NCBI GenBank assembly: GCA_041305385.1
Contig: JBFYLO010000030.1
Location: 794-64,793, forward strand
Source: Candidatus Micrarchaeota archaeon
Lineage (GTDB): Archaea > Micrarchaeota > Micrarchaeia > Burarchaeales > JAKAKT01
Length of the DNA stretch: 64,000 bases
Direction: 5' to 3'
In this document: in pieces, positions 1 through 64,000 of the stretch
Layout: each line of letters opens with the position of its first letter
Position numbering within the stretch: the stretch's first letter is position 1
Program-made: the position numbers and the translations under genes
Notes under the pieces: model-generated
What the model was told of the DNA's origin: nothing
The model's input: the letters and a program-made list of their open reading frames with translations, nothing else
The model's database searches: none

Positions 1-704
1 GCTTCCCTGTTCAATGAATAGAGCGACTGGAGAAGCTCCTGGCTCCTCCCCACTGCAAACGCAGGGAGGAGGACGTTGCCTCCGTTCTCGAGAGTGTTCC
101 TCACCTCGGAAGAGAGCCTCTTCTCAAGCTCCCTTCTCGGTGGATGGTTTCTCTGGGAGTATGTAGTCTCGGTAATCAGGATGTCTGCTTTCGGGACATC
201 GGCGCCCTTTTCCAGCCTCGTGGGCTCGAGCTTTAGGTCTCCGGTGTAGAGCAGGGAGCGCTTCCCCATCTCAAGGTGGACAAGGGCCGAGCCGGTTATG
301 TGCCCGGCATCATGGAGGGTCAGCCTGGCCCCCTGCACCTCGAACCCCGCCCCGTATTCGAGAGGGGAGAAATGCTTGAACGCCTTCTTGTAGCTCGAAG
401 TCCTGAAGGGGACCCGCTCCTGGATTTTGATGGAGTCCTTTATGAGGAGTTCGGAGAGAAGGGCTGTCGGGTAGGTGGCGAAAAATGGGCACGCGTAGTG
501 GTCGTAGACTGCGGGGAGAAAACCGGAGTGGTCCAGGTGTGCGTGGGAGATTATGACCGCGTCCAGTCCGTCCTTGACCTTGAGCGGGTATTCGGTGCCC
601 TCGTAAATCTTGATCCCGTAGTCGAGGAGGGCGCGGAAACCGTTGTCGACGAGGATGGCGCTTCTCCCGACCTCGCCTGCTCCGCCCAAGAACGTAAGCT
701 CCAT
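1..704 (-). CDS. MBL-fold beta-CASP ribonuclease (aCPSF2/RNase J-like), N-terminal part; the gene runs off the window start
   Basis: My own translation of a minus-strand frame that is absent from the ORF track because it has no in-window stop: MELTFLGGAGEVGRSAILVDNGFRALLDYGIKIY...AVIISHAHLDHSGFLPAVYDHY...GHITGSALVHLEMGKRSLLYTGDLK. It carries the HxHxDH metallo-beta-lactamase motif, and the ATG is at 702–704. Confidence 0.6.
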   Translation of the reverse strand, partial: MELTFLGGAGEVGRSAILVDNGFRALLDYGIKIYEGTEYPLKVKDGLDAVIISHAHLDHSGFLPAVYDHYACPFFATYPTALLSELLIKDSIKIQERVPFRTSSYKKAFKHFSPLEYGAGFEVQGARLTLHDAGHITGSALVHLEMGKRSLLYTGDLKLEPTRLEKGADVPKADILITETTYSQRNHPPRRELEKRLSSEVRNTLENGGNVLLPAFAVGRSQELLQSLYSLNRE

Positions 705-740
705 TAGAAAACCACTTCGAAATAAATTCAATCAATAGGT

Positions 741-748
741 ATTTAAAC
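741..748 (+). promoter_or_regulatory. TATA-like box (atttaaac) about 24 bp upstream of the GTG start at 769
   Basis: AT-rich box at the archaeal TATA distance for a leaderless transcript. Confidence 0.3.
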
Positions 749-768
749 GTTAACAAGTATTTTCTTTC

Positions 769-1449
769 GTGACACCTGGTGAACAGAAGGAACTGACTTT
801 CCTCGACTTGATAGTGCTCCAGAGGATAGGGCCAGACACGACGCTCGAGCGCTTCGGCTCGAAGATAAACTCCTCTTTTTTCGAGGCTGCCAACATCCTC
901 GGGACCATAAAGCTGAAGGGCTATGTGGACATAGACTCGGCCCTTGGGGCAAGCAAGGTCGCCCTCTCGGATGCTGGGAAGGCAGTGCTCGCCACTGCCG
1001 AGGAGAAGAGCGCCGGGGAGATAGACGGGCTCGACAAGGGAATCCTCGGGGCCATTTCAAAGGGGATGAAGGACCCTGAAAAAATCGCGGAGAGGCTCAA
1101 CATAAGGAGCGGGGACCTCGCGTTTCATCTTTACAAGCTGGTGAAAACCAACCACATCGATTACGACCTCAGGTCCGGAAGAGTATCGCTCATGCTCACT
1201 GAGAGTGGCTTCAAGGATGCTGACAGGGGGGAAGAAGAGCCTGCGCCTGAAGAGGAGATTGGGAAGGAGCTTGCAGACGGGCCGAAGGAACCCGGGATGA
1301 GGGAAAAGAAACTTGACATAGGGGCCGAGAGGACCAGGAGCAAAGCATCGTATTATATGAAGAAATGGGGCAAATACAGCGTAATCCTTTTCGTAGTCAT
1401 CGTGGTCATCATTCTCGCGCTGATTTGGCTCTTTCTGAACAGCAGGTGA
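769..1449 (+). CDS. hypothetical protein with a C-terminal TM anchor (GTG start)
   Basis: 226-aa ORF with a charged, helical N-terminal part and a C-terminal hydrophobic segment KYSVILFVVIVVIILALIWLF. Confidence 0.45.
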   Translation: MTPGEQKELTFLDLIVLQRIGPDTTLERFGSKINSSFFEAANILGTIKLKGYVDIDSALGASKVALSDAGKAVLATAEEKSAGEIDGLDKGILGAISKGMKDPEKIAERLNIRSGDLAFHLYKLVKTNHIDYDLRSGRVSLMLTESGFKDADRGEEEPAPEEEIGKELADGPKEPGMREKKLDIGAERTRSKASYYMKKWGKYSVILFVVIVVIILALIWLFLNSR

Positions 1450-1472
1450 TTGGAGTGGATGCCGCGCCGGTG

Positions 1473-1832
1473 ATGATGAATCTCCCGCTATTCCTGGGCG
1501 CGCTCGCCATTACCCTGATAGTCGAGCTGATGGCTTCAGCCGCATTCCTGTCGATGAAAAGAATCCGGGACAAACAAATCCTGGAATATGTCGTAATCGT
1601 GAACCTCATCACGATGCCGGTCGGGATTTACCTGTTCCCGATTCTGTTCACCGGGGTTGCGCTGACAATACTCGCCGAAGTGTTCGCCATCGCGCTCGAG
1701 GCTGTTCTGCTCCATCTCGTGAGCAAAGAGCTCTCAATGAAGAACGCATTCGCCCTGAGCATTCTCATGAACTTGGGAAGCTTCTTCATCGGCGGGGCAA
1801 TTTTCGGCTACCTGGATGCGACGGTGCTTTGA
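1473..1832 (+). CDS. small polytopic membrane protein (4-TM module)
   Basis: Start trimmed to MMNLPLF to avoid overlap with the upstream gene. Hydrophobic helices. Paralogous to the C-terminal domain of the 1829..2629 product (SILMNLGSFFIGGAIFGYL versus SFLMNAVSLFIGGFVYVFL). Confidence 0.45.
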   Translation: MMNLPLFLGALAITLIVELMASAAFLSMKRIRDKQILEYVVIVNLITMPVGIYLFPILFTGVALTILAEVFAIALEAVLLHLVSKELSMKNAFALSILMNLGSFFIGGAIFGYLDATVL

Positions 1833-2629
1833 TGAACAGAGCGCTTGGATTGCTGGCGCTTCTAATGCTCTTTTCCCAGTTTGCTTGTGCTGATACGGGC
1901 CCGATTCCCTCGATGACTTTTTATCTCGATTATGAGACTTCGAAGCCCGTAACGCTGATGACTAGCGGTAATTCGCAGATAGAGTGCTCTGATAAGGATT
2001 GCATCGATGGCAAGCCACTCGCGCAAATGGGACCTTACGGGTTCAGCTGCGATAGGAACAACCAATGCTTTTCTAGGGGGGACGGTATATCGATAGAGTA
2101 TGCATATCCAGGAAATTACCACAAGCTTGTGTTGAATTTTTCCGACGCTGTGCGCGAGAGCAATGTGTTTATCGCGGAGAGCGATAAGTACCATGTGGTT
2201 TTCAATGTTCGGGTGACTGACACCGGGTTGATTGTGAGCGAGATTAAGCCGCCAATCTCAGAACAGAGTTCCTTTCCCTTGGCCCTGTGTATAACAATTA
2301 TTTTGGAACTGGTTGTCGCAGTGCTGTTCCTTTTGGCGACTAATTCTGGAAAGGGCTTCGACAGGATTCTGGCTTCAGTCATGGTCGTGAATCTTGTCTC
2401 ATTGCCCTTCGTGTGGTTTGTGTTCCCGCCCCTCTTTCCGGGAATTGCTGCCATTGTACTGGCTGAGCTTTTCGCACTTGTTTTCGAGGCAGGCGCGATA
2501 TTCTTCGCAAACAAGCAATTCATAACTCTCAAGCGGGCGTTTATTCTAAGTTTTTTGATGAACGCGGTAAGCCTATTCATTGGTGGCTTCGTTTATGTGT
2601 TTCTTAGTCCGATGTTCGTTTCGGCATAG
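1829..2629 (+). CDS. secreted Cys-containing domain fused to a 4-TM membrane module
   Basis: Sec-type signal MMNRALGLLALLMLFSQFACA, an extracellular domain with several Cys, and a C-terminal 4-TM domain paralogous to the 1473..1832 product. ATGA overlap with the previous gene. Confidence 0.5.
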   Translation: MMNRALGLLALLMLFSQFACADTGPIPSMTFYLDYETSKPVTLMTSGNSQIECSDKDCIDGKPLAQMGPYGFSCDRNNQCFSRGDGISIEYAYPGNYHKLVLNFSDAVRESNVFIAESDKYHVVFNVRVTDTGLIVSEIKPPISEQSSFPLALCITIILELVVAVLFLLATNSGKGFDRILASVMVVNLVSLPFVWFVFPPLFPGIAAIVLAELFALVFEAGAIFFANKQFITLKRAFILSFLMNAVSLFIGGFVYVFLSPMFVSA

Positions 2630-2659
2630 TTTTTAAATAACCTCGCGCAATCCTAGTTC

Positions 2660-3088
2660 ATGAAAGCGCAGGCAGCTGTCGAACTCCTCATAGTCCTCGC
2701 CATAGCCATGACGATGCTCGGGGCGGTGGTGATGACGGGCTCAAGGCAGCTCGCTCATGGCCAGACGATGCTGAGGCTCTCCCAGGCGAGGTCCGCTGTC
2801 AATGACATAGCGAATGCCGCCGATGTGGTTTACAAGGAAGGCGAGGGCTCGGTCAGGAAGGTAAGGATTACGATTCCCGATGCAGTTGACCCCGAAAGGG
2901 TCTTTGTTGACGGCAAGTTCGCGAACATCGGGGTTTATGTCGAGGGGGGAAACAGCGACGTGAATGCCATGAGCATTGCGGAGATGAGGGGGAAGCTGCC
3001 CTCGGAGCCAGGAACCTACTGGATTTACGTGGGAGCGAGGAGCGGCTGCGTTGTTGTCGGACCCGACATAACGGGTCTCGGTTGCTGA
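2660..3088 (+). CDS. pilin-like protein with a class III signal peptide (minor pilin candidate)
   Basis: N-terminus MKAQAAVELLIVLAIAMTMLGAVVM: a short basic N-region, then A/Q, then a hydrophobic helix. Confidence 0.55.
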   Translation: MKAQAAVELLIVLAIAMTMLGAVVMTGSRQLAHGQTMLRLSQARSAVNDIANAADVVYKEGEGSVRKVRITIPDAVDPERVFVDGKFANIGVYVEGGNSDVNAMSIAEMRGKLPSEPGTYWIYVGARSGCVVVGPDITGLGC

Positions 3089-3097
3089 GGTATTTGA

Positions 3098-3652
3098 ATG
3101 CGGGCGCAGGTGAGCGGCTCTGTAGAAAATCTAGGGAGCAGCACTGCCCCCAATTGCGGCTGTCCGCCCGGGCGGACAGGTCGGCTCCCGGGAGCCGACC
3201 ACTTGCGCTTCGGGCGCAAGTGCCGCGGTGCAGTGCTGCCGGGGCATTTCTACAGGGCGCAGGTGAGCGTTGACTTCATAATCGCTTCCCTCGTGGTGAT
3301 GTCGCTCTTCTCGATTGTTTTCGGCCTCTACATCACGAAGAGCAGGGGCGTTGGGGAGGTGATGTCCAGCCTCGAGGCGCAGAGATTGGGCGATAGAATC
3401 GCCTGGAACATCAATGAAGTCTCGAGGGCGGGCGATGGTGCCAGGGCCGAGGTCTTCATCCCGAATGCGATTTGGGGCGAACAGTATTACGTATCCGTAG
3501 AGGGCAGGTGGACAGAGGTGGTCTGGAACCACGGCGGCTCCGAGAACCATCTCTCGGTTCCATTGATGACGAATAATACGAGGGGCGGGATTTTCAACCC
3601 GAACACGAGGCTCGAGATAAAGAACGAGGGTGGAATTGTTGAAATCTCTTAA
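3098..3652 (+). CDS. pilin-like gene with a 153-bp in-frame insertion between codons 6 and 7
   Basis: Reads MRAQVS–(51 inserted codons)–RAQVSVDFIIASLVVMSLFSIVFGLYI. The inferred ancestral N-terminus MRAQVSVDFIIASL is a typical class III signal. Confidence 0.45.
   Translation: MRAQVSGSVENLGSSTAPNCGCPPGRTGRLPGADHLRFGRKCRGAVLPGHFYRAQVSVDFIIASLVVMSLFSIVFGLYITKSRGVGEVMSSLEAQRLGDRIAWNINEVSRAGDGARAEVFIPNAIWGEQYYVSVEGRWTEVVWNHGGSENHLSVPLMTNNTRGGIFNPNTRLEIKNEGGIVEIS
3102..3269. mobile_element. MITE-like 153-bp insertion flanked by 15-bp direct repeats (gggcgcaggtgagcg), with imperfect terminal inverted repeats and three internal GC-rich palindromes
   Basis: Direct repeats at 3102–3116 and 3255–3269. 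Termini ctgtagaaa... / ...tttctacag, with an internal inverted gcagcactgc/gcagtgctgc. Perfect palindromes gtccgcccgggcggac, gtcggctcccgggagccgac and cttgcgc-ttcgg-gcgcaag. Confidence 0.4.
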
Positions 3653-4160
3653 GGCACAGGTTTTCTCATACGATTTGGTGTTCGCGCTTATGGCAATCGC
3701 CTTCCTTCTCTGGTATTCCTTCAACGCCTCCAATGCCCTGGGGGAGAAGATAGAGTCCTCGGAACAGGAAGCTCGGATGGCCGAGGTTGCCCAGTCCGCA
3801 TTCGTCCAGCTGACTGAAAGCCCTGGCGACCCTTCGAACTGGGGTGATTTGGGGGCGAGCAGCATCGGGCTTGCTGAGAGCAAAGGGGTTTTGGACAGGG
3901 GAAAGGTCGAGCGGTTTGCAGCGCTCGCAGGGGATTCCGAGAGGTATGACGGAGCAAGGGCGATGCTTTCATTCAACAGGCAGGGCGGGGCTTATTTGTT
4001 CAACTTCAAGGTCAGCGAAATCAGCGGAAGCGAGATTTACTCAATCGGGCCGAAGGAACCCGGGGCATCGGTAGCCCTGGTCTCAAATGTAATGGCAATG
4101 GACGGAAGGCTCGTGAGGGCCTCCCTGAGGGTTTGGGACATAGGCGAGGGGACTGGATGA
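3630..4160 (+). CDS. pilin-like protein with a class III signal peptide
   Basis: MELLKSLKAQVFSYDLVFALMAIAFLLWYSF. The KAQV motif is shared with the 3098 gene. Confidence 0.5.
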   Translation: MELLKSLKAQVFSYDLVFALMAIAFLLWYSFNASNALGEKIESSEQEARMAEVAQSAFVQLTESPGDPSNWGDLGASSIGLAESKGVLDRGKVERFAALAGDSERYDGARAMLSFNRQGGAYLFNFKVSEISGSEIYSIGPKEPGASVALVSNVMAMDGRLVRASLRVWDIGEGTG

Positions 4161-4537
4161 AAGGATTTGTCTTCACATTCGACGCGCTTTTCGCGGCAGT
4201 CATAGGCATAACCCTGGCGCTCTCGTTCTATCTGATGCTCGATGAGATAAAGCCGATTCAAGCGCATGCGCCTGTGGAAAAGGACTTGCTCGCTGCGCTT
4301 GAAAAAACAGGAAAACTGGAAACAATGAGTGGGAAGGAGCTGGCGAACGCCCTTTCCAAACACAACAGGTGCGGAAGCCTGGTTCTCAAGATAAATGGCG
4401 TTGTCGAGAGGGAAGCAGTTGCCTGCCCTTGCGATGACTCGGGGGAGTTTTATTCCGGCGTGAGAAGCTTCGTCAGGAGTTCAGGAGGGGTTCAGGAATA
4501 CGGGGTTGCCGTCCTAAGGACGTGCCTGAGGGATTAG
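4157..4537 (+). CDS. pilin-like protein (KG/FxFTxD-type class III signal)
   Basis: Start chosen at MKGFVFTFDALFAAVIGITLALSF, which makes an ATGA overlap with the upstream stop. The motif is shared with the 4538, 48567 and 52265 products. Confidence 0.5.
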   Translation: MKGFVFTFDALFAAVIGITLALSFYLMLDEIKPIQAHAPVEKDLLAALEKTGKLETMSGKELANALSKHNRCGSLVLKINGVVEREAVACPCDDSGEFYSGVRSFVRSSGGVQEYGVAVLRTCLRD

Positions 4538-5344
4538 ATGAAAAGGGGGTTTGTCTTCACAATCGCGTTTTCGCTGTTCTTCCTGATGCTTCTCTATTCC
4601 GCGGCCTTTTACAAGAACATGGGGGAGATGAGGCGGGGGGCCCTCGAATCCGCGGACATCAGCAAAGAAAATTATGTTGCCGATGACGTTGGATACGACT
4701 ACCTGGCGATTTGGGGAATGAAGACCGGGCTCGCCAGGGATGTGAGGCTCCGCTGGACTGTCGAGGACAGAATACCCGCAAATGGAGACATGGAGAGCAC
4801 GTTGAAAGTTTATGAGGAATTCGTGGCGGGGGAGTATTCGAGGACGAACAACATTAATGCCAAGGCGGAGCTGGACAGGACGGGCGAGCTGAGGCTTGAG
4901 CCCCAGGGAATTGTTTACAGGCACTCGGGGAATGATTTGATTGTCGATGGAGTGGTTTCCGAGTACCAAGTTAAGGGAAGATTAACTAAAACCTGCGGGG
5001 GCGGGTGCTCGGGCTCTGGAAATTGGGAGTGGGGGAGCGCGGGAGAAGGACCGTTTGTTTCGCTCGAACTGGTTGATGCAAATGGGAGCAGGGTAGACAT
5101 TCTTGGGAAAACGAGCGGATATGTCAGGCTGAATGGGACGAGCACTGCATATGTTCCTCTTGGGAACGGGGGACTGGAGATAAGGCTTTCGAGCAGGCAG
5201 TTGAGAATCGTGTTCACGAACTCTGGCGCGGAAGTCAAGACCACTGTTTCAATTGCGAGCAACGAGCCTGCGGTTGTTTATGCCCCGGTGAGGCTGACAG
5301 TTGGGGACAGGGTTTTTGAGAAGATAGTCCTGATTGAGAAATAG
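4538..5344 (+). CDS. pilin-like protein (KRG/FxFT-type class III signal)
   Basis: MKRGFVFTIAFSLFFLMLLYSAAF, 268 aa, starting immediately after the upstream stop. Confidence 0.55.
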   Translation: MKRGFVFTIAFSLFFLMLLYSAAFYKNMGEMRRGALESADISKENYVADDVGYDYLAIWGMKTGLARDVRLRWTVEDRIPANGDMESTLKVYEEFVAGEYSRTNNINAKAELDRTGELRLEPQGIVYRHSGNDLIVDGVVSEYQVKGRLTKTCGGGCSGSGNWEWGSAGEGPFVSLELVDANGSRVDILGKTSGYVRLNGTSTAYVPLGNGGLEIRLSSRQLRIVFTNSGAEVKTTVSIASNEPAVVYAPVRLTVGDRVFEKIVLIEK

Positions 5345-5412
5345 GGAACAGAAGATAATGGCTGGCCCAAGGTATAAAAAGAAAAAGAACCATTGATTAT
5401 GCAGGCGAAGCC

Positions 5413-6258
5413 ATGTGGTTGCTCTTTCAATCCGAAGCGTATAAAACCGGGTCCAAAGCAGAACGGGAACTCGTTGCGCCCCTAAAAGTAAGAGACGCCT
5501 TGGCACTGAAGAAAAATGAACTTAGAAACGCCCAGCCCATGGTAGAGGCCGTGGAAACCAAGAAAAAGGAATTGATTGCGTTTCTCAGACCTTACATGAA
5601 AGACGGGAAGGACCCGGAAGAGATGCTAACGAGGATAACCAGTATAGACGCCAGATGGAGAAAGAGGATGGACGATGCTAAGGCAAGGCTCGATGCTCTT
5701 TCGCCTGAAGATTGGATTGACGGACATGATGCGCCTGCCACCATGTATGACCCACACCTTGTGCCGTCTAAAGCGAGGCTAATTTTGGATGAAATGGAGG
5801 ACATCAGAAAACGCTATGACCTGGAGACCGGGGACGTGCGGGATGAATACGTGAGGTTTAACCTGGGGGATTATTGGAACTCTCTGAAAGAGCTGGACTT
5901 CAAGGGTATGGCGAAGGCAGTTGTTATGATGGTTGGTGGGGGGGCGGCTATGGGGGCAATCGCCGGTCCTAGCCTGAATGCGCTCGTAGGTTATTCTTTA
6001 CTTGGTGGCGGCGGTTCTGTTTTTGGTGCAGCCATTGCAGGTGCAGGTTTAGGGGCCAGCGTTGCCGGCGCAGGTGTAGCGTGCTTTGCCGTGATAGGTT
6101 TGATAGCGGGATATTTCGTCACCCGAACGGCAACTCGCCTTAAAATTTTAGAACAGCTCGAGAAGGAGAACGTAATCCTCGGGGCTGACGCGATGTGGCG
6201 AAGGTGCATGGAAGTCCGGGAAAAGCTTGATACTGCCAATGAGACGCGCAATCAGTAA
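5413..6258 (+). CDS. hypothetical protein with a Gly/Ala-rich C-terminal TM segment, in a lower-GC region
   Basis: 281-aa ORF with a helical, charged N-terminal part and a GGGAAMGAIAGPS...GAGLGASVAGAGVACFAVIGLIAGYFV hydrophobic block. Local GC is visibly lower than in neighbouring genes. Confidence 0.4.
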   Translation: MWLLFQSEAYKTGSKAERELVAPLKVRDALALKKNELRNAQPMVEAVETKKKELIAFLRPYMKDGKDPEEMLTRITSIDARWRKRMDDAKARLDALSPEDWIDGHDAPATMYDPHLVPSKARLILDEMEDIRKRYDLETGDVRDEYVRFNLGDYWNSLKELDFKGMAKAVVMMVGGGAAMGAIAGPSLNALVGYSLLGGGGSVFGAAIAGAGLGASVAGAGVACFAVIGLIAGYFVTRTATRLKILEQLEKENVILGADAMWRRCMEVREKLDTANETRNQ

Positions 6259-6376
6259 GGGAGCTAGCGGGCCATTAAGACTCCTATTTGGTTAGTTGGT
6301 GGTTTGCGAAGAATTCCCCCCAAGTAGAGGTCTGATGTGTTAGTTGCCAGCTAGTAAGCATAGTTCAATAAAACTT

Positions 6377-6826
6377 TTACTCGCAGGTCCCGACCAATGG
6401 GTTCTGGCCCCTAAATGTAAACGTCCTGCCTGTGCTCGGGTCGATGTAAACAATCTGCACGTTGTAGGAGTATTGCTCGCCTATGATGCACGAATGGCCC
6501 GAGACATTGACATTCGCGGTGAGCCCGGGGGGAATCGTAACCATCTCCGGAGCCATCATGCCGGAATTGTCAATGAGCACATTCTTGATTCTCACCGCAA
6601 AGGGCCTGTTGTTTTTTACTGTGAGCTCGGCGATGGCTGGGGAGATTTTGTAGTTAGGAAGGACCCCGACATCGGCGATGCTGCCCCAATAGGCCTCGCT
6701 CTGCTGGCGGGTTATTCCCCCTGAGAGCCCCTGGAAGCCCCCGAGGACTCCGACGACAATCAGGGCTATGATAACCACAACTGCGAGGATAATCAGGTAC
6801 TCTGTCGCCGCCTGTGCACGCCTCAA
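6377..6826 (-). CDS. pilin-like protein with a class III signal peptide
   Basis: MRRAQAATEYLIILAVVVIIALIVVGVL. A TATA-like tatttataaag lies about 30 bp upstream on the minus strand. Confidence 0.55.
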   Translation of the reverse strand: MRRAQAATEYLIILAVVVIIALIVVGVLGGFQGLSGGITRQQSEAYWGSIADVGVLPNYKISPAIAELTVKNNRPFAVRIKNVLIDNSGMMAPEMVTIPPGLTANVNVSGHSCIIGEQYSYNVQIVYIDPSTGRTFTFRGQNPLVGTCE

Positions 6827-6849
6827 ACATTCACCAAATGGACTTTCGC

Positions 6850-6945
6850 TTCTCTATTTATAAAGCTTTTTGGTCGAGGCAGCTTTTCCGATAGATATTT
6901 ATTTCTTGAAAAAAGAAGCATAACCCTCTTCAAAGGGAGGCGGTT
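6850..6945. promoter_or_regulatory. divergent promoter region between the 6377..6826 pilin (minus) and PEP carboxykinase (plus)
   Basis: Two AT-rich TATA-like boxes (tatttataaag, gatatttatttc) and an SD-like gggagg 7 nt before the ATG at 6948. Confidence 0.3.
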
Positions 6946-6947
6946 GG

Positions 6948-8906
6948 ATGGAACCCATTTTCTCGGAGATTGCACGCGGCGTTCTCGAGAGCGCGAGGTC
7001 TGACAAACGGATTTCTTCTGACCTGAAGCTGATTCGCGGGATTGCTGAAAAGGATTCGACCACCTGCTCCGCCCGCGGAACTCCCGATGCTTTGACTGAA
7101 AAGAAAAGCCACGCTTACATAAGTAAGATTACCTCGAGGAGCGCTCCCCAGACCAGGGTGTTCCTGGGGAATCCTGACGAGGAGGCGGTTTCCCTTGCGA
7201 GGGCTGCAGCCGAATACCTGAAAAAGGAAAAGGTCGAGCTCTTGCAGATGGACAGGCAGATGGGCCTTCACCCGAAACACTCGACCCACTGCAGAACCGT
7301 GGTGACAAAGCCCTATGCCCGCCTGCTGGCGATGTGGGACAAGCTCCTGTTCAAAGTTGACGAGAATGGGGAGGAGCCTCAGCAGACGATTATTTTTGTC
7401 CCTGAGTTTAGCGAAGTTGCGCCCAGGTATGCGCCGGGTTGGGCTGAGAAGCAGAAGGCTGATGGAAAGCCCCTCAGGCGAATCGTTGTTGACGCCGATG
7501 CAGGAGTGACGTTTGTTCTTGGAAGCGACTACTTCGGGGAGGTAAAGAAGGGCCATCTCAGGATGGCGATGTATAAGGAAAAAGTCTTGTTCAAGAAGAG
7601 CGAAGGGAAAGAGGGCGGGCTCGGGGTCCACGCAGGCGGGAAAGTCATAAGGGCGAAGGATTCGAAAACTGGAAAGATTAGGGACCTGGGCGCCATATTC
7701 TTCGGACTGAGCGGAACAGGAAAAACGAGCCTCTCGGTCCACCACTTCTGGCTCGAATCGGGCGGGGAGCGGGTAATCATAAGGCAGGATGACTTCTTCG
7801 TTCTAGACAAGGATGCAAAAGCATACGGGACCGAGGACAACGCTTACATAAAAACCGAGGGTCTTGAACCAGAAGGCCAGCCGCTCCTCTATCAGGGCGC
7901 GATGAGGGAGAGCGCTGTTCTCGAGAACGTTCATGTGGACCCGAAGACGGGGAAAATCGACTTCTTCAAGTACGACCACCCGTTCACTCCGAGCAAGAAA
8001 TGCCTGAATGGGCGCGGAATCGTGGTCCGGAGCGAGCTTGTGGACGAGAACGGAGTTAGGCAGGCTGACGAGAAGATTGACCTGGATTCCGTTGATTTGG
8101 TGTTCTTCATAACCAGAAGGGACACCATTGTCCCCCCCGTTGCCAGGCTCCACAAGGACCAGGCTGCTGCGTTCTTCATGCTTGGGGAATCGGTGCTGAC
8201 TTCCGCCGCTGACCCGGTCAGGGCCGGTCAGTCAGTGCGAGAGGTCGGAACCAACCCGTTCATCGTCGGTTCTGAGGGGGAGGAAGGGAATATCTTCCAC
8301 GACATCTGCGAAAAGAACCCGAAAATGCAGTGCTATTTGCTGAACACCGGAAGCTTTGGGGGAAGGACTCTCGAAATCGGGAGGGGAAAGCTTTCTGAAA
8401 CCGAATTCTTGGACTCTGCCGAGAGATTTTCGAAAGGAATTGAGCACCCGAAAGCAGGGAAGCCTGTGGCCCAGAAGGCGAATGGAAAGGAAATCCATTA
8501 CAAGGCCAGGCTCGTGAAGGTCGAGGCTGAGCACAGAGGCGAACGGATCAAGGACCCGAAGGCACTGGGGGCCCTGCTGGAAAAAGCTAGGAAGGGCGAC
8601 GTGAAGGCGGGCGAGGTCGATGTTTACGAGTATGCGCTCCTTGTTGCTGAAAAGATAACTGTCCAGGACTCGTGCACTGTCATCAGGGAGATTGCGAGGG
8701 GGAGCGTGAAATGGGAGAACGAAAAGCACTGGGGCTACGAGGTCGCAAAGGAAATCCCGGGGGTGGACCTGGGAAGATTCGACTGGAGGAAATATTACTC
8801 GAATGAAGAGCATGCTTCGATGATTGCGGAGCTGAGGAAGGAAAGAAGGGAATGGTTAGCGAAATTCCCCGAACTGAAGAAGGGCATAAGAGATGCGATA
8901 CGATAG
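6948..8906 (+). CDS. pckA: phosphoenolpyruvate carboxykinase (ATP), divergent, with an N-terminal extension
   Basis: Kinase-1a motif AIFFGLSGTGKTSLS and the upstream YFGEVKKGHLRMAMY block typical of ATP-type PEPCK. 652 aa. Confidence 0.6.
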   Translation: MEPIFSEIARGVLESARSDKRISSDLKLIRGIAEKDSTTCSARGTPDALTEKKSHAYISKITSRSAPQTRVFLGNPDEEAVSLARAAAEYLKKEKVELLQMDRQMGLHPKHSTHCRTVVTKPYARLLAMWDKLLFKVDENGEEPQQTIIFVPEFSEVAPRYAPGWAEKQKADGKPLRRIVVDADAGVTFVLGSDYFGEVKKGHLRMAMYKEKVLFKKSEGKEGGLGVHAGGKVIRAKDSKTGKIRDLGAIFFGLSGTGKTSLSVHHFWLESGGERVIIRQDDFFVLDKDAKAYGTEDNAYIKTEGLEPEGQPLLYQGAMRESAVLENVHVDPKTGKIDFFKYDHPFTPSKKCLNGRGIVVRSELVDENGVRQADEKIDLDSVDLVFFITRRDTIVPPVARLHKDQAAAFFMLGESVLTSAADPVRAGQSVREVGTNPFIVGSEGEEGNIFHDICEKNPKMQCYLLNTGSFGGRTLEIGRGKLSETEFLDSAERFSKGIEHPKAGKPVAQKANGKEIHYKARLVKVEAEHRGERIKDPKALGALLEKARKGDVKAGEVDVYEYALLVAEKITVQDSCTVIREIARGSVKWENEKHWGYEVAKEIPGVDLGRFDWRKYYSNEEHASMIAELRKERREWLAKFPELKKGIRDAIR

Positions 8907-8960
8907 GGGGCCACTATCCTGTAAGCTATAAATACTCGATTTTACATAATAGATTATCTA

Positions 8961-10445
8961 ATGCTATTTGGAAGAGCTAGGAACAGACCGCTGCTTGATG
9001 GAACGAATGTCCCTTTTCTCGATAGGGTTCAGAAGGACTCGTTAGTCAGGAAGCACTGGGAAATACTCGGCCCGGACTCGATTGGGGATAAGGCAGGCAA
9101 TTTGCTGGTAAAAACTCGTTATGCCATTAAATCTGGTTTTACCCCTAACGAGCGGGTTGTTCTGGCGATGGGATTTTTTGAAGAGTATTATTCTAGGAAT
9201 GTTAAAGGAGCGAGTGGCAAGAGGGAACAGATACTCAATGGAGTTTTCTCAACTAGAGAGATGGAAAGCATAGACCAAATTGCCGGAAGATTCAAAGGGA
9301 GAGCAGTTGTGGTTCGCTCTTCTGCGTTTGGAGATGCACTGGGAATTGGAGTCTACGAAAGCAGATTTGTTCTCGACACGAGCCCGGAGGGGATAAGCAA
9401 GGCGATTAAAGAGGTTTTGGCAAGTCAATACACTGACGACGCAGTTGAATACCGGAGAGTGCGGGGCTTGCCCGAGGGAATGGCGGTGATTATAGAGCCG
9501 GTGGTAGCAACTTTAGTGAACGAGGGCCATGCGCCTAATTTTTCTGGGATCGGATTTACGAAACTCCCGAACGGAACAAGCCTGTTGAGAGTTACGGCTG
9601 GACTGGGAACCATGGTGGTTCGCTCGACATATGGAATCAAGATAACGTATAGCAATGACAAACTCGAAATGCCTTGGTTTGTTGGCTTGAAAGATGACTT
9701 TACGAGTCTTCCGGAGGAAACGCTACGGATGCTACATGGAAAGGTTATCGAAGGAGCGGAGGGAACCAGTAGGGTGGAAGTCAATTCCAAAAGCCTGGTA
9801 AAGCGCTTTATATATGAACCACGGAAACTTTTCGCTAAGATGGGAAAATTTGAGGAACTTTGTGGAGTGCCGCAGTATATCGAATGGGCGGGAATTTACA
9901 GACCAACAAATCCCCTTAGTACTGGGGGGATGAAATTTGAAGTCACGCTTTTACAGACCGCTGATGCCAAGAGGGAGGACTTTGTTGAGGTTCCGAAAAA
10001 CCCCAAGAACGTCCTGGCAGAGACCAACTATGTCATGGGAAGCGGGAGAAAGGAATGCCCTGAGTTAGTTGTTGTCAGAACCGAAAACAGCATCCCTGCT
10101 CTCAGGAGATACAACGGGGACCATAAGGGCTACGCAGTTGCGTATGATGGAAAGCTGCACACAGGGGAAAACCCGAAGCTGTCATTCCATGATTTAAGTA
10201 ATGCGTCGGTCGTCATTGATTACGGTTTCGCCCACATAAAGGACCCGGCGAGCCATTGGGAAGGTTTGATGAAGGCGACGAGTAAGATTTTTTTGGTGAC
10301 AGATTTGGATGAGGGGGTCCTAGAAAAACTACGCGAAGAAGGAAAGACGGGAAACATTGGCGAGAACGCGGGTCTTTACGTAGCAAACTTTGTGGTAAGC
10401 GCCTGCATGAGGCAACAAAGAGCAGTAGTTGAAGTCCAGGAGTAA
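8961..10445 (+). CDS. standalone PEP synthase / pyruvate phosphate dikinase N-terminal (ATP-grasp, pyruvate-binding) domain protein
   Basis: VVVRSSAFGDALGIGVYESRF and LASQYTDDAVEYRRVRGLPEGMAVIIEPVV parallel the PpsA/PPDK N-domain blocks (AVRSSA...ED...SFAGQ; ASLFNDRAISYR...MAV). There is no phospho-His or PEP-utilizing C-domain. GC is lower. Confidence 0.5.
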   Translation: MLFGRARNRPLLDGTNVPFLDRVQKDSLVRKHWEILGPDSIGDKAGNLLVKTRYAIKSGFTPNERVVLAMGFFEEYYSRNVKGASGKREQILNGVFSTREMESIDQIAGRFKGRAVVVRSSAFGDALGIGVYESRFVLDTSPEGISKAIKEVLASQYTDDAVEYRRVRGLPEGMAVIIEPVVATLVNEGHAPNFSGIGFTKLPNGTSLLRVTAGLGTMVVRSTYGIKITYSNDKLEMPWFVGLKDDFTSLPEETLRMLHGKVIEGAEGTSRVEVNSKSLVKRFIYEPRKLFAKMGKFEELCGVPQYIEWAGIYRPTNPLSTGGMKFEVTLLQTADAKREDFVEVPKNPKNVLAETNYVMGSGRKECPELVVVRTENSIPALRRYNGDHKGYAVAYDGKLHTGENPKLSFHDLSNASVVIDYGFAHIKDPASHWEGLMKATSKIFLVTDLDEGVLEKLREEGKTGNIGENAGLYVANFVVSACMRQQRAVVEVQE

Positions 10446-10452
10446 GCTGTTT

Positions 10453-11415
10453 CTAGAATGACCCGAGCATGAAGCTCACCAGGTAGGTCTTCGAGATGTA
10501 GAAGAACACAAGGGAGTTTGCGAGAATCAGCGGGGCATAGCGCAGGCCGTTCAGCTCGCCGCCGTGGTGTATCACGCCTATCATGAGGCTAGAGAACAAC
10601 GATGTCATTACTAGCGTCAGCACCGAGATGTTGAATATGAAGTCCTGCGAAATCGGAAGGCTCATGTTGAGCCCTATCTGCTGCGAGAGAAACGAATCAG
10701 GCCCGTGGAGCGCCGACACCATGTCGACAAACTGTATTGAAAGGCTCAGCAGTGCGGGCATCGCTATCACAACTGTGAATAGTATGAAGACGACGTACAT
10801 GTTGGTTCCTGCTATGAGCTCGCGCCTGAGCTCCTGGTTCTCCCTGATGTCCTCGGCGCTGGTCTCGAGAACTTTTGAAACAGAGCCCCCCGACCTGAGG
10901 CTGGAAGCAAACAAGAGCAGCGTCCTGTTTAGCATATCGGACTTTATCCTGGTCGAGATTTCCGAGAGCGCATCAACGAAGGACTCGGTCCCCAGGGACT
11001 TGTTGGCCACGTAGAGTATCTCCTGGTGGAGGGGGCCGAACTCCGGCCTCGTGGCCATTCTCAGCGCCACGATCGGCGTCACGCCGGATTTGATGTTAGA
11101 AGCAGTAAGCTGGAGAAGGTCCGGCAGAGCCCTCTCAGCAGCCATCCTCCTGTCCTCAATGCGGAGATAGAGGAGTGTGTAAAGCATCGAGATTATGAGT
11201 ATGAAAACGAGAGACGCGAGCAGGTGTATGAAATAAACCGGGAAGCTGGAGAATTTTAGAAGCACAACATAAGAGAAGAGCGCAAAACAAATCGCCGTCA
11301 GGAAAACTGCGCCGATCCAGTCCCTCGCGTCCATCTTCATCCCCGCGTGGACGAGCATCTGGCGTATATGCTTCTTCACGCGGGTTGGCGCCAGTTCACC
11401 TAGGTTGGATAACAT
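10453..11415 (-). CDS. TadC/FlaJ-like type IV pilus assembly membrane protein (T2SS-F family)
   Basis: 320-aa polytopic membrane protein, third gene of the ATPase–membrane–membrane module. Paralog of the 42694..43719 product. Confidence 0.6.
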   Translation of the reverse strand: MLSNLGELAPTRVKKHIRQMLVHAGMKMDARDWIGAVFLTAICFALFSYVVLLKFSSFPVYFIHLLASLVFILIISMLYTLLYLRIEDRRMAAERALPDLLQLTASNIKSGVTPIVALRMATRPEFGPLHQEILYVANKSLGTESFVDALSEISTRIKSDMLNRTLLLFASSLRSGGSVSKVLETSAEDIRENQELRRELIAGTNMYVVFILFTVVIAMPALLSLSIQFVDMVSALHGPDSFLSQQIGLNMSLPISQDFIFNISVLTLVMTSLFSSLMIGVIHHGGELNGLRYAPLILANSLVFFYISKTYLVSFMLGSF

Positions 11416-11419
11416 AATC

Positions 11420-12205
11420 TCACATGTAGACCAGGGGTCTGCTCAGCTTCACGTATTTTATTATCACATACTCCGCAAAGAAGCAAATCAGCAGGAGCGC
11501 GAGGAAGACGGGCTCTCTCACTTTCGTAGTCCCGAATGAGGAGAGGATGGTTATCAGTGTGGCGCCCAGGCTCGGGATGGCAACTGCGATGAGCAGGTAA
11601 AGCAGTATCCAGAGATTCATCTCTTGGGTGTAGGCTTTCACCTTGGAGCTCTGGAACTGGCGCAGGTTGTCGACAAGGTTCTTCAGCGTGCCCTGAAGGC
11701 TCGCGCCTGAGCGGAGCGCTATCACTATCTGCCATATCGCCTTTTTCATGAACTCGGACTCCGTGCGGAGCGCGAGCTTTTCGAGCGCCGCATCCTGGGC
11801 CTCGCCCGCATTGATGTCGTCAACGACCCGCTTGAACTCCTGGGAAACGAGGCCGTGCTCGGAATTGGACACGCTCTTGAGCGCCTCGAAAAGAGAGACC
11901 CCCGAACTTATCTGTATCAGCATGTCCTTTATCGCGTAGACGAGGTCCCGGTCAAGGCTCTCGACGCATTTGCGGACAAGGACGTATGGATAGATGACGA
12001 ACACCACCTGGAGGAGGAAAAACGTTACGACTGCTGGAAAGAGCGAGGTTGCGGAAGAAAGTGATGGGTCCCTGATTCGGATTAGAAAGAAGACTAGGGC
12101 TCCCCATAGGAATGCGTTGAGGACGGAGATGATGAAATACTCCCCTTCGTCCAGGTCGCTCTCGAGAATCTTCAGGTAGCGGTCTATCCTGAAGGGCCTG
12201 GCCAA
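11420..12205 (-). CDS. TadB/FlaJ-like type IV pilus assembly membrane protein
   Basis: 261-aa membrane protein with a cytoplasmic helical domain. Paralog of the 43720..44595 product. Confidence 0.55.
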   Translation of the reverse strand: MARPFRIDRYLKILESDLDEGEYFIISVLNAFLWGALVFFLIRIRDPSLSSATSLFPAVVTFFLLQVVFVIYPYVLVRKCVESLDRDLVYAIKDMLIQISSGVSLFEALKSVSNSEHGLVSQEFKRVVDDINAGEAQDAALEKLALRTESEFMKKAIWQIVIALRSGASLQGTLKNLVDNLRQFQSSKVKAYTQEMNLWILLYLLIAVAIPSLGATLITILSSFGTTKVREPVFLALLLICFFAEYVIIKYVKLSRPLVYM

Positions 12206-12292
12206 GGCCTTCCCGGGGCCAAGGAAAAGCTTCGCTATGCTTCTCGAAATTGGCGAGGGGATTATGAACAGCGGTATGCGGATGTGAACACC

Positions 12293-14032
12293 TCAGATGC
12301 CTTCGGGTTTCTTCCCGGCTTTTGCCATCTTCAGGGCTTCCTCCGGGTCTTTGTAGTACAGGGACATGACGTCTCCTACTTGGTCGATGGAACGCACTCC
12401 CGTCTCGAGCATCCACGTGAGAATCTGCTTCTTGTCCTTGAGGTCCTTGTTTATCTCGTCTATGGACATACCTGTGTGGGTGTTGAGCTCCTCTATGACG
12501 CGCATGCTGTCGTTCTCTTTCTGGAACGTATCCTGCCTCGGCCTCCACCGGTAAATCGGGTTGAGCGAAAGCATTTCAACTGAAGAGGAGATGACCTCGC
12601 TGATTTCGTAGGTGCGCCTGAGGCCCTGCCTCCGGTCCCTGTACTGCACGACAATCAGGTGCAGGGACTGGAGCTCGATGTTGGGAAGGTCGAAGGGCGG
12701 GTTGGTAAGCCTGCGGAGCACCTGCGACGCAGTGTCCGCGTGGAGAGTGGAATAGACTGCATGGCCCGTGTGCATGGCCTCGAAAAGCACTTCAGCCTCC
12801 CGCTGCTTCCTCACTTCCCCTACAATCATCCTGTCGGGCCTCATCCTGAGCGATGAGACCATCAAGTCAAGCATGCTGACCGAACCGTGGCCCTCGGGGT
12901 TTGGATTCCTCGTAACAAGAGGCACCCAGTTCCATTTGAGGTATTGGGGAATCGCAAGTTCTCTCGTGTCCTCTATGGTGATGATTCTGTTCGAAGGCGG
13001 AATCATGGCGCACATGGTGTTGAGCGTGCTGGTCTTTCCGCTGGCCGTCCCTCCGACAACCATGACGTTCATCTCGTACTGCATGCAAAGCCAAAGGAAG
13101 GCTGCCATCTCCGTTGACATGGTGTTTATTTTCGGGTCGATGAAATCGATTATCGTCCATGGGTCGCGGGCAAAGCGGCGGATGGTGATTGTATTGCCGC
13201 AGGTTGAAATGGGAAAGAGGGTCGCGTTTACCCTGTCCCCGGTGTCCAGGTAGGCATCGAGAATGGGCGTGAGGATGGTTATGTCCCTGCCGGACTTCCT
13301 GCCTATCTGGGCTGCATAGTTGTAAATGTCGTCCTCGCCTTCAAGCCATAGGTTGGTCTTCAGCCAGCCGAGCTTCTTGTGGTAGACGGAGACCGGCACC
13401 GAAGAGCCGTTTACGGCAATCTCCTCGAGATCGTCATCCGACATCAGGAACTCGATGTCGCCGAGCCCGTACATCGTGTGGAGGAGTACGCCGGCCAGGG
13501 AGTCCGAATCCAACTTCTGGAGGGTTGGAAAGAGAGTCTTGATCTCGCTGATTGCGGCGTTATAGAAGTTGTTCCGCACCACACTCGCCTTTCTCACATC
13601 GACGAATTCGCTGGCCTGGATGGGGACGATCCTTGCGAGCTTGTCGCGGATGTAGGAGAGAACCGCGCGGGTGTATGGGCCGACCGAGGGCATCTTCATA
13701 TCGTAGATTGGCCTGCTCTCCCTCTCCACGTCGAGTATCGAGACCTCTGCGTCTACGAAGTGGGCCTTGAGCGGATATTTCATCAGCTCCTTTCCCTTGT
13801 AGCTGACTCCCTTTCTCGGAATCATCGTCTTCGTGAGCTTGAGCCAAGGCTTGGAGAGCATGTCCACGGGATACGTAATCTCAACGACCCCCCTGGATTG
13901 GAGAACCTTGGCTATCAGCTCTATCTGCTCTGGGGCCGCTTTCAGCTGCTTCGCTATCTCCGTTGCATTGGCAGAATTATTTTTCGCGTGCTCGAGAATC
14001 TCGCAAATATCGTCGGCGATCGTTCTTATCAT
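12293..14032 (-). CDS. type II/IV secretion system ATPase (FlaI/VirB11/TadA-like) for pilus assembly
   Basis: Walker A VVGGTASGKTSTLN, a Walker B-like ITIEDTRE, and the His box EAEVLFEAMHTGHAVYSTLHAD. 579 aa. Confidence 0.8.
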   Translation of the reverse strand: MIRTIADDICEILEHAKNNSANATEIAKQLKAAPEQIELIAKVLQSRGVVEITYPVDMLSKPWLKLTKTMIPRKGVSYKGKELMKYPLKAHFVDAEVSILDVERESRPIYDMKMPSVGPYTRAVLSYIRDKLARIVPIQASEFVDVRKASVVRNNFYNAAISEIKTLFPTLQKLDSDSLAGVLLHTMYGLGDIEFLMSDDDLEEIAVNGSSVPVSVYHKKLGWLKTNLWLEGEDDIYNYAAQIGRKSGRDITILTPILDAYLDTGDRVNATLFPISTCGNTITIRRFARDPWTIIDFIDPKINTMSTEMAAFLWLCMQYEMNVMVVGGTASGKTSTLNTMCAMIPPSNRIITIEDTRELAIPQYLKWNWVPLVTRNPNPEGHGSVSMLDLMVSSLRMRPDRMIVGEVRKQREAEVLFEAMHTGHAVYSTLHADTASQVLRRLTNPPFDLPNIELQSLHLIVVQYRDRRQGLRRTYEISEVISSSVEMLSLNPIYRWRPRQDTFQKENDSMRVIEELNTHTGMSIDEINKDLKDKKQILTWMLETGVRSIDQVGDVMSLYYKDPEEALKMAKAGKKPEGI

Positions 14033-14086
14033 GGATAGGCTTTCTGCCCGTATGAATATAAAGTTTCGGGTGGTCGGATTTGGTTT

Positions 14087-15439
14087 TTAAGGCGCCTTCC
14101 CGCCGACCATTGCTTCCTTTACCCGAATGTGCGGGCCCCCATCGCTCACCGGGACCGACTGCCCGCCCTTCCCGCAGAACCCCGGGCTCCCGAGGAAATC
14201 GTTTGCAACCATGTCGATGCTCTTTAGGGTCTCTACGACATTCCCGCTCAAAAGAACGTCCCGCAACAGTCTCGTCTTCTTTCCTTTCTCAACCAGATAG
14301 CCGTCCTCGGCTGCGAAAACGAAATAGCCTGTAGTGGTGTCCACGCACCCGCCGCTCATCCCCCTTGCGTAAATCCCAATCTTCACTCCCTCGAACAGCT
14401 CCTCGACTCCGCTCTCGCCCCGCGCCATGCACGTGTTGCTCATGCGGACAATTGGGGCGTAGGAGAAAGCCTGGGCCCGCGCATTTCCAGTGGGCTTGGC
14501 GCCGAGCTTCGCGGAAGTTTCTCTGGATTGCAGATAGTTCTTCAGTTTCCCTTTGGAAACGAGCACTGTGCCCGTGGCCTGGACTCCCTCGTCGTCAAAT
14601 GCATAGGAGCCGAAAGCCCCTGGCGTGGTGGGGTTGTCGGTTATGGTAACAAGCGTGGAGCCGATGACCCCTCCGAGTTTTCCTTTCAATATCGAACTTC
14701 CTGCAAGAACCGAATCCGCCTCGCATGCGTGGCCGAGGGCCTCGTGGCAGAGGAGGCCGGTCATTCTTCCATCGATAATGATTGGGTGCTTGCCTAGGGG
14801 GGCCGGAGAGGCTGAAAGAAGCTCAAGGGCGCGCCTCGGGCACTCTTGGGCGAGCGGAAAGCACTGCTTTATTGCCTCATAGCCGGCGGACACCCCAACC
14901 CGCTCTGAAGCCCGCTGCATGATGCCCCTGTCTTTTGCCACTGAAGTGAAAGCCCCATAAACTCTAGAGGCCAACTGCTCGCACTCCGAGCCCGCCGTAT
15001 TGACGAACTTGTCTGTACAGAGCGAATCGAAATAGCGGACCGATGTGCTCGCGACTGCTTTCCCTTCCAGCAGTTTCTGGAGCGAGCGCATGTCGTTCAT
15101 TTTGTTTTCAATGGGAGTGTCCTCAATCTTCTCCTTGGTTTTCGTTCTGAATTTTCCAGACGAGGAAGGCTTCGCTTCCACTCTGGAAGTGCCTTTCGAA
15201 ATTCTTGCCAGCCTGTAGGCCTTCTGGAAAATCTCCTCCATCCGCGAGAGGTCGTCCGTGCTGGCGAAGCCCCAGGAGCCCTTCACGAGCATCCGAACGC
15301 TGAGCCCCTGCGACTCGCCAGATGAGACGCTCGTCTCCTTGTCCCGGAGGCTTATGGAGTTGGAAAGCTCGCGCTCCTCCCTGAACTCGCCGTAATCGAT
15401 TTCGAATTTCCTGAAAAGCGCTAGGGCCTTGTCGAGCAT
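14087..15439 (-). CDS. tldD: TldD family metalloprotease
   Basis: GLLCHEALGHACEADS (the HExxxH-like TldD signature). 450 aa. Confidence 0.7.
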   Translation of the reverse strand: MLDKALALFRKFEIDYGEFREERELSNSISLRDKETSVSSGESQGLSVRMLVKGSWGFASTDDLSRMEEIFQKAYRLARISKGTSRVEAKPSSSGKFRTKTKEKIEDTPIENKMNDMRSLQKLLEGKAVASTSVRYFDSLCTDKFVNTAGSECEQLASRVYGAFTSVAKDRGIMQRASERVGVSAGYEAIKQCFPLAQECPRRALELLSASPAPLGKHPIIIDGRMTGLLCHEALGHACEADSVLAGSSILKGKLGGVIGSTLVTITDNPTTPGAFGSYAFDDEGVQATGTVLVSKGKLKNYLQSRETSAKLGAKPTGNARAQAFSYAPIVRMSNTCMARGESGVEELFEGVKIGIYARGMSGGCVDTTTGYFVFAAEDGYLVEKGKKTRLLRDVLLSGNVVETLKSIDMVANDFLGSPGFCGKGGQSVPVSDGGPHIRVKEAMVGGKAP

Positions 15440-15503
15440 GAAAAGGAATTAGGGGGGAAGGTATTTATAAGAAATGGGAAAGCAACGACCGAGCGCAACA
15501 GGA

Positions 15504-15947
15504 TTATATCGATTCCCGCGCCATGAACGCACCGAAGCACGATATGACTCCGAGGGTTGCGAGCAGCCCGCCTCCTGCAGGCCAGACCGGGGCGATGATG
15601 ACGCTTCCGACGCTGAGACCGAAGGAAAGAACCACTCCGCCGGCTGTGAACGTAGTTATGAGCTTCTCCTTCTCATCGAAAAGGAAGATTGTGGTCTGCT
15701 CGGACTTGAACTGCGGCACCTGCTTCGACTCCTCCTGGAGGTAAACGGAATCTGGCTCAATCTTTGGAGCCGGGAGCGCAATCTCGACCTTCGCCTGGAC
15801 TGGCTGGCTCTTCGGCTCCTGCTCGAGCTTGCCGAGTGCCAGTTTCTTTGATTTTTTCGAAAGTTTCGGAATGCTGAAAGACTTCTTCGCCGGCATAGAT
15901 ACCGCCTCCTGTTGATCGCCTGCTGTTGTGATAATGCCTCCTCTCAT
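15504..15947 (-). CDS. hypothetical protein with a C-terminal hydrophobic segment
   Basis: 147-aa ORF with a Lys-rich N-terminal part and a C-terminal GGVVLSFGLSVGSVIIAPVWPAGGGLLATLGVI block. Preferred over the overlapping plus-strand ORF, which is low-complexity. Confidence 0.35.
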   Translation of the reverse strand: MRGGIITTAGDQQEAVSMPAKKSFSIPKLSKKSKKLALGKLEQEPKSQPVQAKVEIALPAPKIEPDSVYLQEESKQVPQFKSEQTTIFLFDEKEKLITTFTAGGVVLSFGLSVGSVIIAPVWPAGGGLLATLGVISCFGAFMARESI

Positions 15948-15989
15948 TTATATAAGTATGTGGCTTGCCCAAGTTTTTTGAGGGCGGGC

Positions 15990-17021
15990 TCACATCGACT
16001 TCAGGGCCGCTGCCAGCAGCTCTATGGCATTGCCCACGTCTTTTTCGCTGGCAACCCCGACTCCGCTGTGGATGTAGCGCGTGGGCACGCAGACCGATAT
16101 CGAGGGGATTCCCTCGCGCACGTTGAACACGCGGGCTGCATCCGTCGAACCGCCCTCCACCACCTCGAGCTGGTAGGGTATCTTGTGCTTCTTCGCCGTC
16201 TGGACAAGCCAGTCGACCATCTTCCTGTCGGAGAAATTGCCCCTGCCTGCTGCCTCCACTATGCTGATGCACGGGCCTTCGTTGAGCCTTACGATTGCCT
16301 CGTCCTCGGTGCACTCCGGATGGTCTGCGGCAACTGCCGTGTCGACTGCGATGAAGTGCCTCGGGTAATACTTGAAAGCCGAGACTGTCGCCCCCTTCCC
16401 GAAAGTCGAGACCTCCTCCTGGACAGTGCCCACGAAAGCGAATTCCCCCTTCACCCTCTTAGCGACTTCGAGCATCACGTGGCAGCCTATCCGGTTGTCA
16501 AGCGCTTTCCCGGTGAACAGCCCGTTCCCCAGGCGCGTGAAGCTCACGTTGAAGCAGACGGGATTCCCCACCTGGACCCCCATGTCGAGCGCATCGTGCC
16601 TGTCCTTGGCGCCAATGTCGATGAACATCTGCCTGTACTCAATGGGCTTCTTCATGTCCTCGTCCTTGAGCATGTGGGGCGGCTTCGTGCCTATCACTCC
16701 CTCAATCGTCTTCCCGTTCTCGGTCCTCACGAAAACACGCTGGTTCGGGAGAACCCTGTCATCTATACCGCCTATTTTTATGAACCTCAGGAATCCTTTC
16801 TCGTTAATCGATTTCACCATGAGCCCTATCTCGTCCATGTGGGCGCCCAGCATCACCTCGGGCCTCTCGGCCTTCCCCATCTGCCCTATCACGTTCCCCA
16901 TGCGGTCTATGGTGACCTTGTGGCAGGACTTCTTGAGCTCGGATTCCATAATCTTTGAAACGTCTCCTTCAAAGCCTGTAGGGCCGAAAGCATTTGACAG
17001 TTTTTCCATGAGCGGATTCAT
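15990..17021 (-). CDS. M42 family aminopeptidase (TET/FrvX-like)
   Basis: VMLGAHMDEIGLMVK and the overall M42 architecture. 343 aa. Confidence 0.7.
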   Translation of the reverse strand: MNPLMEKLSNAFGPTGFEGDVSKIMESELKKSCHKVTIDRMGNVIGQMGKAERPEVMLGAHMDEIGLMVKSINEKGFLRFIKIGGIDDRVLPNQRVFVRTENGKTIEGVIGTKPPHMLKDEDMKKPIEYRQMFIDIGAKDRHDALDMGVQVGNPVCFNVSFTRLGNGLFTGKALDNRIGCHVMLEVAKRVKGEFAFVGTVQEEVSTFGKGATVSAFKYYPRHFIAVDTAVAADHPECTEDEAIVRLNEGPCISIVEAAGRGNFSDRKMVDWLVQTAKKHKIPYQLEVVEGGSTDAARVFNVREGIPSISVCVPTRYIHSGVGVASEKDVGNAIELLAAALKSM

Positions 17022-17094
17022 GTGGACACCTCAGTTAGGGATTAGGCAGTGCTGTTTAAAAAATATTGGTAAACCGGGATAACGCTGGCTGAGC

Positions 17095-17184
17095 CCGAGG
17101 AGTTGTGGTTTCCTCGGATTCGGCTCGACCAATTTGTGGCTTCGAGCCACAAATGGTCCATTTTTGCCCCGGGGCAAAAATTGG
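17095..17184 (+). other. three consecutive near-perfect hairpins in a 420-bp intergenic region (candidate structured ncRNA or regulatory element)
   Basis: ccgagga..tcctcgg; gaccaatttgtggct/agccacaaatggtc; ccatttttgcccc/ggggcaaaaattgg. Confidence 0.3.
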
Positions 17185-17399
17185 AGCTGCTCGAGGGATC
17201 TAAGCGAGCGTTCGTCCGAGCGAGCCCGATTTGTCGTTTTTCGAGCCGCCTGAGCGATTGTTTGCCCGAGTCCCGAGTCCGCCATAAATTTAGTTGACAT
17301 TACCCTAAACCGGAAAGCTTCATCTCACAGAAACGTTTTTAAATAGCCCCGGAGTAATCCGACATGGCGACCAATGAAGGCATGTCTTGTGAGACTAGC

Positions 17400-17452
17400 C
17401 CGAGAAAAGTTTAAATAGGACAATGCCACAACGTTAAGCATTGTAATAGTTA
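17400..17452 (+). promoter_or_regulatory. pilin promoter: TATA box tttaaata plus an SD-like gaggtgg
   Basis: The TATA box is about 65 bp upstream of the ATG at 17469. A second copy of the motif (gtttttaaatagc) lies 62 bp further upstream at 17336–17346. Confidence 0.4.
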
Positions 17453-17468
17453 AGACGAGGTGGTCTTA

Positions 17469-17966
17469 ATGAATTTTAAGAGAGGACAGGCGGCTATGGA
17501 GTACCTGATGACCTACGGATGGGCCATCTTGGTCATCGTCATCGTGCTCGCAGCGCTGCTATATTTGGGTATCTTCACCCCGATAACTCCGGAGGTTTGC
17601 ATGATGCCCGCAGGTATCAACTGCCAGAAGACGTATTTGTCATCTGCTAACGACAATATAGATGTGACCCTTGTGAACGGGCTGCAGAAGAGCATTGCGG
17701 TCATGGAGATGAAGTGCACCCAGGAGAGCGCCCCGACAGCATTTGACGAGGTTAAGGTCGATGGTACGGACCTCGCAGTCTCGATGGGACAGGCCTTCTC
17801 GCCTGAGACGGCATTGGATTGCTACGACTCAACTGGAGCTGCTGCGACTTTCGATAACGGTGAGCAATACAGCGGGAAGCTGTACATAAGGTACTACTTC
17901 AAGGATGAAGGAAGCGGCTCGCCAAGAACGATTGTTGGAACCATCACTGTGAAGGCACAGGAGTGA
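17469..17966 (+). CDS. pilin with a class III signal peptide (major pilin candidate, MEYLMTYGWA type)
   Basis: MNFKRGQAAMEYLMTYGWAILVIVIVLAALLYLG. Strong promoter and SD, and an oligo-T tract downstream. Confidence 0.7.
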   Translation: MNFKRGQAAMEYLMTYGWAILVIVIVLAALLYLGIFTPITPEVCMMPAGINCQKTYLSSANDNIDVTLVNGLQKSIAVMEMKCTQESAPTAFDEVKVDGTDLAVSMGQAFSPETALDCYDSTGAAATFDNGEQYSGKLYIRYYFKDEGSGSPRTIVGTITVKAQE

Positions 17967-17997
17967 GTTTCTCTTTTTTTCTTTTTTGTTTTTATTC
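17967..17997 (+). terminator. oligo-T tract (archaeal-type terminator) after the first pilin gene
   Basis: tttctctttttttcttttttgtttttatt directly after the stop codon. Confidence 0.45.
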
Positions 17998-18010
17998 CCT
18001 TAATTCTTAG

Positions 18011-18517
18011 GTGAAAGTGTTGAAATTTGCAAAAGCGCAGGCGGCAATGGAGTACCTGATGACCTATGGGTGGGCCATCCTGGTCATCGTCATCGTGCTC
18101 GCAGCGCTGCTATATTTGGGTGTATTTACCCCGAAGCCGCCGGAATTTTGCCAGATGCCCCCTGGGCTTGGCTGCACTTCAGCCTATCTGGATTCCTCGA
18201 CTGACGAGCTTTCCATAACAATCTACAACTCCTTCCAGAAAGACATGACCGTTATAGCCCTAGGATGCACTGACCAGGACGGGGCGACATACACCTGCAC
18301 GGTGGATATGTGCGGGGCTGCTTATCCCCCGGATGGCGCGACCATACCAAGAGGAAGCGGGAAGAAGTTCACGCTCCCCTGCTATTACGAAAACGAAGCA
18401 GTTGACTTCAGCAATGGCGAGACCTACATTGGAAAGGTAAATATCAAATATTACTTTTCCGATGAAGCCGGGAGTAACCGGATGACCTACGGCAAGGTTA
18501 ATTTAGTGGCTAACTAG
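18011..18517 (+). CDS. pilin with a class III signal peptide, tandem paralog of the 17469 gene
   Basis: ...KFAKAQAAMEYLMTYGWAILVIVIVLAALLYLG. The start codon is uncertain (GTG at 18011 or TTG at 18020). Confidence 0.65.
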   Translation: MKVLKFAKAQAAMEYLMTYGWAILVIVIVLAALLYLGVFTPKPPEFCQMPPGLGCTSAYLDSSTDELSITIYNSFQKDMTVIALGCTDQDGATYTCTVDMCGAAYPPDGATIPRGSGKKFTLPCYYENEAVDFSNGETYIGKVNIKYYFSDEAGSNRMTYGKVNLVAN

Positions 18518-18518
18518 G

Positions 18519-19502
18519 GTGCATGTTTTGGTCGCGGGAAACAGGCTTCGCGACGTGCTTCTCAGGAGAAGGGGCCTTCATGAGGACCTGGGAACTTTCG
18601 GGAGGAGATGGAATGCGTTCTGGTTTATCGCCCTCGTGCTTTTCCTGCTGGCCATCGGCCTCTGGTATAACTCAATCCCCAGGGAACCAGAGTGGTCCCT
18701 TTCAAGCGAGGGAATTCTGGAGTATCCGAAAGCCAGGGGAACGGTCGTTTACAGCGAGAATCCGATTGCGAGCCCCGAGGATAAGCTGGTTAAAGTCCAG
18801 TTCGAGAGCAGGGGCGCAACTGTTTATGGGCTCCTGAGGATTCCGGGCCAGCGGGGCGACGAACGGATTCCGGGCATAGTCCTGCTTCCAGGCGCAGGGG
18901 TCAGCAAGGAGACTGAGCAGAGGGTGGCGTCTGAACTGGCGAAAATGGGCTATGCGACGCTGACCATAGACCAGCGGGGCATCGGCGAGAGCAAGGAGAA
19001 GGTCGGGGACATCAGCTCCAATTACGAGGCCTTCAGGCAGGGGACCGAGCCTCCTCTGCACAAGATAGTCTATGATGCGCTCAGGTCCTATGATTTGCTG
19101 CTGGAGAGGAGCGAAATCGACCCGGAGAGAGTAGCATTCGTGGGGGAGAGCATGGGCGGAAGAACGGCGATTATTGCGGCGGCCCTCGAGCCCAGGTCCA
19201 GGGGTGCGGTGGGAATCAGCACTGGCGGTTATGGGCTCGGGAATGTCCTTCCCAGCAATAACCTCACTCTATTCCAGAGGTCAATAGACCCGGATGCGTA
19301 TATCGGAAGCATTTCCCCGAGAAAACTGCTCATGGCCCATTCCTCGAAGGACAACATCGTCGATATCGAAAACGCGGATAGGACTTTCGCAGACGCCAAG
19401 GAACCGAAGAGGTTTGTCTCTGTAAGCTGCGAGACCCATGGGTATTGTGAAGAGATGAAGGGAAAGTTGAGCGAAGGGCTCGCATGGATTTTCGAGAAAT
19501 AG
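18519..19502 (+). CDS. alpha/beta hydrolase (dienelactone hydrolase / peptidase S9-like) with an N-terminal TM anchor
   Basis: GxSxG nucleophile elbow FVGESMGG and an N-terminal hydrophobic helix FWFIALVLFLLAIGLWY. Confidence 0.5.
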   Translation: MHVLVAGNRLRDVLLRRRGLHEDLGTFGRRWNAFWFIALVLFLLAIGLWYNSIPREPEWSLSSEGILEYPKARGTVVYSENPIASPEDKLVKVQFESRGATVYGLLRIPGQRGDERIPGIVLLPGAGVSKETEQRVASELAKMGYATLTIDQRGIGESKEKVGDISSNYEAFRQGTEPPLHKIVYDALRSYDLLLERSEIDPERVAFVGESMGGRTAIIAAALEPRSRGAVGISTGGYGLGNVLPSNNLTLFQRSIDPDAYIGSISPRKLLMAHSSKDNIVDIENADRTFADAKEPKRFVSVSCETHGYCEEMKGKLSEGLAWIFEK

Positions 19503-19624
19503 GGATAGTATAAACGAAACGCACAACTCGTTCGAATCACTGGACTCGCTCTCTCGGGGCTTCGAGTTTGTTTTTTTGTTGCCTACCGAAAGACTTTTTA
19601 TAGTAAACCGTGGAAGTTTAGAGC

Positions 19625-21493
19625 ATGCGAAAAGCTCTTTTGCTGTCATTGCTGATTATAGGCATCCTCATTTTCGGTTGCGGGGGGGGCCCTGCCAGGA
19701 AGTCCTGCAAGACTGACGAGGACTGCGAGTCCTGGAGGCAGTGCAACACCACTGCAGGTTTCTGCATTCCGAAAGCTGGATATTGCGAGACTGACTCCGC
19801 ATGCGGGGAAACTAGGGCATGCAGCCCGGAGCATAAGTGCGAACTCAAGCTAGGCCTCTGCGAGAACAGCACCGATTGCGCGGACTGGCAGACCTGCGAC
19901 TCGGTGCTTGGAAAATGCATGCCGAGGATAGGCTATTGCATAGACGATGGGTTCTGCCAGGCTTGGGAGAGATGCAACAACGACACCCACATGTGCATCC
20001 CGGGAAAAAACAGGTGCGTTGACAGCTTCGACTGCGAGCCACACCAGCTCTGCAATGAGAGCTCAAGGCTCTGCTATCCGCTGCCAGGAAGGTGCGACAA
20101 CAATGAGTCCTGCGAGAAGTGGCAGTATTGCGACATGAAAAAGAAAAACTGCATCCTGAAGCCGGGGCTGTGCGGGGCCGACTCCGACTGCAAGAGTGGC
20201 GAGTATTGCGACAGCAATAGCTACAGATGCCTTACCAGAAAGCTGACTGAAGAGGAGAAGATAATAAAATTAGTATCCAAAAACGAGACTCCGATATATA
20301 CTTTAAAGGAACAGCGGGTGTGGGATTCTACTACTCTGCCGCGAGACAAGCTAACGGGAGATATTGCGGAGATACCTCTCGAAAAGGGAAAAAATCTTTT
20401 TGTGATTAATTGCAACGCAACCAAACTTGACAGCATAAGCAGCGGCAACGCGCAGATGTATCCGTTTGCGTTGGTGGACCCGGGGCTGATGTCGACAATT
20501 GCCAAAGGAGAGGATATGCAACTCTCAACTGAGGACCTTGTAGTAACGAGCGAACCCCGGGGATTCGTTAGAATCGACGACACGTGCACGGGCACGATTT
20601 TCTGCCCTGAAAGCGATTTGATATTTTCTGTTGCAAACTGGCATCAAAGGGATAGCAAATGGAAGCCTGGAACGCGCATGAATTTCTCGGACTTTGCGAT
20701 AAAGTCGGGTGACGCATTCAAGTTGATCGTAGAATTCGACCAGAGGGAAGGGGCAGGAAGTCTCAACATCTATGTTGAAAACAGATATGGGCGCAGGACA
20801 AAGATATCCGGTGCCAATTATACCACCTACAAGAATGGGGACGGGAAGGATAGTGTCGCTGCGCTCGTAGGAGGAAAGTTCAGCCCTGGGGCTGGAAAGG
20901 GATATGGGATAAGTCTTATCGTTGGGAGCATGCACGACATAGCGACCAATTACTCGACATATGCCCCCGGCCAATGTTCCAAAGACGGCGAATGCGAAGA
21001 GTGGGAGAGCTGCAACCCCATAACCCACAGCTGCGTGAAGAAGGCAGGCTGGTGCACATCCAACGAAGATTGCCCGAACGGTTTCAAGTGCAACACTGCG
21101 CTGGGCCCGGGGGAGTACACGTGCATACCGAAGGCCTGCGGCCATAATGCCGACTGCCCGGGCTCCACTTGTGATATTGAGATGCACCTCTGCAGGCCGA
21201 GCGAACTGTACTGCAGCCCTGACAATTACACCTGCTATGAGGAGCCCCGCTATTGCGTGGACGAGAGGCCCTGCGCGCCTTGGGAGCGCTGCGAATTCAA
21301 GGTTCACATGTGCGTAACCAGGATGGGCATGTGCGGTTCTGACCACGACTGCCCGCTCAACACCAGGTGCGACTTCAACTCAACAAGCCCGACTGCCCAC
21401 ACTTGCATACCGAGCGCCTGCTCCTCGGATTCGGACTGCCAGGGCTCGACGTGCGACACAGCGAACAGAATCTGCAGGCAAGTGACCACTTAA
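19625..21493 (+). CDS. Cys-rich tandem-repeat surface lipoprotein
   Basis: Signal plus a possible lipobox, MRKALLLSLLIIGILIFGCGGG. At least 12 tandem modules of about 28 aa of the form C-x3-C-x5-C...C-x-P-[KR]-x-G-x-C, interrupted by a Cys-poor, lower-GC middle domain. Confidence 0.6.
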   Translation: MRKALLLSLLIIGILIFGCGGGPARKSCKTDEDCESWRQCNTTAGFCIPKAGYCETDSACGETRACSPEHKCELKLGLCENSTDCADWQTCDSVLGKCMPRIGYCIDDGFCQAWERCNNDTHMCIPGKNRCVDSFDCEPHQLCNESSRLCYPLPGRCDNNESCEKWQYCDMKKKNCILKPGLCGADSDCKSGEYCDSNSYRCLTRKLTEEEKIIKLVSKNETPIYTLKEQRVWDSTTLPRDKLTGDIAEIPLEKGKNLFVINCNATKLDSISSGNAQMYPFALVDPGLMSTIAKGEDMQLSTEDLVVTSEPRGFVRIDDTCTGTIFCPESDLIFSVANWHQRDSKWKPGTRMNFSDFAIKSGDAFKLIVEFDQREGAGSLNIYVENRYGRRTKISGANYTTYKNGDGKDSVAALVGGKFSPGAGKGYGISLIVGSMHDIATNYSTYAPGQCSKDGECEEWESCNPITHSCVKKAGWCTSNEDCPNGFKCNTALGPGEYTCIPKACGHNADCPGSTCDIEMHLCRPSELYCSPDNYTCYEEPRYCVDERPCAPWERCEFKVHMCVTRMGMCGSDHDCPLNTRCDFNSTSPTAHTCIPSACSSDSDCQGSTCDTANRICRQVTT

Positions 21494-21503
21494 GGACGAA
21501 CAT

Positions 21504-24500
21504 GTGCCTTATTATATACGAAAAAGCATATTCTATAGCGTGCAAAAGTCCCGTGAGTTCCGCGAAATTAGGCTCAGAGAGGAGAGGCAGCCATTTGCCG
21601 CTGTTGGCGATAAACTCGGAGAGATGAATCGCTCGCTCCTGGCTCTTGTTAGGCGGGAGGACAGGCTCGAGAGGCAGGTAAAGAACCTCATTTTTAGGCT
21701 CGAAAGCTGCAGGGTGGAAGGGGATAGGTGGGGCCTGCCGAAGGAAAAGAATATTCTTGCGTTTCTCGAGAACGCTAAACACCCGAGAACACTTCTGGCG
21801 AAAATCGACCGTATACTTGAGAAGGAAGAAAGCGGGAACAGGATAAGGCTGTTCAGTTCCCTTTGGTATGGACTGGGGCTCTATTGGCGCTCGGAATACG
21901 AGGATGCGCTGATTCGAACGAAAGACCTAAAGTTTCTGGACAGGATGGAGAAGTTCTTCGATTCGCACAAACTCCATCCGGACCTCTATGGGGCCATCGG
22001 ACGAATCGGAGACCAGGCTGTGGTCGATTTTGCAAGCAGGGTCAAGGTCGACGATTCAAACTCGAAGCTGGTCGAACACGCCCTTTACGGGTGCAAGAGC
22101 GGGGAGGATGCAAAACGGCTCGCGGACGCCCTCTTCCCTCTCGAGCTGTCTGATAAGAGGGTCCAGGCATTCTTGATTCAAGATAATCCCGGCGATCTCG
22201 GAGTTGAGACTTATGAATCAAGGGCTCGGCTGCTCAGGGGTTACCTCTCTTCGGATGACCATGTTGGGTATTTATTGAAAAATCTCGATGAGATAAAGGC
22301 CAGTTTCTCGGATGAATTCGGAACGAGCGGGATGAATGCCCTCAGCTTAATGAACGAAATCAGGAAATGCGACCAAATCGAGTTCCAAAACTTGAAGAAA
22401 GTTGAATATGCTGATATGTGGGTTTCTTGGCACTATAGGTCCGGGTATAATTCCAAGGAGGAAACTGACGGGGTTTTCAGGAGACTTGGATATCTGCTGG
22501 AGAAAACAATCAATATTGAACAGGAAACTCGGCTGGTCAAGCCGGAGGACAGGGCGGAGTTCCGCCGGGTGTACATGAAAGTGGTTGCAAACCCCGAAAG
22601 CTCCCTTGTTCCCACTGCCGAATTGTTCTACAGGATGCGCGAGTTCAAGGCCGAGGTGGAGCGCGCTTTGCCCGCTTCGTACGAGGCGCAGGCCAAACTC
22701 GGAAGGCTTCATGGGAATACCGCGGAAAATTTGATGCAGAATTATCCCTTTAATTTTGACCATATGATTGGATTGCCGCTCATTTCCAATGCCCGAAGCA
22801 GGGAGGAAGTTGACCGTACCATAGAGTTCATTAGGTTGAAACTTGCGAACCCTGGGATGGACCCCATCTCCAGGCTGGGAGTTATACATGGAAGCGGAGA
22901 TTCCTGGAACGGCTTAAGCTCCAGTCTTGTGCAAAGTGTTGGCGGAGGTCATTCGCAGGAGTATATTATGCTGCGTCATTACATTGCAACTGCCCGCTAC
23001 AATGAAGTCGCTGAACTGTTCGACAAGCTTTACCTTTCCAGGTTGGGAGCCAGTAATGACAACCTATTCTATTTTGAGCACCCGAAACTGGACTTAATCC
23101 CCGCAATCAGGAACGTCCAGAACCCGCACGCGATAGTCGAGGTGATGAAGGGGAAACTGACAGCTGCTTCGGAGCAGGCGGAAAAAGAGATTGGGATTAT
23201 GGGCGGGTCTTTTGAACGGGTTTTCAAGAATCATAAGATTGTGGGCGTTGGACTCCTCAGGGAGTTAGTGAGTGAGGACCTGAGGAAAAGTCTGGGTGAG
23301 GAGGAATCGAAAAAGCTCGTTGGAATAGTGGATCGTGTAGCCTTGTTGGGCATTCGGAGAGGAGAGGGAACATTCAGAGAGCTGGCGTGGGGGGCCGTTT
23401 CAGATGAAATCCTAGTCCAGAACGTGCCGTTTGCAGCTTCCGTTCTGTCCTCGCTGGCATGGGTGATAAGTTCGAAGGGAGACTCGGGCGATTTCAAGGC
23501 TGCGGTGGACCTGGTTGAGGAGCTTGGGAAGAAAAACGAAGACCTCCTAGGTAGAAACGGCTTGATTTCAAGAGTTTTCGAAAAGCATGGGACTGCTGGC
23601 CTCGGGGACACAGGGAGAATAGTTGAGACAGTACTGCGCTGCGGGAGCGGGGCAGATTACACTCAATGCGTTCAAGAACATTTAATCGGCCATGCGAAAA
23701 ACCCGATGTTCGAGGAGATTCTCAAGGCCGTCGCAGACGTGGTTGCGGAAGAGCCGCGTCTGGCCAGTGAAGGGCAATACTTCAGCAAATATATCGAGCT
23801 CTACGAGCCGAAGGACGCCAAAGACGTTGAGTTCATGAAGCAGCGATTCCTTGAGGTGGCCAGGGAGATGAAGAACTTGGAGGAGAGTAGCTATTTCCTC
23901 TCGGAAGGGTATGGCGGCTCAGAGAATGCAACGCTAAACGTTCTTCTGGGCTATGCGAAGCACGAGAAATTCGGGGAGTTGGTGAAAAACGCGGTCCGCC
24001 TCTACGCCTCTCGTGCAGTCGAGTATCAGATGGGATTCAACGCCATAATGGAAAACGCTTTCAAGTTCTATCTGCAGAACGGACAGGATGAGTTCGACGG
24101 GCTGTTCTCAACCATCGGGAGGAAAACGGCAGGTTTGGACAGAAATCAAACTGTCAATTGTTATGTCGGGGTAAAGGAGATAATGGCGACGCCGGGCGTT
24201 GATGCGAAAGGGGTTTCAACGCTCGTGGATTTGAAGGGCGAGCTTTTGAAAATCCATGACCCGAGGGCCAGGGAATACGCGCTTGAAAAACTTTTCCCGA
24301 AATTTTTGGATTCCTGCGGCAGCTTCGATTACAAGGGATTCATAAACCGCTATGCCAGGGCACGGACAGCTGCCCATGGCGAGGATGTTGAGAAAAAGTT
24401 AGGGGAAATTGACAGACTGGAAGGGCCGGCCGGGCTAAAACGACTTGCTGGCCAGTCGGATTCAATGTATGTTTGGAGTGAGGAGAAACTCAAATTCCTT

Positions 24501-26279
24501 GTAACCCTAAGGAAGACGCGGCCGGATTACGACAATGCAAAACTCGCAGAAAAACTGAATGATAAATTCAAACATAAGAACGTCCCCTCAATCGTTCTGC
24601 TCCCAGCTTTAATGCTCTCCCATGATGAATCTGTTATTGGCAACCTTCAGCAATTCATGAGCAAGAAAAAAATGGACGGAGTCCAGGTATCCTGCCAGAT
24701 GGGCACGGCGCTTTCGCTCCTGGACAAACTCGGGGAGGGCGCACCTGAAGTTCTGGCGAAAATCTTCGAACTCGGGAAGGAAGTCCCAAGCGGCAGGGCC
24801 ACGGAGACAGTCCATTTCTTTAACGGGCTCAAGACATTCTGCAATTTCGAGGATAGCAAGGCCAATGAAAGGCTGCTCGAGGCACTAAGGAGTGGGAAGT
24901 TCACAACGTGGCATAGGATGTACTCGTTCATAAAGGACGAGAACATACGGATTGGTTTAGGCAAATTGAACATTGGCGAGGAGGACATCCTGAAACATGG
25001 ACTGACGAAGGATATGGTTGAAGGCCTCCTCGAGTCAAGGTATTTTGACATAATGACGGCGCTCATCGGAAATTACTCTGCCAAGGCATCAGATAGGCTT
25101 CCGCTCCTGAAGGAGATAACGATTCACCTAATAAAAGACGACTTTTTCAAATGGAGATACAACAACGACAAGGCAGTCGAGCAACTGGCGTTATTGGGAA
25201 CGGAAGAGAAACGGATATGGGCCAATGTCTCCAAGACAGTGGGAGGCAGGGCTGAGCTGACTAACGAGGAATTCATAAAATTCAGGGCCGAGATGATTGG
25301 GAAAACCCTTGAGGATGCGGTCGGTTATCTTAGGGGGATAGAGGTCGGCGAATCCTCGCTTGAGACTCTGGGAAAAACTGCAACTGAGCTTCAGGGAAGG
25401 CTCAACAGGATGAGCAAGGAGAATAAAGAGAGATATCCCCTGGAAGCGAAGCTCGACCAGGTCAGGAACCAAGAGAACATTGTAGGGGGGCTTTTAGAAC
25501 TCATGAGGACAGATTTCAACAGGGAACTGAACGAAGTGGAAATCGAAGTTCTCGCTGGCAAGATAAACGGGATAAGCAAGTCGCTGAAAGCCATTGGCCA
25601 GAATGAGCCCAAGGATGAGATGACCCATCTTCTCAGGACATTGAGGAAAAGAAGGGAGGAGTTTAGGTCCCAGGCCCTGTCGGCAGTTGACACGGCTAAT
25701 CCGTTGGTCCTGCTTCAGATAGGGGAGATCCCCAGGCACTCCTGCCAGAGCTATTTAAACGGATCCCACAATGAATGCCTGCCAGCCTATGTTGCAGACG
25801 CAAACAAGAAGGCGTTCATCGTCATGGACGAAGGGGGCAAGACACACGCAAGAGCAATTGGCAAGCTGCTCGCCGGGAAAATCGACGGCGAGAGGAAAAG
25901 CGTGCTGCTGATTGAACCGGTTTATTCGGACACTGAGAATCCAGAATACAGCAGGCTTATAGCCATCCACGCTTTGGAGAAAGCTGCGAAAACCGGCTCC
26001 CTGCTCGCATCCAAATGGATTGGGGATGAATTCAGGGAAGAAGCAGCGAAACGGGGATATGTGCTTGAGCAGAAATCGGTGGAGTTTGCTTCTGCCCCGA
26101 GCCACAACAAGAGCGAGTACAGCGACTCATATGGGGTTCAGAGTTGGACGGAGAATGGGTATACTATATCAGCTGTGGTTAATGTTCTCAGGCCTGCAAC
26201 TGAGCAGGAAATCCAAAAGACATATGCTGAAACCGGCCAGCTGCCTCGCCTCCAGATAAAATTAAGCTATGCTGCCTAG
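21504..26279 (+). CDS. giant (1591 aa) soluble, largely alpha-helical protein of unknown function
   Basis: Uninterrupted 4.8 kb ORF with no TM segments and no enzymatic motifs I recognise. Starts 11 nt after the Cys-rich gene. Confidence 0.55.
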   Translation: MPYYIRKSIFYSVQKSREFREIRLREERQPFAAVGDKLGEMNRSLLALVRREDRLERQVKNLIFRLESCRVEGDRWGLPKEKNILAFLENAKHPRTLLAKIDRILEKEESGNRIRLFSSLWYGLGLYWRSEYEDALIRTKDLKFLDRMEKFFDSHKLHPDLYGAIGRIGDQAVVDFASRVKVDDSNSKLVEHALYGCKSGEDAKRLADALFPLELSDKRVQAFLIQDNPGDLGVETYESRARLLRGYLSSDDHVGYLLKNLDEIKASFSDEFGTSGMNALSLMNEIRKCDQIEFQNLKKVEYADMWVSWHYRSGYNSKEETDGVFRRLGYLLEKTINIEQETRLVKPEDRAEFRRVYMKVVANPESSLVPTAELFYRMREFKAEVERALPASYEAQAKLGRLHGNTAENLMQNYPFNFDHMIGLPLISNARSREEVDRTIEFIRLKLANPGMDPISRLGVIHGSGDSWNGLSSSLVQSVGGGHSQEYIMLRHYIATARYNEVAELFDKLYLSRLGASNDNLFYFEHPKLDLIPAIRNVQNPHAIVEVMKGKLTAASEQAEKEIGIMGGSFERVFKNHKIVGVGLLRELVSEDLRKSLGEEESKKLVGIVDRVALLGIRRGEGTFRELAWGAVSDEILVQNVPFAASVLSSLAWVISSKGDSGDFKAAVDLVEELGKKNEDLLGRNGLISRVFEKHGTAGLGDTGRIVETVLRCGSGADYTQCVQEHLIGHAKNPMFEEILKAVADVVAEEPRLASEGQYFSKYIELYEPKDAKDVEFMKQRFLEVAREMKNLEESSYFLSEGYGGSENATLNVLLGYAKHEKFGELVKNAVRLYASRAVEYQMGFNAIMENAFKFYLQNGQDEFDGLFSTIGRKTAGLDRNQTVNCYVGVKEIMATPGVDAKGVSTLVDLKGELLKIHDPRAREYALEKLFPKFLDSCGSFDYKGFINRYARARTAAHGEDVEKKLGEIDRLEGPAGLKRLAGQSDSMYVWSEEKLKFLVTLRKTRPDYDNAKLAEKLNDKFKHKNVPSIVLLPALMLSHDESVIGNLQQFMSKKKMDGVQVSCQMGTALSLLDKLGEGAPEVLAKIFELGKEVPSGRATETVHFFNGLKTFCNFEDSKANERLLEALRSGKFTTWHRMYSFIKDENIRIGLGKLNIGEEDILKHGLTKDMVEGLLESRYFDIMTALIGNYSAKASDRLPLLKEITIHLIKDDFFKWRYNNDKAVEQLALLGTEEKRIWANVSKTVGGRAELTNEEFIKFRAEMIGKTLEDAVGYLRGIEVGESSLETLGKTATELQGRLNRMSKENKERYPLEAKLDQVRNQENIVGGLLELMRTDFNRELNEVEIEVLAGKINGISKSLKAIGQNEPKDEMTHLLRTLRKRREEFRSQALSAVDTANPLVLLQIGEIPRHSCQSYLNGSHNECLPAYVADANKKAFIVMDEGGKTHARAIGKLLAGKIDGERKSVLLIEPVYSDTENPEYSRLIAIHALEKAAKTGSLLASKWIGDEFREEAAKRGYVLEQKSVEFASAPSHNKSEYSDSYGVQSWTENGYTISAVVNVLRPATEQEIQKTYAETGQLPRLQIKLSYAA

Positions 26280-26346
26280 GCCCGGGCTTGCGCAAACTAT
26301 TAGAATTTAGGAGTTCATCTAATTTCTATTACTTGAAGGTGATTAT

Positions 26347-27918
26347 TTGAAAACAGTCGTGCCAGACACAAGCGTCGTGGTTGACGGGCGAATCACGCAG
26401 ATGGTGAAGAGCGGGAAGCTCAAGTCGCATCGCATCGTCCTTCCGAATTCGGTTCTCGCAGAGCTCGAGCACCAGGCGAACAGGAACAAGGAAACCGGGT
26501 TCTCCGGGCTTTCCGAAATCAAGGCGCTGCACGAGCTCGCGGAAAAGGGCGACATAACGCTCGAGTTCTCCGGGGAGAGGCCAAGTTTTGAGGAGATAAA
26601 GGGCGCGAAGAAAGGGGACATCGACGCGAGGATACGGAAGCTCGCCAAGGAGCTGGATGCAATTTTCATAACCAGCGACAAGGTGCAGGGGGAAGTGGCG
26701 ATGGCCGAGGGCCTCGAGGTGATTTACCTTGAGCCCCAGTTCGTTGAGAAGGAGCTGCCGTTCATAAAGATGTTCACTCCTGAGACGCTTTCGATTCATC
26801 TGAAAGAGGACACGATTCCGCTTGCGAAGGTGGGCGGGCCGGGGAATGTGACGCTCATCAAGCTGGCTGAGAAAAAAATGAAAAGAGACGAGCTCAGGGA
26901 GATGGCAAAGGAGATAATCGAGGCTGCCAAGAGAGGGGGAACCGACACTTACATCGAGATTGACCGGAAAGGGGCGACTGTGATTCAGCTGCGCGAGTAC
27001 CGGATTGCGATTGCGAGGCCCCCCTTCTCAGACGGGATTGAGATTACGATTGTCAGGCCCATCTACAAGGCCTCGCTTTCCGACTATGTGCTATCGGACA
27101 AGCTGAGGAAAAGGCTCTCTGACAGGGCTGAGGGGGTCATCATCTGCGGCCCTCCGGGTGCGGGCAAGAGCACGTTCACAGCTGCGCTTGCAGAGTTCTA
27201 CCTTGAGAAGGGCAAGGTTGTGAAGACCATGGAGAGCCCGAGGGACCTTCAAGTGGTGAGCGAGATAACCCAATACGCCCCTCTCGAGGGAAGCTTCGAG
27301 AAAACCTCTGATATCATCCTGCTCGTGAGGCCAGACTACACGATTTACGACGAGATGAGGAAGACAGATGATTTTGTCATTTACGCGGACATGAGGCTCG
27401 CGGGAATCGGCATGGTCGGAGTTCTCCACGCGAACCAGCCCATCGATGCGATTCAGAGATTCATCGGCAGGGTGGACCTGGGGCTCATACCGCAGCTCGT
27501 TGACACCATTGTGTTCATAAAGGGCGGGAAAGTGGAGAAGGTCTATGAGCAGAAGTTCCTCGTGAAGGTTCCCACCGGGATGGTGGAGCAGGACCTCGCA
27601 AGGCCAGTGATAGAAGTCAGGGATTTCGAGACAGGGGGGCTCGAGTATGAAATTTACAAATTCGGGGAAGAGACCGTTGTCCTGCCGATAACCGCCCATG
27701 CCGGCCACTCGAGAGCGGATGACAAGGACATTGAGAAGAGGCTTTACCAGGCAATCTCCAAATATGTCCGCGACTTCCAGCTCGATGTGTCGGGCGGAAG
27801 AGCGATTGTCTATGTGCGCTCGAAAGACTTGGCGAGGCTGATTGGGAGAAAGGGCGAGACTATCTCGAGGATAGAAAAGAAAGTTGGGGCGAAGATAGAT
27901 TTGAAGGGAATCGACTAG
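26347..27918 (+). CDS. PIN-domain / PhoH-like ATPase / KH-domain protein (PilT-family ATPase, COG1855-like)
   Basis: N-terminal PIN (MKTVVPDTSVVVDGRI), Walker A ICGPPGAGKSTFTAALA, and a C-terminal KH-like GRKGETISRIEKKVGAKIDL. Confidence 0.7.
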   Translation: MKTVVPDTSVVVDGRITQMVKSGKLKSHRIVLPNSVLAELEHQANRNKETGFSGLSEIKALHELAEKGDITLEFSGERPSFEEIKGAKKGDIDARIRKLAKELDAIFITSDKVQGEVAMAEGLEVIYLEPQFVEKELPFIKMFTPETLSIHLKEDTIPLAKVGGPGNVTLIKLAEKKMKRDELREMAKEIIEAAKRGGTDTYIEIDRKGATVIQLREYRIAIARPPFSDGIEITIVRPIYKASLSDYVLSDKLRKRLSDRAEGVIICGPPGAGKSTFTAALAEFYLEKGKVVKTMESPRDLQVVSEITQYAPLEGSFEKTSDIILLVRPDYTIYDEMRKTDDFVIYADMRLAGIGMVGVLHANQPIDAIQRFIGRVDLGLIPQLVDTIVFIKGGKVEKVYEQKFLVKVPTGMVEQDLARPVIEVRDFETGGLEYEIYKFGEETVVLPITAHAGHSRADDKDIEKRLYQAISKYVRDFQLDVSGGRAIVYVRSKDLARLIGRKGETISRIEKKVGAKIDLKGID

Positions 27919-29229
27919 CTAGCGCCTTCCGCGCCCGCTGCGGTTCCCATAACCGCCGCTCCTGTTGCTCGGGCCGCCGTAATTCCTTCTCGGCCTCGAA
28001 TCCCAGCCTTGAGGACGGCTTCTCCTCGGTTCCCAGCCAGGGGGCAGCGTGCTTGTCCTGTGCTCTCCGCCCTCGCCTGGCTTCCCATGCCATCTGTCCG
28101 CCTCGTCTTTTCTCTTTGGGATGTCAAGCTTCTCCTCCTCCATAGTGATTCCGCAGTCACGCTCGATTGCACCGAGAAGGCCGAGCTCGTCTGTGGCGAC
28201 TATTGAGAACGCAACGCCCCCTTTCCCGGCTCTCCCTGTCCTCCCTACCCTGTGGGTATAAGTAAGGGGCTCTTCCGGGATGTTGAAGTTTATCACATGC
28301 GAGACGCCCGAGATGTCGAGCCCTCTTGCCGCCAGGTCAGTGGCAACGAGGGTGTTTATCATCCCTTTCTTGAACTTTTCCATGACGAAATCGCGCTTCC
28401 TCTGCGTGAGCCCGCCGTGGAGCGGCTCTGCCTTGTAACCGGACCTCAGCAGGTCCCCTTGGAGCCTGTCCACGAGAAATTTCGTCCTGCAGAAGATGAT
28501 TGTGTGGGTGGGCTTGTGCAGCCGCAAGTAGGCGAATAGCGCCCTGTAGCGGTCCCTGAAATCGACCTGCACGAACGTGTGCTTTATGTGCTTGATTGTT
28601 ATCTCGTCCTTGCTCACTGCAACGAAGTGCGGATAAAGCTGGTAATCCTTGGAAAGCTGCAGAATCTCTTCGGGCATTGTCGCCGAGAAAAGCATGGTCT
28701 GCCTCTGCTTCGGGACGTGGGAAAGAATCGCCCTTACATCGTCTATGAAACCCATGTCCAGCATCCGGTCGGCCTCGTCAATGACTACGCAGGAAACGTT
28801 TCCCAGTTCCAAGGTCCCTCGCTCCAGGTGGTCGAGAATCCTCCCCGGAGTCCCCACGACTATCTGCACTCCCTTCTCGAGCTTCTCAATCTGGACGTTG
28901 ATGCTCGTGCCGCCATAAACCGGCAGTATTCGGCCCTTCATGTACCTGCCGATTTTCTTTATCTCTTCGCTGATTTGAACTGCGAGCTCCCTCGTCGGGG
29001 CGAGAATCAGCGCCTGGGTGTCCCTTGAGTTTGGATCTATGGACTCGACAAGGTAGATTCCGAAAACCGCGGTCTTTCCAGTCCCTGTCTGCGCCTGCCC
29101 TATCACGTCCTCGCCCTGGAAGACGAGGGGAATAGCTTCCCTCTGGATGTCCGTGGGCTTTTGTATGCCCATTTCCGCCAGGGCCTTCATTACCTCGGGC
29201 CTGAGGTTAAAACTCTCAAAATTCTCCAT
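27919..29229 (-). CDS. DEAD-box ATP-dependent RNA helicase with a C-terminal RG/RGG-rich tail
   Basis: Q motif, AQTGTGKT, DEAD, SAT and HRVGRTGRAG motifs. Tail ...RRNYGGPSNRSGGYGNRSGRGRR. Confidence 0.85.
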   Translation of the reverse strand: MENFESFNLRPEVMKALAEMGIQKPTDIQREAIPLVFQGEDVIGQAQTGTGKTAVFGIYLVESIDPNSRDTQALILAPTRELAVQISEEIKKIGRYMKGRILPVYGGTSINVQIEKLEKGVQIVVGTPGRILDHLERGTLELGNVSCVVIDEADRMLDMGFIDDVRAILSHVPKQRQTMLFSATMPEEILQLSKDYQLYPHFVAVSKDEITIKHIKHTFVQVDFRDRYRALFAYLRLHKPTHTIIFCRTKFLVDRLQGDLLRSGYKAEPLHGGLTQRKRDFVMEKFKKGMINTLVATDLAARGLDISGVSHVINFNIPEEPLTYTHRVGRTGRAGKGGVAFSIVATDELGLLGAIERDCGITMEEEKLDIPKRKDEADRWHGKPGEGGEHRTSTLPPGWEPRRSRPQGWDSRPRRNYGGPSNRSGGYGNRSGRGRR

Positions 29230-29519
29230 TCTATCTTACTCCTTTCGCGAAGCAGCAGAATTAGTCCTCTGTCCTTCACGTTTATTGTTTATGAGATAAA
29301 TATGGCATGGAAGGATTTTAAACCTACGCACGAGGGAAAAGACCCGGGAGATGGAAAACGATTCGGAACAAACCAAAAGGAAAACGCGCTCCCTCGAGGG
29401 AGTTCGAGTTTTTTCCGAGAAAATGGGATTTGGTTAAACGTTCGCTTTTAACAAAGTTTATTAACCTGCTTTGGGATAATACTCTACTATTTCTTAGGGA
29501 GCTTTGTGGGGGAGAAAAC

Positions 29520-31040
29520 ATGGGGGATAAGGTTAAGCATAAATCAGGACATAAACAGCATGGGACCAAGAACCCTGGAAAACTGCAGAAAAAAGTAAAA
29601 CCATTGCCCCAAGACTGGATTAGAAGGCACAACCATAACGATGAAAAGAGGGAAAGACGGGAAGGAACTGGAGACCCGCGTGTTTTTGGTGGATCATTAA
29701 ACCGCCCACCATTGACTGCTGATGAACTTGCAACATTCGAGGTCAAAAGTGACGGGATAACAACCACAACGCAAAGCGAAACCCAACAGTCGATTTCTTC
29801 TGTTCTCGGGAAAATCAGAGAAAAAGTCATGAAACTGAAGAGGGATAGCGACGCCAAGCTCAACGAAGCACGAAGAAACCGGAGACCTTGGGAAGACCAG
29901 CCAGTGGGTGAGATAGAACAGTGGGTGAAAGCGCAAGAGCTCAGAGAAATTGATGTGAAGCTTCTTATGAATCCGGCTTTCCTGATGACAGAAGGCGGAC
30001 TTGAAAAAATTCCGCTTTTTGCCGGCAAAAGTCCTGAGGAGCAACTAAAAATTGCAGAAAGGATTCTGGGATCTCTCCGTGGGGGAGAACAGCTTTCCCC
30101 CGAGGCAACTGAAAAGAGGCGAGAGATTCTAGACAACTCGGCTAAGATGCGCGAATTCCTGGCAAACTTTGCAGAATTCCGTGGAACTGACGTAATTGAG
30201 GAAGGCCGGGAGCTCGGGTTGAACCGGGAATTTGTCAAGGCACTCGGGAGACCGGGTGCGGGAGACGTTTCTTTCGAGGCAATCAGGCCGTTCTTGCCAG
30301 AGAAAGGGCTCAGCAATAACTTGAGATTTTTGAGGGACAATTACGAGAAAACTGGCAGGTCTAGGTCCGAAATGAAAACTTTCTTTGGTTATGCAGAGCA
30401 GCTTAATAGGGACCTCTGCTCTCTTGCGGAATTGGTTGGTAGGGACGTTTATAACGTTGGGGCGGAGTTCGCACTATCAAAAGAAATGGTCGACGCATTC
30501 GCAAGGATAAGCGAGGACACACCTGGGAGGAAGATAATCGAACTTCTCCAGCCAGTCCTGGGGGCAGATTTGTCCAAAAGAACCGAATGGATTTACCAGA
30601 CCTACTTGAATGGAATAAGCTACAGACTCGGGAGAGAACGTGAGCGCGTCCTTAAAAATGAATCCATGGAGCTTGTGAGGACGCTCTGCAAAATGTGCAA
30701 TGGCGATGAGGCGTTTATGCATGACTTTCTGGGACTTGAGACGGCTCTTCAAAATATGTTTGGTTTCATGCCTGGGGACAGAAGTGGTGTCGCAAACCAA
30801 GTTCTTCGGTTTAATCAGGAGGGAGATAATGCGTTCAATGACAAACTTGCGCTCGTTGGCCCGACCTATTTCCTGATGTATATGAACACGAGTGCGAAGG
30901 TAGAAACAGTCAGAATGATGAACAACGCGCTGAGTGGATTCAGGGGAAAATATGGAGATCTGGTCGGCAATGAGTATGTAAAACCTGGGTGTCTTGAGGA
31001 ATTCGGTTTTAAGAAAACTGAAAGAGTTTTTAACTGGTAG
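29520..31040 (+). CDS. hypothetical helical protein with a basic N-terminus (lower GC)
   Basis: Start trimmed to MGDKVKHKSGHKQ. 507 aa with no recognised motifs. Confidence 0.4.
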   Translation: MGDKVKHKSGHKQHGTKNPGKLQKKVKPLPQDWIRRHNHNDEKRERREGTGDPRVFGGSLNRPPLTADELATFEVKSDGITTTTQSETQQSISSVLGKIREKVMKLKRDSDAKLNEARRNRRPWEDQPVGEIEQWVKAQELREIDVKLLMNPAFLMTEGGLEKIPLFAGKSPEEQLKIAERILGSLRGGEQLSPEATEKRREILDNSAKMREFLANFAEFRGTDVIEEGRELGLNREFVKALGRPGAGDVSFEAIRPFLPEKGLSNNLRFLRDNYEKTGRSRSEMKTFFGYAEQLNRDLCSLAELVGRDVYNVGAEFALSKEMVDAFARISEDTPGRKIIELLQPVLGADLSKRTEWIYQTYLNGISYRLGRERERVLKNESMELVRTLCKMCNGDEAFMHDFLGLETALQNMFGFMPGDRSGVANQVLRFNQEGDNAFNDKLALVGPTYFLMYMNTSAKVETVRMMNNALSGFRGKYGDLVGNEYVKPGCLEEFGFKKTERVFNW

Positions 31041-31090
31041 CGGTTTTGGCTCCAGAATCCATTATAAATCTCTTCCCCTAAATCCCTTCG

Positions 31091-31711
31091 ATGGAAAGGG
31101 TAAGTGTGGATGAATACGACAGGGCCCTTGAGCTGGCCTGCGAAGCGCTCAAGAAAGGGAAGCTCATAATTTACCCCACTGACACTCTTTATGGAATCGG
31201 AGCGGACGCGAGGAGCGAGGAAGCCGTGGCTGAAGTCAGGAAAGCCAAGGCCCGGGAGGATAAGCCGATTTCTATTGTCTGCTCCGGGCTCGAGATGATT
31301 GAGAAACACTGCGAAGTGAGCGGGAAGAACCGGGACCTGATGACTGAGATGTTCCCAGGGCCGTATACTGCGATTTTGCCCCTGAAAGAGGGATTGGCGG
31401 GGAATCTGGGCGGGGGAAAGACAATCGGGGTTCGGGTCCCAGAGTATTTCTTCCTCCTTGACTTGGTGAAGGCGTGCGGGTTCCCGATAACCTCAACGAG
31501 TGCGAATATTTCCGGGGGGAAGGAGCCCTGCTCGCTTGAGGAGGTTGCCAAGGAAGTGCTCGGGAAAGCCGAGATTGCCATTGACGGGGGGAAGTGCTTC
31601 CATTCTGCGCCATCGACTGTGGTGGATTTGAGCGGGGACTCGCCCAAGGTGCTCAGACAGGGGGCAGGGAAGTTCCCTCCTAAGAAGGACTTTGACCCGA
31701 GCGTCATTTGA
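31091..31711 (+). CDS. tsaC: L-threonylcarbamoyladenylate synthase (Sua5/YrdC/TsaC, YrdC-domain only)
   Basis: IIYPTDTLYGIGADARSEEAV and the later ITSTSANISG block. 206 aa. Confidence 0.7.
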   Translation: MERVSVDEYDRALELACEALKKGKLIIYPTDTLYGIGADARSEEAVAEVRKAKAREDKPISIVCSGLEMIEKHCEVSGKNRDLMTEMFPGPYTAILPLKEGLAGNLGGGKTIGVRVPEYFFLLDLVKACGFPITSTSANISGGKEPCSLEEVAKEVLGKAEIAIDGGKCFHSAPSTVVDLSGDSPKVLRQGAGKFPPKKDFDPSVI

Positions 31712-31720
31712 GGGGAGCAG

Positions 31721-32305
31721 GTGAGCGTCTGTTTTGAAAATTTTGTATTTGATATTCTCCCGGGGGTTTACGAGCCTGCGGAGGACTCATTCATGCTGGC
31801 AGAGCATTCGAAAGAGCTGACCGGGGATTTGCTCGACGTGGGGACTGGGTGCGGAATCCAGGCGATTGTGGCGAGGAAGGCGAGGGCAACTGGGATAGAT
31901 GTAAACGAAAAGGCAGTTGAGAATGCAAAAGTGAATGCCAAACAAAACAAATCGAGTGCTGTTTTTTTTGATTCTGATTTGTTTGAACAGGTTGAGGGGA
32001 AATTCGATTTTATCGTTTTTAATCCCCCTTATTTACCGACCTCCAAGGAGGAAAAGCTGGCAGGACCTGAAAACCTTGCCTATGATGGCGGGGAAAACGG
32101 AAGGGAGCTGATTGACAGGTTTATCGATGAGTTCCCGCCTTATTTGAAAGATGGCGGGGAGCTTCTGATTCTGCTCTCGAGCCTATCCGATAAGGGCGAA
32201 ACTGGAGAAAAACTGAGGGAGACGGGATTTTCGAGCGAGGAGCTTGCGAAAAAACATGTCGGGCTATTTGAGGAGCTGAGAGTGCTAAGAGCTTGGAGGG
32301 AATGA
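31721..32305 (+). CDS. HemK/PrmC-family protein-glutamine N5-methyltransferase (archaeal Mtq2-like)
   Basis: SAM motif LLDVGTGCGIQAIV and the catalytic NPPY (FIVFNPPYLPT). GTG start. Confidence 0.65.
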   Translation: MSVCFENFVFDILPGVYEPAEDSFMLAEHSKELTGDLLDVGTGCGIQAIVARKARATGIDVNEKAVENAKVNAKQNKSSAVFFDSDLFEQVEGKFDFIVFNPPYLPTSKEEKLAGPENLAYDGGENGRELIDRFIDEFPPYLKDGGELLILLSSLSDKGETGEKLRETGFSSEELAKKHVGLFEELRVLRAWRE

Positions 32306-32334
32306 GGCGAGGCGAAAGTATGTTGGACGAAGGT

Positions 32335-32385
32335 TTTTATATGTTATCCCAAAAAAGATAATGTTATCCCTTTTTGGATATGTGG
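32335..32385 (+). promoter_or_regulatory. operator/promoter upstream of the MNT–HEPN pair: direct repeat atgttatccc x2 with a ccaaaaaag/ctttttgg inverted flank
   Basis: tatatgttatcccaaaaaagataatgttatccctttttggatatg immediately upstream of the ATG at 32390. Confidence 0.4.
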
Positions 32386-32389
32386 TTGT

Positions 32390-32923
32390 ATGGATGCTGT
32401 CGAACTTCTAAGCTATTCCGGTGCCCGGGAGCTATTCCTGACTCTGCGGGCCTACCCCAAAAGGCAGTTCACCATAAACGAGCTTTCGAAAACCGCTCGC
32501 CTACCGTTCACAACCACATGGAAACTAGTCAGGAAATTCGAACTTGCGCAGATAGTCGAAGTATCAACGATAGGAAAGAGCAGGGCGGTGGGGTATAAAG
32601 AAAGTCCCTACTCTAAACTTGTATCCGACATCCTCAAGATGAGCGTTTCCCCGCAAACTCTCGCCCTGCCTGAGCTGAAGCGCATTCTAAGAGCGAAAAA
32701 GGGAGTGCTTGAGGCATATCTTTTCGGAAGCGTTGCGCTGAAAAAAGAGAAGCTGGAAAGCGACATCGACATCGCATTACTTACTTCAAAGAAAGTGGAT
32801 CTCCCATCGCTTATTTCGGTTATATACGAACAATATGGTGTGAAAACAGTGCCCCTGGAGTTTGACTCCAAGGAGGAGTTTGAGGATTTCCTTCGGGATA
32901 AAAAAAAGGTGAGGTTGTTATGA
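32390..32923 (+). CDS. minimal nucleotidyltransferase (MNT) with an N-terminal wHTH; antitoxin-like partner of HEPN
   Basis: Nucleotidyltransferase motif YLFGSVALKKEKLESDIDIALL. The N-terminal 90 aa are wHTH-like. Confidence 0.6.
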   Translation: MDAVELLSYSGARELFLTLRAYPKRQFTINELSKTARLPFTTTWKLVRKFELAQIVEVSTIGKSRAVGYKESPYSKLVSDILKMSVSPQTLALPELKRILRAKKGVLEAYLFGSVALKKEKLESDIDIALLTSKKVDLPSLISVIYEQYGVKTVPLEFDSKEEFEDFLRDKKKVRLL

Positions 32924-33315
32924 GCGACAGTCCAGAACGCGCGATTGGAGAGGCTGAAAATTGGCTAGTCTCTGCAAAGGATAAGCTCGCTCTTGCTGAG
33001 ACTGAAGATGTCGCCGCTAACGTGTGCTGCTCACTTGCGATTCATGCAATTATTCGGGCAAATGATGCCGTTACTTTGAAATTTCTTCGCCTGAAAGGAA
33101 CCCGCCACGATGATGCGCCGGCTATGTTCTCAAAGCTTCTGCAGCAGGGGAAGATTGCAAGCGAAAACCGGCGCTTCCTCAGGCTCCTGCAGAAGGCGAT
33201 GGTTGATAAGAGCGGGGCTGATTACGGAAAAGGGATGTTCAACTACGAGAAAGCAAAACGATATGTGGAAGACGCTGGAGAGTTTGTTTCCGCAGTGAAG
33301 GGGCTGATTCGATGA
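32920..33315 (+). CDS. HEPN domain protein (toxin-like partner of MNT)
   Basis: ATGA overlap with MNT. R-x(4-6)-H motif in FLRLKGTRHDD. 131 aa, all-helical. Confidence 0.55.
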   Translation: MSDSPERAIGEAENWLVSAKDKLALAETEDVAANVCCSLAIHAIIRANDAVTLKFLRLKGTRHDDAPAMFSKLLQQGKIASENRRFLRLLQKAMVDKSGADYGKGMFNYEKAKRYVEDAGEFVSAVKGLIR

Positions 33316-33339
33316 GTTCGGTTCTGAAGGGGGATTGCT

Positions 33340-34053
33340 TTGGCTGAATTCAAGATAATTCTTGTCGGAACTGAGTATCCCATTAACCTGGGCTACTGTG
33401 CCAGAGTGCTCGCTAACTTCGGCTACCCTGAAATGCATCTTGTAAAGCCGAAAGCGAAAATCGGGAAGACGGCGATAATGCACGCAAAGCACGGGAGAGG
33501 GGTGCTGGAGAAGGCGAAAGTCTACGGGACGCTGGAAGCTGCCACGCGGGACTGCGATTTCATTGTTGGCACTACTGGGATAACGAAAAAGGGGAAGGAG
33601 ACGCTCAGGAATCCCATTAACCTGGAGAAGTTTGCCGGGAAGGCGGAGAAGGAAAGCGCGAAATTCGCAATTCTTTTCGGGAGGGAGGGGACCGGGCTGA
33701 GCGCCGAGGAGATAAAGAAGTGCGACTTCCTGGTTTCAGTTCCAACCAGCAAGAGTTACCCTGTCCTCAATCTCTCGCACGCACTCGCCATCGTCCTTTA
33801 TAGGGTTTCGAGGACGAAGAACTGCGGGTTTGCGAAAGGCGCGAAAGAAAGGGAGAAAAATGAGCTGATAAAGACTTTTTCCGAGCTCACTGACTTCTAC
33901 AAGCCCCATCTTAGAAACGGGGACAAAATCAAGCTCGCGTTCAGGAGGATGATTGGCAGGTCGATGGTTACCGAGCTCGAGGCCTCGGCCCTGCTCTGCG
34001 TTTTCAAGAAAGCGAAAGAGGAAATTAGGGGGAAGAGGAGAAAAGAAAAATAG
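33340..34053 (+). CDS. trmJ: SPOUT (SpoU/TrmH) RNA 2'-O-methyltransferase, TrmJ-like
   Basis: KIILVGTEYPINLGYCARVLANFG...AILFGREGTGLSAEEIKKCDFLVSVPT...LNLSHALAIVLY parallels E. coli TrmJ block by block. Confidence 0.7.
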   Translation: MAEFKIILVGTEYPINLGYCARVLANFGYPEMHLVKPKAKIGKTAIMHAKHGRGVLEKAKVYGTLEAATRDCDFIVGTTGITKKGKETLRNPINLEKFAGKAEKESAKFAILFGREGTGLSAEEIKKCDFLVSVPTSKSYPVLNLSHALAIVLYRVSRTKNCGFAKGAKEREKNELIKTFSELTDFYKPHLRNGDKIKLAFRRMIGRSMVTELEASALLCVFKKAKEEIRGKRRKEK

Positions 34054-34062
34054 GGAAAAAAG

Positions 34063-34440
34063 CTAGCCGCTGCTGGCCGGCTTCTTCGACTTGACTATCT
34101 TTATCTTAGAAGGAGTGAGTAGAATCTTGTCGTTGTCTATCCTCGCGATGTCGCCGTTGACCTTGTTCACATACTCCTTCAGGTCCGCCACTATCATCTT
34201 GAGCTTCGCGGCGTTCCTCGCCATGGGCGACATGTTCAGAAGGATGATGTTCCTCTGCCTCAGCTCGTCCTCGATGATTTTTATGTCTGCCTCGCTCTCC
34301 AGGGCAACGGGCTTCACGTAGAAGTCAGCGGGCTCATGGAGAACGTCGACGTTCTCAAGCTCAACAGTGTCCATGTACTCCTCGATGTCCATGTCCTTTG
34401 AGAAGCCGAAAGCCTTTGATAGCTTTTCGAATATGCTCAT
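34063..34440 (-). CDS. sepF: SepF-like cell division protein (DUF552)
   Basis: 125 aa. The pattern ...DFYVKPVALESEADIKIIEDELRQRNIILLNMSPMARNAAKLKMIVADLKEYVNKVNGDIARIDNDKILLTP is characteristic of archaeal SepF. Confidence 0.5.
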   Translation of the reverse strand: MSIFEKLSKAFGFSKDMDIEEYMDTVELENVDVLHEPADFYVKPVALESEADIKIIEDELRQRNIILLNMSPMARNAAKLKMIVADLKEYVNKVNGDIARIDNDKILLTPSKIKIVKSKKPASSG

Positions 34441-34515
34441 ATTTCCACCTCAGTACTCCAAACGAACATTCAACGTAACAGTTATTAAATCCTATATTAT
34501 AAATCTTTCTGTCCG

Positions 34516-35724
34516 GTGGTGCCGTTGCCAGATTCTTTCAAGGAAATTCTCTCCCGAGAGTCAGTGTTCGTCAAGCGGGATGTCCTTTCTCCGCATTACA
34601 TCCCTGGGAAGCTGCCTCACAGGGAGAAGGAGATTGAGAAGATAATGAGGTCGGTCTCGCCGGCAATTCAGGGCGAGAAGCCGAGGAACCTTTTCATTTA
34701 CGGGAAGACCGGCACCGGGAAGACGAGCACCGTCAAGTATGTTCTTAACAAGCTCGGGGAGGAGGGTGCGAAAGCCCCCGTATCATTCATAAACTGCAGG
34801 ATGTACGGGTCGCGCTACAAGGTAATGCAGCGGATGGCGCAGGACCACATACCTGAGCACGCCAAGCCGGGCTACGGAATCTCCTATTTCTACGAGAGGC
34901 TTCTGGATTGGATAGAGGAAGACGGGAAGCAGCTGATAGTGGTTCTCGATGAGGTGGACATGGTGAAGGACCTGGACGACCTTCTTTATACGCTCACGCG
35001 CTCCAACGACGACCTGAAAAAAGGCGGGGTCTCGTTAGTCGGAATCTCGAACCGCTTGAACTTCAAGGAGAGGCTCGACCCGCGCTCCATGAGCAGCCTG
35101 CTTGAAACCGAGATTGTGTTTTCCCCCTACAATTCCAAGGAGCTCGCCGGGATTCTCGAAGCTAGAAGCAAGGCGGGGTTCGCCAAGGGGGCAGTGGACG
35201 AGTCGGCGATTAACCTGGCTGCGGCCATTGCTGCCCAGGAGACAGGAGACGCGAGGTATGCGCTCAAGCTCCTGTTCAGGGGCGGGGAGATTGCCGATGA
35301 GAAGGGCGAGAGGCCTGTGGCTGACAGGCATGTGGAGGAGGCGAGGAAGAGCGTTGACGAGGGGGTTGCAGCAGATGCCATAAGCACGCTGCCCGACCAC
35401 CAGCAGATTGTCCTCTATGCGATAGCCAAGCTCACTCTGAGGGGCTCCAGGTATTCCAGGCTGGACAGTGGAAACGGCCAGGGCGAGAACTACCTGCTCT
35501 CCGGGGAGGTCTATGAGGATTACGTGGAATCCTCGAAAAAGTTCCACAAGATGGCGAGGAGCGCCCGCTGGTTCAGGCAGTATCTCAATGACCTGGAGAT
35601 GCTCGGGCTCATAACGATGGTGGATTCAGGGAAAGGCCAGCGCGGGCATACTCGGTTCATAAAGATTGCTTACTCGGCGGAGAAAATAAAGGAGATTGTC
35701 GAGAAGCATCTGAGCGGTGAGTAA
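34516..35724 (+). CDS. orc1: Orc1/Cdc6 replication initiator
   Basis: Walker A GKTGTGKTSTVKYV, Walker B LIVVLDEVD, and a C-terminal winged helix. 402 aa. Confidence 0.85.
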   Translation: MVPLPDSFKEILSRESVFVKRDVLSPHYIPGKLPHREKEIEKIMRSVSPAIQGEKPRNLFIYGKTGTGKTSTVKYVLNKLGEEGAKAPVSFINCRMYGSRYKVMQRMAQDHIPEHAKPGYGISYFYERLLDWIEEDGKQLIVVLDEVDMVKDLDDLLYTLTRSNDDLKKGGVSLVGISNRLNFKERLDPRSMSSLLETEIVFSPYNSKELAGILEARSKAGFAKGAVDESAINLAAAIAAQETGDARYALKLLFRGGEIADEKGERPVADRHVEEARKSVDEGVAADAISTLPDHQQIVLYAIAKLTLRGSRYSRLDSGNGQGENYLLSGEVYEDYVESSKKFHKMARSARWFRQYLNDLEMLGLITMVDSGKGQRGHTRFIKIAYSAEKIKEIVEKHLSGE

Positions 35725-36280
35725 GATGGCTGGGAAAGACGCGAGGCTGGTAGATTTCCTTTTCGAAGCCGGGATGCTGAAGGACACCCCGAGGAGCGGG
35801 TGGCTCACCATCGGGATTAAGGACCCGGAGAGCGTGGCAGAGCATTCGTTCAGGACTGCCCTTATCGGCTGGGTTTTGGCAAAGCTCGAGAAAGCGAACT
35901 GGGAGAGAGTCCTGGGGATGTGCCTGCTCCATGACCTGGAGGAGACGAGGCTCGGGGACCTTCATACTGTGAACAGGGTTTATTTGAAGGAGAAAAAGAG
36001 CGCCTACGCGGATATTTTCAAAGGCTTGTTCTGCGAGAGCGAAATGAAAGAGCTGGCCCGGGAGCTGAAGGAGATGAAAACCAAGGAAGCTGTGATTGCC
36101 CGCGACGCCGATAAGCTCGAGATGGTTTTCCAAGCGAAAGAGTACCGGGACCAGGGGAAAAAATATGCCGAGGACTGGATTAGGAGCGGAATGAGGGGGC
36201 TTAGGACTAAGAGCGCGGAGAGGATTGCGAGGGAAGCCCTGAAGAGGGACTCGAGGGAATGGCTGTTTGGGATAAAGTAG
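35717..36280 (+). CDS. HD-domain phosphohydrolase (YfbR-like 5'-nucleotidase family)
   Basis: HSFRTALIGWVLA...LLHDLEETRLGD (H...HD...D metal ligands). 8-nt overlap with orc1. Confidence 0.65.
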   Translation: MSKMAGKDARLVDFLFEAGMLKDTPRSGWLTIGIKDPESVAEHSFRTALIGWVLAKLEKANWERVLGMCLLHDLEETRLGDLHTVNRVYLKEKKSAYADIFKGLFCESEMKELARELKEMKTKEAVIARDADKLEMVFQAKEYRDQGKKYAEDWIRSGMRGLRTKSAERIAREALKRDSREWLFGIK

Positions 36281-36283
36281 CAG

Positions 36284-36829
36284 TCAACTTCTATTTCTGT
36301 CGTTCCAGCTTATTGCTATCAGGAAGAGCGCTGTTGCCGACGCAGTGAAAAGAAGGACCCCGAACCTGGTGGGCCCTGAGAGCAGGCCGTACATGGAAAA
36401 CAGGAGGGTGCCTGCCGAGACTGCGAGGCCGAGCCAATAGGACCACTCCCGCGTCATCAGTATGCCGTAGCCGGAAAACAGGTAGACGAGAACCTTGGCG
36501 CCTTCGATTGAAAAATAGATTGCCTCAGCGGGGAGATTCGCCCCGCTGGCCCTGGAAAAAAGGAATGCCTGCACAAGTCCAATTGCATCCAACGCCGACT
36601 TTGCAGCCACTGCCAGTCCGAGAAGCAGGAGCATCGCCCCGGCTGCCATCTGGCGGGTCGTCAAGAACGACCGCTCGGGAATCTCGAGCGAGGATTCGGC
36701 CATTGCTTCGAGGCAGTCGAGGCATAACTTGCGCTCACCCACGGTCTCGAGACAATGCTCGCAGAAAAAATTCCTGCAGAACATGCACGAGCCGGCTGCT
36801 GCCTGTTCCGGGTGGTTGAGGCACCTCAT
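36284..36829 (-). CDS. membrane protein with an N-terminal zinc-ribbon
   Basis: CLNHPEQAAAGSCMFCRNFFCEHC...CLDC followed by 4 predicted TM helices. Confidence 0.4.
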   Translation of the reverse strand: MRCLNHPEQAAAGSCMFCRNFFCEHCLETVGERKLCLDCLEAMAESSLEIPERSFLTTRQMAAGAMLLLLGLAVAAKSALDAIGLVQAFLFSRASGANLPAEAIYFSIEGAKVLVYLFSGYGILMTREWSYWLGLAVSAGTLLFSMYGLLSGPTRFGVLLFTASATALFLIAISWNDRNRS

Positions 36830-36848
36830 AGGATCGCGCTTGAGGAGA

Positions 36849-37085
36849 TTACTTGTTATACTTCCTCATGGCCTGCCTTTTCTTCTTCTCGTATATCCTC
36901 CTGTGCTTTCCGCAGCTCGGGCAGTAGTAGGCAGTCTGCGTGTTGAAAACCTTTATGTCGTCGGCGCTTCGCAGGTCGGTGCTGTACATGACTCGGCTGT
37001 CGTACCGTACTGACTTGCTTCTCCTAATGCTTCGGCCGCATCCTGCGCAAACCATCAGCTGGTCACTTCCTCTTCTGCTTCCCAT
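36849..37085 (-). CDS. small basic zinc-ribbon protein
   Basis: 78 aa with two CxxC pairs (CAGCG..., CPSCG) and a Lys/Arg-rich tail. Confidence 0.35.
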   Translation of the reverse strand: MGSRRGSDQLMVCAGCGRSIRRSKSVRYDSRVMYSTDLRSADDIKVFNTQTAYYCPSCGKHRRIYEKKKRQAMRKYNK

Positions 37086-37857
37086 TAAATCCCTCCTGTG
37101 ATTGGCCCCCCTTCGGAATCAGCGATGAAACCTCGCCGAGCGGGGTGCCGTCGAGTAAGTAGACTTTGGACTCCTCTAATTTAAAGATTTTATTATTCAT
37201 CAGTGGCCCGTGAAGGCCTTCTGGCGGGTCCCGGTTTAGTATTGCCCCGCCCGTCAGGGGATTGAACGCCGGGGTGATTATTACGTTGGAGCCTGGCTTC
37301 GCGTTGGGATAGTGCTCTCGAATGTTGCTCGAAAACGTCCCTATGCACCAGGCCTTGAGCACGTGCCTTCCGCCCAATGGGTCCGAGAATTCCACGCAGG
37401 GATGCTGATGCGCCATCACCACGGTTTTCTGCGACATCGCCTCTGGGGAGGGCCAGGCATGCCCGTGAAAAAAACCGAAATCGCCGAGAACGAAACCGCT
37501 GGGGGGGGAGATTTCAACATTTTGGCTTTTCAGGTACCTCCTCAGATTCCCGTCATGATTTCCTGGAGTAACCACCACTTTGGCCCTTGCGGAAACCTTC
37601 TCGAAGAAGAGTGAGATGTCGCGTGTCTCTTCCAGTGGCGTGTCTGGTACGTTGTGCTTGACATCCCCCAAAAAAACAACCAGTTCAGGCGAGTAGTCCT
37701 CCACTATCCCGAGAACTGAATCGAGCATTTTCTGGGTTTGAGAACCTATTCTGAGCCCTTTCCCAAACAGCTCGTGCTCTAAGCCAATATGCAAATCAGC
37801 TAGAACGAGCGCCTGCCCTGCCATGAGCGCGGGCAAGCCAGGTATGAATTTCAGCAT
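37063..37857 (-). CDS. calcineurin-like metallophosphoesterase
   Basis: Motifs LADLHIGLEHE, GDVKHN and GNHDG. 264 aa. Confidence 0.6.
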   Translation of the reverse strand: MLKFIPGLPALMAGQALVLADLHIGLEHELFGKGLRIGSQTQKMLDSVLGIVEDYSPELVVFLGDVKHNVPDTPLEETRDISLFFEKVSARAKVVVTPGNHDGNLRRYLKSQNVEISPPSGFVLGDFGFFHGHAWPSPEAMSQKTVVMAHQHPCVEFSDPLGGRHVLKAWCIGTFSSNIREHYPNAKPGSNVIITPAFNPLTGGAILNRDPPEGLHGPLMNNKIFKLEESKVYLLDGTPLGEVSSLIPKGGQSQEGFNGKQKRK

Positions 37858-37858
37858 C

Positions 37859-38050
37859 CTAACCCTTTATTCTTACTGCGTATTTGCCCGGCGCCTTTGC
37901 CCCGATTTTCTTCGCTATCTCGGACTTCTCTGGGTCGAAGACGACCACGTAGCTGGACCACTTGTCAGTGAGCTCGTTTCCATTGCATCCTGGGCACACG
38001 TGGCCTTCAGTTATTATGAGCCTGCAGTTCTTGCATGCCTTGTCAGTCAT
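37859..38050 (-). CDS. spt4: transcription elongation factor Spt4 (RNA polymerase subunit E'')
   Basis: MTDKACKNCRLII...CPGCNG...SEIAKKIGAKAPGKYAVRIKG closely parallels archaeal Spt4. Confidence 0.85.
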   Translation of the reverse strand: MTDKACKNCRLIITEGHVCPGCNGNELTDKWSSYVVVFDPEKSEIAKKIGAKAPGKYAVRIKG

Positions 38051-38060
38051 GTCATCAGCC

Positions 38061-38597
38061 TCACTTTTTTATCCAGTCGAGCTTCCCCAGGCCCTCTGGC
38101 CTCATCGTTAGCCCTGCCCTGGTCTCCGGTATCGAGCCCTTCAGGCTGACTGTCGAAATCTTCGCCCTCACGATATCCCCTTTCTTCAGCATTTTCTTGC
38201 TCTCCTTGCCTATGAACGCCGGGACCTTCTTGTCATAGGAGAGGAAATCGTTGGTTATCTGCGAGAGGTGCACCAGCCCGTCGAGCGGGCCCATCCTGAC
38301 GAATACGCCGAATTCGACCACCTCGCTGACATCGCCCTCCACGACTTCGTTAACCTCAGGCATGAACGAGAGAACGTCGAAATTCACCTTATGGTGGGAG
38401 GCGCCGTCCCCGGGAATCACTGTCCCCTCGCTGACGTCCCTCACGTTCCATAAGGAGAGCACTATCCCCAGGTCCTTGTCCACCTTCCGCTCATATTTCT
38501 CCCTGAGCAGATGGACTATGGTCGAGTTGAGCTCCGTGGAGAAATACTTCGGAGGCACGCGGACCATGTCAGAGATTGTCGAAACCTTATACATCAA
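38061..38597 (-). CDS. rpoE: DNA-directed RNA polymerase subunit E' (Rpb7 homolog, S1 domain)
   Basis: N-terminus MYKVSTISDMVRVPPKYF and a C-terminal S1 fold. Immediately upstream of spt4. Confidence 0.8.
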   Translation of the reverse strand: MMYKVSTISDMVRVPPKYFSTELNSTIVHLLREKYERKVDKDLGIVLSLWNVRDVSEGTVIPGDGASHHKVNFDVLSFMPEVNEVVEGDVSEVVEFGVFVRMGPLDGLVHLSQITNDFLSYDKKVPAFIGKESKKMLKKGDIVRAKISTVSLKGSIPETRAGLTMRPEGLGKLDWIKK

Positions 38598-38616
38598 GCA
38601 TCACCCTTTTTGAGCG

Positions 38617-38991
38617 TTATTCGAAATCGATTTTTGACCTTCCTTTCAGCACGATTGACCTGACCCCGGCCTCCCTGAGCCTCTTCCTCAGGGCCGCATC
38701 GTTGGTGCACGCGAGCGCCCCGGTCGAGGAGCAATAGTCGAGAATCCACTCATCGGCATTTTTCGAGGTCCGGATGACCTTCGCTCCCGCCCCCCTCAAG
38801 GTTTCAAGGGCATGGGCAGCGCCCTTCCCCGACGGGCTTTTGCTTCTCGAAAGCCCCTCGAGCTCGGCCATCACCGAGGAGGAGGTCACGAGCCCGTATT
38901 CGCCAACGAGGTCCCGGAGCGCGAGCAGGGAGTCCACTTTGAACCTGTATGCGCTCATGAGAAAATTGGCGTCGACTACCAGTATTTGCAT
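38617..38991 (-). CDS. PIN-domain protein
   Basis: MQILVVDANFLMSAYRFKVD... acidic PIN residues. 124 aa. Conserved position upstream of rpoE'. Confidence 0.5.
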   Translation of the reverse strand: MQILVVDANFLMSAYRFKVDSLLALRDLVGEYGLVTSSSVMAELEGLSRSKSPSGKGAAHALETLRGAGAKVIRTSKNADEWILDYCSSTGALACTNDAALRKRLREAGVRSIVLKGRSKIDFE

Positions 38992-39059
38992 TTCGTATAC
39001 TTCTATAGGACAAGTATTTTAAAGTTTCTCGAGAACCGAAGGCGGTGCCCAATGGTTCA

Positions 39060-40268
39060 TCATAAGTCTGCGAGCCCTGTGCCAGCCAGTGAGCCGTCAG
39101 CGATGTGGGCCATGGAATCCAGGGTTATCTTCGCCATATACTGGTTGCGCGTCTTGTCCAATGGTTCCCGGTCGAATTTGTCGGTATTCCTGGCAGCCAC
39201 GAGGAAATCGTTGACCCGTATGACGCCCTTGTTCATTAAGATGAACGCATTGAAAGCCAATTTGGAATCATCGTTGTCCAACTTACTGCCAAGCCCCTTG
39301 ACTCCCCTCCAAATTCCGACTAGTTCGGAAGCGATGGCTTTCAGGTGCGGGCTGATTTCCCTCCCGAGCTTTTCAACCACTGACTGGAGAACCTGGTCTG
39401 AATCGCCTGCGAGCCTGAACTTGGAGGAGTTGCCGCCCTCCAGGTTCTCGGAGTGCTTGGTGAGGAGCGAGGAGATGGCCTGAGCGTGCGTTTGTATGTG
39501 CCTACCGCACTCGGAGAGTGCCGGGTCCTTGGCACTTTGCTCCAGGCCATATGCCGCCGCATTAATCGGAGTCAATGCATTGTTGAGATTGTGCTTGTAT
39601 GCTGCGAGCACCTCTGCTGCGAGGTCCGCCCTATTGCCGAAGAATGCCATTCTCTGCCCGGGGATATAATCGTATGTCAGTAGTTTCGGGCCTAAATTCG
39701 CTTTTTTTGCATCCTCGAGAAACTTAATGGCTGTCTCGCACTCGGAAACCACGGTGTCGAGCTTCTTGTTCGTATCGTCCGTTCCGCGAATGGATGAAAG
39801 CTGGACCTTGGCGTCTTGGAGGACGGGCACTGCCTTTTCAGCCAGCGCCATTATGAACTCCTTGGCCATCTCCCCCTCATTCTTTCCTTTTAGGTCCGGG
39901 GAGGAGACATCTTGGTAAACGGCGTCTGAGAGGACTACCTCTCGATACCGGATATGGAAGTTTGAGATAGGCATTAATTTTTCCAAAACCAGGTTAATCC
40001 TGTCCTTAACCTCCTGGGACTCGCTTGATTTCGGATGTATTATGTTGGCAAGGATCCCGACTGTGTTCATGCAAGCGCCGTAGTGGTGGAAGAGCGTCGC
40101 GAATACCTGCTCAGCAGCCTCCTTCCTGATGGTGGCTGGCTGAGGGGCATGAGTTTTTGAGATGTAGCGGGTTATCTGGGGAGTTGTCGCCCGTACTGGA
40201 GGAGTTTTCTTTCTCTGCATGTTTGTTTGGTTCCCATGGTCCCCAGTAGGTACGTTTGAATCCTGCAT
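39060..40268 (-). CDS. hypothetical protein (start trimmed from the 522-aa track ORF)
   Basis: The first 120 codons of the track ORF are Pro/Leu-rich and antisense to the NFACT gene. A plausible start is MQDSN at 40268 or MQRKK at 40220. Confidence 0.4.
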   Translation of the reverse strand: MQDSNVPTGDHGNQTNMQRKKTPPVRATTPQITRYISKTHAPQPATIRKEAAEQVFATLFHHYGACMNTVGILANIIHPKSSESQEVKDRINLVLEKLMPISNFHIRYREVVLSDAVYQDVSSPDLKGKNEGEMAKEFIMALAEKAVPVLQDAKVQLSSIRGTDDTNKKLDTVVSECETAIKFLEDAKKANLGPKLLTYDYIPGQRMAFFGNRADLAAEVLAAYKHNLNNALTPINAAAYGLEQSAKDPALSECGRHIQTHAQAISSLLTKHSENLEGGNSSKFRLAGDSDQVLQSVVEKLGREISPHLKAIASELVGIWRGVKGLGSKLDNDDSKLAFNAFILMNKGVIRVNDFLVAARNTDKFDREPLDKTRNQYMAKITLDSMAHIADGSLAGTGLADL

Positions 40269-40304
40269 AGAAATTATTTTAACAGGACAAGTATATAATG
40301 CATT

Positions 40305-41075
40305 ATGACCGAGGGGCTCGAGCTTGAAATGGGGAAAACTGTCCATGAGAACGCTTCCGTCTATTACGAGAAAGCCAAAGAGCTGAGGAAGAAAGCCGAG
40401 AGCGCTGCCAGGGCGATGGAGGATACGCGGAAGGCGATTGAGGGAGAGGAAATGAAAATCTCCAAGACCCCTGTGAGAAAGGCCGTGAGGGTCAAGAGGG
40501 AGAAGAAATGGTTCGAGCGGTTCCACTGGTTCGAGAGCGGGGGATTCATGGTTCTCGCTGGGAGAGATGCGAAGCAAAACGAGGAGCTTGTTTGGAAGCA
40601 GCTCGGGGATGAGGACCTGTTTTTCCATGCGGACATCCGGGGAGCCCCGGCAACAATTTTGAAGAACGGGAAGAGGGCCCCGGAGAAAGTGCTCAGGGAG
40701 ACTGCCCAGTTCGCCGCATCCTACTCGAGCGCCTGGAAGGCTGGGCTCTCGAGCGTTGATGTGTATTCTGTGGAGAAATCTCAGGTCTCAAAGGAAGCGC
40801 AGGGCGAGTATTTGGGAACCGGAAGCTTTGTCATCTCCGGCAAGAGGAACTGGTTCAGGAACACCGAGTTGGGGCTCAGGATAGGAGTAGATGAAGTGGG
40901 ATTAAAGTCTGTTCCCTGCTCCTCGGAAATCAAGCTCTCCAAATCAATCTCCCTAAAGCCCGGAGACAAGGAAAAGGGCGAGGCCTCAAGGGAAATCGCA
41001 AAAGACCTCGGGGCCTCGGTGGATGAAATTCTCTCCGCCCTTCCCTCAGGGAAGTTCGAATGCAAAAAGGATTAA
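40305..41075 (+). CDS. NFACT-R (DUF814) domain protein: Rqc2/FbpA C-terminal domain only
   Basis: KKWFERFHWFESGGFMVLAGRDAKQNEELVWKQLGDEDLFFHADIRGAPATILK is the DUF814 signature. The N-terminal NFACT-N domain is absent. Confidence 0.6.
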   Translation: MTEGLELEMGKTVHENASVYYEKAKELRKKAESAARAMEDTRKAIEGEEMKISKTPVRKAVRVKREKKWFERFHWFESGGFMVLAGRDAKQNEELVWKQLGDEDLFFHADIRGAPATILKNGKRAPEKVLRETAQFAASYSSAWKAGLSSVDVYSVEKSQVSKEAQGEYLGTGSFVISGKRNWFRNTELGLRIGVDEVGLKSVPCSSEIKLSKSISLKPGDKEKGEASREIAKDLGASVDEILSALPSGKFECKKD

Positions 41076-41107
41076 AACAGAACAAGGAAAATGGTTCTGG
41101 TGGTTGC

Positions 41108-41689
41108 ATGATTATTTTCGGCTCAGAGCAAGAAGAGTATCTCGGCCTATGGAAGAACCCGTTCATTCTCTACATTGCTTTGGTGGTCGGGCTTTCGCTG
41201 CTCTCATTCATTTCTTTTGACGCTTACCTGGAGGTCTCCGGGCTCTCGGGGATCTCGACGCTGATTTACCTCGGGGTTGCGGCGTATGTAGGTTGGAATG
41301 CCCGCAAGAAGGGGATGGGGACCTGGAATGCAGTTTTCGCAGGCTTGGCGCTGGGGTTTGCCATAGGCGCTGCTGACATAATCGCCCACATGGCCCTGCT
41401 TTACTTCAACCCAAATTACGCGGCCACGTTCGACCAGCTGATACAGAGTGTTATTGCAAACTCCGTTTCATCCGGAAGCCCGATGACCTGGGATGAAGCG
41501 TGGGTTTTCGTGATGATATTCGTACTCCTCCTGAATTTGGTGATAAGCGCGATAATTCTCGGGTTGCTGGCAGGCGCTGTCTCGCTCGCAGTTAAATATT
41601 TGGCTTGGAAACCTGCGGAATCGGGCGGGGCGGGTAAGATTGAGCGGGAAAGGAATAAGCCGGGCAAAAAGTTCAGGAGGAAAAGGTAA
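41108..41689 (+). CDS. hypothetical polytopic membrane protein
   Basis: Several hydrophobic helices. The start is uncertain (track start 41060). Confidence 0.35.
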   Translation: MIIFGSEQEEYLGLWKNPFILYIALVVGLSLLSFISFDAYLEVSGLSGISTLIYLGVAAYVGWNARKKGMGTWNAVFAGLALGFAIGAADIIAHMALLYFNPNYAATFDQLIQSVIANSVSSGSPMTWDEAWVFVMIFVLLLNLVISAIILGLLAGAVSLAVKYLAWKPAESGGAGKIERERNKPGKKFRRKR

Positions 41690-41693
41690 GCTG

Positions 41694-42683
41694 ATGAAAG
41701 AGGCCATTCTGTACCAGAAGCTGCCGGAGAAAAAGGTGTCCTGCTCGCTATGCTCCAGGAGATGCACGATTCCCGAGGGAAAGCGGGGCTTTTGCGGAGT
41801 GCGGGAAAACCGGGGGGGGACGCTTTATTCGTTGGTGTGGGGGAGGCCCTGTTCTTACGCAGTCGACGCCATTGAGAAAAAGCCTTTTTTCCATTTCTTC
41901 CCAGGAACCTCCGCGTTCTCGCTGGCCACAGTTGGCTGCAACTTCCGCTGCATCCACTGCCAGAACTGGCGGATAAGCCAGGCGAGGGAGGTTTACGGGG
42001 AGGAATTGAGCCCTGAGCAGATTGTTAGGATGGCGAAAGGCTGCGGGGGGATTGCTTACACCTACACCGAGCCGACGGTTTTCATGGAATACGCCCTCGA
42101 CATCGCGAAGCTGGCGAGGGGGAAGGGGATGTACAATGTCTTCGTGACTAATGGGTACATGACCCCTGAAGCTGTCGGGGAGATGAAGCTCATTGACGCG
42201 AGCAGGATTGACTTGAAGTCGATGAGGGACAAGTTCTACAAGGAGATTTGCGGGGCGAGCCTCGAGCCCGTCCTAGAGTCCATAAGGCTGCTGCACAAGA
42301 AGGGGCACGTTGAGCTGATTAACCTGGTGATACCTGGAAAGAACGACGGCGATGAAGAACTTCACGAGCTTTCGAAGTGGGTCGCTGACCTCGACCCGGA
42401 CATCCCGCTCCACTTCACCGCCTATCACCCGGCGAACAAGCTGAACTCGCCCATGACTCCGGCCAAGACCATTGAAAGGGCGAGAAGGATTGCCCTGGAA
42501 GAGGGCGTGCACTTTGTGTACGTGGGCAACATTCCCGGGCATCCTGGCGAGAACACATATTGCTACAATTGCGGGCAGATGCTTGTTGAGAGAGCCGGGT
42601 TCTCGGTTTCTAAGTATGGGCTGGGAAAAGAGAAACGGTGCCCCAAGTGCGGGGTAAAAATAAGGGTTGTGGACTCGTTCTAA
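41694..42683 (+). CDS. AmmeMemoRadiSam-system radical SAM enzyme (PFL-activase-like)
   Basis: N-terminal CSLCSRRC...FCGVREN, then SLATVGCNFRCIHCQNW (CxxxCxxC). Start trimmed to MKEAILYQ. Confidence 0.7.
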   Translation: MKEAILYQKLPEKKVSCSLCSRRCTIPEGKRGFCGVRENRGGTLYSLVWGRPCSYAVDAIEKKPFFHFFPGTSAFSLATVGCNFRCIHCQNWRISQAREVYGEELSPEQIVRMAKGCGGIAYTYTEPTVFMEYALDIAKLARGKGMYNVFVTNGYMTPEAVGEMKLIDASRIDLKSMRDKFYKEICGASLEPVLESIRLLHKKGHVELINLVIPGKNDGDEELHELSKWVADLDPDIPLHFTAYHPANKLNSPMTPAKTIERARRIALEEGVHFVYVGNIPGHPGENTYCYNCGQMLVERAGFSVSKYGLGKEKRCPKCGVKIRVVDSF

Positions 42684-42693
42684 CTTTGCCCCA

Positions 42694-43719
42694 TTAGGTC
42701 GGCATCAGGGACTTGAACATCGTCTTCAGGCCCCACTGCGCTGCGAAGAATATTACGAGCGCCGCGGTCATGAAAATCGGGATGTACCTGAGGGCCGGGT
42801 TGAGCTTTCCGTGCCTTATCTGGGCGAGCACGAGCGAGCTGAAGAACGTGGTTACGATTATGCATGCGGTGGCAAAGTTCTTCATGTCCTCCCCGGTTAT
42901 TTTGCTGTCCTTGTCCTTGGCGCCGCCCATCTTTCCCAGGAAGCCCGTCGCCCCTGAAGGAAGCTCGTTGGGGTTTATGGATACGCGCGACGAGATGGTT
43001 TCGGAAAGGTCCGTGTAATAGACGGATGTCGCGAACAGCAGCGGGGATGCGATGACGCAGCTGAAGACGATGAATATGGTGTACATGAGGGTGAGATTCA
43101 TGAGCTCTCTCTTCAACTGGGTTACGTTGCGCATGTCCTGCCCGACCTCGTAGAGCAGGGACGCCATCTGGCCTCCGAGCGAGTTGCCCTCGACGAGAAG
43201 CCTCACTGCGCGCTTGAGCGTGGTGGAGCGGACCCTGTTCGCCATCTCGACCATGGCCTGGTTGAGCGATGCGCCTCCGAATGTCTTTGCGCTCATGCGG
43301 CGTATCTCTTCCTCGAGCGGGCCGAACTCCGGCTTGGCAGAGGCCATAACGGCGTTCTCCACAGTCATGCCTGCCCGGATGTTCGCGGATATCATGAACA
43401 GGGCATCCGGGAGAACGTCCTCTATTTTCTTGGCCCTGTTGTCGGCGGTTATGTAGAGGAACACAAAGAACAGCGACTCTATGATGAGCAATGAAGCGAT
43501 GGCCACGATGAACCCGAGAATGTCGTTCTTGAGCAGAGAGGCTGAAACGAAAAACATGACGACTCCCGCGAGTATCGATATGGTCGCAGATGCCCCGAGG
43601 TAATGGCGGGCGTTCATCTCGAAATCCGCCTCTATGAGGAGCTGGTTGCATAGCGCCGTGACTGGCTTTGGGAACAGCAATGAAAGAATTGTGAACACGT
43701 TGCTGAGCGGGTTTGCCAT
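42694..43719 (-). CDS. TadC-like pilus assembly membrane protein
   Basis: 341 aa, polytopic. Paralog of the 10453..11415 product. Confidence 0.6.
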   Translation of the reverse strand: MANPLSNVFTILSLLFPKPVTALCNQLLIEADFEMNARHYLGASATISILAGVVMFFVSASLLKNDILGFIVAIASLLIIESLFFVFLYITADNRAKKIEDVLPDALFMISANIRAGMTVENAVMASAKPEFGPLEEEIRRMSAKTFGGASLNQAMVEMANRVRSTTLKRAVRLLVEGNSLGGQMASLLYEVGQDMRNVTQLKRELMNLTLMYTIFIVFSCVIASPLLFATSVYYTDLSETISSRVSINPNELPSGATGFLGKMGGAKDKDSKITGEDMKNFATACIIVTTFFSSLVLAQIRHGKLNPALRYIPIFMTAALVIFFAAQWGLKTMFKSLMPT

Positions 43720-44595
43720 CTATTCCACCATCGGTCTCCTTGATTTTACAAAATTGATAAAGAACATTTGGAACAGGACAAGAAACACTATGACTCCTGG
43801 AAGCACCAGCATCTTGGGCATGGATATGCTCAGGAAGGACAGTATAATGGCGGCGATTGTTATCCCGAGCGAGGGGATGACTACTGCGAGCATCATGTAC
43901 ATCATGGTCCAGGGATTCAGCTCCTGCCCGTACCTCCTTATGTCGTCCATCTTCTCGCGGGTGAGCTCGTCTATCATATCGGAGAGGCTGACCGCGATAT
44001 CGGACCCCACGGTCAGGGAGTTCGAGATGTGCCAGAGGACACGCCTGAACTTGAACGAAGAGTTGCGCTTGCTCGCCTCGTTGAGGGCCTCGGATTCCGA
44101 CACCCCGACGTTTATGTGCTCGACGATGCGCTTGAATTCTATGGAAACCTCGCCGTAGCCCTCGGTCACGCTGCTCATCGCCTGGAAGAGCGTTACTCCT
44201 GAACGAACCTCTATGAGGAGCTGCCTCAGGGCCGGGATGAGGTTGTTGTCCATGGAGCGCACTCTTTTCGACGCGTTGACCTTGGGCATCATGAGGACGG
44301 AGAAGAAGCTCGCCGCCCCGACTATGACGCAAACTCCCACTATGAATATTGTTATGTTCTGCTTCGCCAAGACGCCTATGAGCGAGAGCGCGAGACCCAG
44401 TATCACGACGTTGCTGACTGCAACCAGGAAAGCCGCTGCGCCGTACTCCTTCGGGGACATCTTTATGTCCGCCTGGATTAGGTCAATCTTAAGGCCCGGG
44501 TTTATGGCGCTTACGATGCTCCCTATGCCTATCATCTTCTTTGACATTGAGAGGACTATGGGGACCGGCAATATGCTGAATGGTATTCGCATCAT
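43720..44595 (-). CDS. TadB-like pilus assembly membrane protein
   Basis: 291 aa. Paralog of the 11420..12205 product. Its start abuts the downstream gene's stop. Confidence 0.6.
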   Translation of the reverse strand: MMRIPFSILPVPIVLSMSKKMIGIGSIVSAINPGLKIDLIQADIKMSPKEYGAAAFLVAVSNVVILGLALSLIGVLAKQNITIFIVGVCVIVGAASFFSVLMMPKVNASKRVRSMDNNLIPALRQLLIEVRSGVTLFQAMSSVTEGYGEVSIEFKRIVEHINVGVSESEALNEASKRNSSFKFRRVLWHISNSLTVGSDIAVSLSDMIDELTREKMDDIRRYGQELNPWTMMYMMLAVVIPSLGITIAAIILSFLSISMPKMLVLPGVIVFLVLFQMFFINFVKSRRPMVE

Positions 44596-44608
44596 TTCAA
44601 CGCCTCTC

Positions 44609-46288
44609 CTAATCCTCCTTCTCCTTCTTCTTCTCCCTCTTTATAAGCGTGCTGAGCCTGTTGAGCTGCTCCTTCCACTCGTCCATGTCTAGTTTCTCGT
44701 CCTCTGTTTTTTTGGAAGTGGCGGGCCTTTCCTCTGAGTCCTCTGGCTCGTCTATCTGCTCGCTGACTACGCTTTGTGCAGGCGCCTTTTTAAGCAATTC
44801 GGCGGGCTTGACCTTGCCGCCTATCATCTCGACGACTTTTTCCCTATCCCTGTAATAGAGGGCTACAATCCTTCCGGCGTCGTTAATCGTGAATATGGAG
44901 TTCTTTACCATATAATCGATGATGGATTTTTTCTCGGCGAGGTCCGCCTCCATCTCCCTCTCGTTCATTCCGCTGTATGACAATATCTCCTCGGTCACGC
45001 GCTTGTGCTGCCCAATCTTGTCCAGCGAATCATTCTTCGCGTTCCAGCGGTAGACTACGTTGACGTCGGCATACTTGCCGCTCCTGCCGACAACCTCGGC
45101 CACTTCGAATGTGCGCCTCACTCCCGTTCTCCTCTGCCGGTATTGCACGAGGATTATGTGCACGGCCTCGAGCATGTTCTCGGGGAGGTTGATGGGCGGG
45201 GTGGTCATCCTGTTCTTCACCTGCTCGGCATTGTCGGCATGGAGCGTCGCATAGACCGAGTGGCCCGTGTGCATGGCCTCGAAAAGCACCTCTGCCTCCT
45301 TCTGGCGCCTTATCTCACCGACGATGATGCGGTCTGGCCTCATGCGGAGGGCGTTCACCATGAGGTCGAGCATCGTAACTTCCCCTTTGCCCTCCGGATT
45401 CGGCAGCCTGGTGACCATTGGCGTCCACTGGAGGTATTCGGGGAGGAGTATCTCTCTCGTATCCTCTATGCTGATTATGCGCTGGTTGGGCGGGGTGAAT
45501 AGGAGCACTGCGTTGAGTATTGATGTTTTACCCGAGGCGGTTCCTCCGCCCACTATGATGTTCATCTCGTACTGCATGCAGAGCCAGAGGAGCGCTGCCA
45601 CTTCGGGGCTCATCAAGCGCATCTCCGGCGTGAGCAGCTTCGTGATTGTCCAGGGATTCTTTGCAAATTTCCTTATGGTCATCGAGTTTCCCTTGTTGGA
45701 AATGGGGAACAGGATGGCATTCACACGCTCTCCTGACTCGAGGTGAGCGTCGAGCAGCGGCTGCAGGTTGGATATCTGCCTGCCGACCCTCCTTGCGACT
45801 ATGGATGAGTAGTTGGCAATCTGCTCCTCGCTGTCGAAAACGAAGTTGGTCTTCAGCCAGCCGTGCTTCTGGTGGTAGACCCACATGGGCTCCTTCGCAG
45901 AAGTGATGCAGAGATCCTCCAGGTATTGGTCCTCGAGAATGAGCTCCATGTCCCCGAGGCCTATGAGGTCGTGGGTGAGCTTTCCGACCAGAATCTTCCT
46001 AGTCTCGTCGCTTATCTCCGCCATCTGGTTTTTCACTAGCTCGTTTGATTTTTCTATGAATTTGTTCTTGACCGAGTCGAAGGCCTTTGTGTCCAGCATC
46101 TCCGGGGTCCTGAGGCCGACCTCCTCGACTATCCTCTCGCGCAGCTGCTTGAGGGCCGCCTCGGTGGCCTTGTGGAGCTTTATCTGCTTCAGCTCATAGG
46201 TGTCGACGAACTCGTTCTCGCTCCTTACTATGTCTACCTCTGCCGGAACCCCGTCGCACACTATTTTGTATTTGTCAAGGATCTTCAT
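44609..46288 (-). CDS. type II/IV secretion system ATPase (FlaI/VirB11/TadA-like), second copy, with a charged C-terminal tail
   Basis: Walker A IVGGGTASGKTSILN and the His box EAEVLFEAMHTGHSVYATLHAD. C-terminus KREKKKEKED. Confidence 0.8.
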   Translation of the reverse strand: MKILDKYKIVCDGVPAEVDIVRSENEFVDTYELKQIKLHKATEAALKQLRERIVEEVGLRTPEMLDTKAFDSVKNKFIEKSNELVKNQMAEISDETRKILVGKLTHDLIGLGDMELILEDQYLEDLCITSAKEPMWVYHQKHGWLKTNFVFDSEEQIANYSSIVARRVGRQISNLQPLLDAHLESGERVNAILFPISNKGNSMTIRKFAKNPWTITKLLTPEMRLMSPEVAALLWLCMQYEMNIIVGGGTASGKTSILNAVLLFTPPNQRIISIEDTREILLPEYLQWTPMVTRLPNPEGKGEVTMLDLMVNALRMRPDRIIVGEIRRQKEAEVLFEAMHTGHSVYATLHADNAEQVKNRMTTPPINLPENMLEAVHIILVQYRQRRTGVRRTFEVAEVVGRSGKYADVNVVYRWNAKNDSLDKIGQHKRVTEEILSYSGMNEREMEADLAEKKSIIDYMVKNSIFTINDAGRIVALYYRDREKVVEMIGGKVKPAELLKKAPAQSVVSEQIDEPEDSEERPATSKKTEDEKLDMDEWKEQLNRLSTLIKREKKKEKED

Positions 46289-46297
46289 TCCATTGCC

Positions 46298-46939
46298 TCA
46301 ATTTCTTTTGCCGAACAGGCCCCCTAGTTTGAAGCCTCCTGGCTTCGGCTGCTCCGTCCTCTCCGCCGAAGAGCCCGATGACCTGAATTCGCCGACCCGC
46401 CTGTGGAATTCCTTGAACCTTTCCTGGAGCGTCTTCGAGTCGTTGACGACCTTCTGGTCCGAGACGGTGATTCTGCTCTCGAAGTCCTTGGCTATCCGCT
46501 CTATCTCCTCAGCCTGCCTGAGGGAGCCGGGATCCTTTCCGTTCCTCTGCTTAATGGCATGGAGCGTTCCCTCCGCCTCCACCATCCACTGGGAAACATC
46601 CCTCTCGATGGATTTGTAGTCGGACTCGAATTTCTCTATGTCCTTGTTTATCATCGAGCCGAGGTTCTTGATTCTCTCAACGTCCTGCCTCAGCCTATCG
46701 ACCTCCTCGTTCTTCGTCTCCAGCTGCTGCTTGGATATGAGCTCGGTCTTTCCCGAGTCGATGAGCGCGTACTTGACCTTTATCATCCCGCTCTCCTCGA
46801 GAATGGCAGCGAGATGCTCCACCTGCGCCGGGTTGAGGGCAAGGGAAACGGATACCTCTGTTATCGTAGTCCTGCCCTTGCGCTGGATGAAGTCCAGCAC
46901 GCGGTCGATGACAGTGCTCATTTCCTTCTCTTCGGCCAT
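46298..46939 (-). CDS. wHTH plus coiled-coil protein (possible regulator or assembly factor of the pilus operon)
   Basis: Start trimmed to MAEEKEM. N-terminal wHTH-like, C-terminal heptad-rich helix, and a GGFKLGGLFGKRN tail. Confidence 0.45.
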   Translation of the reverse strand: MAEEKEMSTVIDRVLDFIQRKGRTTITEVSVSLALNPAQVEHLAAILEESGMIKVKYALIDSGKTELISKQQLETKNEEVDRLRQDVERIKNLGSMINKDIEKFESDYKSIERDVSQWMVEAEGTLHAIKQRNGKDPGSLRQAEEIERIAKDFESRITVSDQKVVNDSKTLQERFKEFHRRVGEFRSSGSSAERTEQPKPGGFKLGGLFGKRN

Positions 46940-46961
46940 CGTATCATCCTTTCCTAAGCAC

Positions 46962-47528
46962 CTATGGCGGCTCAATCCTTCCCCTGCACATCCCGGTTTC
47001 GGTGTGTATTACATCGGAGCGCGGGGAGGTGTAGTTTATGGCGAGCTTGGTTGTGAAGACCAGGTTCATGTCCCCTGGTATCTCCATGGTCCCGTTAACT
47101 ATGAACCGCTGTCCCGCAGTCATGTTAAAGGGAAACGCAGTGGCGTTGACTGTGCATGTGCCTGACCCCACCGGGCACTGCCAGACGTATAACTGCGGGC
47201 TGTCACCAAATCCGATGGGCACGTCGTTCCCGTCCTGGTCCTTAAGCGTGATGCCCGAAACAGTTATGTTGGTGCCCCTGTTGTTTATCATCTGGAATAT
47301 GATGACTGAGCGGGTTTCCGGGGAATCAGGATGGGGGGTTACCTTGAAGTCTGGTATTCCAAAGCTGGAGAACATCCAGCACTCATTGGAAACGTTGAAA
47401 AAATTCGCGTCGAAAACCTTCAGGCTCATCAGCAAAAGGACTATTATGCCGACTATGAGCATCGCCCAGCCGTAGGTCATGAGGTACTCCATTCCCGTCT
47501 GCGCCTTGCCGGCTTTCCAAATTTTCAT
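46962..47528 (-). CDS. pilin with a class III signal peptide (MEYLMTYGWA type)
   Basis: MKIWKAGKAQTGMEYLMTYGWAMLIVGIIVLLLM. Confidence 0.6.
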   Translation of the reverse strand: MKIWKAGKAQTGMEYLMTYGWAMLIVGIIVLLLMSLKVFDANFFNVSNECWMFSSFGIPDFKVTPHPDSPETRSVIIFQMINNRGTNITVSGITLKDQDGNDVPIGFGDSPQLYVWQCPVGSGTCTVNATAFPFNMTAGQRFIVNGTMEIPGDMNLVFTTKLAINYTSPRSDVIHTETGMCRGRIEPP

Positions 47529-47538
47529 ATCAATCCGC

Positions 47539-48570
47539 TCACGGACATGGTTGAGTTATTTTGTAAATGGCAGCGTGGTCATTATCCATCTTGAACCAGT
47601 TGTTGGGGTTGCTCGTTATGATGGTCACGCCGGTGCCAGGGTCCACGGGAGTGCCTTCGTAGGTGATTCCAGTAACGTTGCACCCCTGGAAGAATGTCGA
47701 GTTGAAATACAGGTGGTCGACCATGGTCGAATTCGGCCTCACTGGCATGCCCTTGGGCGCGCTTTGGACAAGCTCATAGAAGTTAACGAAGCTCTCGATG
47801 CCCATGTTCGGGTATTTGTTGGTGCAGTTGTGGGGAACGTCCTTGGTGCTGAGGCATCCCTGAAGCCGCTCCATGAACGATGGGGCCTCGCTGCTGTTCG
47901 TGTACCAGCTTTCGTTTATCATGTAGGAAAGCGAGGTCGTGTCGTTGATGGTCATGTTCGCCTTCTTTATCTTCCTCTCAATCGACCCAAGCGTGTTCAG
48001 GGGGTAAATCGGGTCGGTGAAGCCTTCGATGGGAACGAGGGTCGTCGCATTGTAGATGCGGAAGAGCTTCATGTTCCCGCCCCTGTCGGTGATGTTCGCC
48101 TGGAGCTCTATGGAGAAGTTCAGGGTGAACGGGTCTGAGTGGTTTATCTTTAGGTTCATCACCGAGATGTTCGCGATGAATCCGTGGTTTGCCCCTATCA
48201 GCTCAGTGGACCTAATCCAGTTGGCGAACGAGCTGTCCATCATTATCGGAGCCGAGGCTCCGTTCGAGTAATTATTCAGGAGTATCAGGTGCTTCAGCTC
48301 CCCATCGGAATCGTTGACTGTCCGGCCATAGGTGTCGGTGTAGTCGATGACGGCGACAATTGCCCTTTTTGAAGCAATGTCAAGAACGCGCGGGACATCA
48401 AGGGCTATGGAGTCCGCGTAGTTGGCGAGCTCTATGCCCTCAAATTTCACGGTCATCTGCTCGCCCTGGGTCTGCACCGCGCCCATGTAGCTGGTTATGT
48501 AAAGCACTATGGGCGCAAGAAGGGACAACACCATCAAAGAGTAAAAGATTCCTGCCGAGGCCATTCTCAA
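47539..48570 (-). CDS. pilin-like surface protein with a globular domain and dense N-glycosylation sequons
   Basis: N-terminal hydrophobic helix MASAGIFYSLMVLSLLAPIVLYI. At least 13 N-x-S/T sequons in 343 aa. Its stop overlaps the upstream gene's start. Confidence 0.5.
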   Translation of the reverse strand: MRMASAGIFYSLMVLSLLAPIVLYITSYMGAVQTQGEQMTVKFEGIELANYADSIALDVPRVLDIASKRAIVAVIDYTDTYGRTVNDSDGELKHLILLNNYSNGASAPIMMDSSFANWIRSTELIGANHGFIANISVMNLKINHSDPFTLNFSIELQANITDRGGNMKLFRIYNATTLVPIEGFTDPIYPLNTLGSIERKIKKANMTINDTTSLSYMINESWYTNSSEAPSFMERLQGCLSTKDVPHNCTNKYPNMGIESFVNFYELVQSAPKGMPVRPNSTMVDHLYFNSTFFQGCNVTGITYEGTPVDPGTGVTIITSNPNNWFKMDNDHAAIYKITQPCP

Positions 48571-51500
48571 TCACCGTGGATTACCCACGCCACTACGCCC
48601 ATCTCTATCGGTCCCCAGAGGTATGGAACCTCCGTAACTGATGATACCCTAATCAATATGTCGGGTGAAAGCTCGACGTCTATTGGGTTGCACTCCGACC
48701 CCGACCACTCGGTCCCATCACAGGTTAGCGGCCCTGGTCCCGAGTATCTGCTCGAATCAAAATTTATGTAGTCGAGAAGCCTTATAAATGCATCATCTAT
48801 GGAGTTATATTCCGGGTGCAGGCGAGGGTCGGAATAGCCCGGGCCAGTCATTTCAACGTGCGTCGGGTCGAAAGTTACTCCTTCTACCCCATAGCCAAGC
48901 AGGATGGTCTGGTTCCCATCCTGCACCCCGTCCCCGTTAAGGTCATAGTAGATTGTGACGTTTCGGCCGACTGCCAGGTCAAGAACGCTTGAGAACGGGA
49001 CCGATGCCTGGAACCTGGCCTTGTAGATGACCCTGTTCGCAGTCGGGCATTCCTTGCTGTTGTTATTCGCCGCTATTCCAGTCGTAACATTTATGTAGTT
49101 GGTTTCGTTGGACTTTAGGAGCCCGGACGGGAACCTGACGATGAACGGGTCCCCGAGTTTGGCGTATGGAGTTAGGTATGTGGAAAGGTTGAACACGTTT
49201 CTCCACTGATTTCCGGTGTTGCTTGACCGGACCGTGACGTTGTGGGTCCAGTAGTTGGAAGAGTAGGAGGTGACCCGCGCCTCGTAAGGCTCGAACCACT
49301 CCGGGATATAGAAGCTCCCGGAACAGTTCCCGAGAGGGTCGGTCTCCTGTATGATGGATATGTCCCTGTAGCCGAGCGGGGGCACGTCATACTCGAAATC
49401 GAACTCCAGGTAGGACTCGGGGTAGAGCGTCGTGCTGATGTTGCCCTCGAGGCTTATCTCCTGGGTCACGTTTGCGATTGTCCGTATCTTGTCGCCCAGC
49501 ATCATATAGATTAACTGGAGCTCGCTTGCGTTGCTGCTCACATAATATGTGCCGTTCCCCGCATCAGCAATTCCCTTGAGCGTGCAGTTGGCATTTGTGC
49601 AGTTCACAACTGGCCCGAAGCCCACGGCATCTACGGTGAGATTCAGGACAGTCTGGTTTGTGTAGTAGGAACTCCAGATTGCGTTGTTGACTGCAGCATA
49701 GCAAGAATCGATTCCCGTGTCCAGACAATTCCTGGGGCTCGTACCGTTGCAGCAGGCATATCCGATGGTCTCGGTTCCGTTCCAGACAGGAATCGACCAC
49801 CGCAGTATTCGCCCGTTATCGCCAGCGGCAAAACCCAAGGTGGAGTTCACCATATCGGATGTACGGAGCGCACTTGTGGTCGGACTGTACCTCTTGTCCC
49901 ACTCCCCGTTGTCCCATTCGCTTATGTTCCCATTGGCGCCCATCGCGTAGCCGAGAGTGCCGTTTACGAAAAGGCCGGAATAGTAATTTATCGCTGGGGC
50001 GGGTGCGCTGTCCAGGGACCAGGAGGTGCCATCGAATCTGATTATCCGTCCCGCATCTCCAAACGCGTAGGCCCTATAAGTCGAGTTATCCACGAAAGCC
50101 AGTGCCCTGAGCGTGTTTGCAGTTGGGGAGGCCATGGCAGTCCAAGTGGGATATGTCCATTGGTAAATGACACTCCCCCCGCTTGCTCCTGCGCCCACGA
50201 TGAAGCCCTCGTTCCTGCTCTCGTTGATTCTCACAGCATAAAGAGCGCCTGCGCCTGCTATTGGGTTGTATAGATATGACCAAGTGGCCCCGTTCCAGAC
50301 GAGAACCCGTCCGTTGTCTCCGACTGCGTATGCAAGAGTGCCGTTAACTACGAAAACGCTTCTGAGTGTGCTCCCGCATCCTCCTGGTTGAGTATCCGCA
50401 GCCCATGAGCCGGTCCATTTTCGTATGACGCAGCTGTCCCCGACTGCGAAGCCAAGTGTGCGGTTATAGAGGTGCACCGCCCGGAGAATGGTGGCTGGGT
50501 CACTCTGGAGAGACCATGATACGCCGTTCCAGGCCAGCACCCTTCCTCCCCCAGAGGGGTTTCTGCCTACTGCGAAGCCGAATGTGTCGTTCAGGATGTC
50601 CATGCCATAGATTGCGCTGGTGGTCGGGCTCGTTTCCCCGCTCCACCAGTAGCAGCTGCCAACCGGGGTGCACCGATATCCGGCTATCCCGTCGCTCATG
50701 ACGACTATGAACTTCTTCCTGTTGATGCTTGACTGCGCCTGCAGGATTTCGCGCGCCTTGTTTATGGCGCAGCAGATGCATGTGCCGCCATTAGCATCAT
50801 AGTCTTCTATAGTTTCGTTTAGATACAACGCATCGGTAGACAGCGAAGTGTTTGTCGCAGAAGTGCTAAATGAAACGAGAGCCACCCTGTTGCCTGTGGA
50901 GCCGTTCAGCACTATGCTTATGAACTGCTTGTCAAGGCATTTGGCAAGGGCGAGGCGCTGGGTGTTTCTCTGGGTATACATGCGAGAATCAGAGCAGTTG
51001 TTGCTCCATTCGCTTCCGTCTGTATCATCATCATAACCTATCCTCCAGTCCATGCTCCCGGAAACATCGGTGATGAGCACTATGTCCGCTATGCCGAGGC
51101 CCCCGCCAGTGAGGTTCGCGCCTGCAAGAAGCCTGAGCGGGACTGTGACCTGGCTCAGGTTCCCATAGTTGAGGACCGAAGAGAAGTTTATGTCCTGTAT
51201 GTAAATCTCTTGTATGGCGTCTGTGCCGCTGGCCTCATAAACAGTCTTGTTGGCAACCACCATGGTCGTGGTGTAGTTGTTTAGGAGGCGCAGGTAGGCG
51301 GTTATTTGCTTCAGTTCCCCTGGCACGTAGAAGGAATCATAGAGGTTCACTAGGCCATCGATGCCTGGGAAGTAGTAGCGCTCTGACCCAGTCACTATCT
51401 CGCCCAGCTGGGAGGTGTCGTAGACGACCTTTATGTATCCGCCGCCGATGTATTTCTTGGTCAGGTTTCCGCCAGTAAAGTTAATTGTGAAATTATTGAA

Positions 51501-52277
51501 GCCTCCCTTCGATATGTTTCCTATGCAATGGGAGTTTGTGATGTTCCAGGCGTCTGCGGAGAAGTTCCCGCCGCTTTTGTTGAATTGCCCGCAGTACTGC
51601 CCGTTTATGGACATGGTGAAGTTGTCGCCTGCATCAACCTCCATGTAAATCAGCGAGACGTTGGCATCCGAGGGAACTCCCCTGACGACTGCAGTGAGGT
51701 TCCCCTCTCCGATAAAACCGCCGAAGAAGAAATACTGCGCCGACTGCTTGCCGAGAATATTCGAAAGGAACGCCCTCGCGGTGAAGCCAACGTGGGGCTT
51801 GCTCTTCATGTAGCCGGAGACCATGCGCCTGCTCACTGTCACGATTCTGCTGTCGGGGTCCAAATGCGAAGTGTTGGAGAGCGTATCGTTGTGGACCGTG
51901 AACGCCCAGTGGACGCTTTCCGGAACCATGTGCGTCAGTATTGCATTGGTAAGGTTTCTGGCGGCTTCGGTGTCGTTCGACCTGTTGAGGGACCACAGGG
52001 CGCCATCCACCTCCAGGATTGTGTTGTTGAGGTCCTTGTCATTCACATAGCCCGCGTAGTAAAGGTCCCTGACCTGCTTCTCGCTCCAGATGTCAGAAAG
52101 CCTGAGCCTAGCCAGCATTCCAATCATGTCGCCGGCTTGCGAATAGATGGATTCCTGCATCAATTCGGAAGAGACTGACTCCAGGGAGACGAGGGTGAAG
52201 AGGTAGACTACGGACATCAGTATGAGAAGCGCGAAAATCGAGTCGATGGTAAAGAAAAATCCTCTCATTTTATCCAA
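48567..52277 (-). CDS. giant pilin-like adhesin (1236 aa): class III-like N-terminus, vWA domain, beta-propeller repeats
   Basis: N-terminus MDKMRGFFFTIDSIFALLILMSVVYLF. MIDAS motif DIVLITDVSGSMD, then LVSFSTSAT, then VVMSDGIAG. At least 7 repeats of about 48 aa, G..G.[IV]..W.G..W. Its C-terminal domain is shared with the next giant. Confidence 0.7.
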   Translation of the reverse strand: MDKMRGFFFTIDSIFALLILMSVVYLFTLVSLESVSSELMQESIYSQAGDMIGMLARLRLSDIWSEKQVRDLYYAGYVNDKDLNNTILEVDGALWSLNRSNDTEAARNLTNAILTHMVPESVHWAFTVHNDTLSNTSHLDPDSRIVTVSRRMVSGYMKSKPHVGFTARAFLSNILGKQSAQYFFFGGFIGEGNLTAVVRGVPSDANVSLIYMEVDAGDNFTMSINGQYCGQFNKSGGNFSADAWNITNSHCIGNISKGGFNNFTINFTGGNLTKKYIGGGYIKVVYDTSQLGEIVTGSERYYFPGIDGLVNLYDSFYVPGELKQITAYLRLLNNYTTTMVVANKTVYEASGTDAIQEIYIQDINFSSVLNYGNLSQVTVPLRLLAGANLTGGGLGIADIVLITDVSGSMDWRIGYDDDTDGSEWSNNCSDSRMYTQRNTQRLALAKCLDKQFISIVLNGSTGNRVALVSFSTSATNTSLSTDALYLNETIEDYDANGGTCICCAINKAREILQAQSSINRKKFIVVMSDGIAGYRCTPVGSCYWWSGETSPTTSAIYGMDILNDTFGFAVGRNPSGGGRVLAWNGVSWSLQSDPATILRAVHLYNRTLGFAVGDSCVIRKWTGSWAADTQPGGCGSTLRSVFVVNGTLAYAVGDNGRVLVWNGATWSYLYNPIAGAGALYAVRINESRNEGFIVGAGASGGSVIYQWTYPTWTAMASPTANTLRALAFVDNSTYRAYAFGDAGRIIRFDGTSWSLDSAPAPAINYYSGLFVNGTLGYAMGANGNISEWDNGEWDKRYSPTTSALRTSDMVNSTLGFAAGDNGRILRWSIPVWNGTETIGYACCNGTSPRNCLDTGIDSCYAAVNNAIWSSYYTNQTVLNLTVDAVGFGPVVNCTNANCTLKGIADAGNGTYYVSSNASELQLIYMMLGDKIRTIANVTQEISLEGNISTTLYPESYLEFDFEYDVPPLGYRDISIIQETDPLGNCSGSFYIPEWFEPYEARVTSYSSNYWTHNVTVRSSNTGNQWRNVFNLSTYLTPYAKLGDPFIVRFPSGLLKSNETNYINVTTGIAANNNSKECPTANRVIYKARFQASVPFSSVLDLAVGRNVTIYYDLNGDGVQDGNQTILLGYGVEGVTFDPTHVEMTGPGYSDPRLHPEYNSIDDAFIRLLDYINFDSSRYSGPGPLTCDGTEWSGSECNPIDVELSPDILIRVSSVTEVPYLWGPIEMGVVAWVIHGD

Positions 52278-55200
52278 GTCACCACGCCCACATCAACTGG
52301 ACCGTACATATACGGGACTTCGTTTATAGCTACGCTCCGCATTATTATATCCTCCGTGATTTTCACATCTATCGGGTTGCACTGCGAGCCCGGGGCCTCG
52401 GGTGAACCGCTGCAGGAGTTGTCAGTTATGAAGTTGAGCTGCCCCATGAGTTCGAGAAGAGTGCTTGCCACTGCATTCGTTTCGCTCTCATGCTCTATGA
52501 AGGGCATCTCCACAATCGTCGGATCGAAGGGGACATCCTTGAGGTCCTTGCCCACGGGCAACGTCACGTTCCCGTCCGTGACCCCGTCGCCGTCCAGGTC
52601 GTAGTATACCCTTACGTTCCTTCCGGTTATTTCAGGCAGAACAGAAGAAAACGGGACAGAGCCGCGAATCAGCGCCTCGTATATGGCCCTGTTCCTGTTC
52701 GGACATGTCGCGCTGATTACGCCTGGCCGTTCGCCCGTGGAAACGTTGACTGTAATCACAGCCGGGGCATTGGAGGTTATCCCTGGATATTGGGCCCCTG
52801 GCCCGAGCGGGTCAGTCGGGTCGAACTCTATTACATACGGGTCGCCGAGGCTCGAGAAGCTGTTTCCGAAATATGAGAGGTTGAACACCGGCCAGTTGCC
52901 TGTCCCATTGTCAATGGTCACTCCACTCGTCCAGAGGTTTCCGGAGTAGGAGGTTACCTTAACATTCAGGGGAGTCAGCGCAGCAGGCACCTGGAATTGG
53001 CCAGAACAGCTCGGGAAGGCATCGGTCTCGACAGTCGTAATCAGGTCCCTGTATTCGAGCGGCTCGGACTTTGGAGTGTAGGTGAACTGCAGGTAGGAGT
53101 CTGGGTATAGGATTGTCTGGTTCGCTCCCCTTGTCTCGATGACCTGGTATCTGTAGCTGAGGTTGAGCAGCTGGGCTGCAATCGCCCTGTATGCATCCAT
53201 GAGCATGCTCGTGTCCCTCGCATCGAAGTATGTCCCGTTTGCGCATAGGGCGGTCCTGTTGAGCGTGTCAGCATCAACATCCGCCCCGAACCCCACGGTG
53301 TAGATGATGATTCCGTGGTTGTTGTAAGCGTTGCACGCAGCCTGCACCGTGTCCTCGATTGCGTCGCCAGTCATGCCTGGCCCCATCCCGGCGCATCCGC
53401 GGTTCGCCCTGCCGTCGCTCATCACCGCCATCGACCTAATCCTGCCTGGAGGGGATTGGGCAATGAACATGTTGGTTGCCCGGATTATCCCGCAGCAGAT
53501 GCACGTTTCGTACCACGTCTCGGAATCGTTCACGAAAGCGCTGAGCTCCGTTAAGTCGTTGGTAAAGTCATGCGCATCCACGATGCCATCCGGAAAGAGT
53601 GTCGTGTCTGGAGAGTTCGGGCACGGCGGGTCCTTGACCAGGAAGGATTTGGAAGAGGAGCCGGCTGCTGCGGTGAAAGTGATGTCGGATGACAAAAGGG
53701 TTTCCCATTTCATGGCCACTTGGGCGGATTTGCCTGGCTCGATTATCGGGATATCGACGGCACCTATTTTTTCCGATTCAGCATAGAACTCGACTGTTCC
53801 CCCGTCGCTTGCCCCTTCCCCGTAGTTCTCGAGTGTCGCAGTAAGCCTGAACTTGGAGAGAGAGCCGCAGGCTGCACGGGAGGGGGAAACTAGGAACTCG
53901 GAAATCCTCAGCATCGGCTTCTTTTGCGGCGGAGCCAGCAGAACCTGCTTGAGGTGCTCGATGAATGGCGCACCGTGCCCGGCGCCGCTTATGAATATGG
54001 TCGTCTGGTTTATGGCGAGGCAATCTGATGGGGGCGGGATGGAGTAATGGCACTGCCAGCTGTCCTCATCGTAAAATGCATCCTCGGGGCCAGTCGCGCC
54101 GCCCGCATAGCCCGGGTTTGACCATGCATAGATGTTGTAAAGCGTGTCGAAAGCGAGGGTCGTATACCAGTACGCGCTCACGTTGGCGGACTCCCCTGGC
54201 TGCAAGGCAGGCGTGTTGGTCTTGTTTATCCTGTCGCCTATGCCGTTGAAATTAGGCGCGAAGAAGTTCACATCGAAGTCGCGGGGGGCGGGGCAGTTTG
54301 CGTTCCTGTTTCGCACAGTCGCGTTGATTTGGACCAGCTCATCTGAAACCTTGGCAGCACTGATGTTCGTCACTGCGGTGCGGACCCAGCTGTTTTCGAA
54401 ATATGACCAGAAGTAGTTGTCAGTGGGGCCTCCGTATGCCTCGTGGTTCTCCCAGATGTAACCTTGCCCGGCAGGCGGCCGATGCAGACCAGAGAGGATT
54501 ATGCTGCCAGTGCTGTTCGGGATGAAATCAACAAATCCGTTTATGTGGAACCCATATTCCGGCTGCTCGGAGACGTGAACCCCGAGGAAAGGATTTATGC
54601 CGTCCCATACATAATGGAGGTTTGCCACCTGGCCCCTGTTGAGCCCGTTGAATGTCTGCTGGTAAAGGTTTAGCGAGTTGGTTCCGAAAGTCGTGGAGAA
54701 GCCGAAGCTTGAGTTGAAGGGCTGGTATATGTTGCAGGGACCATCGTTCGTTATGTTCATGTCAACAGTGTAATTGACCCCGACCCCGAGCACACGGCAG
54801 AATGACCCAATTTCCAGATACTCGGGCGGGTCGTAGTAGGGCGGGGCGCCAATATCCGGGACTACGTGCATTCTCGTTATGTTCAGGTTGGATACCTGCT
54901 CCTGGAATATGTAGGTTGCGTTGTTGTTGTCTTCGTTTTCCTCAACGATGACGTTCTCTGGGTCAGCCCAGCCAATCATGCGGAGGTCCTCCATGGTATT
55001 CAGGACAATGTTGAAATGCTCGTATGAGGTCGCGCCTTGGGCCAGCCCGTGGAGGGTGTGAGTACCCAGAAGCGTGACCGGAGCGGAACCCCCATAGGGA
55101 GTTGAGGAAAGGGTGACGTTGAAATCATCCGTTGTTGGACAGCCTCGGTTGGTAACGGTGACCATAAAATCGAGCGGGACGTTCTCACCGAAGCATATCC

Positions 55201-58015
55201 CGTGGTAATTATCGCCCTCAGCAGCGCGGCTCGGACTCCAGACATTCATGTGGTTTCCGCTGAACACGTTCATTCCTGGAACCACGAGGTCCGGGTATTC
55301 CATGACTTCGAGCATGAGCGTTGCCGTGTTATCGGCCTCGTCGCTTTCAGCCACCAGCCCGTTCGGGGCAGGGGGGTTGTCCACCCAGAGGGTGAATGTT
55401 GTGTTTTCGGTGAAATCGTCTGTAATGGTGTCTGCGAATAAGGGTGTGGAGTCGTAGTACCCCAAGAAAATCCCTTGGCTTTCGTTTATGTAGACGGCAT
55501 TGGTTATTATCTGAACCCCTTCCTGGTAGATTGTGAGGTCGAACGGGTCCACAACCGGGCAGGTGCCAATCCACGCCCTTGAGGTGAACTGAATCGAGTG
55601 GACGCCTGCGCAAAGGCCGTCTGGGACCATGGTGAATGTGTTCACTCTGATGTTCGGGCGATGCGGGAACAGGGTGTGTTCCGCCGTGTTATCAGTCTCA
55701 ATCGACTCTTCGATGAGGTTGAGATAATCTGCAGTTCCCCGGAAGCGGAGCGCCGTATCGTTATCCCACATGTCATAAGCGCCCACAATGCCCTCCATGA
55801 AATCCGCGCCTAGCACGATGTTATAGACCACTGTCCCGGATGCGCTGATGTTTATCCTCCGGAAATCGAGGGGCACATAGAGCCTCGTCCCGTTCGGGAA
55901 AGTTGTGTCTATCGACAGGTTCATGTCCACGTCCCTGACTTCGATTCCCCTTGTTTCCACGGCTCTTATCGTGATCGTGGTGTTCGAGGCGTTCTGGCAG
56001 AGTGTGCCCATAGAAGAAGCTGTGAAGTTGTAGCCATGCCGCGTCACCTTGTAGCTCGTTATATTTGATAGTTTTATGTTCGGTTTGCTGATTTTTATGC
56101 TCGCGTTCTTTTTTTGGTTGCATTCGTCGGTTTCGGATATGCTGTTCTCAGGGTCAGCATAGGCCGTGATATAGGTGTTTTTCGAAAGATTGGCAGTCCA
56201 GTTGATAGAGACACTGGCCCATTGGGATGCATCTAATCCGGGCACCTCGACGGTGCCTATAGTATTGGCAGGCGTGTTGTTGGCATCAATGGTGCATTGG
56301 TCGATGACCGAAGCATTGTAGAGCGTCAGGTTGAACGGGCCGGAGTTTGTCCCACCGATGTTCTGTATGTTTACGGTTATGGTGTAATTTCTCATTCTGC
56401 CGGGAATGCCGCTCCCAGGAGTTATGTTTATGCCCGGTATTTGAAATGTGGGGGCAGGGATCCAGAGATCGGATTGAAGGCCCCTTGCGCGGCCCAGGCC
56501 GCTGTATTCCACTATGCCGACCCTGTTGTTGGTGCTGTTGAGGACTATCCTGAGGAACTCGTTCGAGGCATTTATGGTGATGTTGATTCTATTCTGGTTC
56601 GGTGAAACGCAGTTGGCGAAAATCCTGTATCCGCAATAATCAACGCCTTCTTCTGTAAAAGAGCTGTTGGTTTGACTGCAGCTCTCGCCAGGTGAGCCGC
56701 ACGAGCAGTTGTCACCCAGGAGACATGTGCCTTTTGTGGGAATGTCGCAGCAGCCCTCCGTCTGGTCCGAGCACCACTGCATGCTGCCGGAAACGTCTGT
56801 CACGAGCATGATGTCGCCGGGTGAAGAGTCCACTTGCAGCGTGGCGGCCGGGGTGCCGAGACGAATCGGGACAGTCTTCGAGCTTATTTCAGAGTATATG
56901 AGGGACGAGAAGTTGTCATCCGTCAGGCTCAGCGTCTGTGTGAGGGGAGAGCCGGTTAGGTTGACAGGGGTGCGATTCCCTATGTAGAGCAGCATGTCAT
57001 AGTCGCTCCTCAGGTGCAGCCTCCCGCTTATGCTCGTGATGCTGCCGGGAACGAAGAACGAATCGTAGAGGTTCACGAAACCCTGAATCCCGGGGAAGTT
57101 GTAGAAGCGGGTGGTCATCGACGGCGATGAGAAGCTCGAGCTCGCGTATTTTATGTGGATGTATCCCCCGCCGATGTAATCGTCGGTGAGCGGGGGGTCA
57201 AATACGAAATCGAGTCTGGTCGGCGTTCCCCGTAAGACCTGGCTTAGGCATGCTGGGTCGGTGATTGACCAGTTGCTCACTGCATAGGGGCCTGCTTGCC
57301 TTTCGAAGTGGCCGCAAGATGTCCCGCCAACGTAGAGCGTGAAGTTCCCGCCGAGTGCCATCTCCATATAAATCTCGTTTACTGTTGCATCTGCGGGGAT
57401 GTTCCTTGAGTACACGGTTATGTTGCCCTGCCCCACGAAACCTCCAAAGAAAACATAATCCACATCATTCCTGAATGTGTTGGAGAGGAACGCGCGCGTG
57501 GTGAATCCGTATGTCCGGTTCCCCTTCATGTAGCCTGAGAGGAGCCTCCGGCTCACTGCGCTCATCGGCCTTCCGGACCTCATCTCGCTCGTGTTGTAGG
57601 CAGTCTCTATGGTTTCCCCCGTGTTTATCTGAATCGCCCAGTCTAAATTAGGGGGAACTGTTCCGGAGAAAATGGAAGCCACGAGCTTTCTCGCAACAGC
57701 GACATTGGCCTGGGTCGTGTTCTCCGCCCAGAGGGCGCCGACCACATCGAGCACGGTTTTGTTGATGTCCTCGGGACCGACTGCATTCGTGGCTATGACT
57801 TCCTTGACTACCGGCTCATGCCGGATGTCCCAAAGCCTGAGCTTGGACATGACGTCGATTGTATCCTCGGCGTGGACGTGCAGGTCCTCGTGCATCACCT
57901 CGGCTGAGACCGTCTCGATTGAAAGAAGGGCGAAGACCCCGAATATGGTTGCCAGTATCATGAGGCCGAAAACCGAATCCATTGTGAAAAAAACCCCTCG
58001 CTTCATCATTTCCAT
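52265..58015 (-). CDS. giant pilin-like adhesin (1916 aa): class III-like N-terminus, split vWA domain with a roughly 1000-aa repeat insertion
   Basis: N-terminus MEMMKRGVFFTMDSVFGLMILATIFGVF. MIDAS motif DIMLVTDVSGSMQW and a distal CICCGIIRA...AVMSDGRAN. Ig/CARDB-like repeat signatures. The N- and C-terminal domains are paralogous to the 48567..52277 product. Confidence 0.7.
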   Translation of the reverse strand: MEMMKRGVFFTMDSVFGLMILATIFGVFALLSIETVSAEVMHEDLHVHAEDTIDVMSKLRLWDIRHEPVVKEVIATNAVGPEDINKTVLDVVGALWAENTTQANVAVARKLVASIFSGTVPPNLDWAIQINTGETIETAYNTSEMRSGRPMSAVSRRLLSGYMKGNRTYGFTTRAFLSNTFRNDVDYVFFGGFVGQGNITVYSRNIPADATVNEIYMEMALGGNFTLYVGGTSCGHFERQAGPYAVSNWSITDPACLSQVLRGTPTRLDFVFDPPLTDDYIGGGYIHIKYASSSFSSPSMTTRFYNFPGIQGFVNLYDSFFVPGSITSISGRLHLRSDYDMLLYIGNRTPVNLTGSPLTQTLSLTDDNFSSLIYSEISSKTVPIRLGTPAATLQVDSSPGDIMLVTDVSGSMQWCSDQTEGCCDIPTKGTCLLGDNCSCGSPGESCSQTNSSFTEEGVDYCGYRIFANCVSPNQNRINITINASNEFLRIVLNSTNNRVGIVEYSGLGRARGLQSDLWIPAPTFQIPGINITPGSGIPGRMRNYTITVNIQNIGGTNSGPFNLTLYNASVIDQCTIDANNTPANTIGTVEVPGLDASQWASVSINWTANLSKNTYITAYADPENSISETDECNQKKNASIKISKPNIKLSNITSYKVTRHGYNFTASSMGTLCQNASNTTITIRAVETRGIEVRDVDMNLSIDTTFPNGTRLYVPLDFRRINISASGTVVYNIVLGADFMEGIVGAYDMWDNDTALRFRGTADYLNLIEESIETDNTAEHTLFPHRPNIRVNTFTMVPDGLCAGVHSIQFTSRAWIGTCPVVDPFDLTIYQEGVQIITNAVYINESQGIFLGYYDSTPLFADTITDDFTENTTFTLWVDNPPAPNGLVAESDEADNTATLMLEVMEYPDLVVPGMNVFSGNHMNVWSPSRAAEGDNYHGICFGENVPLDFMVTVTNRGCPTTDDFNVTLSSTPYGGSAPVTLLGTHTLHGLAQGATSYEHFNIVLNTMEDLRMIGWADPENVIVEENEDNNNATYIFQEQVSNLNITRMHVVPDIGAPPYYDPPEYLEIGSFCRVLGVGVNYTVDMNITNDGPCNIYQPFNSSFGFSTTFGTNSLNLYQQTFNGLNRGQVANLHYVWDGINPFLGVHVSEQPEYGFHINGFVDFIPNSTGSIILSGLHRPPAGQGYIWENHEAYGGPTDNYFWSYFENSWVRTAVTNISAAKVSDELVQINATVRNRNANCPAPRDFDVNFFAPNFNGIGDRINKTNTPALQPGESANVSAYWYTTLAFDTLYNIYAWSNPGYAGGATGPEDAFYDEDSWQCHYSIPPPSDCLAINQTTIFISGAGHGAPFIEHLKQVLLAPPQKKPMLRISEFLVSPSRAACGSLSKFRLTATLENYGEGASDGGTVEFYAESEKIGAVDIPIIEPGKSAQVAMKWETLLSSDITFTAAAGSSSKSFLVKDPPCPNSPDTTLFPDGIVDAHDFTNDLTELSAFVNDSETWYETCICCGIIRATNMFIAQSPPGRIRSMAVMSDGRANRGCAGMGPGMTGDAIEDTVQAACNAYNNHGIIIYTVGFGADVDADTLNRTALCANGTYFDARDTSMLMDAYRAIAAQLLNLSYRYQVIETRGANQTILYPDSYLQFTYTPKSEPLEYRDLITTVETDAFPSCSGQFQVPAALTPLNVKVTSYSGNLWTSGVTIDNGTGNWPVFNLSYFGNSFSSLGDPYVIEFDPTDPLGPGAQYPGITSNAPAVITVNVSTGERPGVISATCPNRNRAIYEALIRGSVPFSSVLPEITGRNVRVYYDLDGDGVTDGNVTLPVGKDLKDVPFDPTIVEMPFIEHESETNAVASTLLELMGQLNFITDNSCSGSPEAPGSQCNPIDVKITEDIIMRSVAINEVPYMYGPVDVGVVTWIK

Positions 58016-59223
58016 ACCCTCAAGGTCATGCCTACGGGCTCCCTTTCTGGGCCCTCAAGAATCGCCGTCCTCCGGACAATCACAACCTGCGACTGGAAGG
58101 CGGGAGAAAGGCCGAACTTAAGCTGCTCACCTATTACTGCAACGGAGTCCTGAAGAGGGGCTCCGCCCTCGAGCGAGCCTTCCAAATCCTCTATGTAGTA
58201 TATTCTGCCGAATCCATAATTCCAACGGCATATCATGCAGCGTGAAGGTTCTCCTTCCTGGGAAACGATTGTTTTAATCTCCGCGTCTCCCGGGTCGGAA
58301 TAGAGGTACCACCTGCTCGAGCCGAAGCTGACGCCCCTTCCCAGAGAGTCTTTGGGGAGCATGTGCCAAGGGTCAGCGACTTCTCCATCCCCCCATCCGC
58401 CTGCCTGGTAGGCCCCGTGGACTGAAAAATTCTCATCGATTACGTTTGCGCCCTCAGCCCCCTGCCCGACCACTACCAGTATGCCGCCGTTCGAGAGAAA
58501 CTCCTGAAGCCCGGTTATGTTGAGGTAGTCGTTTGTGAGGCCTATCCCCGGGTCGCTCGGGTCAAGGTTCTCTATTATTATAGTGCGGTAGGAGCTCTGG
58601 TTCATGACCAGGTACTGGTTGAAGAAATCAACCTGCTGGGCGAGGCCCAGTATGTTGTACCTGTGTCTAGGCGAGTAGGCCCCGAAGCTTCCCCCCGGAA
58701 TCTGGGCCTCGGCGTTGCCCCAATAAAGGTCCCATACGAGCCCGGAGCCCTCGATTTTTTCGAGAATTCTCGCCCTGTTCCGGTCCCTCGCATAGTAAGC
58801 AATCGGACTCCTGACCACCCCGCTCGTGAGGTTGTAGCCGTCAGAATCCACGAAAACAACATCAAAATCGTAGGCCGTGCCGTCGGATTGAAGCATTGAG
58901 AGCCCGCCAAGCCTGAGCCTGCTCTTTACATCATCGTAACCCATGCCCATAATGGCAGTTATCTTGTTCAGGGAAAGAACCCGCTCTTCAGTCGCGAGGC
59001 CGATGCTCTTTACGTTGGTGGAGTTCCAGTCAATGGGGTTGCCCGGATTTCTCACCAGAAGGTCGGAAACTGAGAGTGAGAGTGTCTGAAGCTCCCTTCT
59101 GCTCTCGACATCCCTGACCTGGGCGTCGATGCTGCTCCAGACTGTCACAAGAGTCAGGAGGATGGACACGAAAATCGCTAAGCTCAGGACGAAGTCGATA
59201 GTAAGCAGCTGCGCCTTCCTCAA
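58006..59223 (-). CDS. pilin-like protein with a large C-terminal domain (405 aa)
   Basis: MRKAQLLTIDFVLSLAIFVSILLTLV. Its stop overlaps the start of the 1916-aa gene. Confidence 0.5.
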   Translation of the reverse strand: MRKAQLLTIDFVLSLAIFVSILLTLVTVWSSIDAQVRDVESRRELQTLSLSVSDLLVRNPGNPIDWNSTNVKSIGLATEERVLSLNKITAIMGMGYDDVKSRLRLGGLSMLQSDGTAYDFDVVFVDSDGYNLTSGVVRSPIAYYARDRNRARILEKIEGSGLVWDLYWGNAEAQIPGGSFGAYSPRHRYNILGLAQQVDFFNQYLVMNQSSYRTIIIENLDPSDPGIGLTNDYLNITGLQEFLSNGGILVVVGQGAEGANVIDENFSVHGAYQAGGWGDGEVADPWHMLPKDSLGRGVSFGSSRWYLYSDPGDAEIKTIVSQEGEPSRCMICRWNYGFGRIYYIEDLEGSLEGGAPLQDSVAVIGEQLKFGLSPAFQSQVVIVRRTAILEGPEREPVGMTLRVWK

Positions 59224-59227
59224 ATTA

Positions 59228-59644
59228 TCAGCCCGGGGATATTACAACCTCTCCGTTCTGGTTTGAAATCAGATTGTAACCTACTCTCGGGTTCCCGGTG
59301 ACGTTTGATGTTATTATCGGCATTATGTAATAGCCACCGGTCCAGGAAATCTCGACAAACTGGTGCGTTGTGTTCACTGAAAGGGAGTAGCCCGTGTGGC
59401 TTGCCAGATATTCCGGGATGGAGAACCTGTGGGAATACCCCCTGCCGACTATCACTGCAGTGTTGATCTCGGTGGAGACGACCTCCGCAATCCGCTTCCC
59501 GTCCATCTCGGTCCGCTGGGCGTATATCATCTCATCCCTGTCCCTCTCGATGACCATGACAACAAGGAATATGATTATCAATGCTGATATCAGGGCAAAC
59601 AGTTCTATGGCAGCCTGGCCTTTTCTTCCTTTCAAAACCCCCAC
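59228..59644 (-). CDS. pilin-like protein with a class III signal peptide
   Basis: MGVLKGRKGQAAIELFALISALIIIFLVVMVI. Confidence 0.55.
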   Translation of the reverse strand: MGVLKGRKGQAAIELFALISALIIIFLVVMVIERDRDEMIYAQRTEMDGKRIAEVVSTEINTAVIVGRGYSHRFSIPEYLASHTGYSLSVNTTHQFVEISWTGGYYIMPIITSNVTGNPRVGYNLISNQNGEVVISPG

Positions 59645-59675
59645 CCTCGTTCAAGTCCGGTATGGAACTGCAGCC

Positions 59676-60143
59676 CTAGCCGCAGTATCCCCCTTCCCCA
59701 TCTGTTACGTTTATCCAGTTGGAGGAACCTATCTGCACGGCTTCCACTGAAATCCTGTGGGTGCCGGGCGTCTGATGCCTGAGGCACCCGGTGACGTTGC
59801 CGAGCGTTTCCTCATAAACATCGGTGACCCCGTCGTAAGTATAGACGCTTATGGAAATCTCGTGGCCGCTCACGTTGGAGCTTGCAACGTTGTCCGGCAT
59901 GGTAACGTATATGGAGAACTTCGCAGGCGGGCCCTGCACATAGACCGCGTCGGCAGCCTCGGCGATTTTCGTGACAGCGTGCTTCGCATAGGCGACCCGC
60001 AGGTCAGCAGTTGTGCTGCTTATGGTGAATGTTGTCTGGGCCCAGAGCACCAGCAGGATGATGAGCATGAAGCCGACTATTATGACGTATTCTGTTGTTA
60101 TCTGGCCTCGCTTGCTCGCCATGAAAATCATTGGAATCGCCAC
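59676..60143 (-). CDS. pilin-like protein with a class III signal peptide
   Basis: ...MASKRGQITTEYVIIVGFMLIILLVLW (the start is probably the internal Met at 60122). Confidence 0.55.
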   Translation of the reverse strand: MAIPMIFMASKRGQITTEYVIIVGFMLIILLVLWAQTTFTISSTTADLRVAYAKHAVTKIAEAADAVYVQGPPAKFSIYVTMPDNVASSNVSGHEISISVYTYDGVTDVYEETLGNVTGCLRHQTPGTHRISVEAVQIGSSNWINVTDGEGGYCG

Positions 60144-60368
60144 CTTTATAAAGTTATTCGGTTGGCGTTAAAAAAAATCGAATTCCTCGCACGCGCGCGA
60201 AAGAGGTGCGCGATTTCGAAGCCAGTTTCTTATTATCTCTCTTAACGAGCGGAAGAATGGAGCAAATTCAATCTCAACGGAAAGCTCTGGGTACTCCTGG
60301 AGTAGAAAGCAACTTTACTTAAGAGTTGTACAACAACACGTCTGCTGCCAAGTTTTCTGATGCGAACT

Positions 60369-60953
60369 TCAAAACAACGATTGCTTGCTGCTCGGGAATT
60401 GTTGATTGTGCACCTTCTTTCCTGGGCCGGAGTTCACACCATATCTATTTGGAAATAGGTGGTGGTTTCGTTGAGACAATGTCCCGTCTCCAGGTAACTT
60501 GTGGCCGGATGACTGCACGGTCTTTCTTTCAAGTTTTTTCGCTATCTGTTCCGTAATTTCTGGCACTTTGGCAGGAGTTACATCTTTGAACAAAATCACG
60601 TTGGGAGGACGGGTGGCGAGGAGTCTGTCCAATTGTGCGTTAGTGGCTTCACCTGGATGTGTAGAGATTATGAACATTTTGTCGCTTGGATTTATTTCGC
60701 GTATTTTGCTTATAACGGCTTTTAAATCATCATTCCCAACTTTCAGTTGCTCATCCAAAGCTATGAGGAAAAAACAGGGGGTTTTCATGTCTGGGTTAGC
60801 TTCGAACTTTTTTTGCCGCGCCACTAAATCAATTCCGGTGCCGGAGTACACCGGAAACGTAGTGGTAAAGTTTTCGAAAATATAACTTCCTTGTCCTTTT
60901 TGCGTTCCGTCTAGGAAGACCAGATAATTGGAGTCCAACATAACCACCTGCAA
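60369..60953 (-). CDS. hypothetical alpha/beta protein in a low-GC island (possibly C-terminally degraded)
   Basis: The N-terminal 140 aa look globular (LVFLDGTQKG...FIISTHPGEATNAQLDRLL). The last 50 aa are low-complexity. Local GC is about 42% against about 57% for the window. Confidence 0.35.
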   Translation of the reverse strand: MQVVMLDSNYLVFLDGTQKGQGSYIFENFTTTFPVYSGTGIDLVARQKKFEANPDMKTPCFFLIALDEQLKVGNDDLKAVISKIREINPSDKMFIISTHPGEATNAQLDRLLATRPPNVILFKDVTPAKVPEITEQIAKKLERKTVQSSGHKLPGDGTLSQRNHHLFPNRYGVNSGPGKKVHNQQFPSSKQSLF

Positions 60954-61072
60954 GAATTTCTAAAATATTATGCTGAAACAACTTTATAAAGCTTCGTTTT
61001 TTGTTGTTAAGCGAGGCATATGCTGGATTCTTTTGGAAAGTGTTTTATTTGTTCGGGAAACAAGCGAAAAGC

Positions 61073-62359
61073 ATGAGAAATTTTGTCCTTCTCGCCGAGA
61101 AGCTTGGGGCTGATGAATCCGAAGTCTGCCGCCTCTCAGGCTCCTCTTTTTCAGTTTCGAAAGAGGGCGCCGACGTTGAGACCAAGGAGTTCTCCGCGAG
61201 CGAGGGCTATGCCATCCGGGTGCTCAAGGACCGCAGGGTGGGGTTTTCGTATTTTGCAAAAGGAGGGGACGCTGAAGGGGGGATAAAAAGAGCGCTTGCG
61301 CTTTCCAAATTCTCCCATGAATCCGGTTTCCATTTTCCATCATCTTTCGATTACCGTGAAGTCGAAACTTTCGACAAACGGGTCGAGTCCCTGAGCGAAG
61401 AGGAAGGCGTGCGCATGCTGAAGCAAGGGACCGAGTCAGTCAAGAAGCCTGCCGAGGCAGCGAAGGCAGGGCTCGATTACGGCTCAAGCCGGATGGAGAT
61501 TGAAAACAGCGCTGGGCTTTCCATCTCGCGACGCTCAACATACATCTCATGCTTCTTCCACTGCACCCACGGGAAAAGCAGCGGCTCGTCGTTCAGGGAT
61601 TCGCGATTCCTGGACTTCGAGCCTTCTGGAATAGGGAAGGAGGCCTCTGAACGGGCAATCGAAGCAGCGGAGGCCAAACCGCTGAAGACCGGCCCGATGG
61701 CAGCTGTGTTCGAGGCCGAGGCCCTCTCATCGCTCTTTTATTCGCTGCTGCTTCCTTCGTTTCACGGCGAGCGCGCCCATAGGAAGGTTTCGGTTCTGCA
61801 TGACAAGCTCGGGGGAAAAATCTCCTCGGAGGAGCTCACGCTCACCGATGACCCGCTCTTCCGCGGGCCCGGCTCCTCCTCTTTCGACGGGGAAGGGAGC
61901 CCCTGCAAGCCCAAGAACCTAATCCGGAACGGGGTAGTCTCGAATTTCCTATTCGACTTGAAGACTGCTGCCCTGGCAAGGGATTCGCTCTCCCCCTCCT
62001 CTGGGAACTGCAGGCGTTCCTCATACGGCTCCGAGCCCGGCATCGGGTCAAGCAATTTGGTTGTGGAGAACGGCAATGAGAAGGATGCCCTCGAGATTTG
62101 CGGCAAAGGAATTCTCGTCTGCTCGGTTTTCGGCGAGCACACCGCGAATGACCTTACCGGGGAATTCTCGGTCTCCGTGGACAGGGGCTTTGAGATTCGC
62201 GGCGGGAAAAAAGGAAAGCCTGTGCGCGGGAATGTGATTTCCGGAAATGTTTTCGAGCTGGTTAAGGGAATAACGGCGATTGAGAAAAAGCAGGAGAGAG
62301 TTGGGAGTTTCGTCTCTCCGAGAATTGCTTTTGAGGGAATACAACTTGTGGGGAAATAG
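61073..62359 (+). CDS. pmbA: TldD/PmbA family protein (PmbA/TldE-like)
   Basis: GYAIRVLKDRRVGFSYF and the overall PmbA-like pattern. Start trimmed to MRNFVLLAEKLG. Confidence 0.6.
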   Translation: MRNFVLLAEKLGADESEVCRLSGSSFSVSKEGADVETKEFSASEGYAIRVLKDRRVGFSYFAKGGDAEGGIKRALALSKFSHESGFHFPSSFDYREVETFDKRVESLSEEEGVRMLKQGTESVKKPAEAAKAGLDYGSSRMEIENSAGLSISRRSTYISCFFHCTHGKSSGSSFRDSRFLDFEPSGIGKEASERAIEAAEAKPLKTGPMAAVFEAEALSSLFYSLLLPSFHGERAHRKVSVLHDKLGGKISSEELTLTDDPLFRGPGSSSFDGEGSPCKPKNLIRNGVVSNFLFDLKTAALARDSLSPSSGNCRRSSYGSEPGIGSSNLVVENGNEKDALEICGKGILVCSVFGEHTANDLTGEFSVSVDRGFEIRGGKKGKPVRGNVISGNVFELVKGITAIEKKQERVGSFVSPRIAFEGIQLVGK

Positions 62360-62362
62360 ACT

Positions 62363-62947
62363 CTAATTCGGCTTCCCCTGAAGGTTTCCCTGTATCACGT
62401 GCATGAAACTCGAACCCGGTATGTTCGGGCTCGAATTGAGCCTGTATTGGATGAACACGATTCCCTTAAATCTCTCAGTCGAGGGCAGGGAGTCTATGAA
62501 CCCCGAGCCGTCTGCTTGGTAGCATACCACTTTAAGCTCGAATGACTCCCTTGCGAGGACAAACGGCTGACTGGTGCTCGAGACGTGCTGCCCATTGACG
62601 GAGGGATAAGTGGTTCCAAGAGGGGCAGACAGAGGATCGTTCCATACTCTATCAACAGGCAGGGCAGTGGAAGGGTTTATCGCTTGGGCGCTGCATATAA
62701 CTCCTGAGATGACAATTGCATCGTCGAACTGGTTTTTCATCGTGAGCTTGGCCGCTGGGTCGCCCTTCTTCAGGTAGTGGGACTCGCATTGAATGCCCTT
62801 TTGGAAGACGCAGATTTCCGGAGGGTTGAAGAGGGAATCCAGGACTCCAGAGGAAAACAGCGCTGCAATTATTATAATTACGACGACTCCTGCGATGGTA
62901 TAGTTGCTCAGGTACTCGGTGCCAGACTGTCCCCTCAAGTAGCCCAT
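62363..62947 (-). CDS. pilin-like protein with a class III signal peptide
   Basis: MGYLRGQSGTEYLSNYTIAGVVVIIIIAALFSSGVL. Confidence 0.55.
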   Translation of the reverse strand: MGYLRGQSGTEYLSNYTIAGVVVIIIIAALFSSGVLDSLFNPPEICVFQKGIQCESHYLKKGDPAAKLTMKNQFDDAIVISGVICSAQAINPSTALPVDRVWNDPLSAPLGTTYPSVNGQHVSSTSQPFVLARESFELKVVCYQADGSGFIDSLPSTERFKGIVFIQYRLNSSPNIPGSSFMHVIQGNLQGKPN

Positions 62948-63113
62948 GCCTACCTATTTGCGAGGTATGTATAAAAACTTTAGCATGATTGCTTCTCCTC
63001 TTTTTCTGGGAACAGTAACCCCGTAGAACTGCTCCTCGCGCAAGCTCGCGGCGACTGCAGTCTCGCCCACGTCCACAGGGAAAGCCATTTATATTAATTG
63101 AAAAAAAAGTAGT

Positions 63114-63854
63114 ATGGTTATTATGAAACCTTTCCTCAGGTCCTTTTTATTTGCGCTTTTCATAATGCTCATGGTCTTCCTGTCCCTTCTCGTGATGCCT
63201 GACCTCAAGACGATGGGGCTCAAGCTGCCCAAGCCTCTGGTGAGTTCCCCGGAAGACTGCCAGAAGCTCGAGGGAAGCCTCGTCTTCGAGTGCATAACAA
63301 AATTCGCAGTGGCTAGAGGGGATGAAGGACTGTGTGAGAGGATACGCAATGACTTCTACAGGGACCGCTGTTATCTGGAACTTCACCCAGGTACGGCTGA
63401 CCAGATGATTTGCGAGAAACTGGCGTTGACGGATGCGAGGGGCGAGTGCTTTGCCCGGGCGGCCCTTGCAGCAGGGAGCCCCGAGCTATGCCTTGCTGCT
63501 GAGAGGGGAAACGCGAAACCCACTGAAACCTGTCTGTTGCGTTATGCGATTTCTTCTGGAAAAAGGGAAGTGTGCCTCAGGATTGCAACTGCTGAAAATG
63601 CAGGGGACTGCCTTTACCGTTTCGCATCAATCACGAAAAATCCTTCAGACTGCTCGTCTTCTTCAGATGAAGCCACTGATGTTTGTCTCCTGGCGCTTGC
63701 AACTGATTTGGGCGACCAGGGCGTCTGCTTCTCCTTAGAAGGAAAACGGGACGAATGCCTGTTTCAGGTATCGGTTAAGCTGAAAAATCCTGAAATCTGC
63801 AATGCGATATACGACCAGTCGCTGAGAGAAGAATGCAAAAAAGCGGGAAAATAA
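63114..63854 (+). CDS. secreted Cys-rich helical-repeat protein
   Basis: Signal/TM MKPFLRSFLFALFIMLMVFLSLLVM. About 8 repeats of the form ...C-x(8-12)-C... with Ala/Leu-rich spacers. Confidence 0.5.
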   Translation: MVIMKPFLRSFLFALFIMLMVFLSLLVMPDLKTMGLKLPKPLVSSPEDCQKLEGSLVFECITKFAVARGDEGLCERIRNDFYRDRCYLELHPGTADQMICEKLALTDARGECFARAALAAGSPELCLAAERGNAKPTETCLLRYAISSGKREVCLRIATAENAGDCLYRFASITKNPSDCSSSSDEATDVCLLALATDLGDQGVCFSLEGKRDECLFQVSVKLKNPEICNAIYDQSLREECKKAGK

Positions 63855-63887
63855 AAGAAAGAAAAAAGAAATCGTCTCTCACCATAT

Positions 63888-64000
63888 TTAGTCTGCAACA
63901 CAGGTAGCTTCTGAGCCTATGGACATGGTAATGGTTGAGCTTCCAACTCCTGCTGTGAGAAACATCGTCAGGAGAAATCCTGCGGAAGCTGAGATTATCA
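63888..64000 (-). CDS. 3' end of a gene entering from beyond the window end (hydrophobic C-terminus)
   Basis: My own translation of the minus strand: ...IISASAGFLLTMFLTAGVGSSTITMSIGSEATCVAD*, with the stop at 63888–63890. Confidence 0.25.
   Translation of the reverse strand, partial: IISASAGFLLTMFLTAGVGSSTITMSIGSEATCVAD

Follow-up and report, generated by a model that had tools for sequence, protein, structure and literature searches.

The 64-kb window (the whole stretch of DNA analyzed here) includes a gene for a DUF7266-type, minor-pilin-like protein with a class III signal peptide, whose open reading frame runs continuously across a GC-rich palindromic insert (Table 1). Its product has 184 aa, as opposed to 133 aa in all orthologues, and the repaired (insert-free) protein weakly matches DUF7266 (PF23928) in a domain search. 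The N-termini of the orthologues (P0002 to P0013) follow the pattern M[RK][AG]Q[VI][ST]VDFII, which can also be written as M[RK][AG]QVSVDFIIASLVV. Downstream of the insert, the gene is intact and retains every invariant column of the family. Synteny is kept around it, with further pilin-like genes, PEPCK, and T2SSE/T2SSF, and its neighbors include other genes with class III signals. The charged short leader, the predicted cleavage site of the [KR][GA]/Q type (here and below, the slash marks the cut), the hydrophobic N-terminal helix, and the pilus-gene neighborhood fit an archaeal type IV pilin-like protein, an assignment made from sequence features.

Table 1. Features of the interrupted pilin-like gene and of its insert (window coordinates)
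Feature	Position	Strand	Basis or remarks
Minor-pilin-like gene, DUF7266-type, class III signal peptide, bearing the insertion	3098..3652	+	ORF, orthologues, weak domain match, synteny
Direct repeat GGGCGCAGGTGAGCG, left copy	3102..3116	+	Single copy at orthologous loci, including L087
Strict target-site duplication GCAGGTGAGCG, left copy (probable)	3106-3116	+	Comparison of the two element copies
Palindromic element, 142 nt, GCTCTGTAGAAA...TTTCTACAGGGC	3117..3258	+	Limits are the start and stop of similarity to L016 2250-2393; MFE -91.4 kcal/mol
Left terminal inverted repeat, 5' strand of basal stem S1	3117..3128	+	Pairs with 3247-3258, 12 bp, one U.G; identical in L016
Stem S2, 5' strand GCAGCACTGC, second conserved inverted-repeat block	3138..3147	+	Pairs with 3230-3239; 10/10 pairs identical in L016
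Hairpin 1, perfect palindrome CTGTCCGCCCGGGCGGACAG, loop CCGG	3160..3179	+	Inverted-repeat and palindrome scans
Hairpin 2, perfect palindrome GGTCGGCTCCCGGGAGCCGACC	3179..3200	+	Inverted-repeat and palindrome scans
Hairpin 3, CACTTGCGC-TTCGG-GCGCAAGTG	3200..3222	+	Best conserved hairpin between the copies
Stem S2, 3' strand GCAGTGCTGC	3230..3239	+	Pairs with 3138-3147
Right terminal inverted repeat, 3' strand of S1	3247..3258	+	Pairs with 3117-3128
Direct repeat, right copy; codons Arg-Ala-Gln-Val-Ser (AGG GCG CAG GTG AGC) rebuilt in frame	3255..3269	+	L016 copy ends ...CTACAGAGC

As stated in the original prediction, the insert is bordered by two copies of a 15-nt direct repeat, identical in 15 of 15 positions and 153 nt apart from start to start; this pair is one of just two local direct repeats in the window with a seed of at least 13 nt and a distance of no more than 400 nt. 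The segment between the repeats (3117-3254) comprises 138 nt and has a GC content of 66.7%, compared with 53.2% window-wide. The repeats are real, but the proposed division into a 138-bp insert and a 15-bp duplication had to be revised, since a second copy of the element (see below) places its ends at positions 3117 and 3258. The element accordingly measures 142 nt, and the true target duplication is probably 11 bp, the apparent one being 15 bp. The tetranucleotide GGGC (3255-3258) is shared, serving both as the start of the right repeat and as the final 4 nt of the right inverted repeat, so that these 4 remaining repeat bases coincide with the terminal GRGC of the element. The reconstructed empty target site reads TGAGGTATTTGAATGCGGGCGCAGGTGAGCGTTGACTTCATAATCGCTTCCC.

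The element begins and ends with a 12-bp inverted repeat (GCTCTGTAGAAA/TTTCTACAGRGC), followed inward by a 10-bp block, and both are identical in the two copies; its bounding ends can also be given as GCTCTGTAGAAA...TTTCTACAGAGC. The inverted repeats had been described as imperfect. The inverted blocks are real, but each of them is perfectly complementary (CTGTAGAAA with TTTCTACAG, GCAGCACTGC with GCAGTGCTGC), and only the intervening spacers differ (9 versus 7 nt). The three perfect internal palindromes are present as predicted, and they make up half of the six perfect palindromes with arms of at least 9 nt in the entire window. Folding of the insert RNA, a check proposed along with the prediction, yields a strong structure (-99.8 kcal/mol, z = -4.4) with one long stem and three perfect hairpins. 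No run of four or more T residues was found within the element, which therefore contains no obvious archaeal terminator. The loop and 3' arm of hairpin 3 (CGGGCGCAAGTG, 3211-3222) are identical to the target CGGGCGCAGGTG in 11 of 12 positions, and the 5' arm of this hairpin is complementary to both copies of the duplicated target (P ~0.002 to 0.006 for the 11/12 similarity).

The element and the duplication together add 153 nt, in frame and free of stop codons, and hence 51 residues. The frame is indeed open, but this observation does not deserve the weight it was initially given: at the base composition of the insert, the chance of a stop-free frame is ~0.33 (~0.11 if divisibility of the length by 3 is required as well), and three of the six frames are open in each copy. 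The leader, put at 57 residues in the original prediction, has 54 residues up to the predicted Ala/Gln cleavage site. The duplication recreates the Arg-Ala/Gln cleavage context, so the 51 extra residues lie in the leader that is normally removed. The extended leader is positively charged, with 8 Lys and Arg versus 2 Asp and Glu residues. Published tests of leader length cover only minimal lengths of 3 to 5 residues (PMC4187195). With both the ORF and the predicted cleavage context intact in the filled allele, the pilin gene may not be off.

The insert is absent from all 12 orthologous pilin-like proteins of “Ca. Micrarchaeota,” which have 133 aa and a start of the MRAQVSVDFII type. One apparent exception, the 166-aa protein P0010, owes its extra length to an upstream TTG start call and contains no insert. 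At the DNA level, a single repeat copy, i.e., an empty site, is seen in L001, L005, L006, and L087 (at least three syntenic loci). Since orthologous proteins and syntenic DNA loci alike carry the empty site, the segment was inserted and does not represent a conserved extension of the N-terminus. This bears out the central claim of the original prediction, namely, that a mobile element entered a pilin-like gene within the stretch that encodes its leader and is flanked by a duplicated target. That prediction was to be abandoned if no other copies existed and the 51 codons were conserved in the orthologous pilins; instead, a second copy exists and the orthologues lack the segment, so the mobile-insert reading survives on both counts.

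The second copy occupies positions 2250-2393 (144 nt) of locus L016, which comes from a different Micrarchaeota metagenome-assembled genome (MAG) and represents an unrelated intergenic site. It was found because both its ends match the terminal inverted repeat pattern in inverted orientation, with 19 exact bases required; one contig of the L016 genome was matched in this exact-pattern scan. The copy shares 75% identity with the window copy over 146 nt and agrees with it in its ends (GCTCTGTAGAAA...TTTCTACAGRGC) and its architecture. It lies in the spacer between endA and a KaiC-like gene, flanked by two TATA-like boxes that face away from the element as parts of divergent promoters. In relatives whose EndA proteins are 90% and 84% identical, this spacer is empty, so that presence/absence polymorphism is observed at both loci. 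No target duplication could be recognized at the L016 copy, even allowing for an 8-bp extra flanking stem; the flanks look like a small preexisting palindrome split by the insertion.

Both copies adopt a common fold. The 42 homologous base pairs comprise 36 that are identical, 1 with a change on a single side, and 5 with changes on both sides; no pair is disrupted. These pairs were counted in helices defined by hand and not with a covariance model, because MAFFT aligns hairpins 1 and 2 with an offset of one column between the copies. In hairpin 1 of the L016 copy, 5 of the 8 stem pairs are changed on both sides, with none broken and the CCGG loop unchanged. Hairpin 2 keeps its outer 4 bp and shows one mismatch or bulge and one compensated pair, and hairpin 3 has gained one G-C pair. 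The spacers that separate the conserved blocks, including those between S1 and S2, differ between the copies. Judging from this comparison, the hairpins are maintained by compensatory change.

Further copies were sought widely. None was found elsewhere in the window or in ~150 kb of related Micrarchaeota loci, and L016 is the sole locus matching the pattern at both ends in 185,579 species-representative genomes. As these scans demanded 19 exact bases, diverged copies would be missed. In the JGI metagenomes, the terminal inverted repeat pattern hit 51 loci, all of them single-end chance matches; four patterns run against viral contigs gave chance matches only, and plasmid and phage collections contained no similar DNA apart from chance matches to GC palindromes. 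Within the window, a weak match at 31713-31741 and paired 11-mers at 28420/28539 proved to be ordinary coding sequence. Searches of the window against Rfam 15 gave no gathering-level match (the best subthreshold hit, RsmW, scored 21.8 bits versus a threshold of 52), and a tRNA/tmRNA scan of the window found nothing. The element, at 142 to 144 nt, is small and has no protein relatives in the gene frame: the 50-residue insert peptide has none in 5.8 billion proteins or 1.84 billion representatives, its sole match in an exhaustive HMMER search being a spurious one to a cysteine-rich repeat protein. A pooled six-frame peptide query returned 8000 candidates without recovering the window's own protein, so the statement on coding capacity refers to the gene-frame peptide. 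Finally, no transposase, Cas1, or RAYT is encoded among the 38 ORFs of the window, which leaves the suggested cognate transposase without a candidate there. The expectation of further copies was borne out insofar as a second copy with conserved terminal inverted repeats sits at an unrelated, lineage-specific site, but the family is apparently low-copy, unlike typical abundant MITEs.

The insert is probably a 142-nt noncoding palindromic mobile element of a MITE-like, undescribed family that entered the minor-pilin-like gene of “Ca. Micrarchaeota” between codons 6 and 7. By comparison with every orthologue, it is an insertion, with conserved 12-bp terminal inverted repeats, a second 10-bp inverted block, and a duplicated target. 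A transposase encoded elsewhere would have mobilized it in trans, making a staggered cut of 11 to 15 bp. The resulting duplication would rebuild the prepilin-peptidase site directly before the hydrophobic pilin N-terminus, and the leader, cytoplasmic and positively charged, would merely grow from 3 to 54 residues through the 51 added ones. Should the peptidase accept this long leader, the mature pilin would be unchanged and the insertion nearly neutral; if it refuses it, the gene would be a recent knockout. Were slippage from one repeat to the other to skip the hairpin, the wild-type gene could be regained, as a by-product and with no dedicated switch. Several observations count against this explanation: only two copies are known in total; a staggered-cut transposase acting at both sites would be expected to leave a duplication at L016, which has none recognizable; and the compensated perfect palindromes suggest a structure selected in RNA or single-stranded DNA, which is more than a decaying MITE needs.

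Among prokaryotic MITEs derived from DDE insertion sequences (e.g., Sulfolobus SM/SMN, Correia, and ERIC elements), the element has counterparts in its small size, absence of an ORF, terminal inverted repeats, target duplication around the window copy, and unoccupied sites in relatives. It differs from them in that no parent IS is known, the copy number is apparently low, L016 has no duplication, and the internal hairpins are kept by compensatory change. A duplication of 11 to 15 bp is at the long end for IS families; those of the IS4 group, with ~9 to 13 bp, match its length. Casposons, which are archaeal, have terminal inverted repeats and produce target duplications of 14 to 15 bp, the one in M. 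mazei beginning with 5'-CGCA (PMC6977970). The likeness here lies in the duplication length (11 to 15 bp), with an internal CGCA at positions 3105-3108 of the repeat also fitting. However, casposons span many kilobases and encode Cas1 and PolB, whereas the window encodes no Cas1, and no miniature derivative was seen.

An unlikely alternative is a REPIN- or PATE-type element moved through single-stranded DNA by a tyrosine (HUH) transposase of the IS200/IS605-like or RAYT kind. Such a route yields no target duplication, so the 11- to 15-nt repeat would have to be secondary, e.g., a product of repair or microhomology. The L016 copy, with no duplication and with its split palindrome, agrees with this scheme, as do the strongly maintained hairpins and the similarity of the target to one of the element's internal arms, a feature that recalls guide-type recognition. 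IS200/IS605 elements are present in >65% of Micrarchaeota genomes (PMC13343696). GTAG REP dimers (REPINs) consist of two modules in inverted orientation, which carry GTAG close to their outer ends and are separated by a structured spacer; they form one long hairpin and include intragenic examples (PMC3733652). The element resembles the head-to-head dimers in all these structural respects, with GTAG (3122-3125) and its complement CTAC (3250-3253) 5 nt from each end. However, REPs are bacterial, high-copy, and devoid of target duplications, and each consists of a stem-loop beside GTAG; here, the GTAG is not followed by the 5- to 13-bp REP hairpin (GCAGCACTGC could form only 4-bp arms with a 2-nt loop), and the copy number is low. 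In contrast to PATEs derived from IS200/IS605, the element has true terminal inverted repeats, an exact 15-nt direct repeat around the window copy, and different bases 5' of the left end in the two copies (GTAA versus AGCG), with no shared target tetranucleotide. The window encodes neither a RAYT nor a Y1 transposase.

The original prediction also allowed for an on/off phase switch mediated by the direct repeats. On this reading, slippage would excise the insert and restore the pilin gene, and reinsertion would silence it. Direct repeats around a strong palindrome are known substrates for deletion by replication slippage, and the repeats here are still identical in every position. Nevertheless, a switch is very unlikely. 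Protein and contig collections contain no insert-free allele of the same species (five window proteins are absent from exact look-ups, and the closest protein to the pilin is 74% identical), excision would be one-way, with precise reinsertion at the same site not expected, and the filled allele retains both an uninterrupted frame and the predicted cleavage site.

There is likewise little to recommend a free-standing structured noncoding RNA gene of Micrarchaeota, copied into the pilin gene by chance recombination. The compensatory changes, the conserved CCGG and UUCGG loops, and the occurrence of about one copy per genome sampled are what such a gene would display. Yet both sites are empty in close relatives, so the element is not a conserved gene; it has no match in Rfam and no promoter-like context, given that the TATA-like boxes at L016 face away from it, and the terminal inverted repeats and the target duplication are the marks of a transposon.

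Even less probable is an intervening sequence dealt with at the RNA level, either a bulge-helix-bulge intron cut by the splicing endonuclease or a segment bypassed by ribosomes between the repeated codons. A very stable, conserved structure joins the two repeats at its base, and the sense strand is favored by the wobble pair U3119.G3256 and by a slightly lower folding energy. The EndA encoded by Micrarchaeota is of the three-unit kind, for which broad specificity has been reported. An intron was nevertheless rejected: when the junction regions were searched exhaustively, the window yielded no strict motif (two 3-nt bulges and a 4-bp helix), and junction pairs 153 nt apart yielded no hBHBh' motif, the relaxed matches all being unrelated. 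As in bypass elements, the take-off and landing codons are identical. The GC-cluster or “byp” elements of yeast mitochondria are GC-rich palindromic mobile inserts in coding regions, 27 to 55 nt long, flanked by matching codons, and skipped by ribosomes. In contrast, the insert described here measures 153 nt, roughly three times the longest known hop, and contains no in-frame stop codon, so nothing forces bypassing; moreover, the second copy is intergenic, between divergent promoters.

A true N-terminal pilin extension or an assembly artifact, for which the open frame alone could be adduced, can practically be dismissed, as the 12 orthologues and the syntenic DNA loci lack the insert, its peptide has no relatives among the representative proteins, an independent MAG contains a homologous element, and a 15-nt repeat is shorter than assembler k-mers and cannot create a chimera.

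There is, in addition, a slim chance that the element exceeds a passive MITE and represents a mobile structured nucleic acid with a selected four-way-junction fold, as suggested by the compensatory changes and by two conserved loops (CCGG and UUCGG), and perhaps with target recognition by base pairing, to which the complementarity between hairpin 3 and the duplicated target (11/12) might point. DPANN archaea would then possess a small guide-carrying mobile element, or else the insert would be removed from the RNA or skipped there, with normal pilin being made.

Under the preferred reading, a MITE-like mobile element, the closest parallel in behavior is provided by the Rickettsia palindromic elements (RPE-1 and others), ~150-bp palindromic, noncoding, mobile hairpin repeats that insert in frame into genes, adding ~50 residues while the ORF is kept (PMC10969869, PMC3733652). 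The likeness extends to size, palindromic hairpins, and in-frame genic insertion, and is one of behavior only: there is no sequence relationship, the host is an archaeon of the DPANN group, and the insertion falls in the predicted cleaved leader instead of the mature protein. Furthermore, Rickettsia palindromic elements are multicopy and encode a conserved peptide, whereas here the known copies number only two, one lying in an intergenic region, and the searches revealed no conserved peptide.

The insertion event is of an ordinary kind, and the element changes no major concept; the element family, judged by the comparisons above, is new and undescribed. The mobile elements of DPANN archaea have barely been cataloged, and this element adds to them a small family of palindromes whose ends and fold are defined and for which two insertions with matching empty sites are documented. 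It also supplies a natural example of how an insertion may be tolerated, as the element landed in the few codons of a class III leader and the duplication rebuilds the predicted cleavage site. For genome annotation, such inserts inflate the N-termini of pilins and can hide class III signals from predictors. For the biology of archaeal pili, the interrupted gene offers a natural test of the leader length that is acceptable to the archaeal prepilin peptidase.

The pilin-like gene at 3098-3652 (+) contains two copies of GGGCGCAGGTGAGCG (3102-3116 and 3255-3269), identical at all 15 positions and 153 nt apart from start to start, as seen both by reading positions 2700-4000 and with a repeat finder; this pair is one of only two local direct repeats in the 64-kb window (seed of at least 13 nt, less than 400 nt apart). 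The intervening 138 nt have a GC content of 66.7% (53.2% in the window) and hold 3 of the 6 perfect palindromes with arms of at least 9 nt found in the entire window, enclosed by two inverted-repeat blocks. The RNA fold of the 176-nt insert region has an energy of -99.8 kcal/mol (z = -4.4). The repeats, their spacing, the GC-rich segment, and the three palindromes are thus as described in the original prediction, with two corrections: the inverted repeats it called imperfect are perfect, the difference being limited to the spacers between them, and ahead of the Ala|Gln site the leader has 54 residues, not 57. The reading frame does run through the insert without interruption to give a 184-aa product, but this property, to which the prediction had drawn attention, is unremarkable, as a given frame would be stop-free by chance in about one-third of cases at the insert composition and 3 of 6 frames are open in each element copy.

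Coordinates of the repeat blocks, palindromes, and genes discussed in the text (window positions unless L016 is specified)
Feature	Coordinates	Remarks
Outer inverted-repeat block	3117-3128 / 3247-3258	Encloses the three palindromes
Second inverted-repeat block	3138-3147 / 3230-3239	Encloses the three palindromes
Hairpin 1	3160-3179	Perfect palindrome (repeat finder)
Hairpin 2	3179-3200	Perfect palindrome (repeat finder)
Hairpin 3	3200-3222	Perfect palindrome (repeat finder)
Pilin paralogues, near-identical	17460-17966 and 18011-18517	168 aa
tRNA-splicing endonuclease gene	L016 1022-2188	Minus strand, ATG at 2188; 388 aa; tRNA_int_endo_N and tRNA_int_endo domains

A search with the 184-aa product retrieved its own entry and 12 relatives from “Candidatus Micrarchaeota” MAGs and metagenomes. 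All 12 lack the 51 codons and share the N-terminus M[RK][AG]Q[VI][ST]VDFII; 10 of them are exactly 133 aa long (184 - 51), and the other two, P0010 and P0013, differ only by upstream-start extensions. P0010 (L087 59-559; 166 aa) was called too long, from a TTG further upstream: its DNA reads ...TTTTTATGAGGGCGCAGGTCAGCGTTGAC, and the true start is the ATG at 158 of L087, which gives the usual 133-aa pilin. The locus is syntenic, with other class III-signal genes, PEPCK, and T2SSF/T2SSE, and in three related contigs (L001, L005, and L006) the DNA has a single repeat copy, directly after the ATG. These single-copy repeats and the orthologues devoid of the 51 residues refute a conserved N-terminal extension of the pilin and bear out the proposed insertion. 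The host gene encodes a pilin-like protein, which weakly matches DUF7266.

The original prediction had proposed looking for other copies. BLASTN, loose motif pairs, and a hairpin-cluster search revealed none in the window, where two weak leads turned out on reading to be ordinary coding DNA. Rfam gave no gathering-level matches (the sub-threshold ones were noise only), and plasmid and phage collections contained no match. A scan of one genome per GTDB species with the pattern CTGTAGAAA-N(5-11)-GCAGCACTGC, expected to match either element end, yielded 14 single-end chance matches and one locus with two inverted matches 110 nt apart, on L016, a 4.6-kb contig from a different “Ca. Micrarchaeota” MAG. 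The same pattern produced only chance matches in the JGI metagenome collection and viral contigs. Because both large scans demand 19 exact bases, the copy counts are minimum values; the family nevertheless does not seem abundant. A concatenated six-frame peptide query ran into a limit of 8000 candidates in the word-indexed protein search and missed even the protein of the window itself, and negatives from such low-complexity queries are untrustworthy. Over 146 nt, L016 2250-2393 and the window element share 75% identity, and their parts come in the same order: the 12-bp terminal repeat and the 10-bp second stem are identical, the spacers of 9 and 7 nt between these two are not conserved, and three hairpins follow. 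Since similarity begins at GCTCTGTAG and ends at CTACAGRGC in both copies, the window element spans 3117-3258 (142 nt).

With helices defined by hand (MAFFT misaligns hairpins 1 and 2 by one column), 36 of the 42 homologous pairs are identical in the two copies, one is changed on one side (U.G to U-A), five, all in hairpin 1, are changed on both sides, and none is broken. Hairpin 3 has gained a whole G-C pair between the copies, and the loops of hairpin 1 (CCGG) and hairpin 3 (UUCGG) do not differ. As no pair is broken and five changed on both sides, some force maintains the perfect palindromes; this could be either selection on an ssDNA or RNA fold or templated repair between arms. Fold energies of the strands (sense, -91.4, versus antisense, -87.2 kcal/mol, in the window; about equal in L016) do not decide between DNA and RNA. 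The intergenic region 16959-17459 has a second cluster of strong hairpins (17085-17260; -104 kcal/mol, z = -3.65), including the adjacent perfect palindromes ATTTGTGGC-TTCGA-GCCACAAAT (17132-17154) and ATTTTTGCCCCGGGGCAAAAAT (17160-17181). Several G.U pairs favor the plus strand, and Rfam has no match even at E<=1; the cluster may represent a structured RNA missing from the annotation of this DPANN genome, or it may be a further palindromic element.

The L016 copy is situated between the tRNA-splicing endonuclease gene and a KaiC-like ATPase gene, flanked by two divergent TATA-like boxes, apparently those of the two genes. Contigs with EndA orthologues that are 90% (L080-L084) or 84% (L085 and L086) identical keep the divergent gene pair with an element-free spacer, and in MAG GCA_027364515.1 both sites are empty (L003 and L084). 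Because the L016 site, too, is empty in EndA-sharing relatives, the two copies are independent insertions, each specific to its lineage and at a site unrelated to the other, in two genomes, which argues strongly for mobility. No target duplication is recognizable in the L016 flanks; these (2240-2249 / 2394-2403, ATCTGGGT / ACCTAGAT) lengthen the element stem by 8 bp and align with a short palindromic stretch of the empty relatives (CAGTTAAACCAACTG in L080), so that the element appears to have inserted into the loop of a small hairpin that was already present. Weak self-complementarity is also seen in the window target, GGCGC-AGGTGA-GCGTT.

The suggestion that the direct repeats form a dedicated phase switch has no support, and no empty allele of the source species was retrieved. 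The empty sites in relatives are at odds with a vertically inherited RNA gene. An exhaustive motif search of the junction regions rules out removal of the insert from RNA as a bulge-helix-bulge intron; the L016 copy lies upstream of the tRNA-splicing endonuclease gene at a distance of 60 nt, that gene has very many orthologues in Micrarchaeota, and the closeness, though notable given the intron hypothesis, is probably a coincidence. The independent homologue in L016 and the length of the repeat (15 nt, shorter than assembler k-mers) make an assembly artefact implausible, and ribosomal bypass is unnecessary because the insert contains no stop codon to skip.

Given element ends at 3117 and 3258, the target duplication in the strict sense measures 11 bp (GCAGGTGAGCG). 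The extra 4 apparent nt arise from the last bases of the element (GGGC in the window, GAGC in L016), which match the 4 nt that precede the target, either by coincidence or as a hint of target preference. The target/duplicate CGGGCGCAGGTG (3101-3112) is identical in 11 of 12 positions to the loop and 3' arm of hairpin 3, CGGGCGCAAGTG (3211-3222; P ~0.002-0.006 with shuffled or random 19-mers), so that the 5' arm can pair with either repeat copy; no counterpart was seen in the L016 flanks. A duplication of 11-15 bp is long. IS4-group transposases generate duplications of about 9-13 bp. Casposases produce 14-15 bp duplications starting with 5'-CGCA, and that of Methanosarcina mazei 14-bp ones with CGCA at the 5' end (PMC6977970). 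CGCA occurs within the duplicated target (3105-3108 and 3258-3261); as a casposase link, this 4-mer would be a weak lead. No transposase, Cas1, or RAYT was found among the 38 window ORFs scanned. More than 65% of Micrarchaeota genomes are reported to carry IS200/IS605 elements (PMC13343696), and GTAG is found near both element ends, as in REP dimers (PMC3733652). However, membership in the IS200/IS605-REP class fails on the true terminal repeats, the duplication, the differing 5' flanks, and the low copy number.

As the second base of an Arg codon is where the duplication starts, and ...ACA is the end of the element, the second copy reads AGG GCG CAG GTG AGC (Arg-Ala-Gln-Val-Ser), which rebuilds the cleavage context. 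The 54-residue leader has 8 K+R versus 2 D+E; the 51 added residues are basic and would stay on the cytoplasmic side, where prepilin peptidase acts. Tests on PibD and FlaK have been confined to minimal leader lengths (3-5 residues; PMC4187195). The element has no transcription-terminating T-run of at least 4, and the start codon and first ~19 nt are only weakly paired in the fold. Given the rebuilt context, the basic leader, the missing T-run, and the weakly paired start, a tolerated, leader-confined insertion appears no less likely than a knock-out. Another large cluster that resembles type IV pilus loci is present at 44609-59644 (minus strand) and 17460-18517. It includes an ORF similar to the T2SSE ATPase, several short ORFs with class III signals (starting ...KAQ/GQAAMEYL...), and two giant ORFs, 1236 and 1916 aa long, which likewise have pilin-like hydrophobic N-termini.

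The element matches no catalogued RNA or repeat. Its behavior recalls that of the Rickettsia palindromic elements, palindromes that measure about 150 bp and enter genes in frame (PMC10969869), and its anatomy is that of a MITE; in sequence it is unrelated to either. What would be new here is a fold that may be selected, the 11/12 likeness of the target to one arm of an internal hairpin, and the putative enzyme that mobilizes the element.

What the first reader, a model, noticed from the sequence alone, without database searches (positions are those of the whole stretch)
48567..58015. Tandem paralogous giant proteins built from a shared N-terminal domain, a vWA/MIDAS domain, variable repeat cores and a shared C-terminal domain
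The first 420 aa or so of the two proteins align, including YIGGGYI, FPGI.G.VNLYDSF.VPG and the MIDAS start D-I-[VM]-L-[IV]-TDVSGSM. The last 150 aa or so also align (VPFSSVL...R.NV..YYDL.GDG..DGN.T...CNPIDV...EVPY..GP...GVV.WI). In the 1236-aa protein the vWA (DxSGS ... T ... SDG) is compact and is followed by a 7-blade or larger array of G..G.[IV]..W.G..W repeats that looks like a beta-propeller. In the 1916-aa protein the vWA appears split: DVSGSM lies near residue 410 and CICC...AVMSDG near residue 1560. The roughly 1000 aa between them hold beta-sandwich-like repeats (ITVNIQNIGGTNSGPFNLTLYNASV, VTNRGCPTTDDFNVTLSS, ATVRNRNANCPAPRDFDVNFFA) that resemble CARDB/Ig-like modules. Both proteins are saturated with N-x-S/T sequons. 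The pattern looks like domain shuffling of adhesive modules on a conserved pilin-compatible scaffold.
Basis: partly seen in the sequence, partly recalled or inferred. Interest (0 to 1): 0.8.

Follow-up and report, generated by a model that had tools for sequence, protein, structure and literature searches.

The report
Giant modular vWA pilus adhesins, DPANN
Two neighbouring giant genes in a tiny symbiotic-type (DPANN) archaeon encode pilin-like surface proteins whose metal-dependent adhesion domain is split open by different binding modules, and they probably sit on a type IV pilus as interchangeable attachment heads.

Summary
P1 (48567-52277, minus strand) and P2 (52265-58015, minus strand) are true paralogs.

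Both vWA domains are interrupted, not only P2's. In P1 a 7-bladed propeller is nested after the MIDAS "SDG" strand. In P2 about 970 aa of CARDB-like modules sit in the beta2-beta3 region.

All five MIDAS residues are at least 99% conserved in 115 homologs.

The genes belong to a translationally coupled cassette of proteins with class-III-signal-like N-termini. Next to it lie a type IV pilus ATPase and two single-domain platform genes, an Epd/Tad-like layout. This synteny holds in about 60 of 82 loci from Micrarchaeota, Aenigmatarchaeota, Woesearchaeota/Nanoarchaeota and Altiarchaeota.

The family has at least 505 clusters at 50% identity. It shows four insertion hot-spots inside the vWA, carrying propellers, CARDB, CUB, lectin and jelly-roll modules.

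Best reading: these are pilus-borne, probably tip-located, modular adhesins. They are the archaeal counterparts of bacterial CpaL/TadG, PilB and PilY1. Function is inferred, and the family is uncharacterised. I rate it a new variant of a known kind.

The parts
48567..52277 (-). P1: 1236-aa ORF from TTG 52277. The likely start is ATG 52268, giving 1233 aa that begin MRG|FFFTIDS. It is the propeller-bearing vWA pilin-like protein.
   Evidence: ORF list. Translation. A 100% identical database protein of 1233 aa exists. ATGA overlap with the P2 stop codon. AF2 mean pLDDT 90.4.
52170..52277 (-). P1 residues 1-36: short positively charged leader ending in R-G, then a hydrophobic helix with a conserved Asp at +6. 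This resembles a class III signal peptide plus pilin alpha1-N.
   Evidence: The motif is conserved in 175 of 197 family members. AF2 predicts a helix over residues 11-33 that continues over 37-57.
51927..52169 (-). P1 residues 37-117: continuation of the long N-terminal helix, then a small helical bundle.
   Evidence: AF2 DSSP assignments.
51108..51926 (-). P1 residues 118-390: all-beta N-domain with a galactose-binding-like / CBM-like jelly-roll fold. It contains the YIGGGY and FPGI.G.VNLYDSFYVPG motifs.
50655..51107 (-). P1 residues 391-541: N-terminal two thirds of the vWA (beta1 to beta4). MIDAS residues are D404, S406, S408, T499 and D529.
   Evidence: Pfam VWA_2 over residues 400-530, 35 bits. 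MIDAS columns conserved in 114-115 of 115 sequences. DSSP order beta1-alpha1-beta2-beta3-alpha2-alpha3-beta4.
49752..50654 (-). P1 residues 542-842: seven-bladed beta-propeller nested in the beta4-alpha4 loop of the vWA (insertion site 3).
49467..49751 (-). P1 residues 843-937: C-terminal third of the vWA (alpha4-beta5-alpha5-beta6-alpha6, including the VGFG strand).
   Evidence: Aligns with P2 1541-1625. The profile hits the C-terminal part of the 4rck vWA. DSSP.
48570..49466 (-). P1 residues 938-1236: family-specific all-beta C-terminal domain. It has a DxDGDGxxDG calcium-loop-like motif at 1112-1121 and the NPIDV motif.
   Evidence: phmmer finds 505 clusters (E<=1e-3), and the match is always at the C-terminus. 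No Pfam or PDB sequence hit. Loop conservation. The fold was not identified.
52265..58015 (-). P2: 1916-aa ORF from ATG 58015. The likely start is ATG 58009, giving 1914 aa that begin MMKRG|VFFTMDS. It is the CARDB-array-bearing vWA pilin-like protein.
   Evidence: P0127 is identical from residue 3 onward.
56822..58015 (-). P2 residues 1-398: leader plus hydrophobic helix, helical region and N-terminal beta domain, homologous to P1 residues 1-390.
   Evidence: BLASTP 36% identity, E 5e-90. HMM positions 1-460 match P2 3-507.
56495..56821 (-). P2 residues 399-507: vWA beta1-alpha1-beta2 with MIDAS D407, S409 and S411. The beta1-alpha1 loop carries a Cys-rich expansion of about 35 aa.
53579..56494 (-). 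P2 residues 508-1479: 972-aa insertion (site 1, beta2-beta3 region) made of about seven CARDB-like beta-sandwich modules.
   Evidence: Pfam CARDB E 1.7e-34. Per-segment hits of 3e-15, 7e-10 and 9e-9, plus one weak hit. A module HMM finds 517-645, 786-903, 901-1041, 1042-1139, 1206-1347 and 1365-1487; segment 646-785 was not detected.
53141..53578 (-). P2 residues 1480-1625: the rest of the vWA (beta3/alpha2 to alpha6) with MIDAS T1504 and D1534. It is contiguous here, with no propeller.
   Evidence: HMM positions 464-526 and 564 onward. Pfam VWA over 1510-1605 is weak at 19.5 bits. BLASTP blocks.
52268..53140 (-). P2 residues 1626-1916: C-terminal family domain, homologous to P1 938-1236.
   Evidence: BLASTP 38% identity, E 8e-66.
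58006..59223 (-). 405-aa pilin-like protein (RKA|QLLTIDF...) immediately upstream. Its stop codon overlaps the P2 start.
   Evidence: A homolog lies directly upstream on the same strand in 62-65 of 82 loci, at a median distance of 9 bp. The N-terminal motif is conserved in 56 of 64. ATGA junction.
59228..59644 (-). 138-aa small pilin-like protein (KG|QAAIELF...).
   Evidence: Q+1 and E+5 motif in homologs, and upstream synteny in 58-63 loci.
59676..60143 (-). 155-aa small pilin-like protein (KRG|QITTEYV...).
   Evidence: Weak Pfam Class_IIIsignal hit, E 0.0028. Q+1 and E+5 in 53 of 55 homologs, and synteny in 51-56 loci.
47539..48570 (-). 343-aa protein with a hydrophobic N-terminus, immediately downstream. 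Its start overlaps or abuts the P1 stop codon.
   Evidence: A homolog lies directly downstream in 60-65 of 82 loci. [KR]G-IFYS motif in 53 of 68. Junction sequence. 15 sequons against 4.8 expected.
46962..47528 (-). 188-aa pilin (KA|QTGMEYLMTYGW...), a candidate major pilin type.
   Evidence: The motif is present in 30 of 30 homologs. It has the same N-terminus as the tandem 168-aa genes at 17460-18517.
44609..46288 (-). Type IV pilus / FlaI-family assembly ATPase.
   Evidence: Pfam T2SSE E 1.7e-33. The NCBIfam FlaI model scores 307 bits, below its 550 cutoff.
42694..44595 (-). Two adjacent single-domain T2SSF (TadB/TadC-like) platform genes, at 43720-44595 and 42694-43719.
   Evidence: Pfam T2SSF E 3.7e-15 and 6.9e-11. 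Two single-domain platform genes are the hallmark of Epd-like and Tad systems (PMC6668835).

Best explanation
P1 and P2 are paralogous, N-glycosylated, extracellular pilin-like modular adhesins of an Epd/Tad-like type IV pilus in a DPANN (Micrarchaeota-like) archaeon.

Proposed mechanism, with shown and inferred steps marked:
1. The short basic leader ending in [KR]G is removed by a class III signal (prepilin) peptidase. This is inferred.
2. The exposed hydrophobic helix, with its conserved Asp at +6, docks into the helical core of the filament. The four other pilin-like proteins of the same translationally coupled cassette (155, 138, 405 and 343 aa) join it there. [quoted passage not shown] This is inferred by analogy with PilB, CpaL and the minor-pilin/PilY1 complex.
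3. The head is a vWA domain with an intact MIDAS. This is shown: all five residues are essentially invariant. It would bind a ligand carboxylate through Mg2+ or Mn2+.
4. Extra binding modules are nested into loops of the vWA: a 7-bladed propeller in P1 and about seven CARDB beta-sandwiches in P2. Their presence, positions and faster divergence are shown. Their role is inferred: they add or tune specificity, probably for glycans or surface proteins of a host cell or substrate.
5. Tandem duplication followed by insertion of different modules gives one pilus machine two alternative heads.
For: **Homology and architecture**
- Colinear paralogy between P1 and P2.
- The family HMM shows both vWA domains interrupted, at different positions.
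- AF2 of P1 has mean pLDDT 90.4, the full canonical vWA strand and helix order, and the propeller nested after beta4.
- Propeller fold. CARDB.
- MIDAS: D404 in 114 of 115 sequences, S406 and S408 in 115 of 115, T499 in 114 of 115, D529 in 115 of 115.
- The closest solved vWA domains belong to fimbrial or pilus tip adhesins: Mfa5 at 1e-11, S. sanguinis PilB at 7e-7, and the GBS and RrgA adhesins.

**Extracellular location**
- Sequons are enriched 2.4- to 3.3-fold, beyond all 1000 shuffles, while cytoplasmic ORFs are not enriched.
- The proteins carry conserved cysteines.

**Pilus link**
- The N-terminal motif [KR][GA]-phi-phi-F-[ST]-phi-D-A plus a hydrophobic stretch occurs in 175 of 197 members.
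- The neighbours have Q+1/E+5 or Q+1/D+6 pilin-type N-termini.
- ATGA start/stop overlaps couple the 405-aa gene, P2 and P1; the 343-aa gene starts at a TTGA overlap or an ATG 5 nt after the P1 stop.
- The 405-aa and 343-aa partners flank the vWA gene in 60-65 of 82 loci. The ATPase and platform genes lie within a few kb in 44-47 loci (examples).
- The locus has an ATPase plus two single-domain T2SSF genes, which is the Epd/Tad-like 'System 1' layout (PMC6668835; preprint 10.64898/2026.04.22.720090).

**Module swapping**
- There are four insertion hot-spots, with inserts of 108-1667 aa.
- The inserts are lectin or CBM-like and adhesion-type modules.
- The inserts diverge faster than the scaffold.
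- Tandem pairs with different inserts recur in Micrarchaeota, Altiarchaeota and Aenigmatarchaeota.

**Bacterial precedents**
- PilB is a vWA modular pilin placed at the tip (PMC8179133).
- CpaL/TadG is pilin-like, with a vWA split by a beta-rich domain (PMC11870444).
Against: - No experiment exists for any member. Cleavage, incorporation into the pilus, tip location, metal binding and ligand are all inferred.
- Pfam Class_IIIsignal does not hit P1 or P2.
- No prepilin peptidase was found in the window.
- The fold of the C-terminal domain was not identified.
- Whether the split vWA of P2 refolds was not modelled directly.
- In some loci, such as L002, the cassette is not next to an ATPase.
- Insertion site 2 is expected to lie on the face opposite the MIDAS, so not every insert need cooperate with the metal site.
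Confidence: 0.68

Rival explanations
1. They are membrane-anchored or S-layer-associated cell-surface adhesins that never enter a filament. The class-III-like N-terminus would serve only as an export signal and anchor, as in the Sulfolobus bindosome sugar-binding proteins. The adjacent ATPase and platform would only help surface assembly.
For: - The N-domain shows a CBM-like jelly roll and no recognisable pilin head.
- Pfam Class_IIIsignal does not hit P1 or P2.
- The very large size, up to 2640 aa, seems awkward for a filament subunit.
- The ATPase has a partial hit to the bindosome BasE model.
- Some loci lack an adjacent ATPase.
Against: - A buried acidic residue at +6 is conserved in 161 of 175 sequences (D or E). 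That is typical of filament-forming pilins, not of plain anchors.
- The genes are strictly coupled with four other pilin-like genes, and a candidate major pilin lies in the same operon.
- Bacterial precedents of similar size and logic are pilus-borne.
Confidence: 0.2
2. They are primarily assembly-priming, anchoring or mechanosensing components of the pilus machine, as proposed for TadG (anchor) and for PilY1/CpaL (priming and surface sensing). They would not be ligand-specific adhesins.
For: - They sit in the minor-pilin-like cassette.
- Conserved cysteines surround the MIDAS motif (TCICC, C428, C447). This recalls the force-sensitive disulphide of the PilY1 vWA (PMC11870444).
- TadG has been hypothesised to anchor pili (PMC4858521).
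Against: - Rapid turnover and exchange of lectin or CBM-like nested modules, together with tandem paralogs that carry different modules, are hard to explain for a purely mechanical or priming role.
- The two roles are not mutually exclusive.
Confidence: 0.1
3. They are cytoplasmic vWA regulators of the ArnB type that control pilus expression.
For: vWA proteins linked to archaeal type IV pilus loci have been described as regulators (PMC4858521).
Against: - The proteins have an N-terminal signal and hydrophobic helix.
- Sequons are enriched threefold.
- They carry many cysteines and extracellular-type modules such as CARDB, CUB and lectins.
- No FHA or kinase partners are present.
Confidence: 0.01

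Closest known systems
CpaL / TadG of bacterial Tad (type IVc) pili (Caulobacter CpaL, Aggregatibacter TadG)
   Same: - Both have a pilin-like N-terminal hydrophobic helix followed by a vWA domain with a complete MIDAS.
- In both, the vWA is split in sequence by a nested beta-rich domain.
- Both are encoded with minor pilins next to an ATPase and two single-domain platform genes.
- CpaL is predicted to sit at the pilus tip (PMC11870444).
- Tad systems derive from archaeal Epd-like systems (PMC6668835).
   Different: - No TadE/TadG-type N-terminal Pfam hit was found here.
- The archaeal proteins carry an extra helical region plus jelly-roll N-domain and a family-specific C-domain of about 300 aa.
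- The nested modules differ in kind, sit at four alternative loops, and reach 1667 aa.
- Homology beyond the generic vWA was not tested.
PilB of Streptococcus sanguinis (bimodular type IV pilin with vWA module; PDB 7b7p)
   Same: - Both graft a vWA with a canonical MIDAS onto a pilin N-terminus.
- PilB binds ligands in a metal-dependent way and is modelled as tip-only (PMC8179133).
- The family profile hits 7b7p at E 7e-7.
   Different: - PilB is 426 aa, with a compact uninterrupted vWA and a canonical bacterial pilin module (the IPR012902 N-terminal pilin domain that PMC8179133 used to define modular pilins; it was not scanned for here).
- The survey of modular pilins in that paper covered bacteria only.
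PilY1/PilC tip adhesins with the FimU-PilVWX minor pilin set (T4aP)
   Same: - Both are large adhesins encoded within a minor-pilin operon.
- P. aeruginosa PilY1 also combines a vWA domain with a beta-propeller.
- N-terminal modules are swapped on a conserved carrier.
- PilY1 is proposed to take part in the priming and tip complex (PMC8179133; PMC11870444).
   Different: - PilY1 is not a pilin, and its propeller is a C-terminal carrier domain (IPR008707).
- Here the propeller is YCF48/WD40-like, nested inside the vWA, and optional. No PilC-type Pfam hit was found.
Sortase-pilus and type V fimbrial tip adhesins with vWA (RrgA, GBS104/PilA, Mfa5)
   Same: - They give the best sequence-profile matches in the PDB for the vWA part: Mfa5 at 1e-11, 3tvy at 5e-5 and 2ww8 at 1e-3.
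- They too are vWA-headed tip adhesins carried on beta-sandwich stalks.
   Different: They use unrelated assembly systems (sortase, or protease-mediated strand exchange). They have no pilin-type N-terminal helix, and they are bacterial.
Methanococcus Epd pilus cluster / archaeal TFF 'System 1'
   Same: - Both have two platform genes plus an ATPase and many pilin-like genes.
[quoted passage not shown] 'System 1' is reported in DPANN (10.64898/2026.04.22.720090).
   Different: That survey mentions no vWA-containing pilin-like protein; the terms 'vWA' and 'von Willebrand' occur zero times. Direct homology to Epd proteins was not tested here.

Membership tests
von Willebrand factor A (vWA) domain superfamily | Significant match to a vWA profile | tested here: met
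   P1 scores 35 bits on VWA_2 against a cutoff of 27. P2 alone falls below the cutoff (VWA 19.5 against 23.8), but it is colinear with the family HMM and with P1. The family profile hits the Mfa5, 4rck and PilB vWA chains in the PDB.
von Willebrand factor A (vWA) domain superfamily | Complete MIDAS (DxSxS ... T ... D) | tested here: met
   P1 has D404, S406, S408, T499 and D529. P2 has D407, S409, S411, T1504 and D1534. These columns are conserved in 114-115 of 115 homologs. Metal binding itself was not tested.
von Willebrand factor A (vWA) domain superfamily | Rossmann-like topology beta1-alpha1-beta2-beta3-alpha2-alpha3-beta4-alpha4-beta5-alpha5-beta6-alpha6 | tested here: met
   The AF2 DSSP order in P1 matches this topology exactly, with the propeller between beta4 and alpha4. 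P2 was not modelled.
CARDB (PF07705) beta-sandwich repeats | Pfam match above the gathering score | tested here: met
   P2 scores 118.5 bits against 22.7, over 3 stretches. The segments score 3e-15, 7e-10 and 9e-9. An in-house module HMM finds about six modules.
YCF48 / PSII_BNR (PF14870) propeller family | Sequence-profile match above threshold | tested here: not met
Archaeal type IV pilins / class III signal peptide proteins | Short basic leader ending in [KR][GA], followed by a hydrophobic helix of about 20 aa | tested here: met
   P1 begins MRG|FFFTIDSIFALLILMSVVYLF and P2 begins MMKRG|VFFTMDSVFGLMILATIF. The pattern is present in 175 of 197 members.
Archaeal type IV pilins / class III signal peptide proteins | Match to Pfam Class_IIIsignal (PF04021) | tested here: not met
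   P1 and P2 have no hit at E<=0.1. Only the neighbouring 155-aa protein gives a weak hit, E 0.0028.
Archaeal type IV pilins / class III signal peptide proteins | Cleavage by a PibD/FlaK/EppA-type peptidase and incorporation into a filament | not testable with these tools
   No peptidase with a GxGDxK motif was found in the window. Testing this needs N-terminal sequencing or pilus proteomics.
Archaeal type IV pilins / class III signal peptide proteins | Pilin-type globular head packed on the alpha1 helix | tested here: inconclusive
TadG / CpaL | TadE/TadG-like N-terminal domain (Pfam Tad/TadE families) | tested here: not met
   No such Pfam hit in P1 or P2.
TadG / CpaL | Pilin-like helix plus a MIDAS vWA interrupted by a beta-rich domain, encoded with an Epd/Tad-type machine (ATPase plus two single-domain platform genes) | tested here: met
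   The comparison rests on the description of CpaL in PMC11870444 and of Epd/Tad systems in PMC6668835.
TadG / CpaL | Demonstrable sequence or profile homology to TadG outside the generic vWA core | not tested
PilY1 / PilC | C-terminal PilC/PilY1 beta-propeller (IPR008707 / PF05567) | tested here: not met
   No hit. The propeller here is internal, nested in the vWA, and absent from many family members.

The most novel reading that the evidence does not exclude
This family may be the main host- or substrate-recognition device of DPANN archaea. In this reading a pilus-tip 'socket', made of the pilin helix, jelly roll, MIDAS vWA and C-domain, has vWA loops that act as hot-spots where whole binding domains are swapped. 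Duplication then gives each episymbiont a small repertoire of heads that sets partner specificity. The family may also be the archaeal homolog, and possibly the ancestor, of bacterial TadG/CpaL. If so, a split-vWA tip pilin was already part of the Epd-like system that gave rise to Tad pili.
Probability: 0.3. Interest if true: 0.8.

Novelty: new variant of a known kind. Interest (0 to 1): 0.6.

Why it matters
How ultra-small DPANN archaea find and hold on to their hosts is largely unknown, and few of them can be cultivated. This family offers a concrete, widespread and testable candidate for that role.

- It is conserved across at least four DPANN-type lineages.
- It is wired into a type IV pilus operon.
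- It carries an invariant metal-dependent adhesion site.
- It has rapidly evolving, exchangeable binding modules.

The family also extends the 'modular pilin' principle from bacteria to archaea. It shows an unusual pattern in protein evolution: a single vWA domain tolerates whole-domain insertions of up to about 1,700 aa at four defined loops. Finally, the Epd/Tad-like machinery raises the question of whether the bacterial split-vWA tip protein TadG/CpaL has an archaeal origin.

Tried and rejected
- **afdb50** was not available.
- **Exact look-up of the window's own contig** failed: P0001 is not on record and P2 is not in the collection. The organism is therefore inferred only from the nearest homologs, which are Micrarchaeota MAGs at 58-62% identity.
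- **NCBIfam** has no model for either giant or for the neighbours.
- **405-aa neighbour as a paralog of the giants' N-domain.** BLASTP found no similarity, so this was rejected.
- **Diversity-generating retroelement (template/variable repeat pair).** The window's only direct repeats come from paralogous pilins, ATPases and a 40-nt P1/P2 stretch, so this was rejected.
- **Prepilin peptidase motif search in the window** found nothing.
- **tblastn of a short-form member against plasmids**, aimed at annotated TadG, gave only weak haloarchaeal and Firmicute vWA hits.
- **Literature searches** for a description of this family in DPANN or Micrarchaeota found none. The two archaeal type IV pilus surveys do not describe it.
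- **Cytoplasmic ArnB-like regulator reading** was rejected on topology and composition.
Full report
**1. The observation**

The two ORFs exist as described, in tandem on the minus strand: P1 at 48567-52277 (1236 aa) and P2 at 52265-58015 (1916 aa). BLASTP between them gives three colinear blocks:
- P1 1-482 with P2 1-516 (36% identity, E 5e-90)
- P1 479-540 with P2 1484-1545 (35%, E 9e-7)
- P1 843-1232 with P2 1541-1915 (38%, E 8e-66)

About 480-516 aa are shared at the N-terminus and about 390 aa at the C-terminus.

At the DNA level the two genes share only one 40-nt stretch at 78% identity. They are old paralogs, not a recent duplication or an assembly artefact.

The likely start codons are ATG 58009 (P2) and ATG 52268 (P1). 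Each forms an ATGA overlap with the stop codon of the gene upstream. The next gene downstream starts at or 5 nt after the P1 stop. The four genes 405-aa, P2, P1 and 343-aa are therefore translationally coupled.

**2. Domain anatomy**

Pfam finds VWA_2 in P1 (residues 400-530, 35 bits against a cutoff of 27). In P2 it finds CARDB (118.5 bits) and a weak VWA hit at 1510-1605.

I built an HMM from 42 insert-free family members (865-945 aa). It matches P1 residues 3-544 and 838-1231 at HMM positions 2-533 and 543-899. It matches P2 residues 3-507, 1480-1542 and 1552-1914 at HMM positions 1-460, 464-526 and 564-899. Both proteins are therefore the short form plus one large insertion, at different places.

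AlphaFold2 of P1 residues 37-1236, run with 115 aligned sequences, gave mean pLDDT 90.4 and pTM 0.60. In P1 numbering the model shows:
- a long N-terminal helix plus helical bundle, up to about residue 117
- an all-beta domain, about 123-386
- vWA elements beta1 397-404, alpha1 441-457, beta2 464-470, beta3 473-476, alpha2 483-491, alpha3 501-515 and beta4 521-528
- a seven-bladed propeller, about 556-828
- then alpha4 860-876, beta5 880-887, alpha5 894-906, beta6 911-914 and alpha6 917-935
- all-beta C-terminal domain(s), 949-1232

This is the complete canonical vWA topology with the propeller nested in the beta4-alpha4 loop, directly after the MIDAS Asp of "MSDG".

The PDB profile search agrees. 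vWA chains are hit both before the propeller and after it (4rck, second stretch at profile positions 812-868). The top hits are Mfa5 (1e-11), 4rck (3e-10), S. sanguinis PilB (7e-7), the GBS and RrgA adhesins, and BLIP-II and tectonin for the propeller.

In P2 the 972-aa insertion lies at HMM positions 460-464, which correspond to P1 473-477, the beta2-beta3 hairpin region. It consists of CARDB-like modules. Pfam detects four segments. A module HMM finds six modules (517-645, 786-903, 901-1041, 1042-1139, 1206-1347, 1365-1487). Segment 646-785 went undetected but ends in the same acidic motif. P2 also has a Cys-rich expansion of about 35 aa in the beta1-alpha1 MIDAS loop.

**3. Conservation and composition**

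The MIDAS residues are essentially invariant in 115 homologs: D404 in 114, S406 in 115, S408 in 115, T499 in 114 and D529 in 115. The P2 equivalents are D407, S409, S411, T1504 and D1534.

N-x-S/T sequons number 51 in P1, against 15.3±3.5 in shuffles (maximum 26 in 1000). They number 54 in P2, against 22.3±4.1 (maximum 34). The 343-aa and 188-aa neighbours are also enriched. The ATPases, PEPCK and a helicase-like ORF are not. This fits N-glycosylated extracellular proteins.

**4. Genomic context**

Downstream on the same strand lie:
- a 343-aa protein with a hydrophobic N-terminus
- a 188-aa pilin
- a 225-aa protein with an HTH and coiled coil
- a T2SSE ATPase (E 1.7e-33)
- two single-domain T2SSF platform genes

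Upstream lie a 405-aa protein and two small proteins with class-III-signal-like N-termini.

I examined 82 homologous loci drawn from GTDB species representatives and metagenomes.
- The homolog of the 405-aa gene lies immediately upstream in 62-65 loci, at a median gap of 9 bp.
- The homolog of the 343-aa gene lies immediately downstream in 60-65 loci.
- The small pilins lie upstream in 56-63 loci.
- The ATPase and platform genes lie within a few kb in 44-47 loci. Many contigs are truncated (examples).

The N-termini are conserved by class:
- small pilins and the 188-aa pilin: [KR][GA]|Q-x-x-x-E-[YF]
- the 405-aa protein: [KR]A|Q-phi-[FL]-[ST]-x-D-F
- the giants: [KR]G|phi-phi-F-[ST]-phi-D-A, in 175 of 197 members, with D or E at +6 in 161 of 175

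An ATPase with two single-domain platform genes is the hallmark of Epd-like archaeal pili and of the bacterial Tad pili derived from them (PMC6668835). A 2026 survey reports this 'System 1' layout in DPANN (10.64898/2026.04.22.720090).

**5. The family**

The word-indexed search gave 356 hits, annotated at most as "VWA domain-containing protein". They come from Micrarchaeota, Aenigmatarchaeota, Woesearchaeota, Pacearchaeota, Parvarchaeota and Altiarchaeales.

The scan of GTDB representatives confirmed at least 542 stretches. The best 80 are nearly all DPANN or Altiarchaeota MAGs.

phmmer with the C-domain alone found 505 clusters at 50% identity (339 at E<=1e-10). The match is always C-terminal, in proteins of about 870 to 2640 aa.

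Insertions cluster at four points of the vWA:
- **Beta1-alpha1 loop** (HMM ~402-414): 4 cases, 149-321 aa
- **Beta2-beta3 region** (HMM ~460-478): 7 distinct proteins, 596-1667 aa, including P2
- **Alpha3-beta4 loop** (HMM ~494-508): 32 cases, 108-840 aa
- **Beta4-alpha4 loop** (HMM ~525-557): about 65 cases, mostly ~280-aa propellers, including P1

One protein carries two inserts.

The inserts include CUB, BetaGal_ABD2, GH115_C, GH114-associated, PSII_BNR, Laminin_G_3 with DUF2341 and a reelin subrepeat, H-type lectin (weak) and CARDB.

Between orthologs the inserts diverge faster than the scaffold. For P2 against P0058, the N-part is 58.6% identical, the C-part 57.8% and the insert 37.8%. 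For P1 against its five closest orthologs, the N-part is 62-66%, the C-part 60-64%, the vWA N-part 59-69% and the propeller 47-51%.

Tandem pairs with different inserts recur in other Micrarchaeota (L003 has the same 1945 + 1215 pair; also L018 and L021), in Altiarchaeota (L065, L070) and in Aenigmatarchaeota (L077).

**6. Interpretation**

*Shown.* The paralogy, the conserved scaffold, the intact MIDAS vWA with nested modules, the extracellular-type composition, the pilin-like N-termini, and the tight conserved linkage to a type IV pilus machine and four other pilin-like genes.

*Inferred.* Removal of the leader by a prepilin peptidase, insertion of the hydrophobic helix into the filament core, location at the tip or priming complex, and MIDAS-plus-module-mediated binding to a host or substrate.

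The inference rests on bacterial precedents:
- S. sanguinis PilB is a vWA modular pilin, modelled as tip-only, that adheres in a metal-dependent way (PMC8179133).
- Caulobacter CpaL/TadG is pilin-like, its vWA is split by a beta-rich domain, and it is predicted to sit at the tip (PMC11870444).
- The minor-pilin/PilY1 complex is the third precedent.

Rival readings are a surface anchor that never enters a filament, and a mainly priming or mechanosensing role. Both are less well supported but not excluded. A cytoplasmic regulator role is excluded.

The mapping of insertion sites to faces of the vWA (sites 1, 3 and the beta1-alpha1 loop on the MIDAS face, site 2 on the opposite face) follows from the textbook vWA topology. 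It was not measured on coordinates.

**7. Novelty**

I found no description of this family. It is absent from the two archaeal type IV pilus surveys. PMC4858521 treats vWA proteins only as ArnB-like regulators, and the 2026 preprint never mentions vWA. The bacterial modular-pilin survey does not mention archaea. Five literature searches found nothing. NCBIfam has no model for it.

The principle is known from bacteria: a pilin carrier, a vWA adhesion head and swapped modules. I therefore rate this a new variant of a known kind. What is new:
- it is archaeal and DPANN-wide
- it has a distinctive scaffold
- it shows an unusually plastic, multiply insertable vWA domain

I give 0.6.

Noticed in passing
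window 2660-14032: A second type IV pilus-like locus. It has a T2SSE ATPase at 12293-14032 (E 6.6e-34, with a weak PilB3_C hit) and two T2SSF platform genes at 11420-12205 and 10453-11415. Pilin-like ORFs lie at 2660-3088, 4133-4537, 4538-5344 and 6377-6826. The ORF at 4133-4537 begins 'MKGFVFTFDALFA', the same N-terminal motif as the giant family. The two ATPase genes share an 89-nt stretch at 76% identity.
   Followed up: partly
window 17460-17966 and 18011-18517: Two tandem 168-aa paralogs begin 'KRGQAAMEYLMTYGWAILVIV' and share 83% identity over 145 nt. They have the same N-terminal type as the 188-aa pilin at 46962-47528, so they are probably the major pilins used by one or both machines. 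Pfam gives no hit.
   Followed up: partly
window 21504-26279 and 19625-21493: A 1591-aa ORF has no Pfam hit and no sequon enrichment (7 against 6.8 expected). It is preceded by a 622-aa Cys-rich protein with a lipoprotein-like N-terminus, a DUF5885 hit and sequon enrichment (12 against 4.3 expected).
   Followed up: no
window 56495-56821 (P2 residues ~412-475): The beta1-alpha1 MIDAS loop of P2 carries a Cys-rich expansion with about 11 Cys in 60 aa, which P1 lacks. In four other family members the same loop hosts whole-domain inserts of 149-321 aa.
   Followed up: partly
window 48909-48941 (P1 residues 1112-1122) and 52566-52598 (P2 residues 1806-1816): A DxDGDGxxDG motif, which looks like a calcium-binding loop, sits in the C-domain. 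It is present in about half of the family, and the other members have a deletion there. PilY1 has an EF-hand-like calcium site (from my own knowledge). The relevance here is untested.
   Followed up: partly
loci L052, L055, L057: Three family-bearing contigs are labelled Kaiserbacteria, Methanosarcinales and Coatesbacteria. They are short (3.5-12 kb) and their genes are 42-44% identical to the Micrarchaeota gene, so they are most likely mis-binned DPANN contigs.
   Followed up: no
locus L083 (Natribaculum luteum megaplasmid NZ_CP095398.1, 406983-412271): A 1762-aa haloarchaeal 'VWA domain-containing protein' gives a weak match to the family's vWA region (23% identity, E 2e-5). No pilus genes are annotated nearby.
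   Followed up: partly
window 42680-44332 (minus strand): The 550-aa Arg/His/Pro-rich ORF in the mechanical ORF list overlaps both T2SSF genes in another frame. It is almost certainly not a gene.
   Followed up: no
window 46298-46975: A 225-aa protein with a weak winged-helix hit and a long coiled coil lies between the pilin genes and the ATPase. A homolog is found near the cassette in 33 of 82 loci, so it may be a locus-specific regulator or assembly factor.
   Followed up: partly
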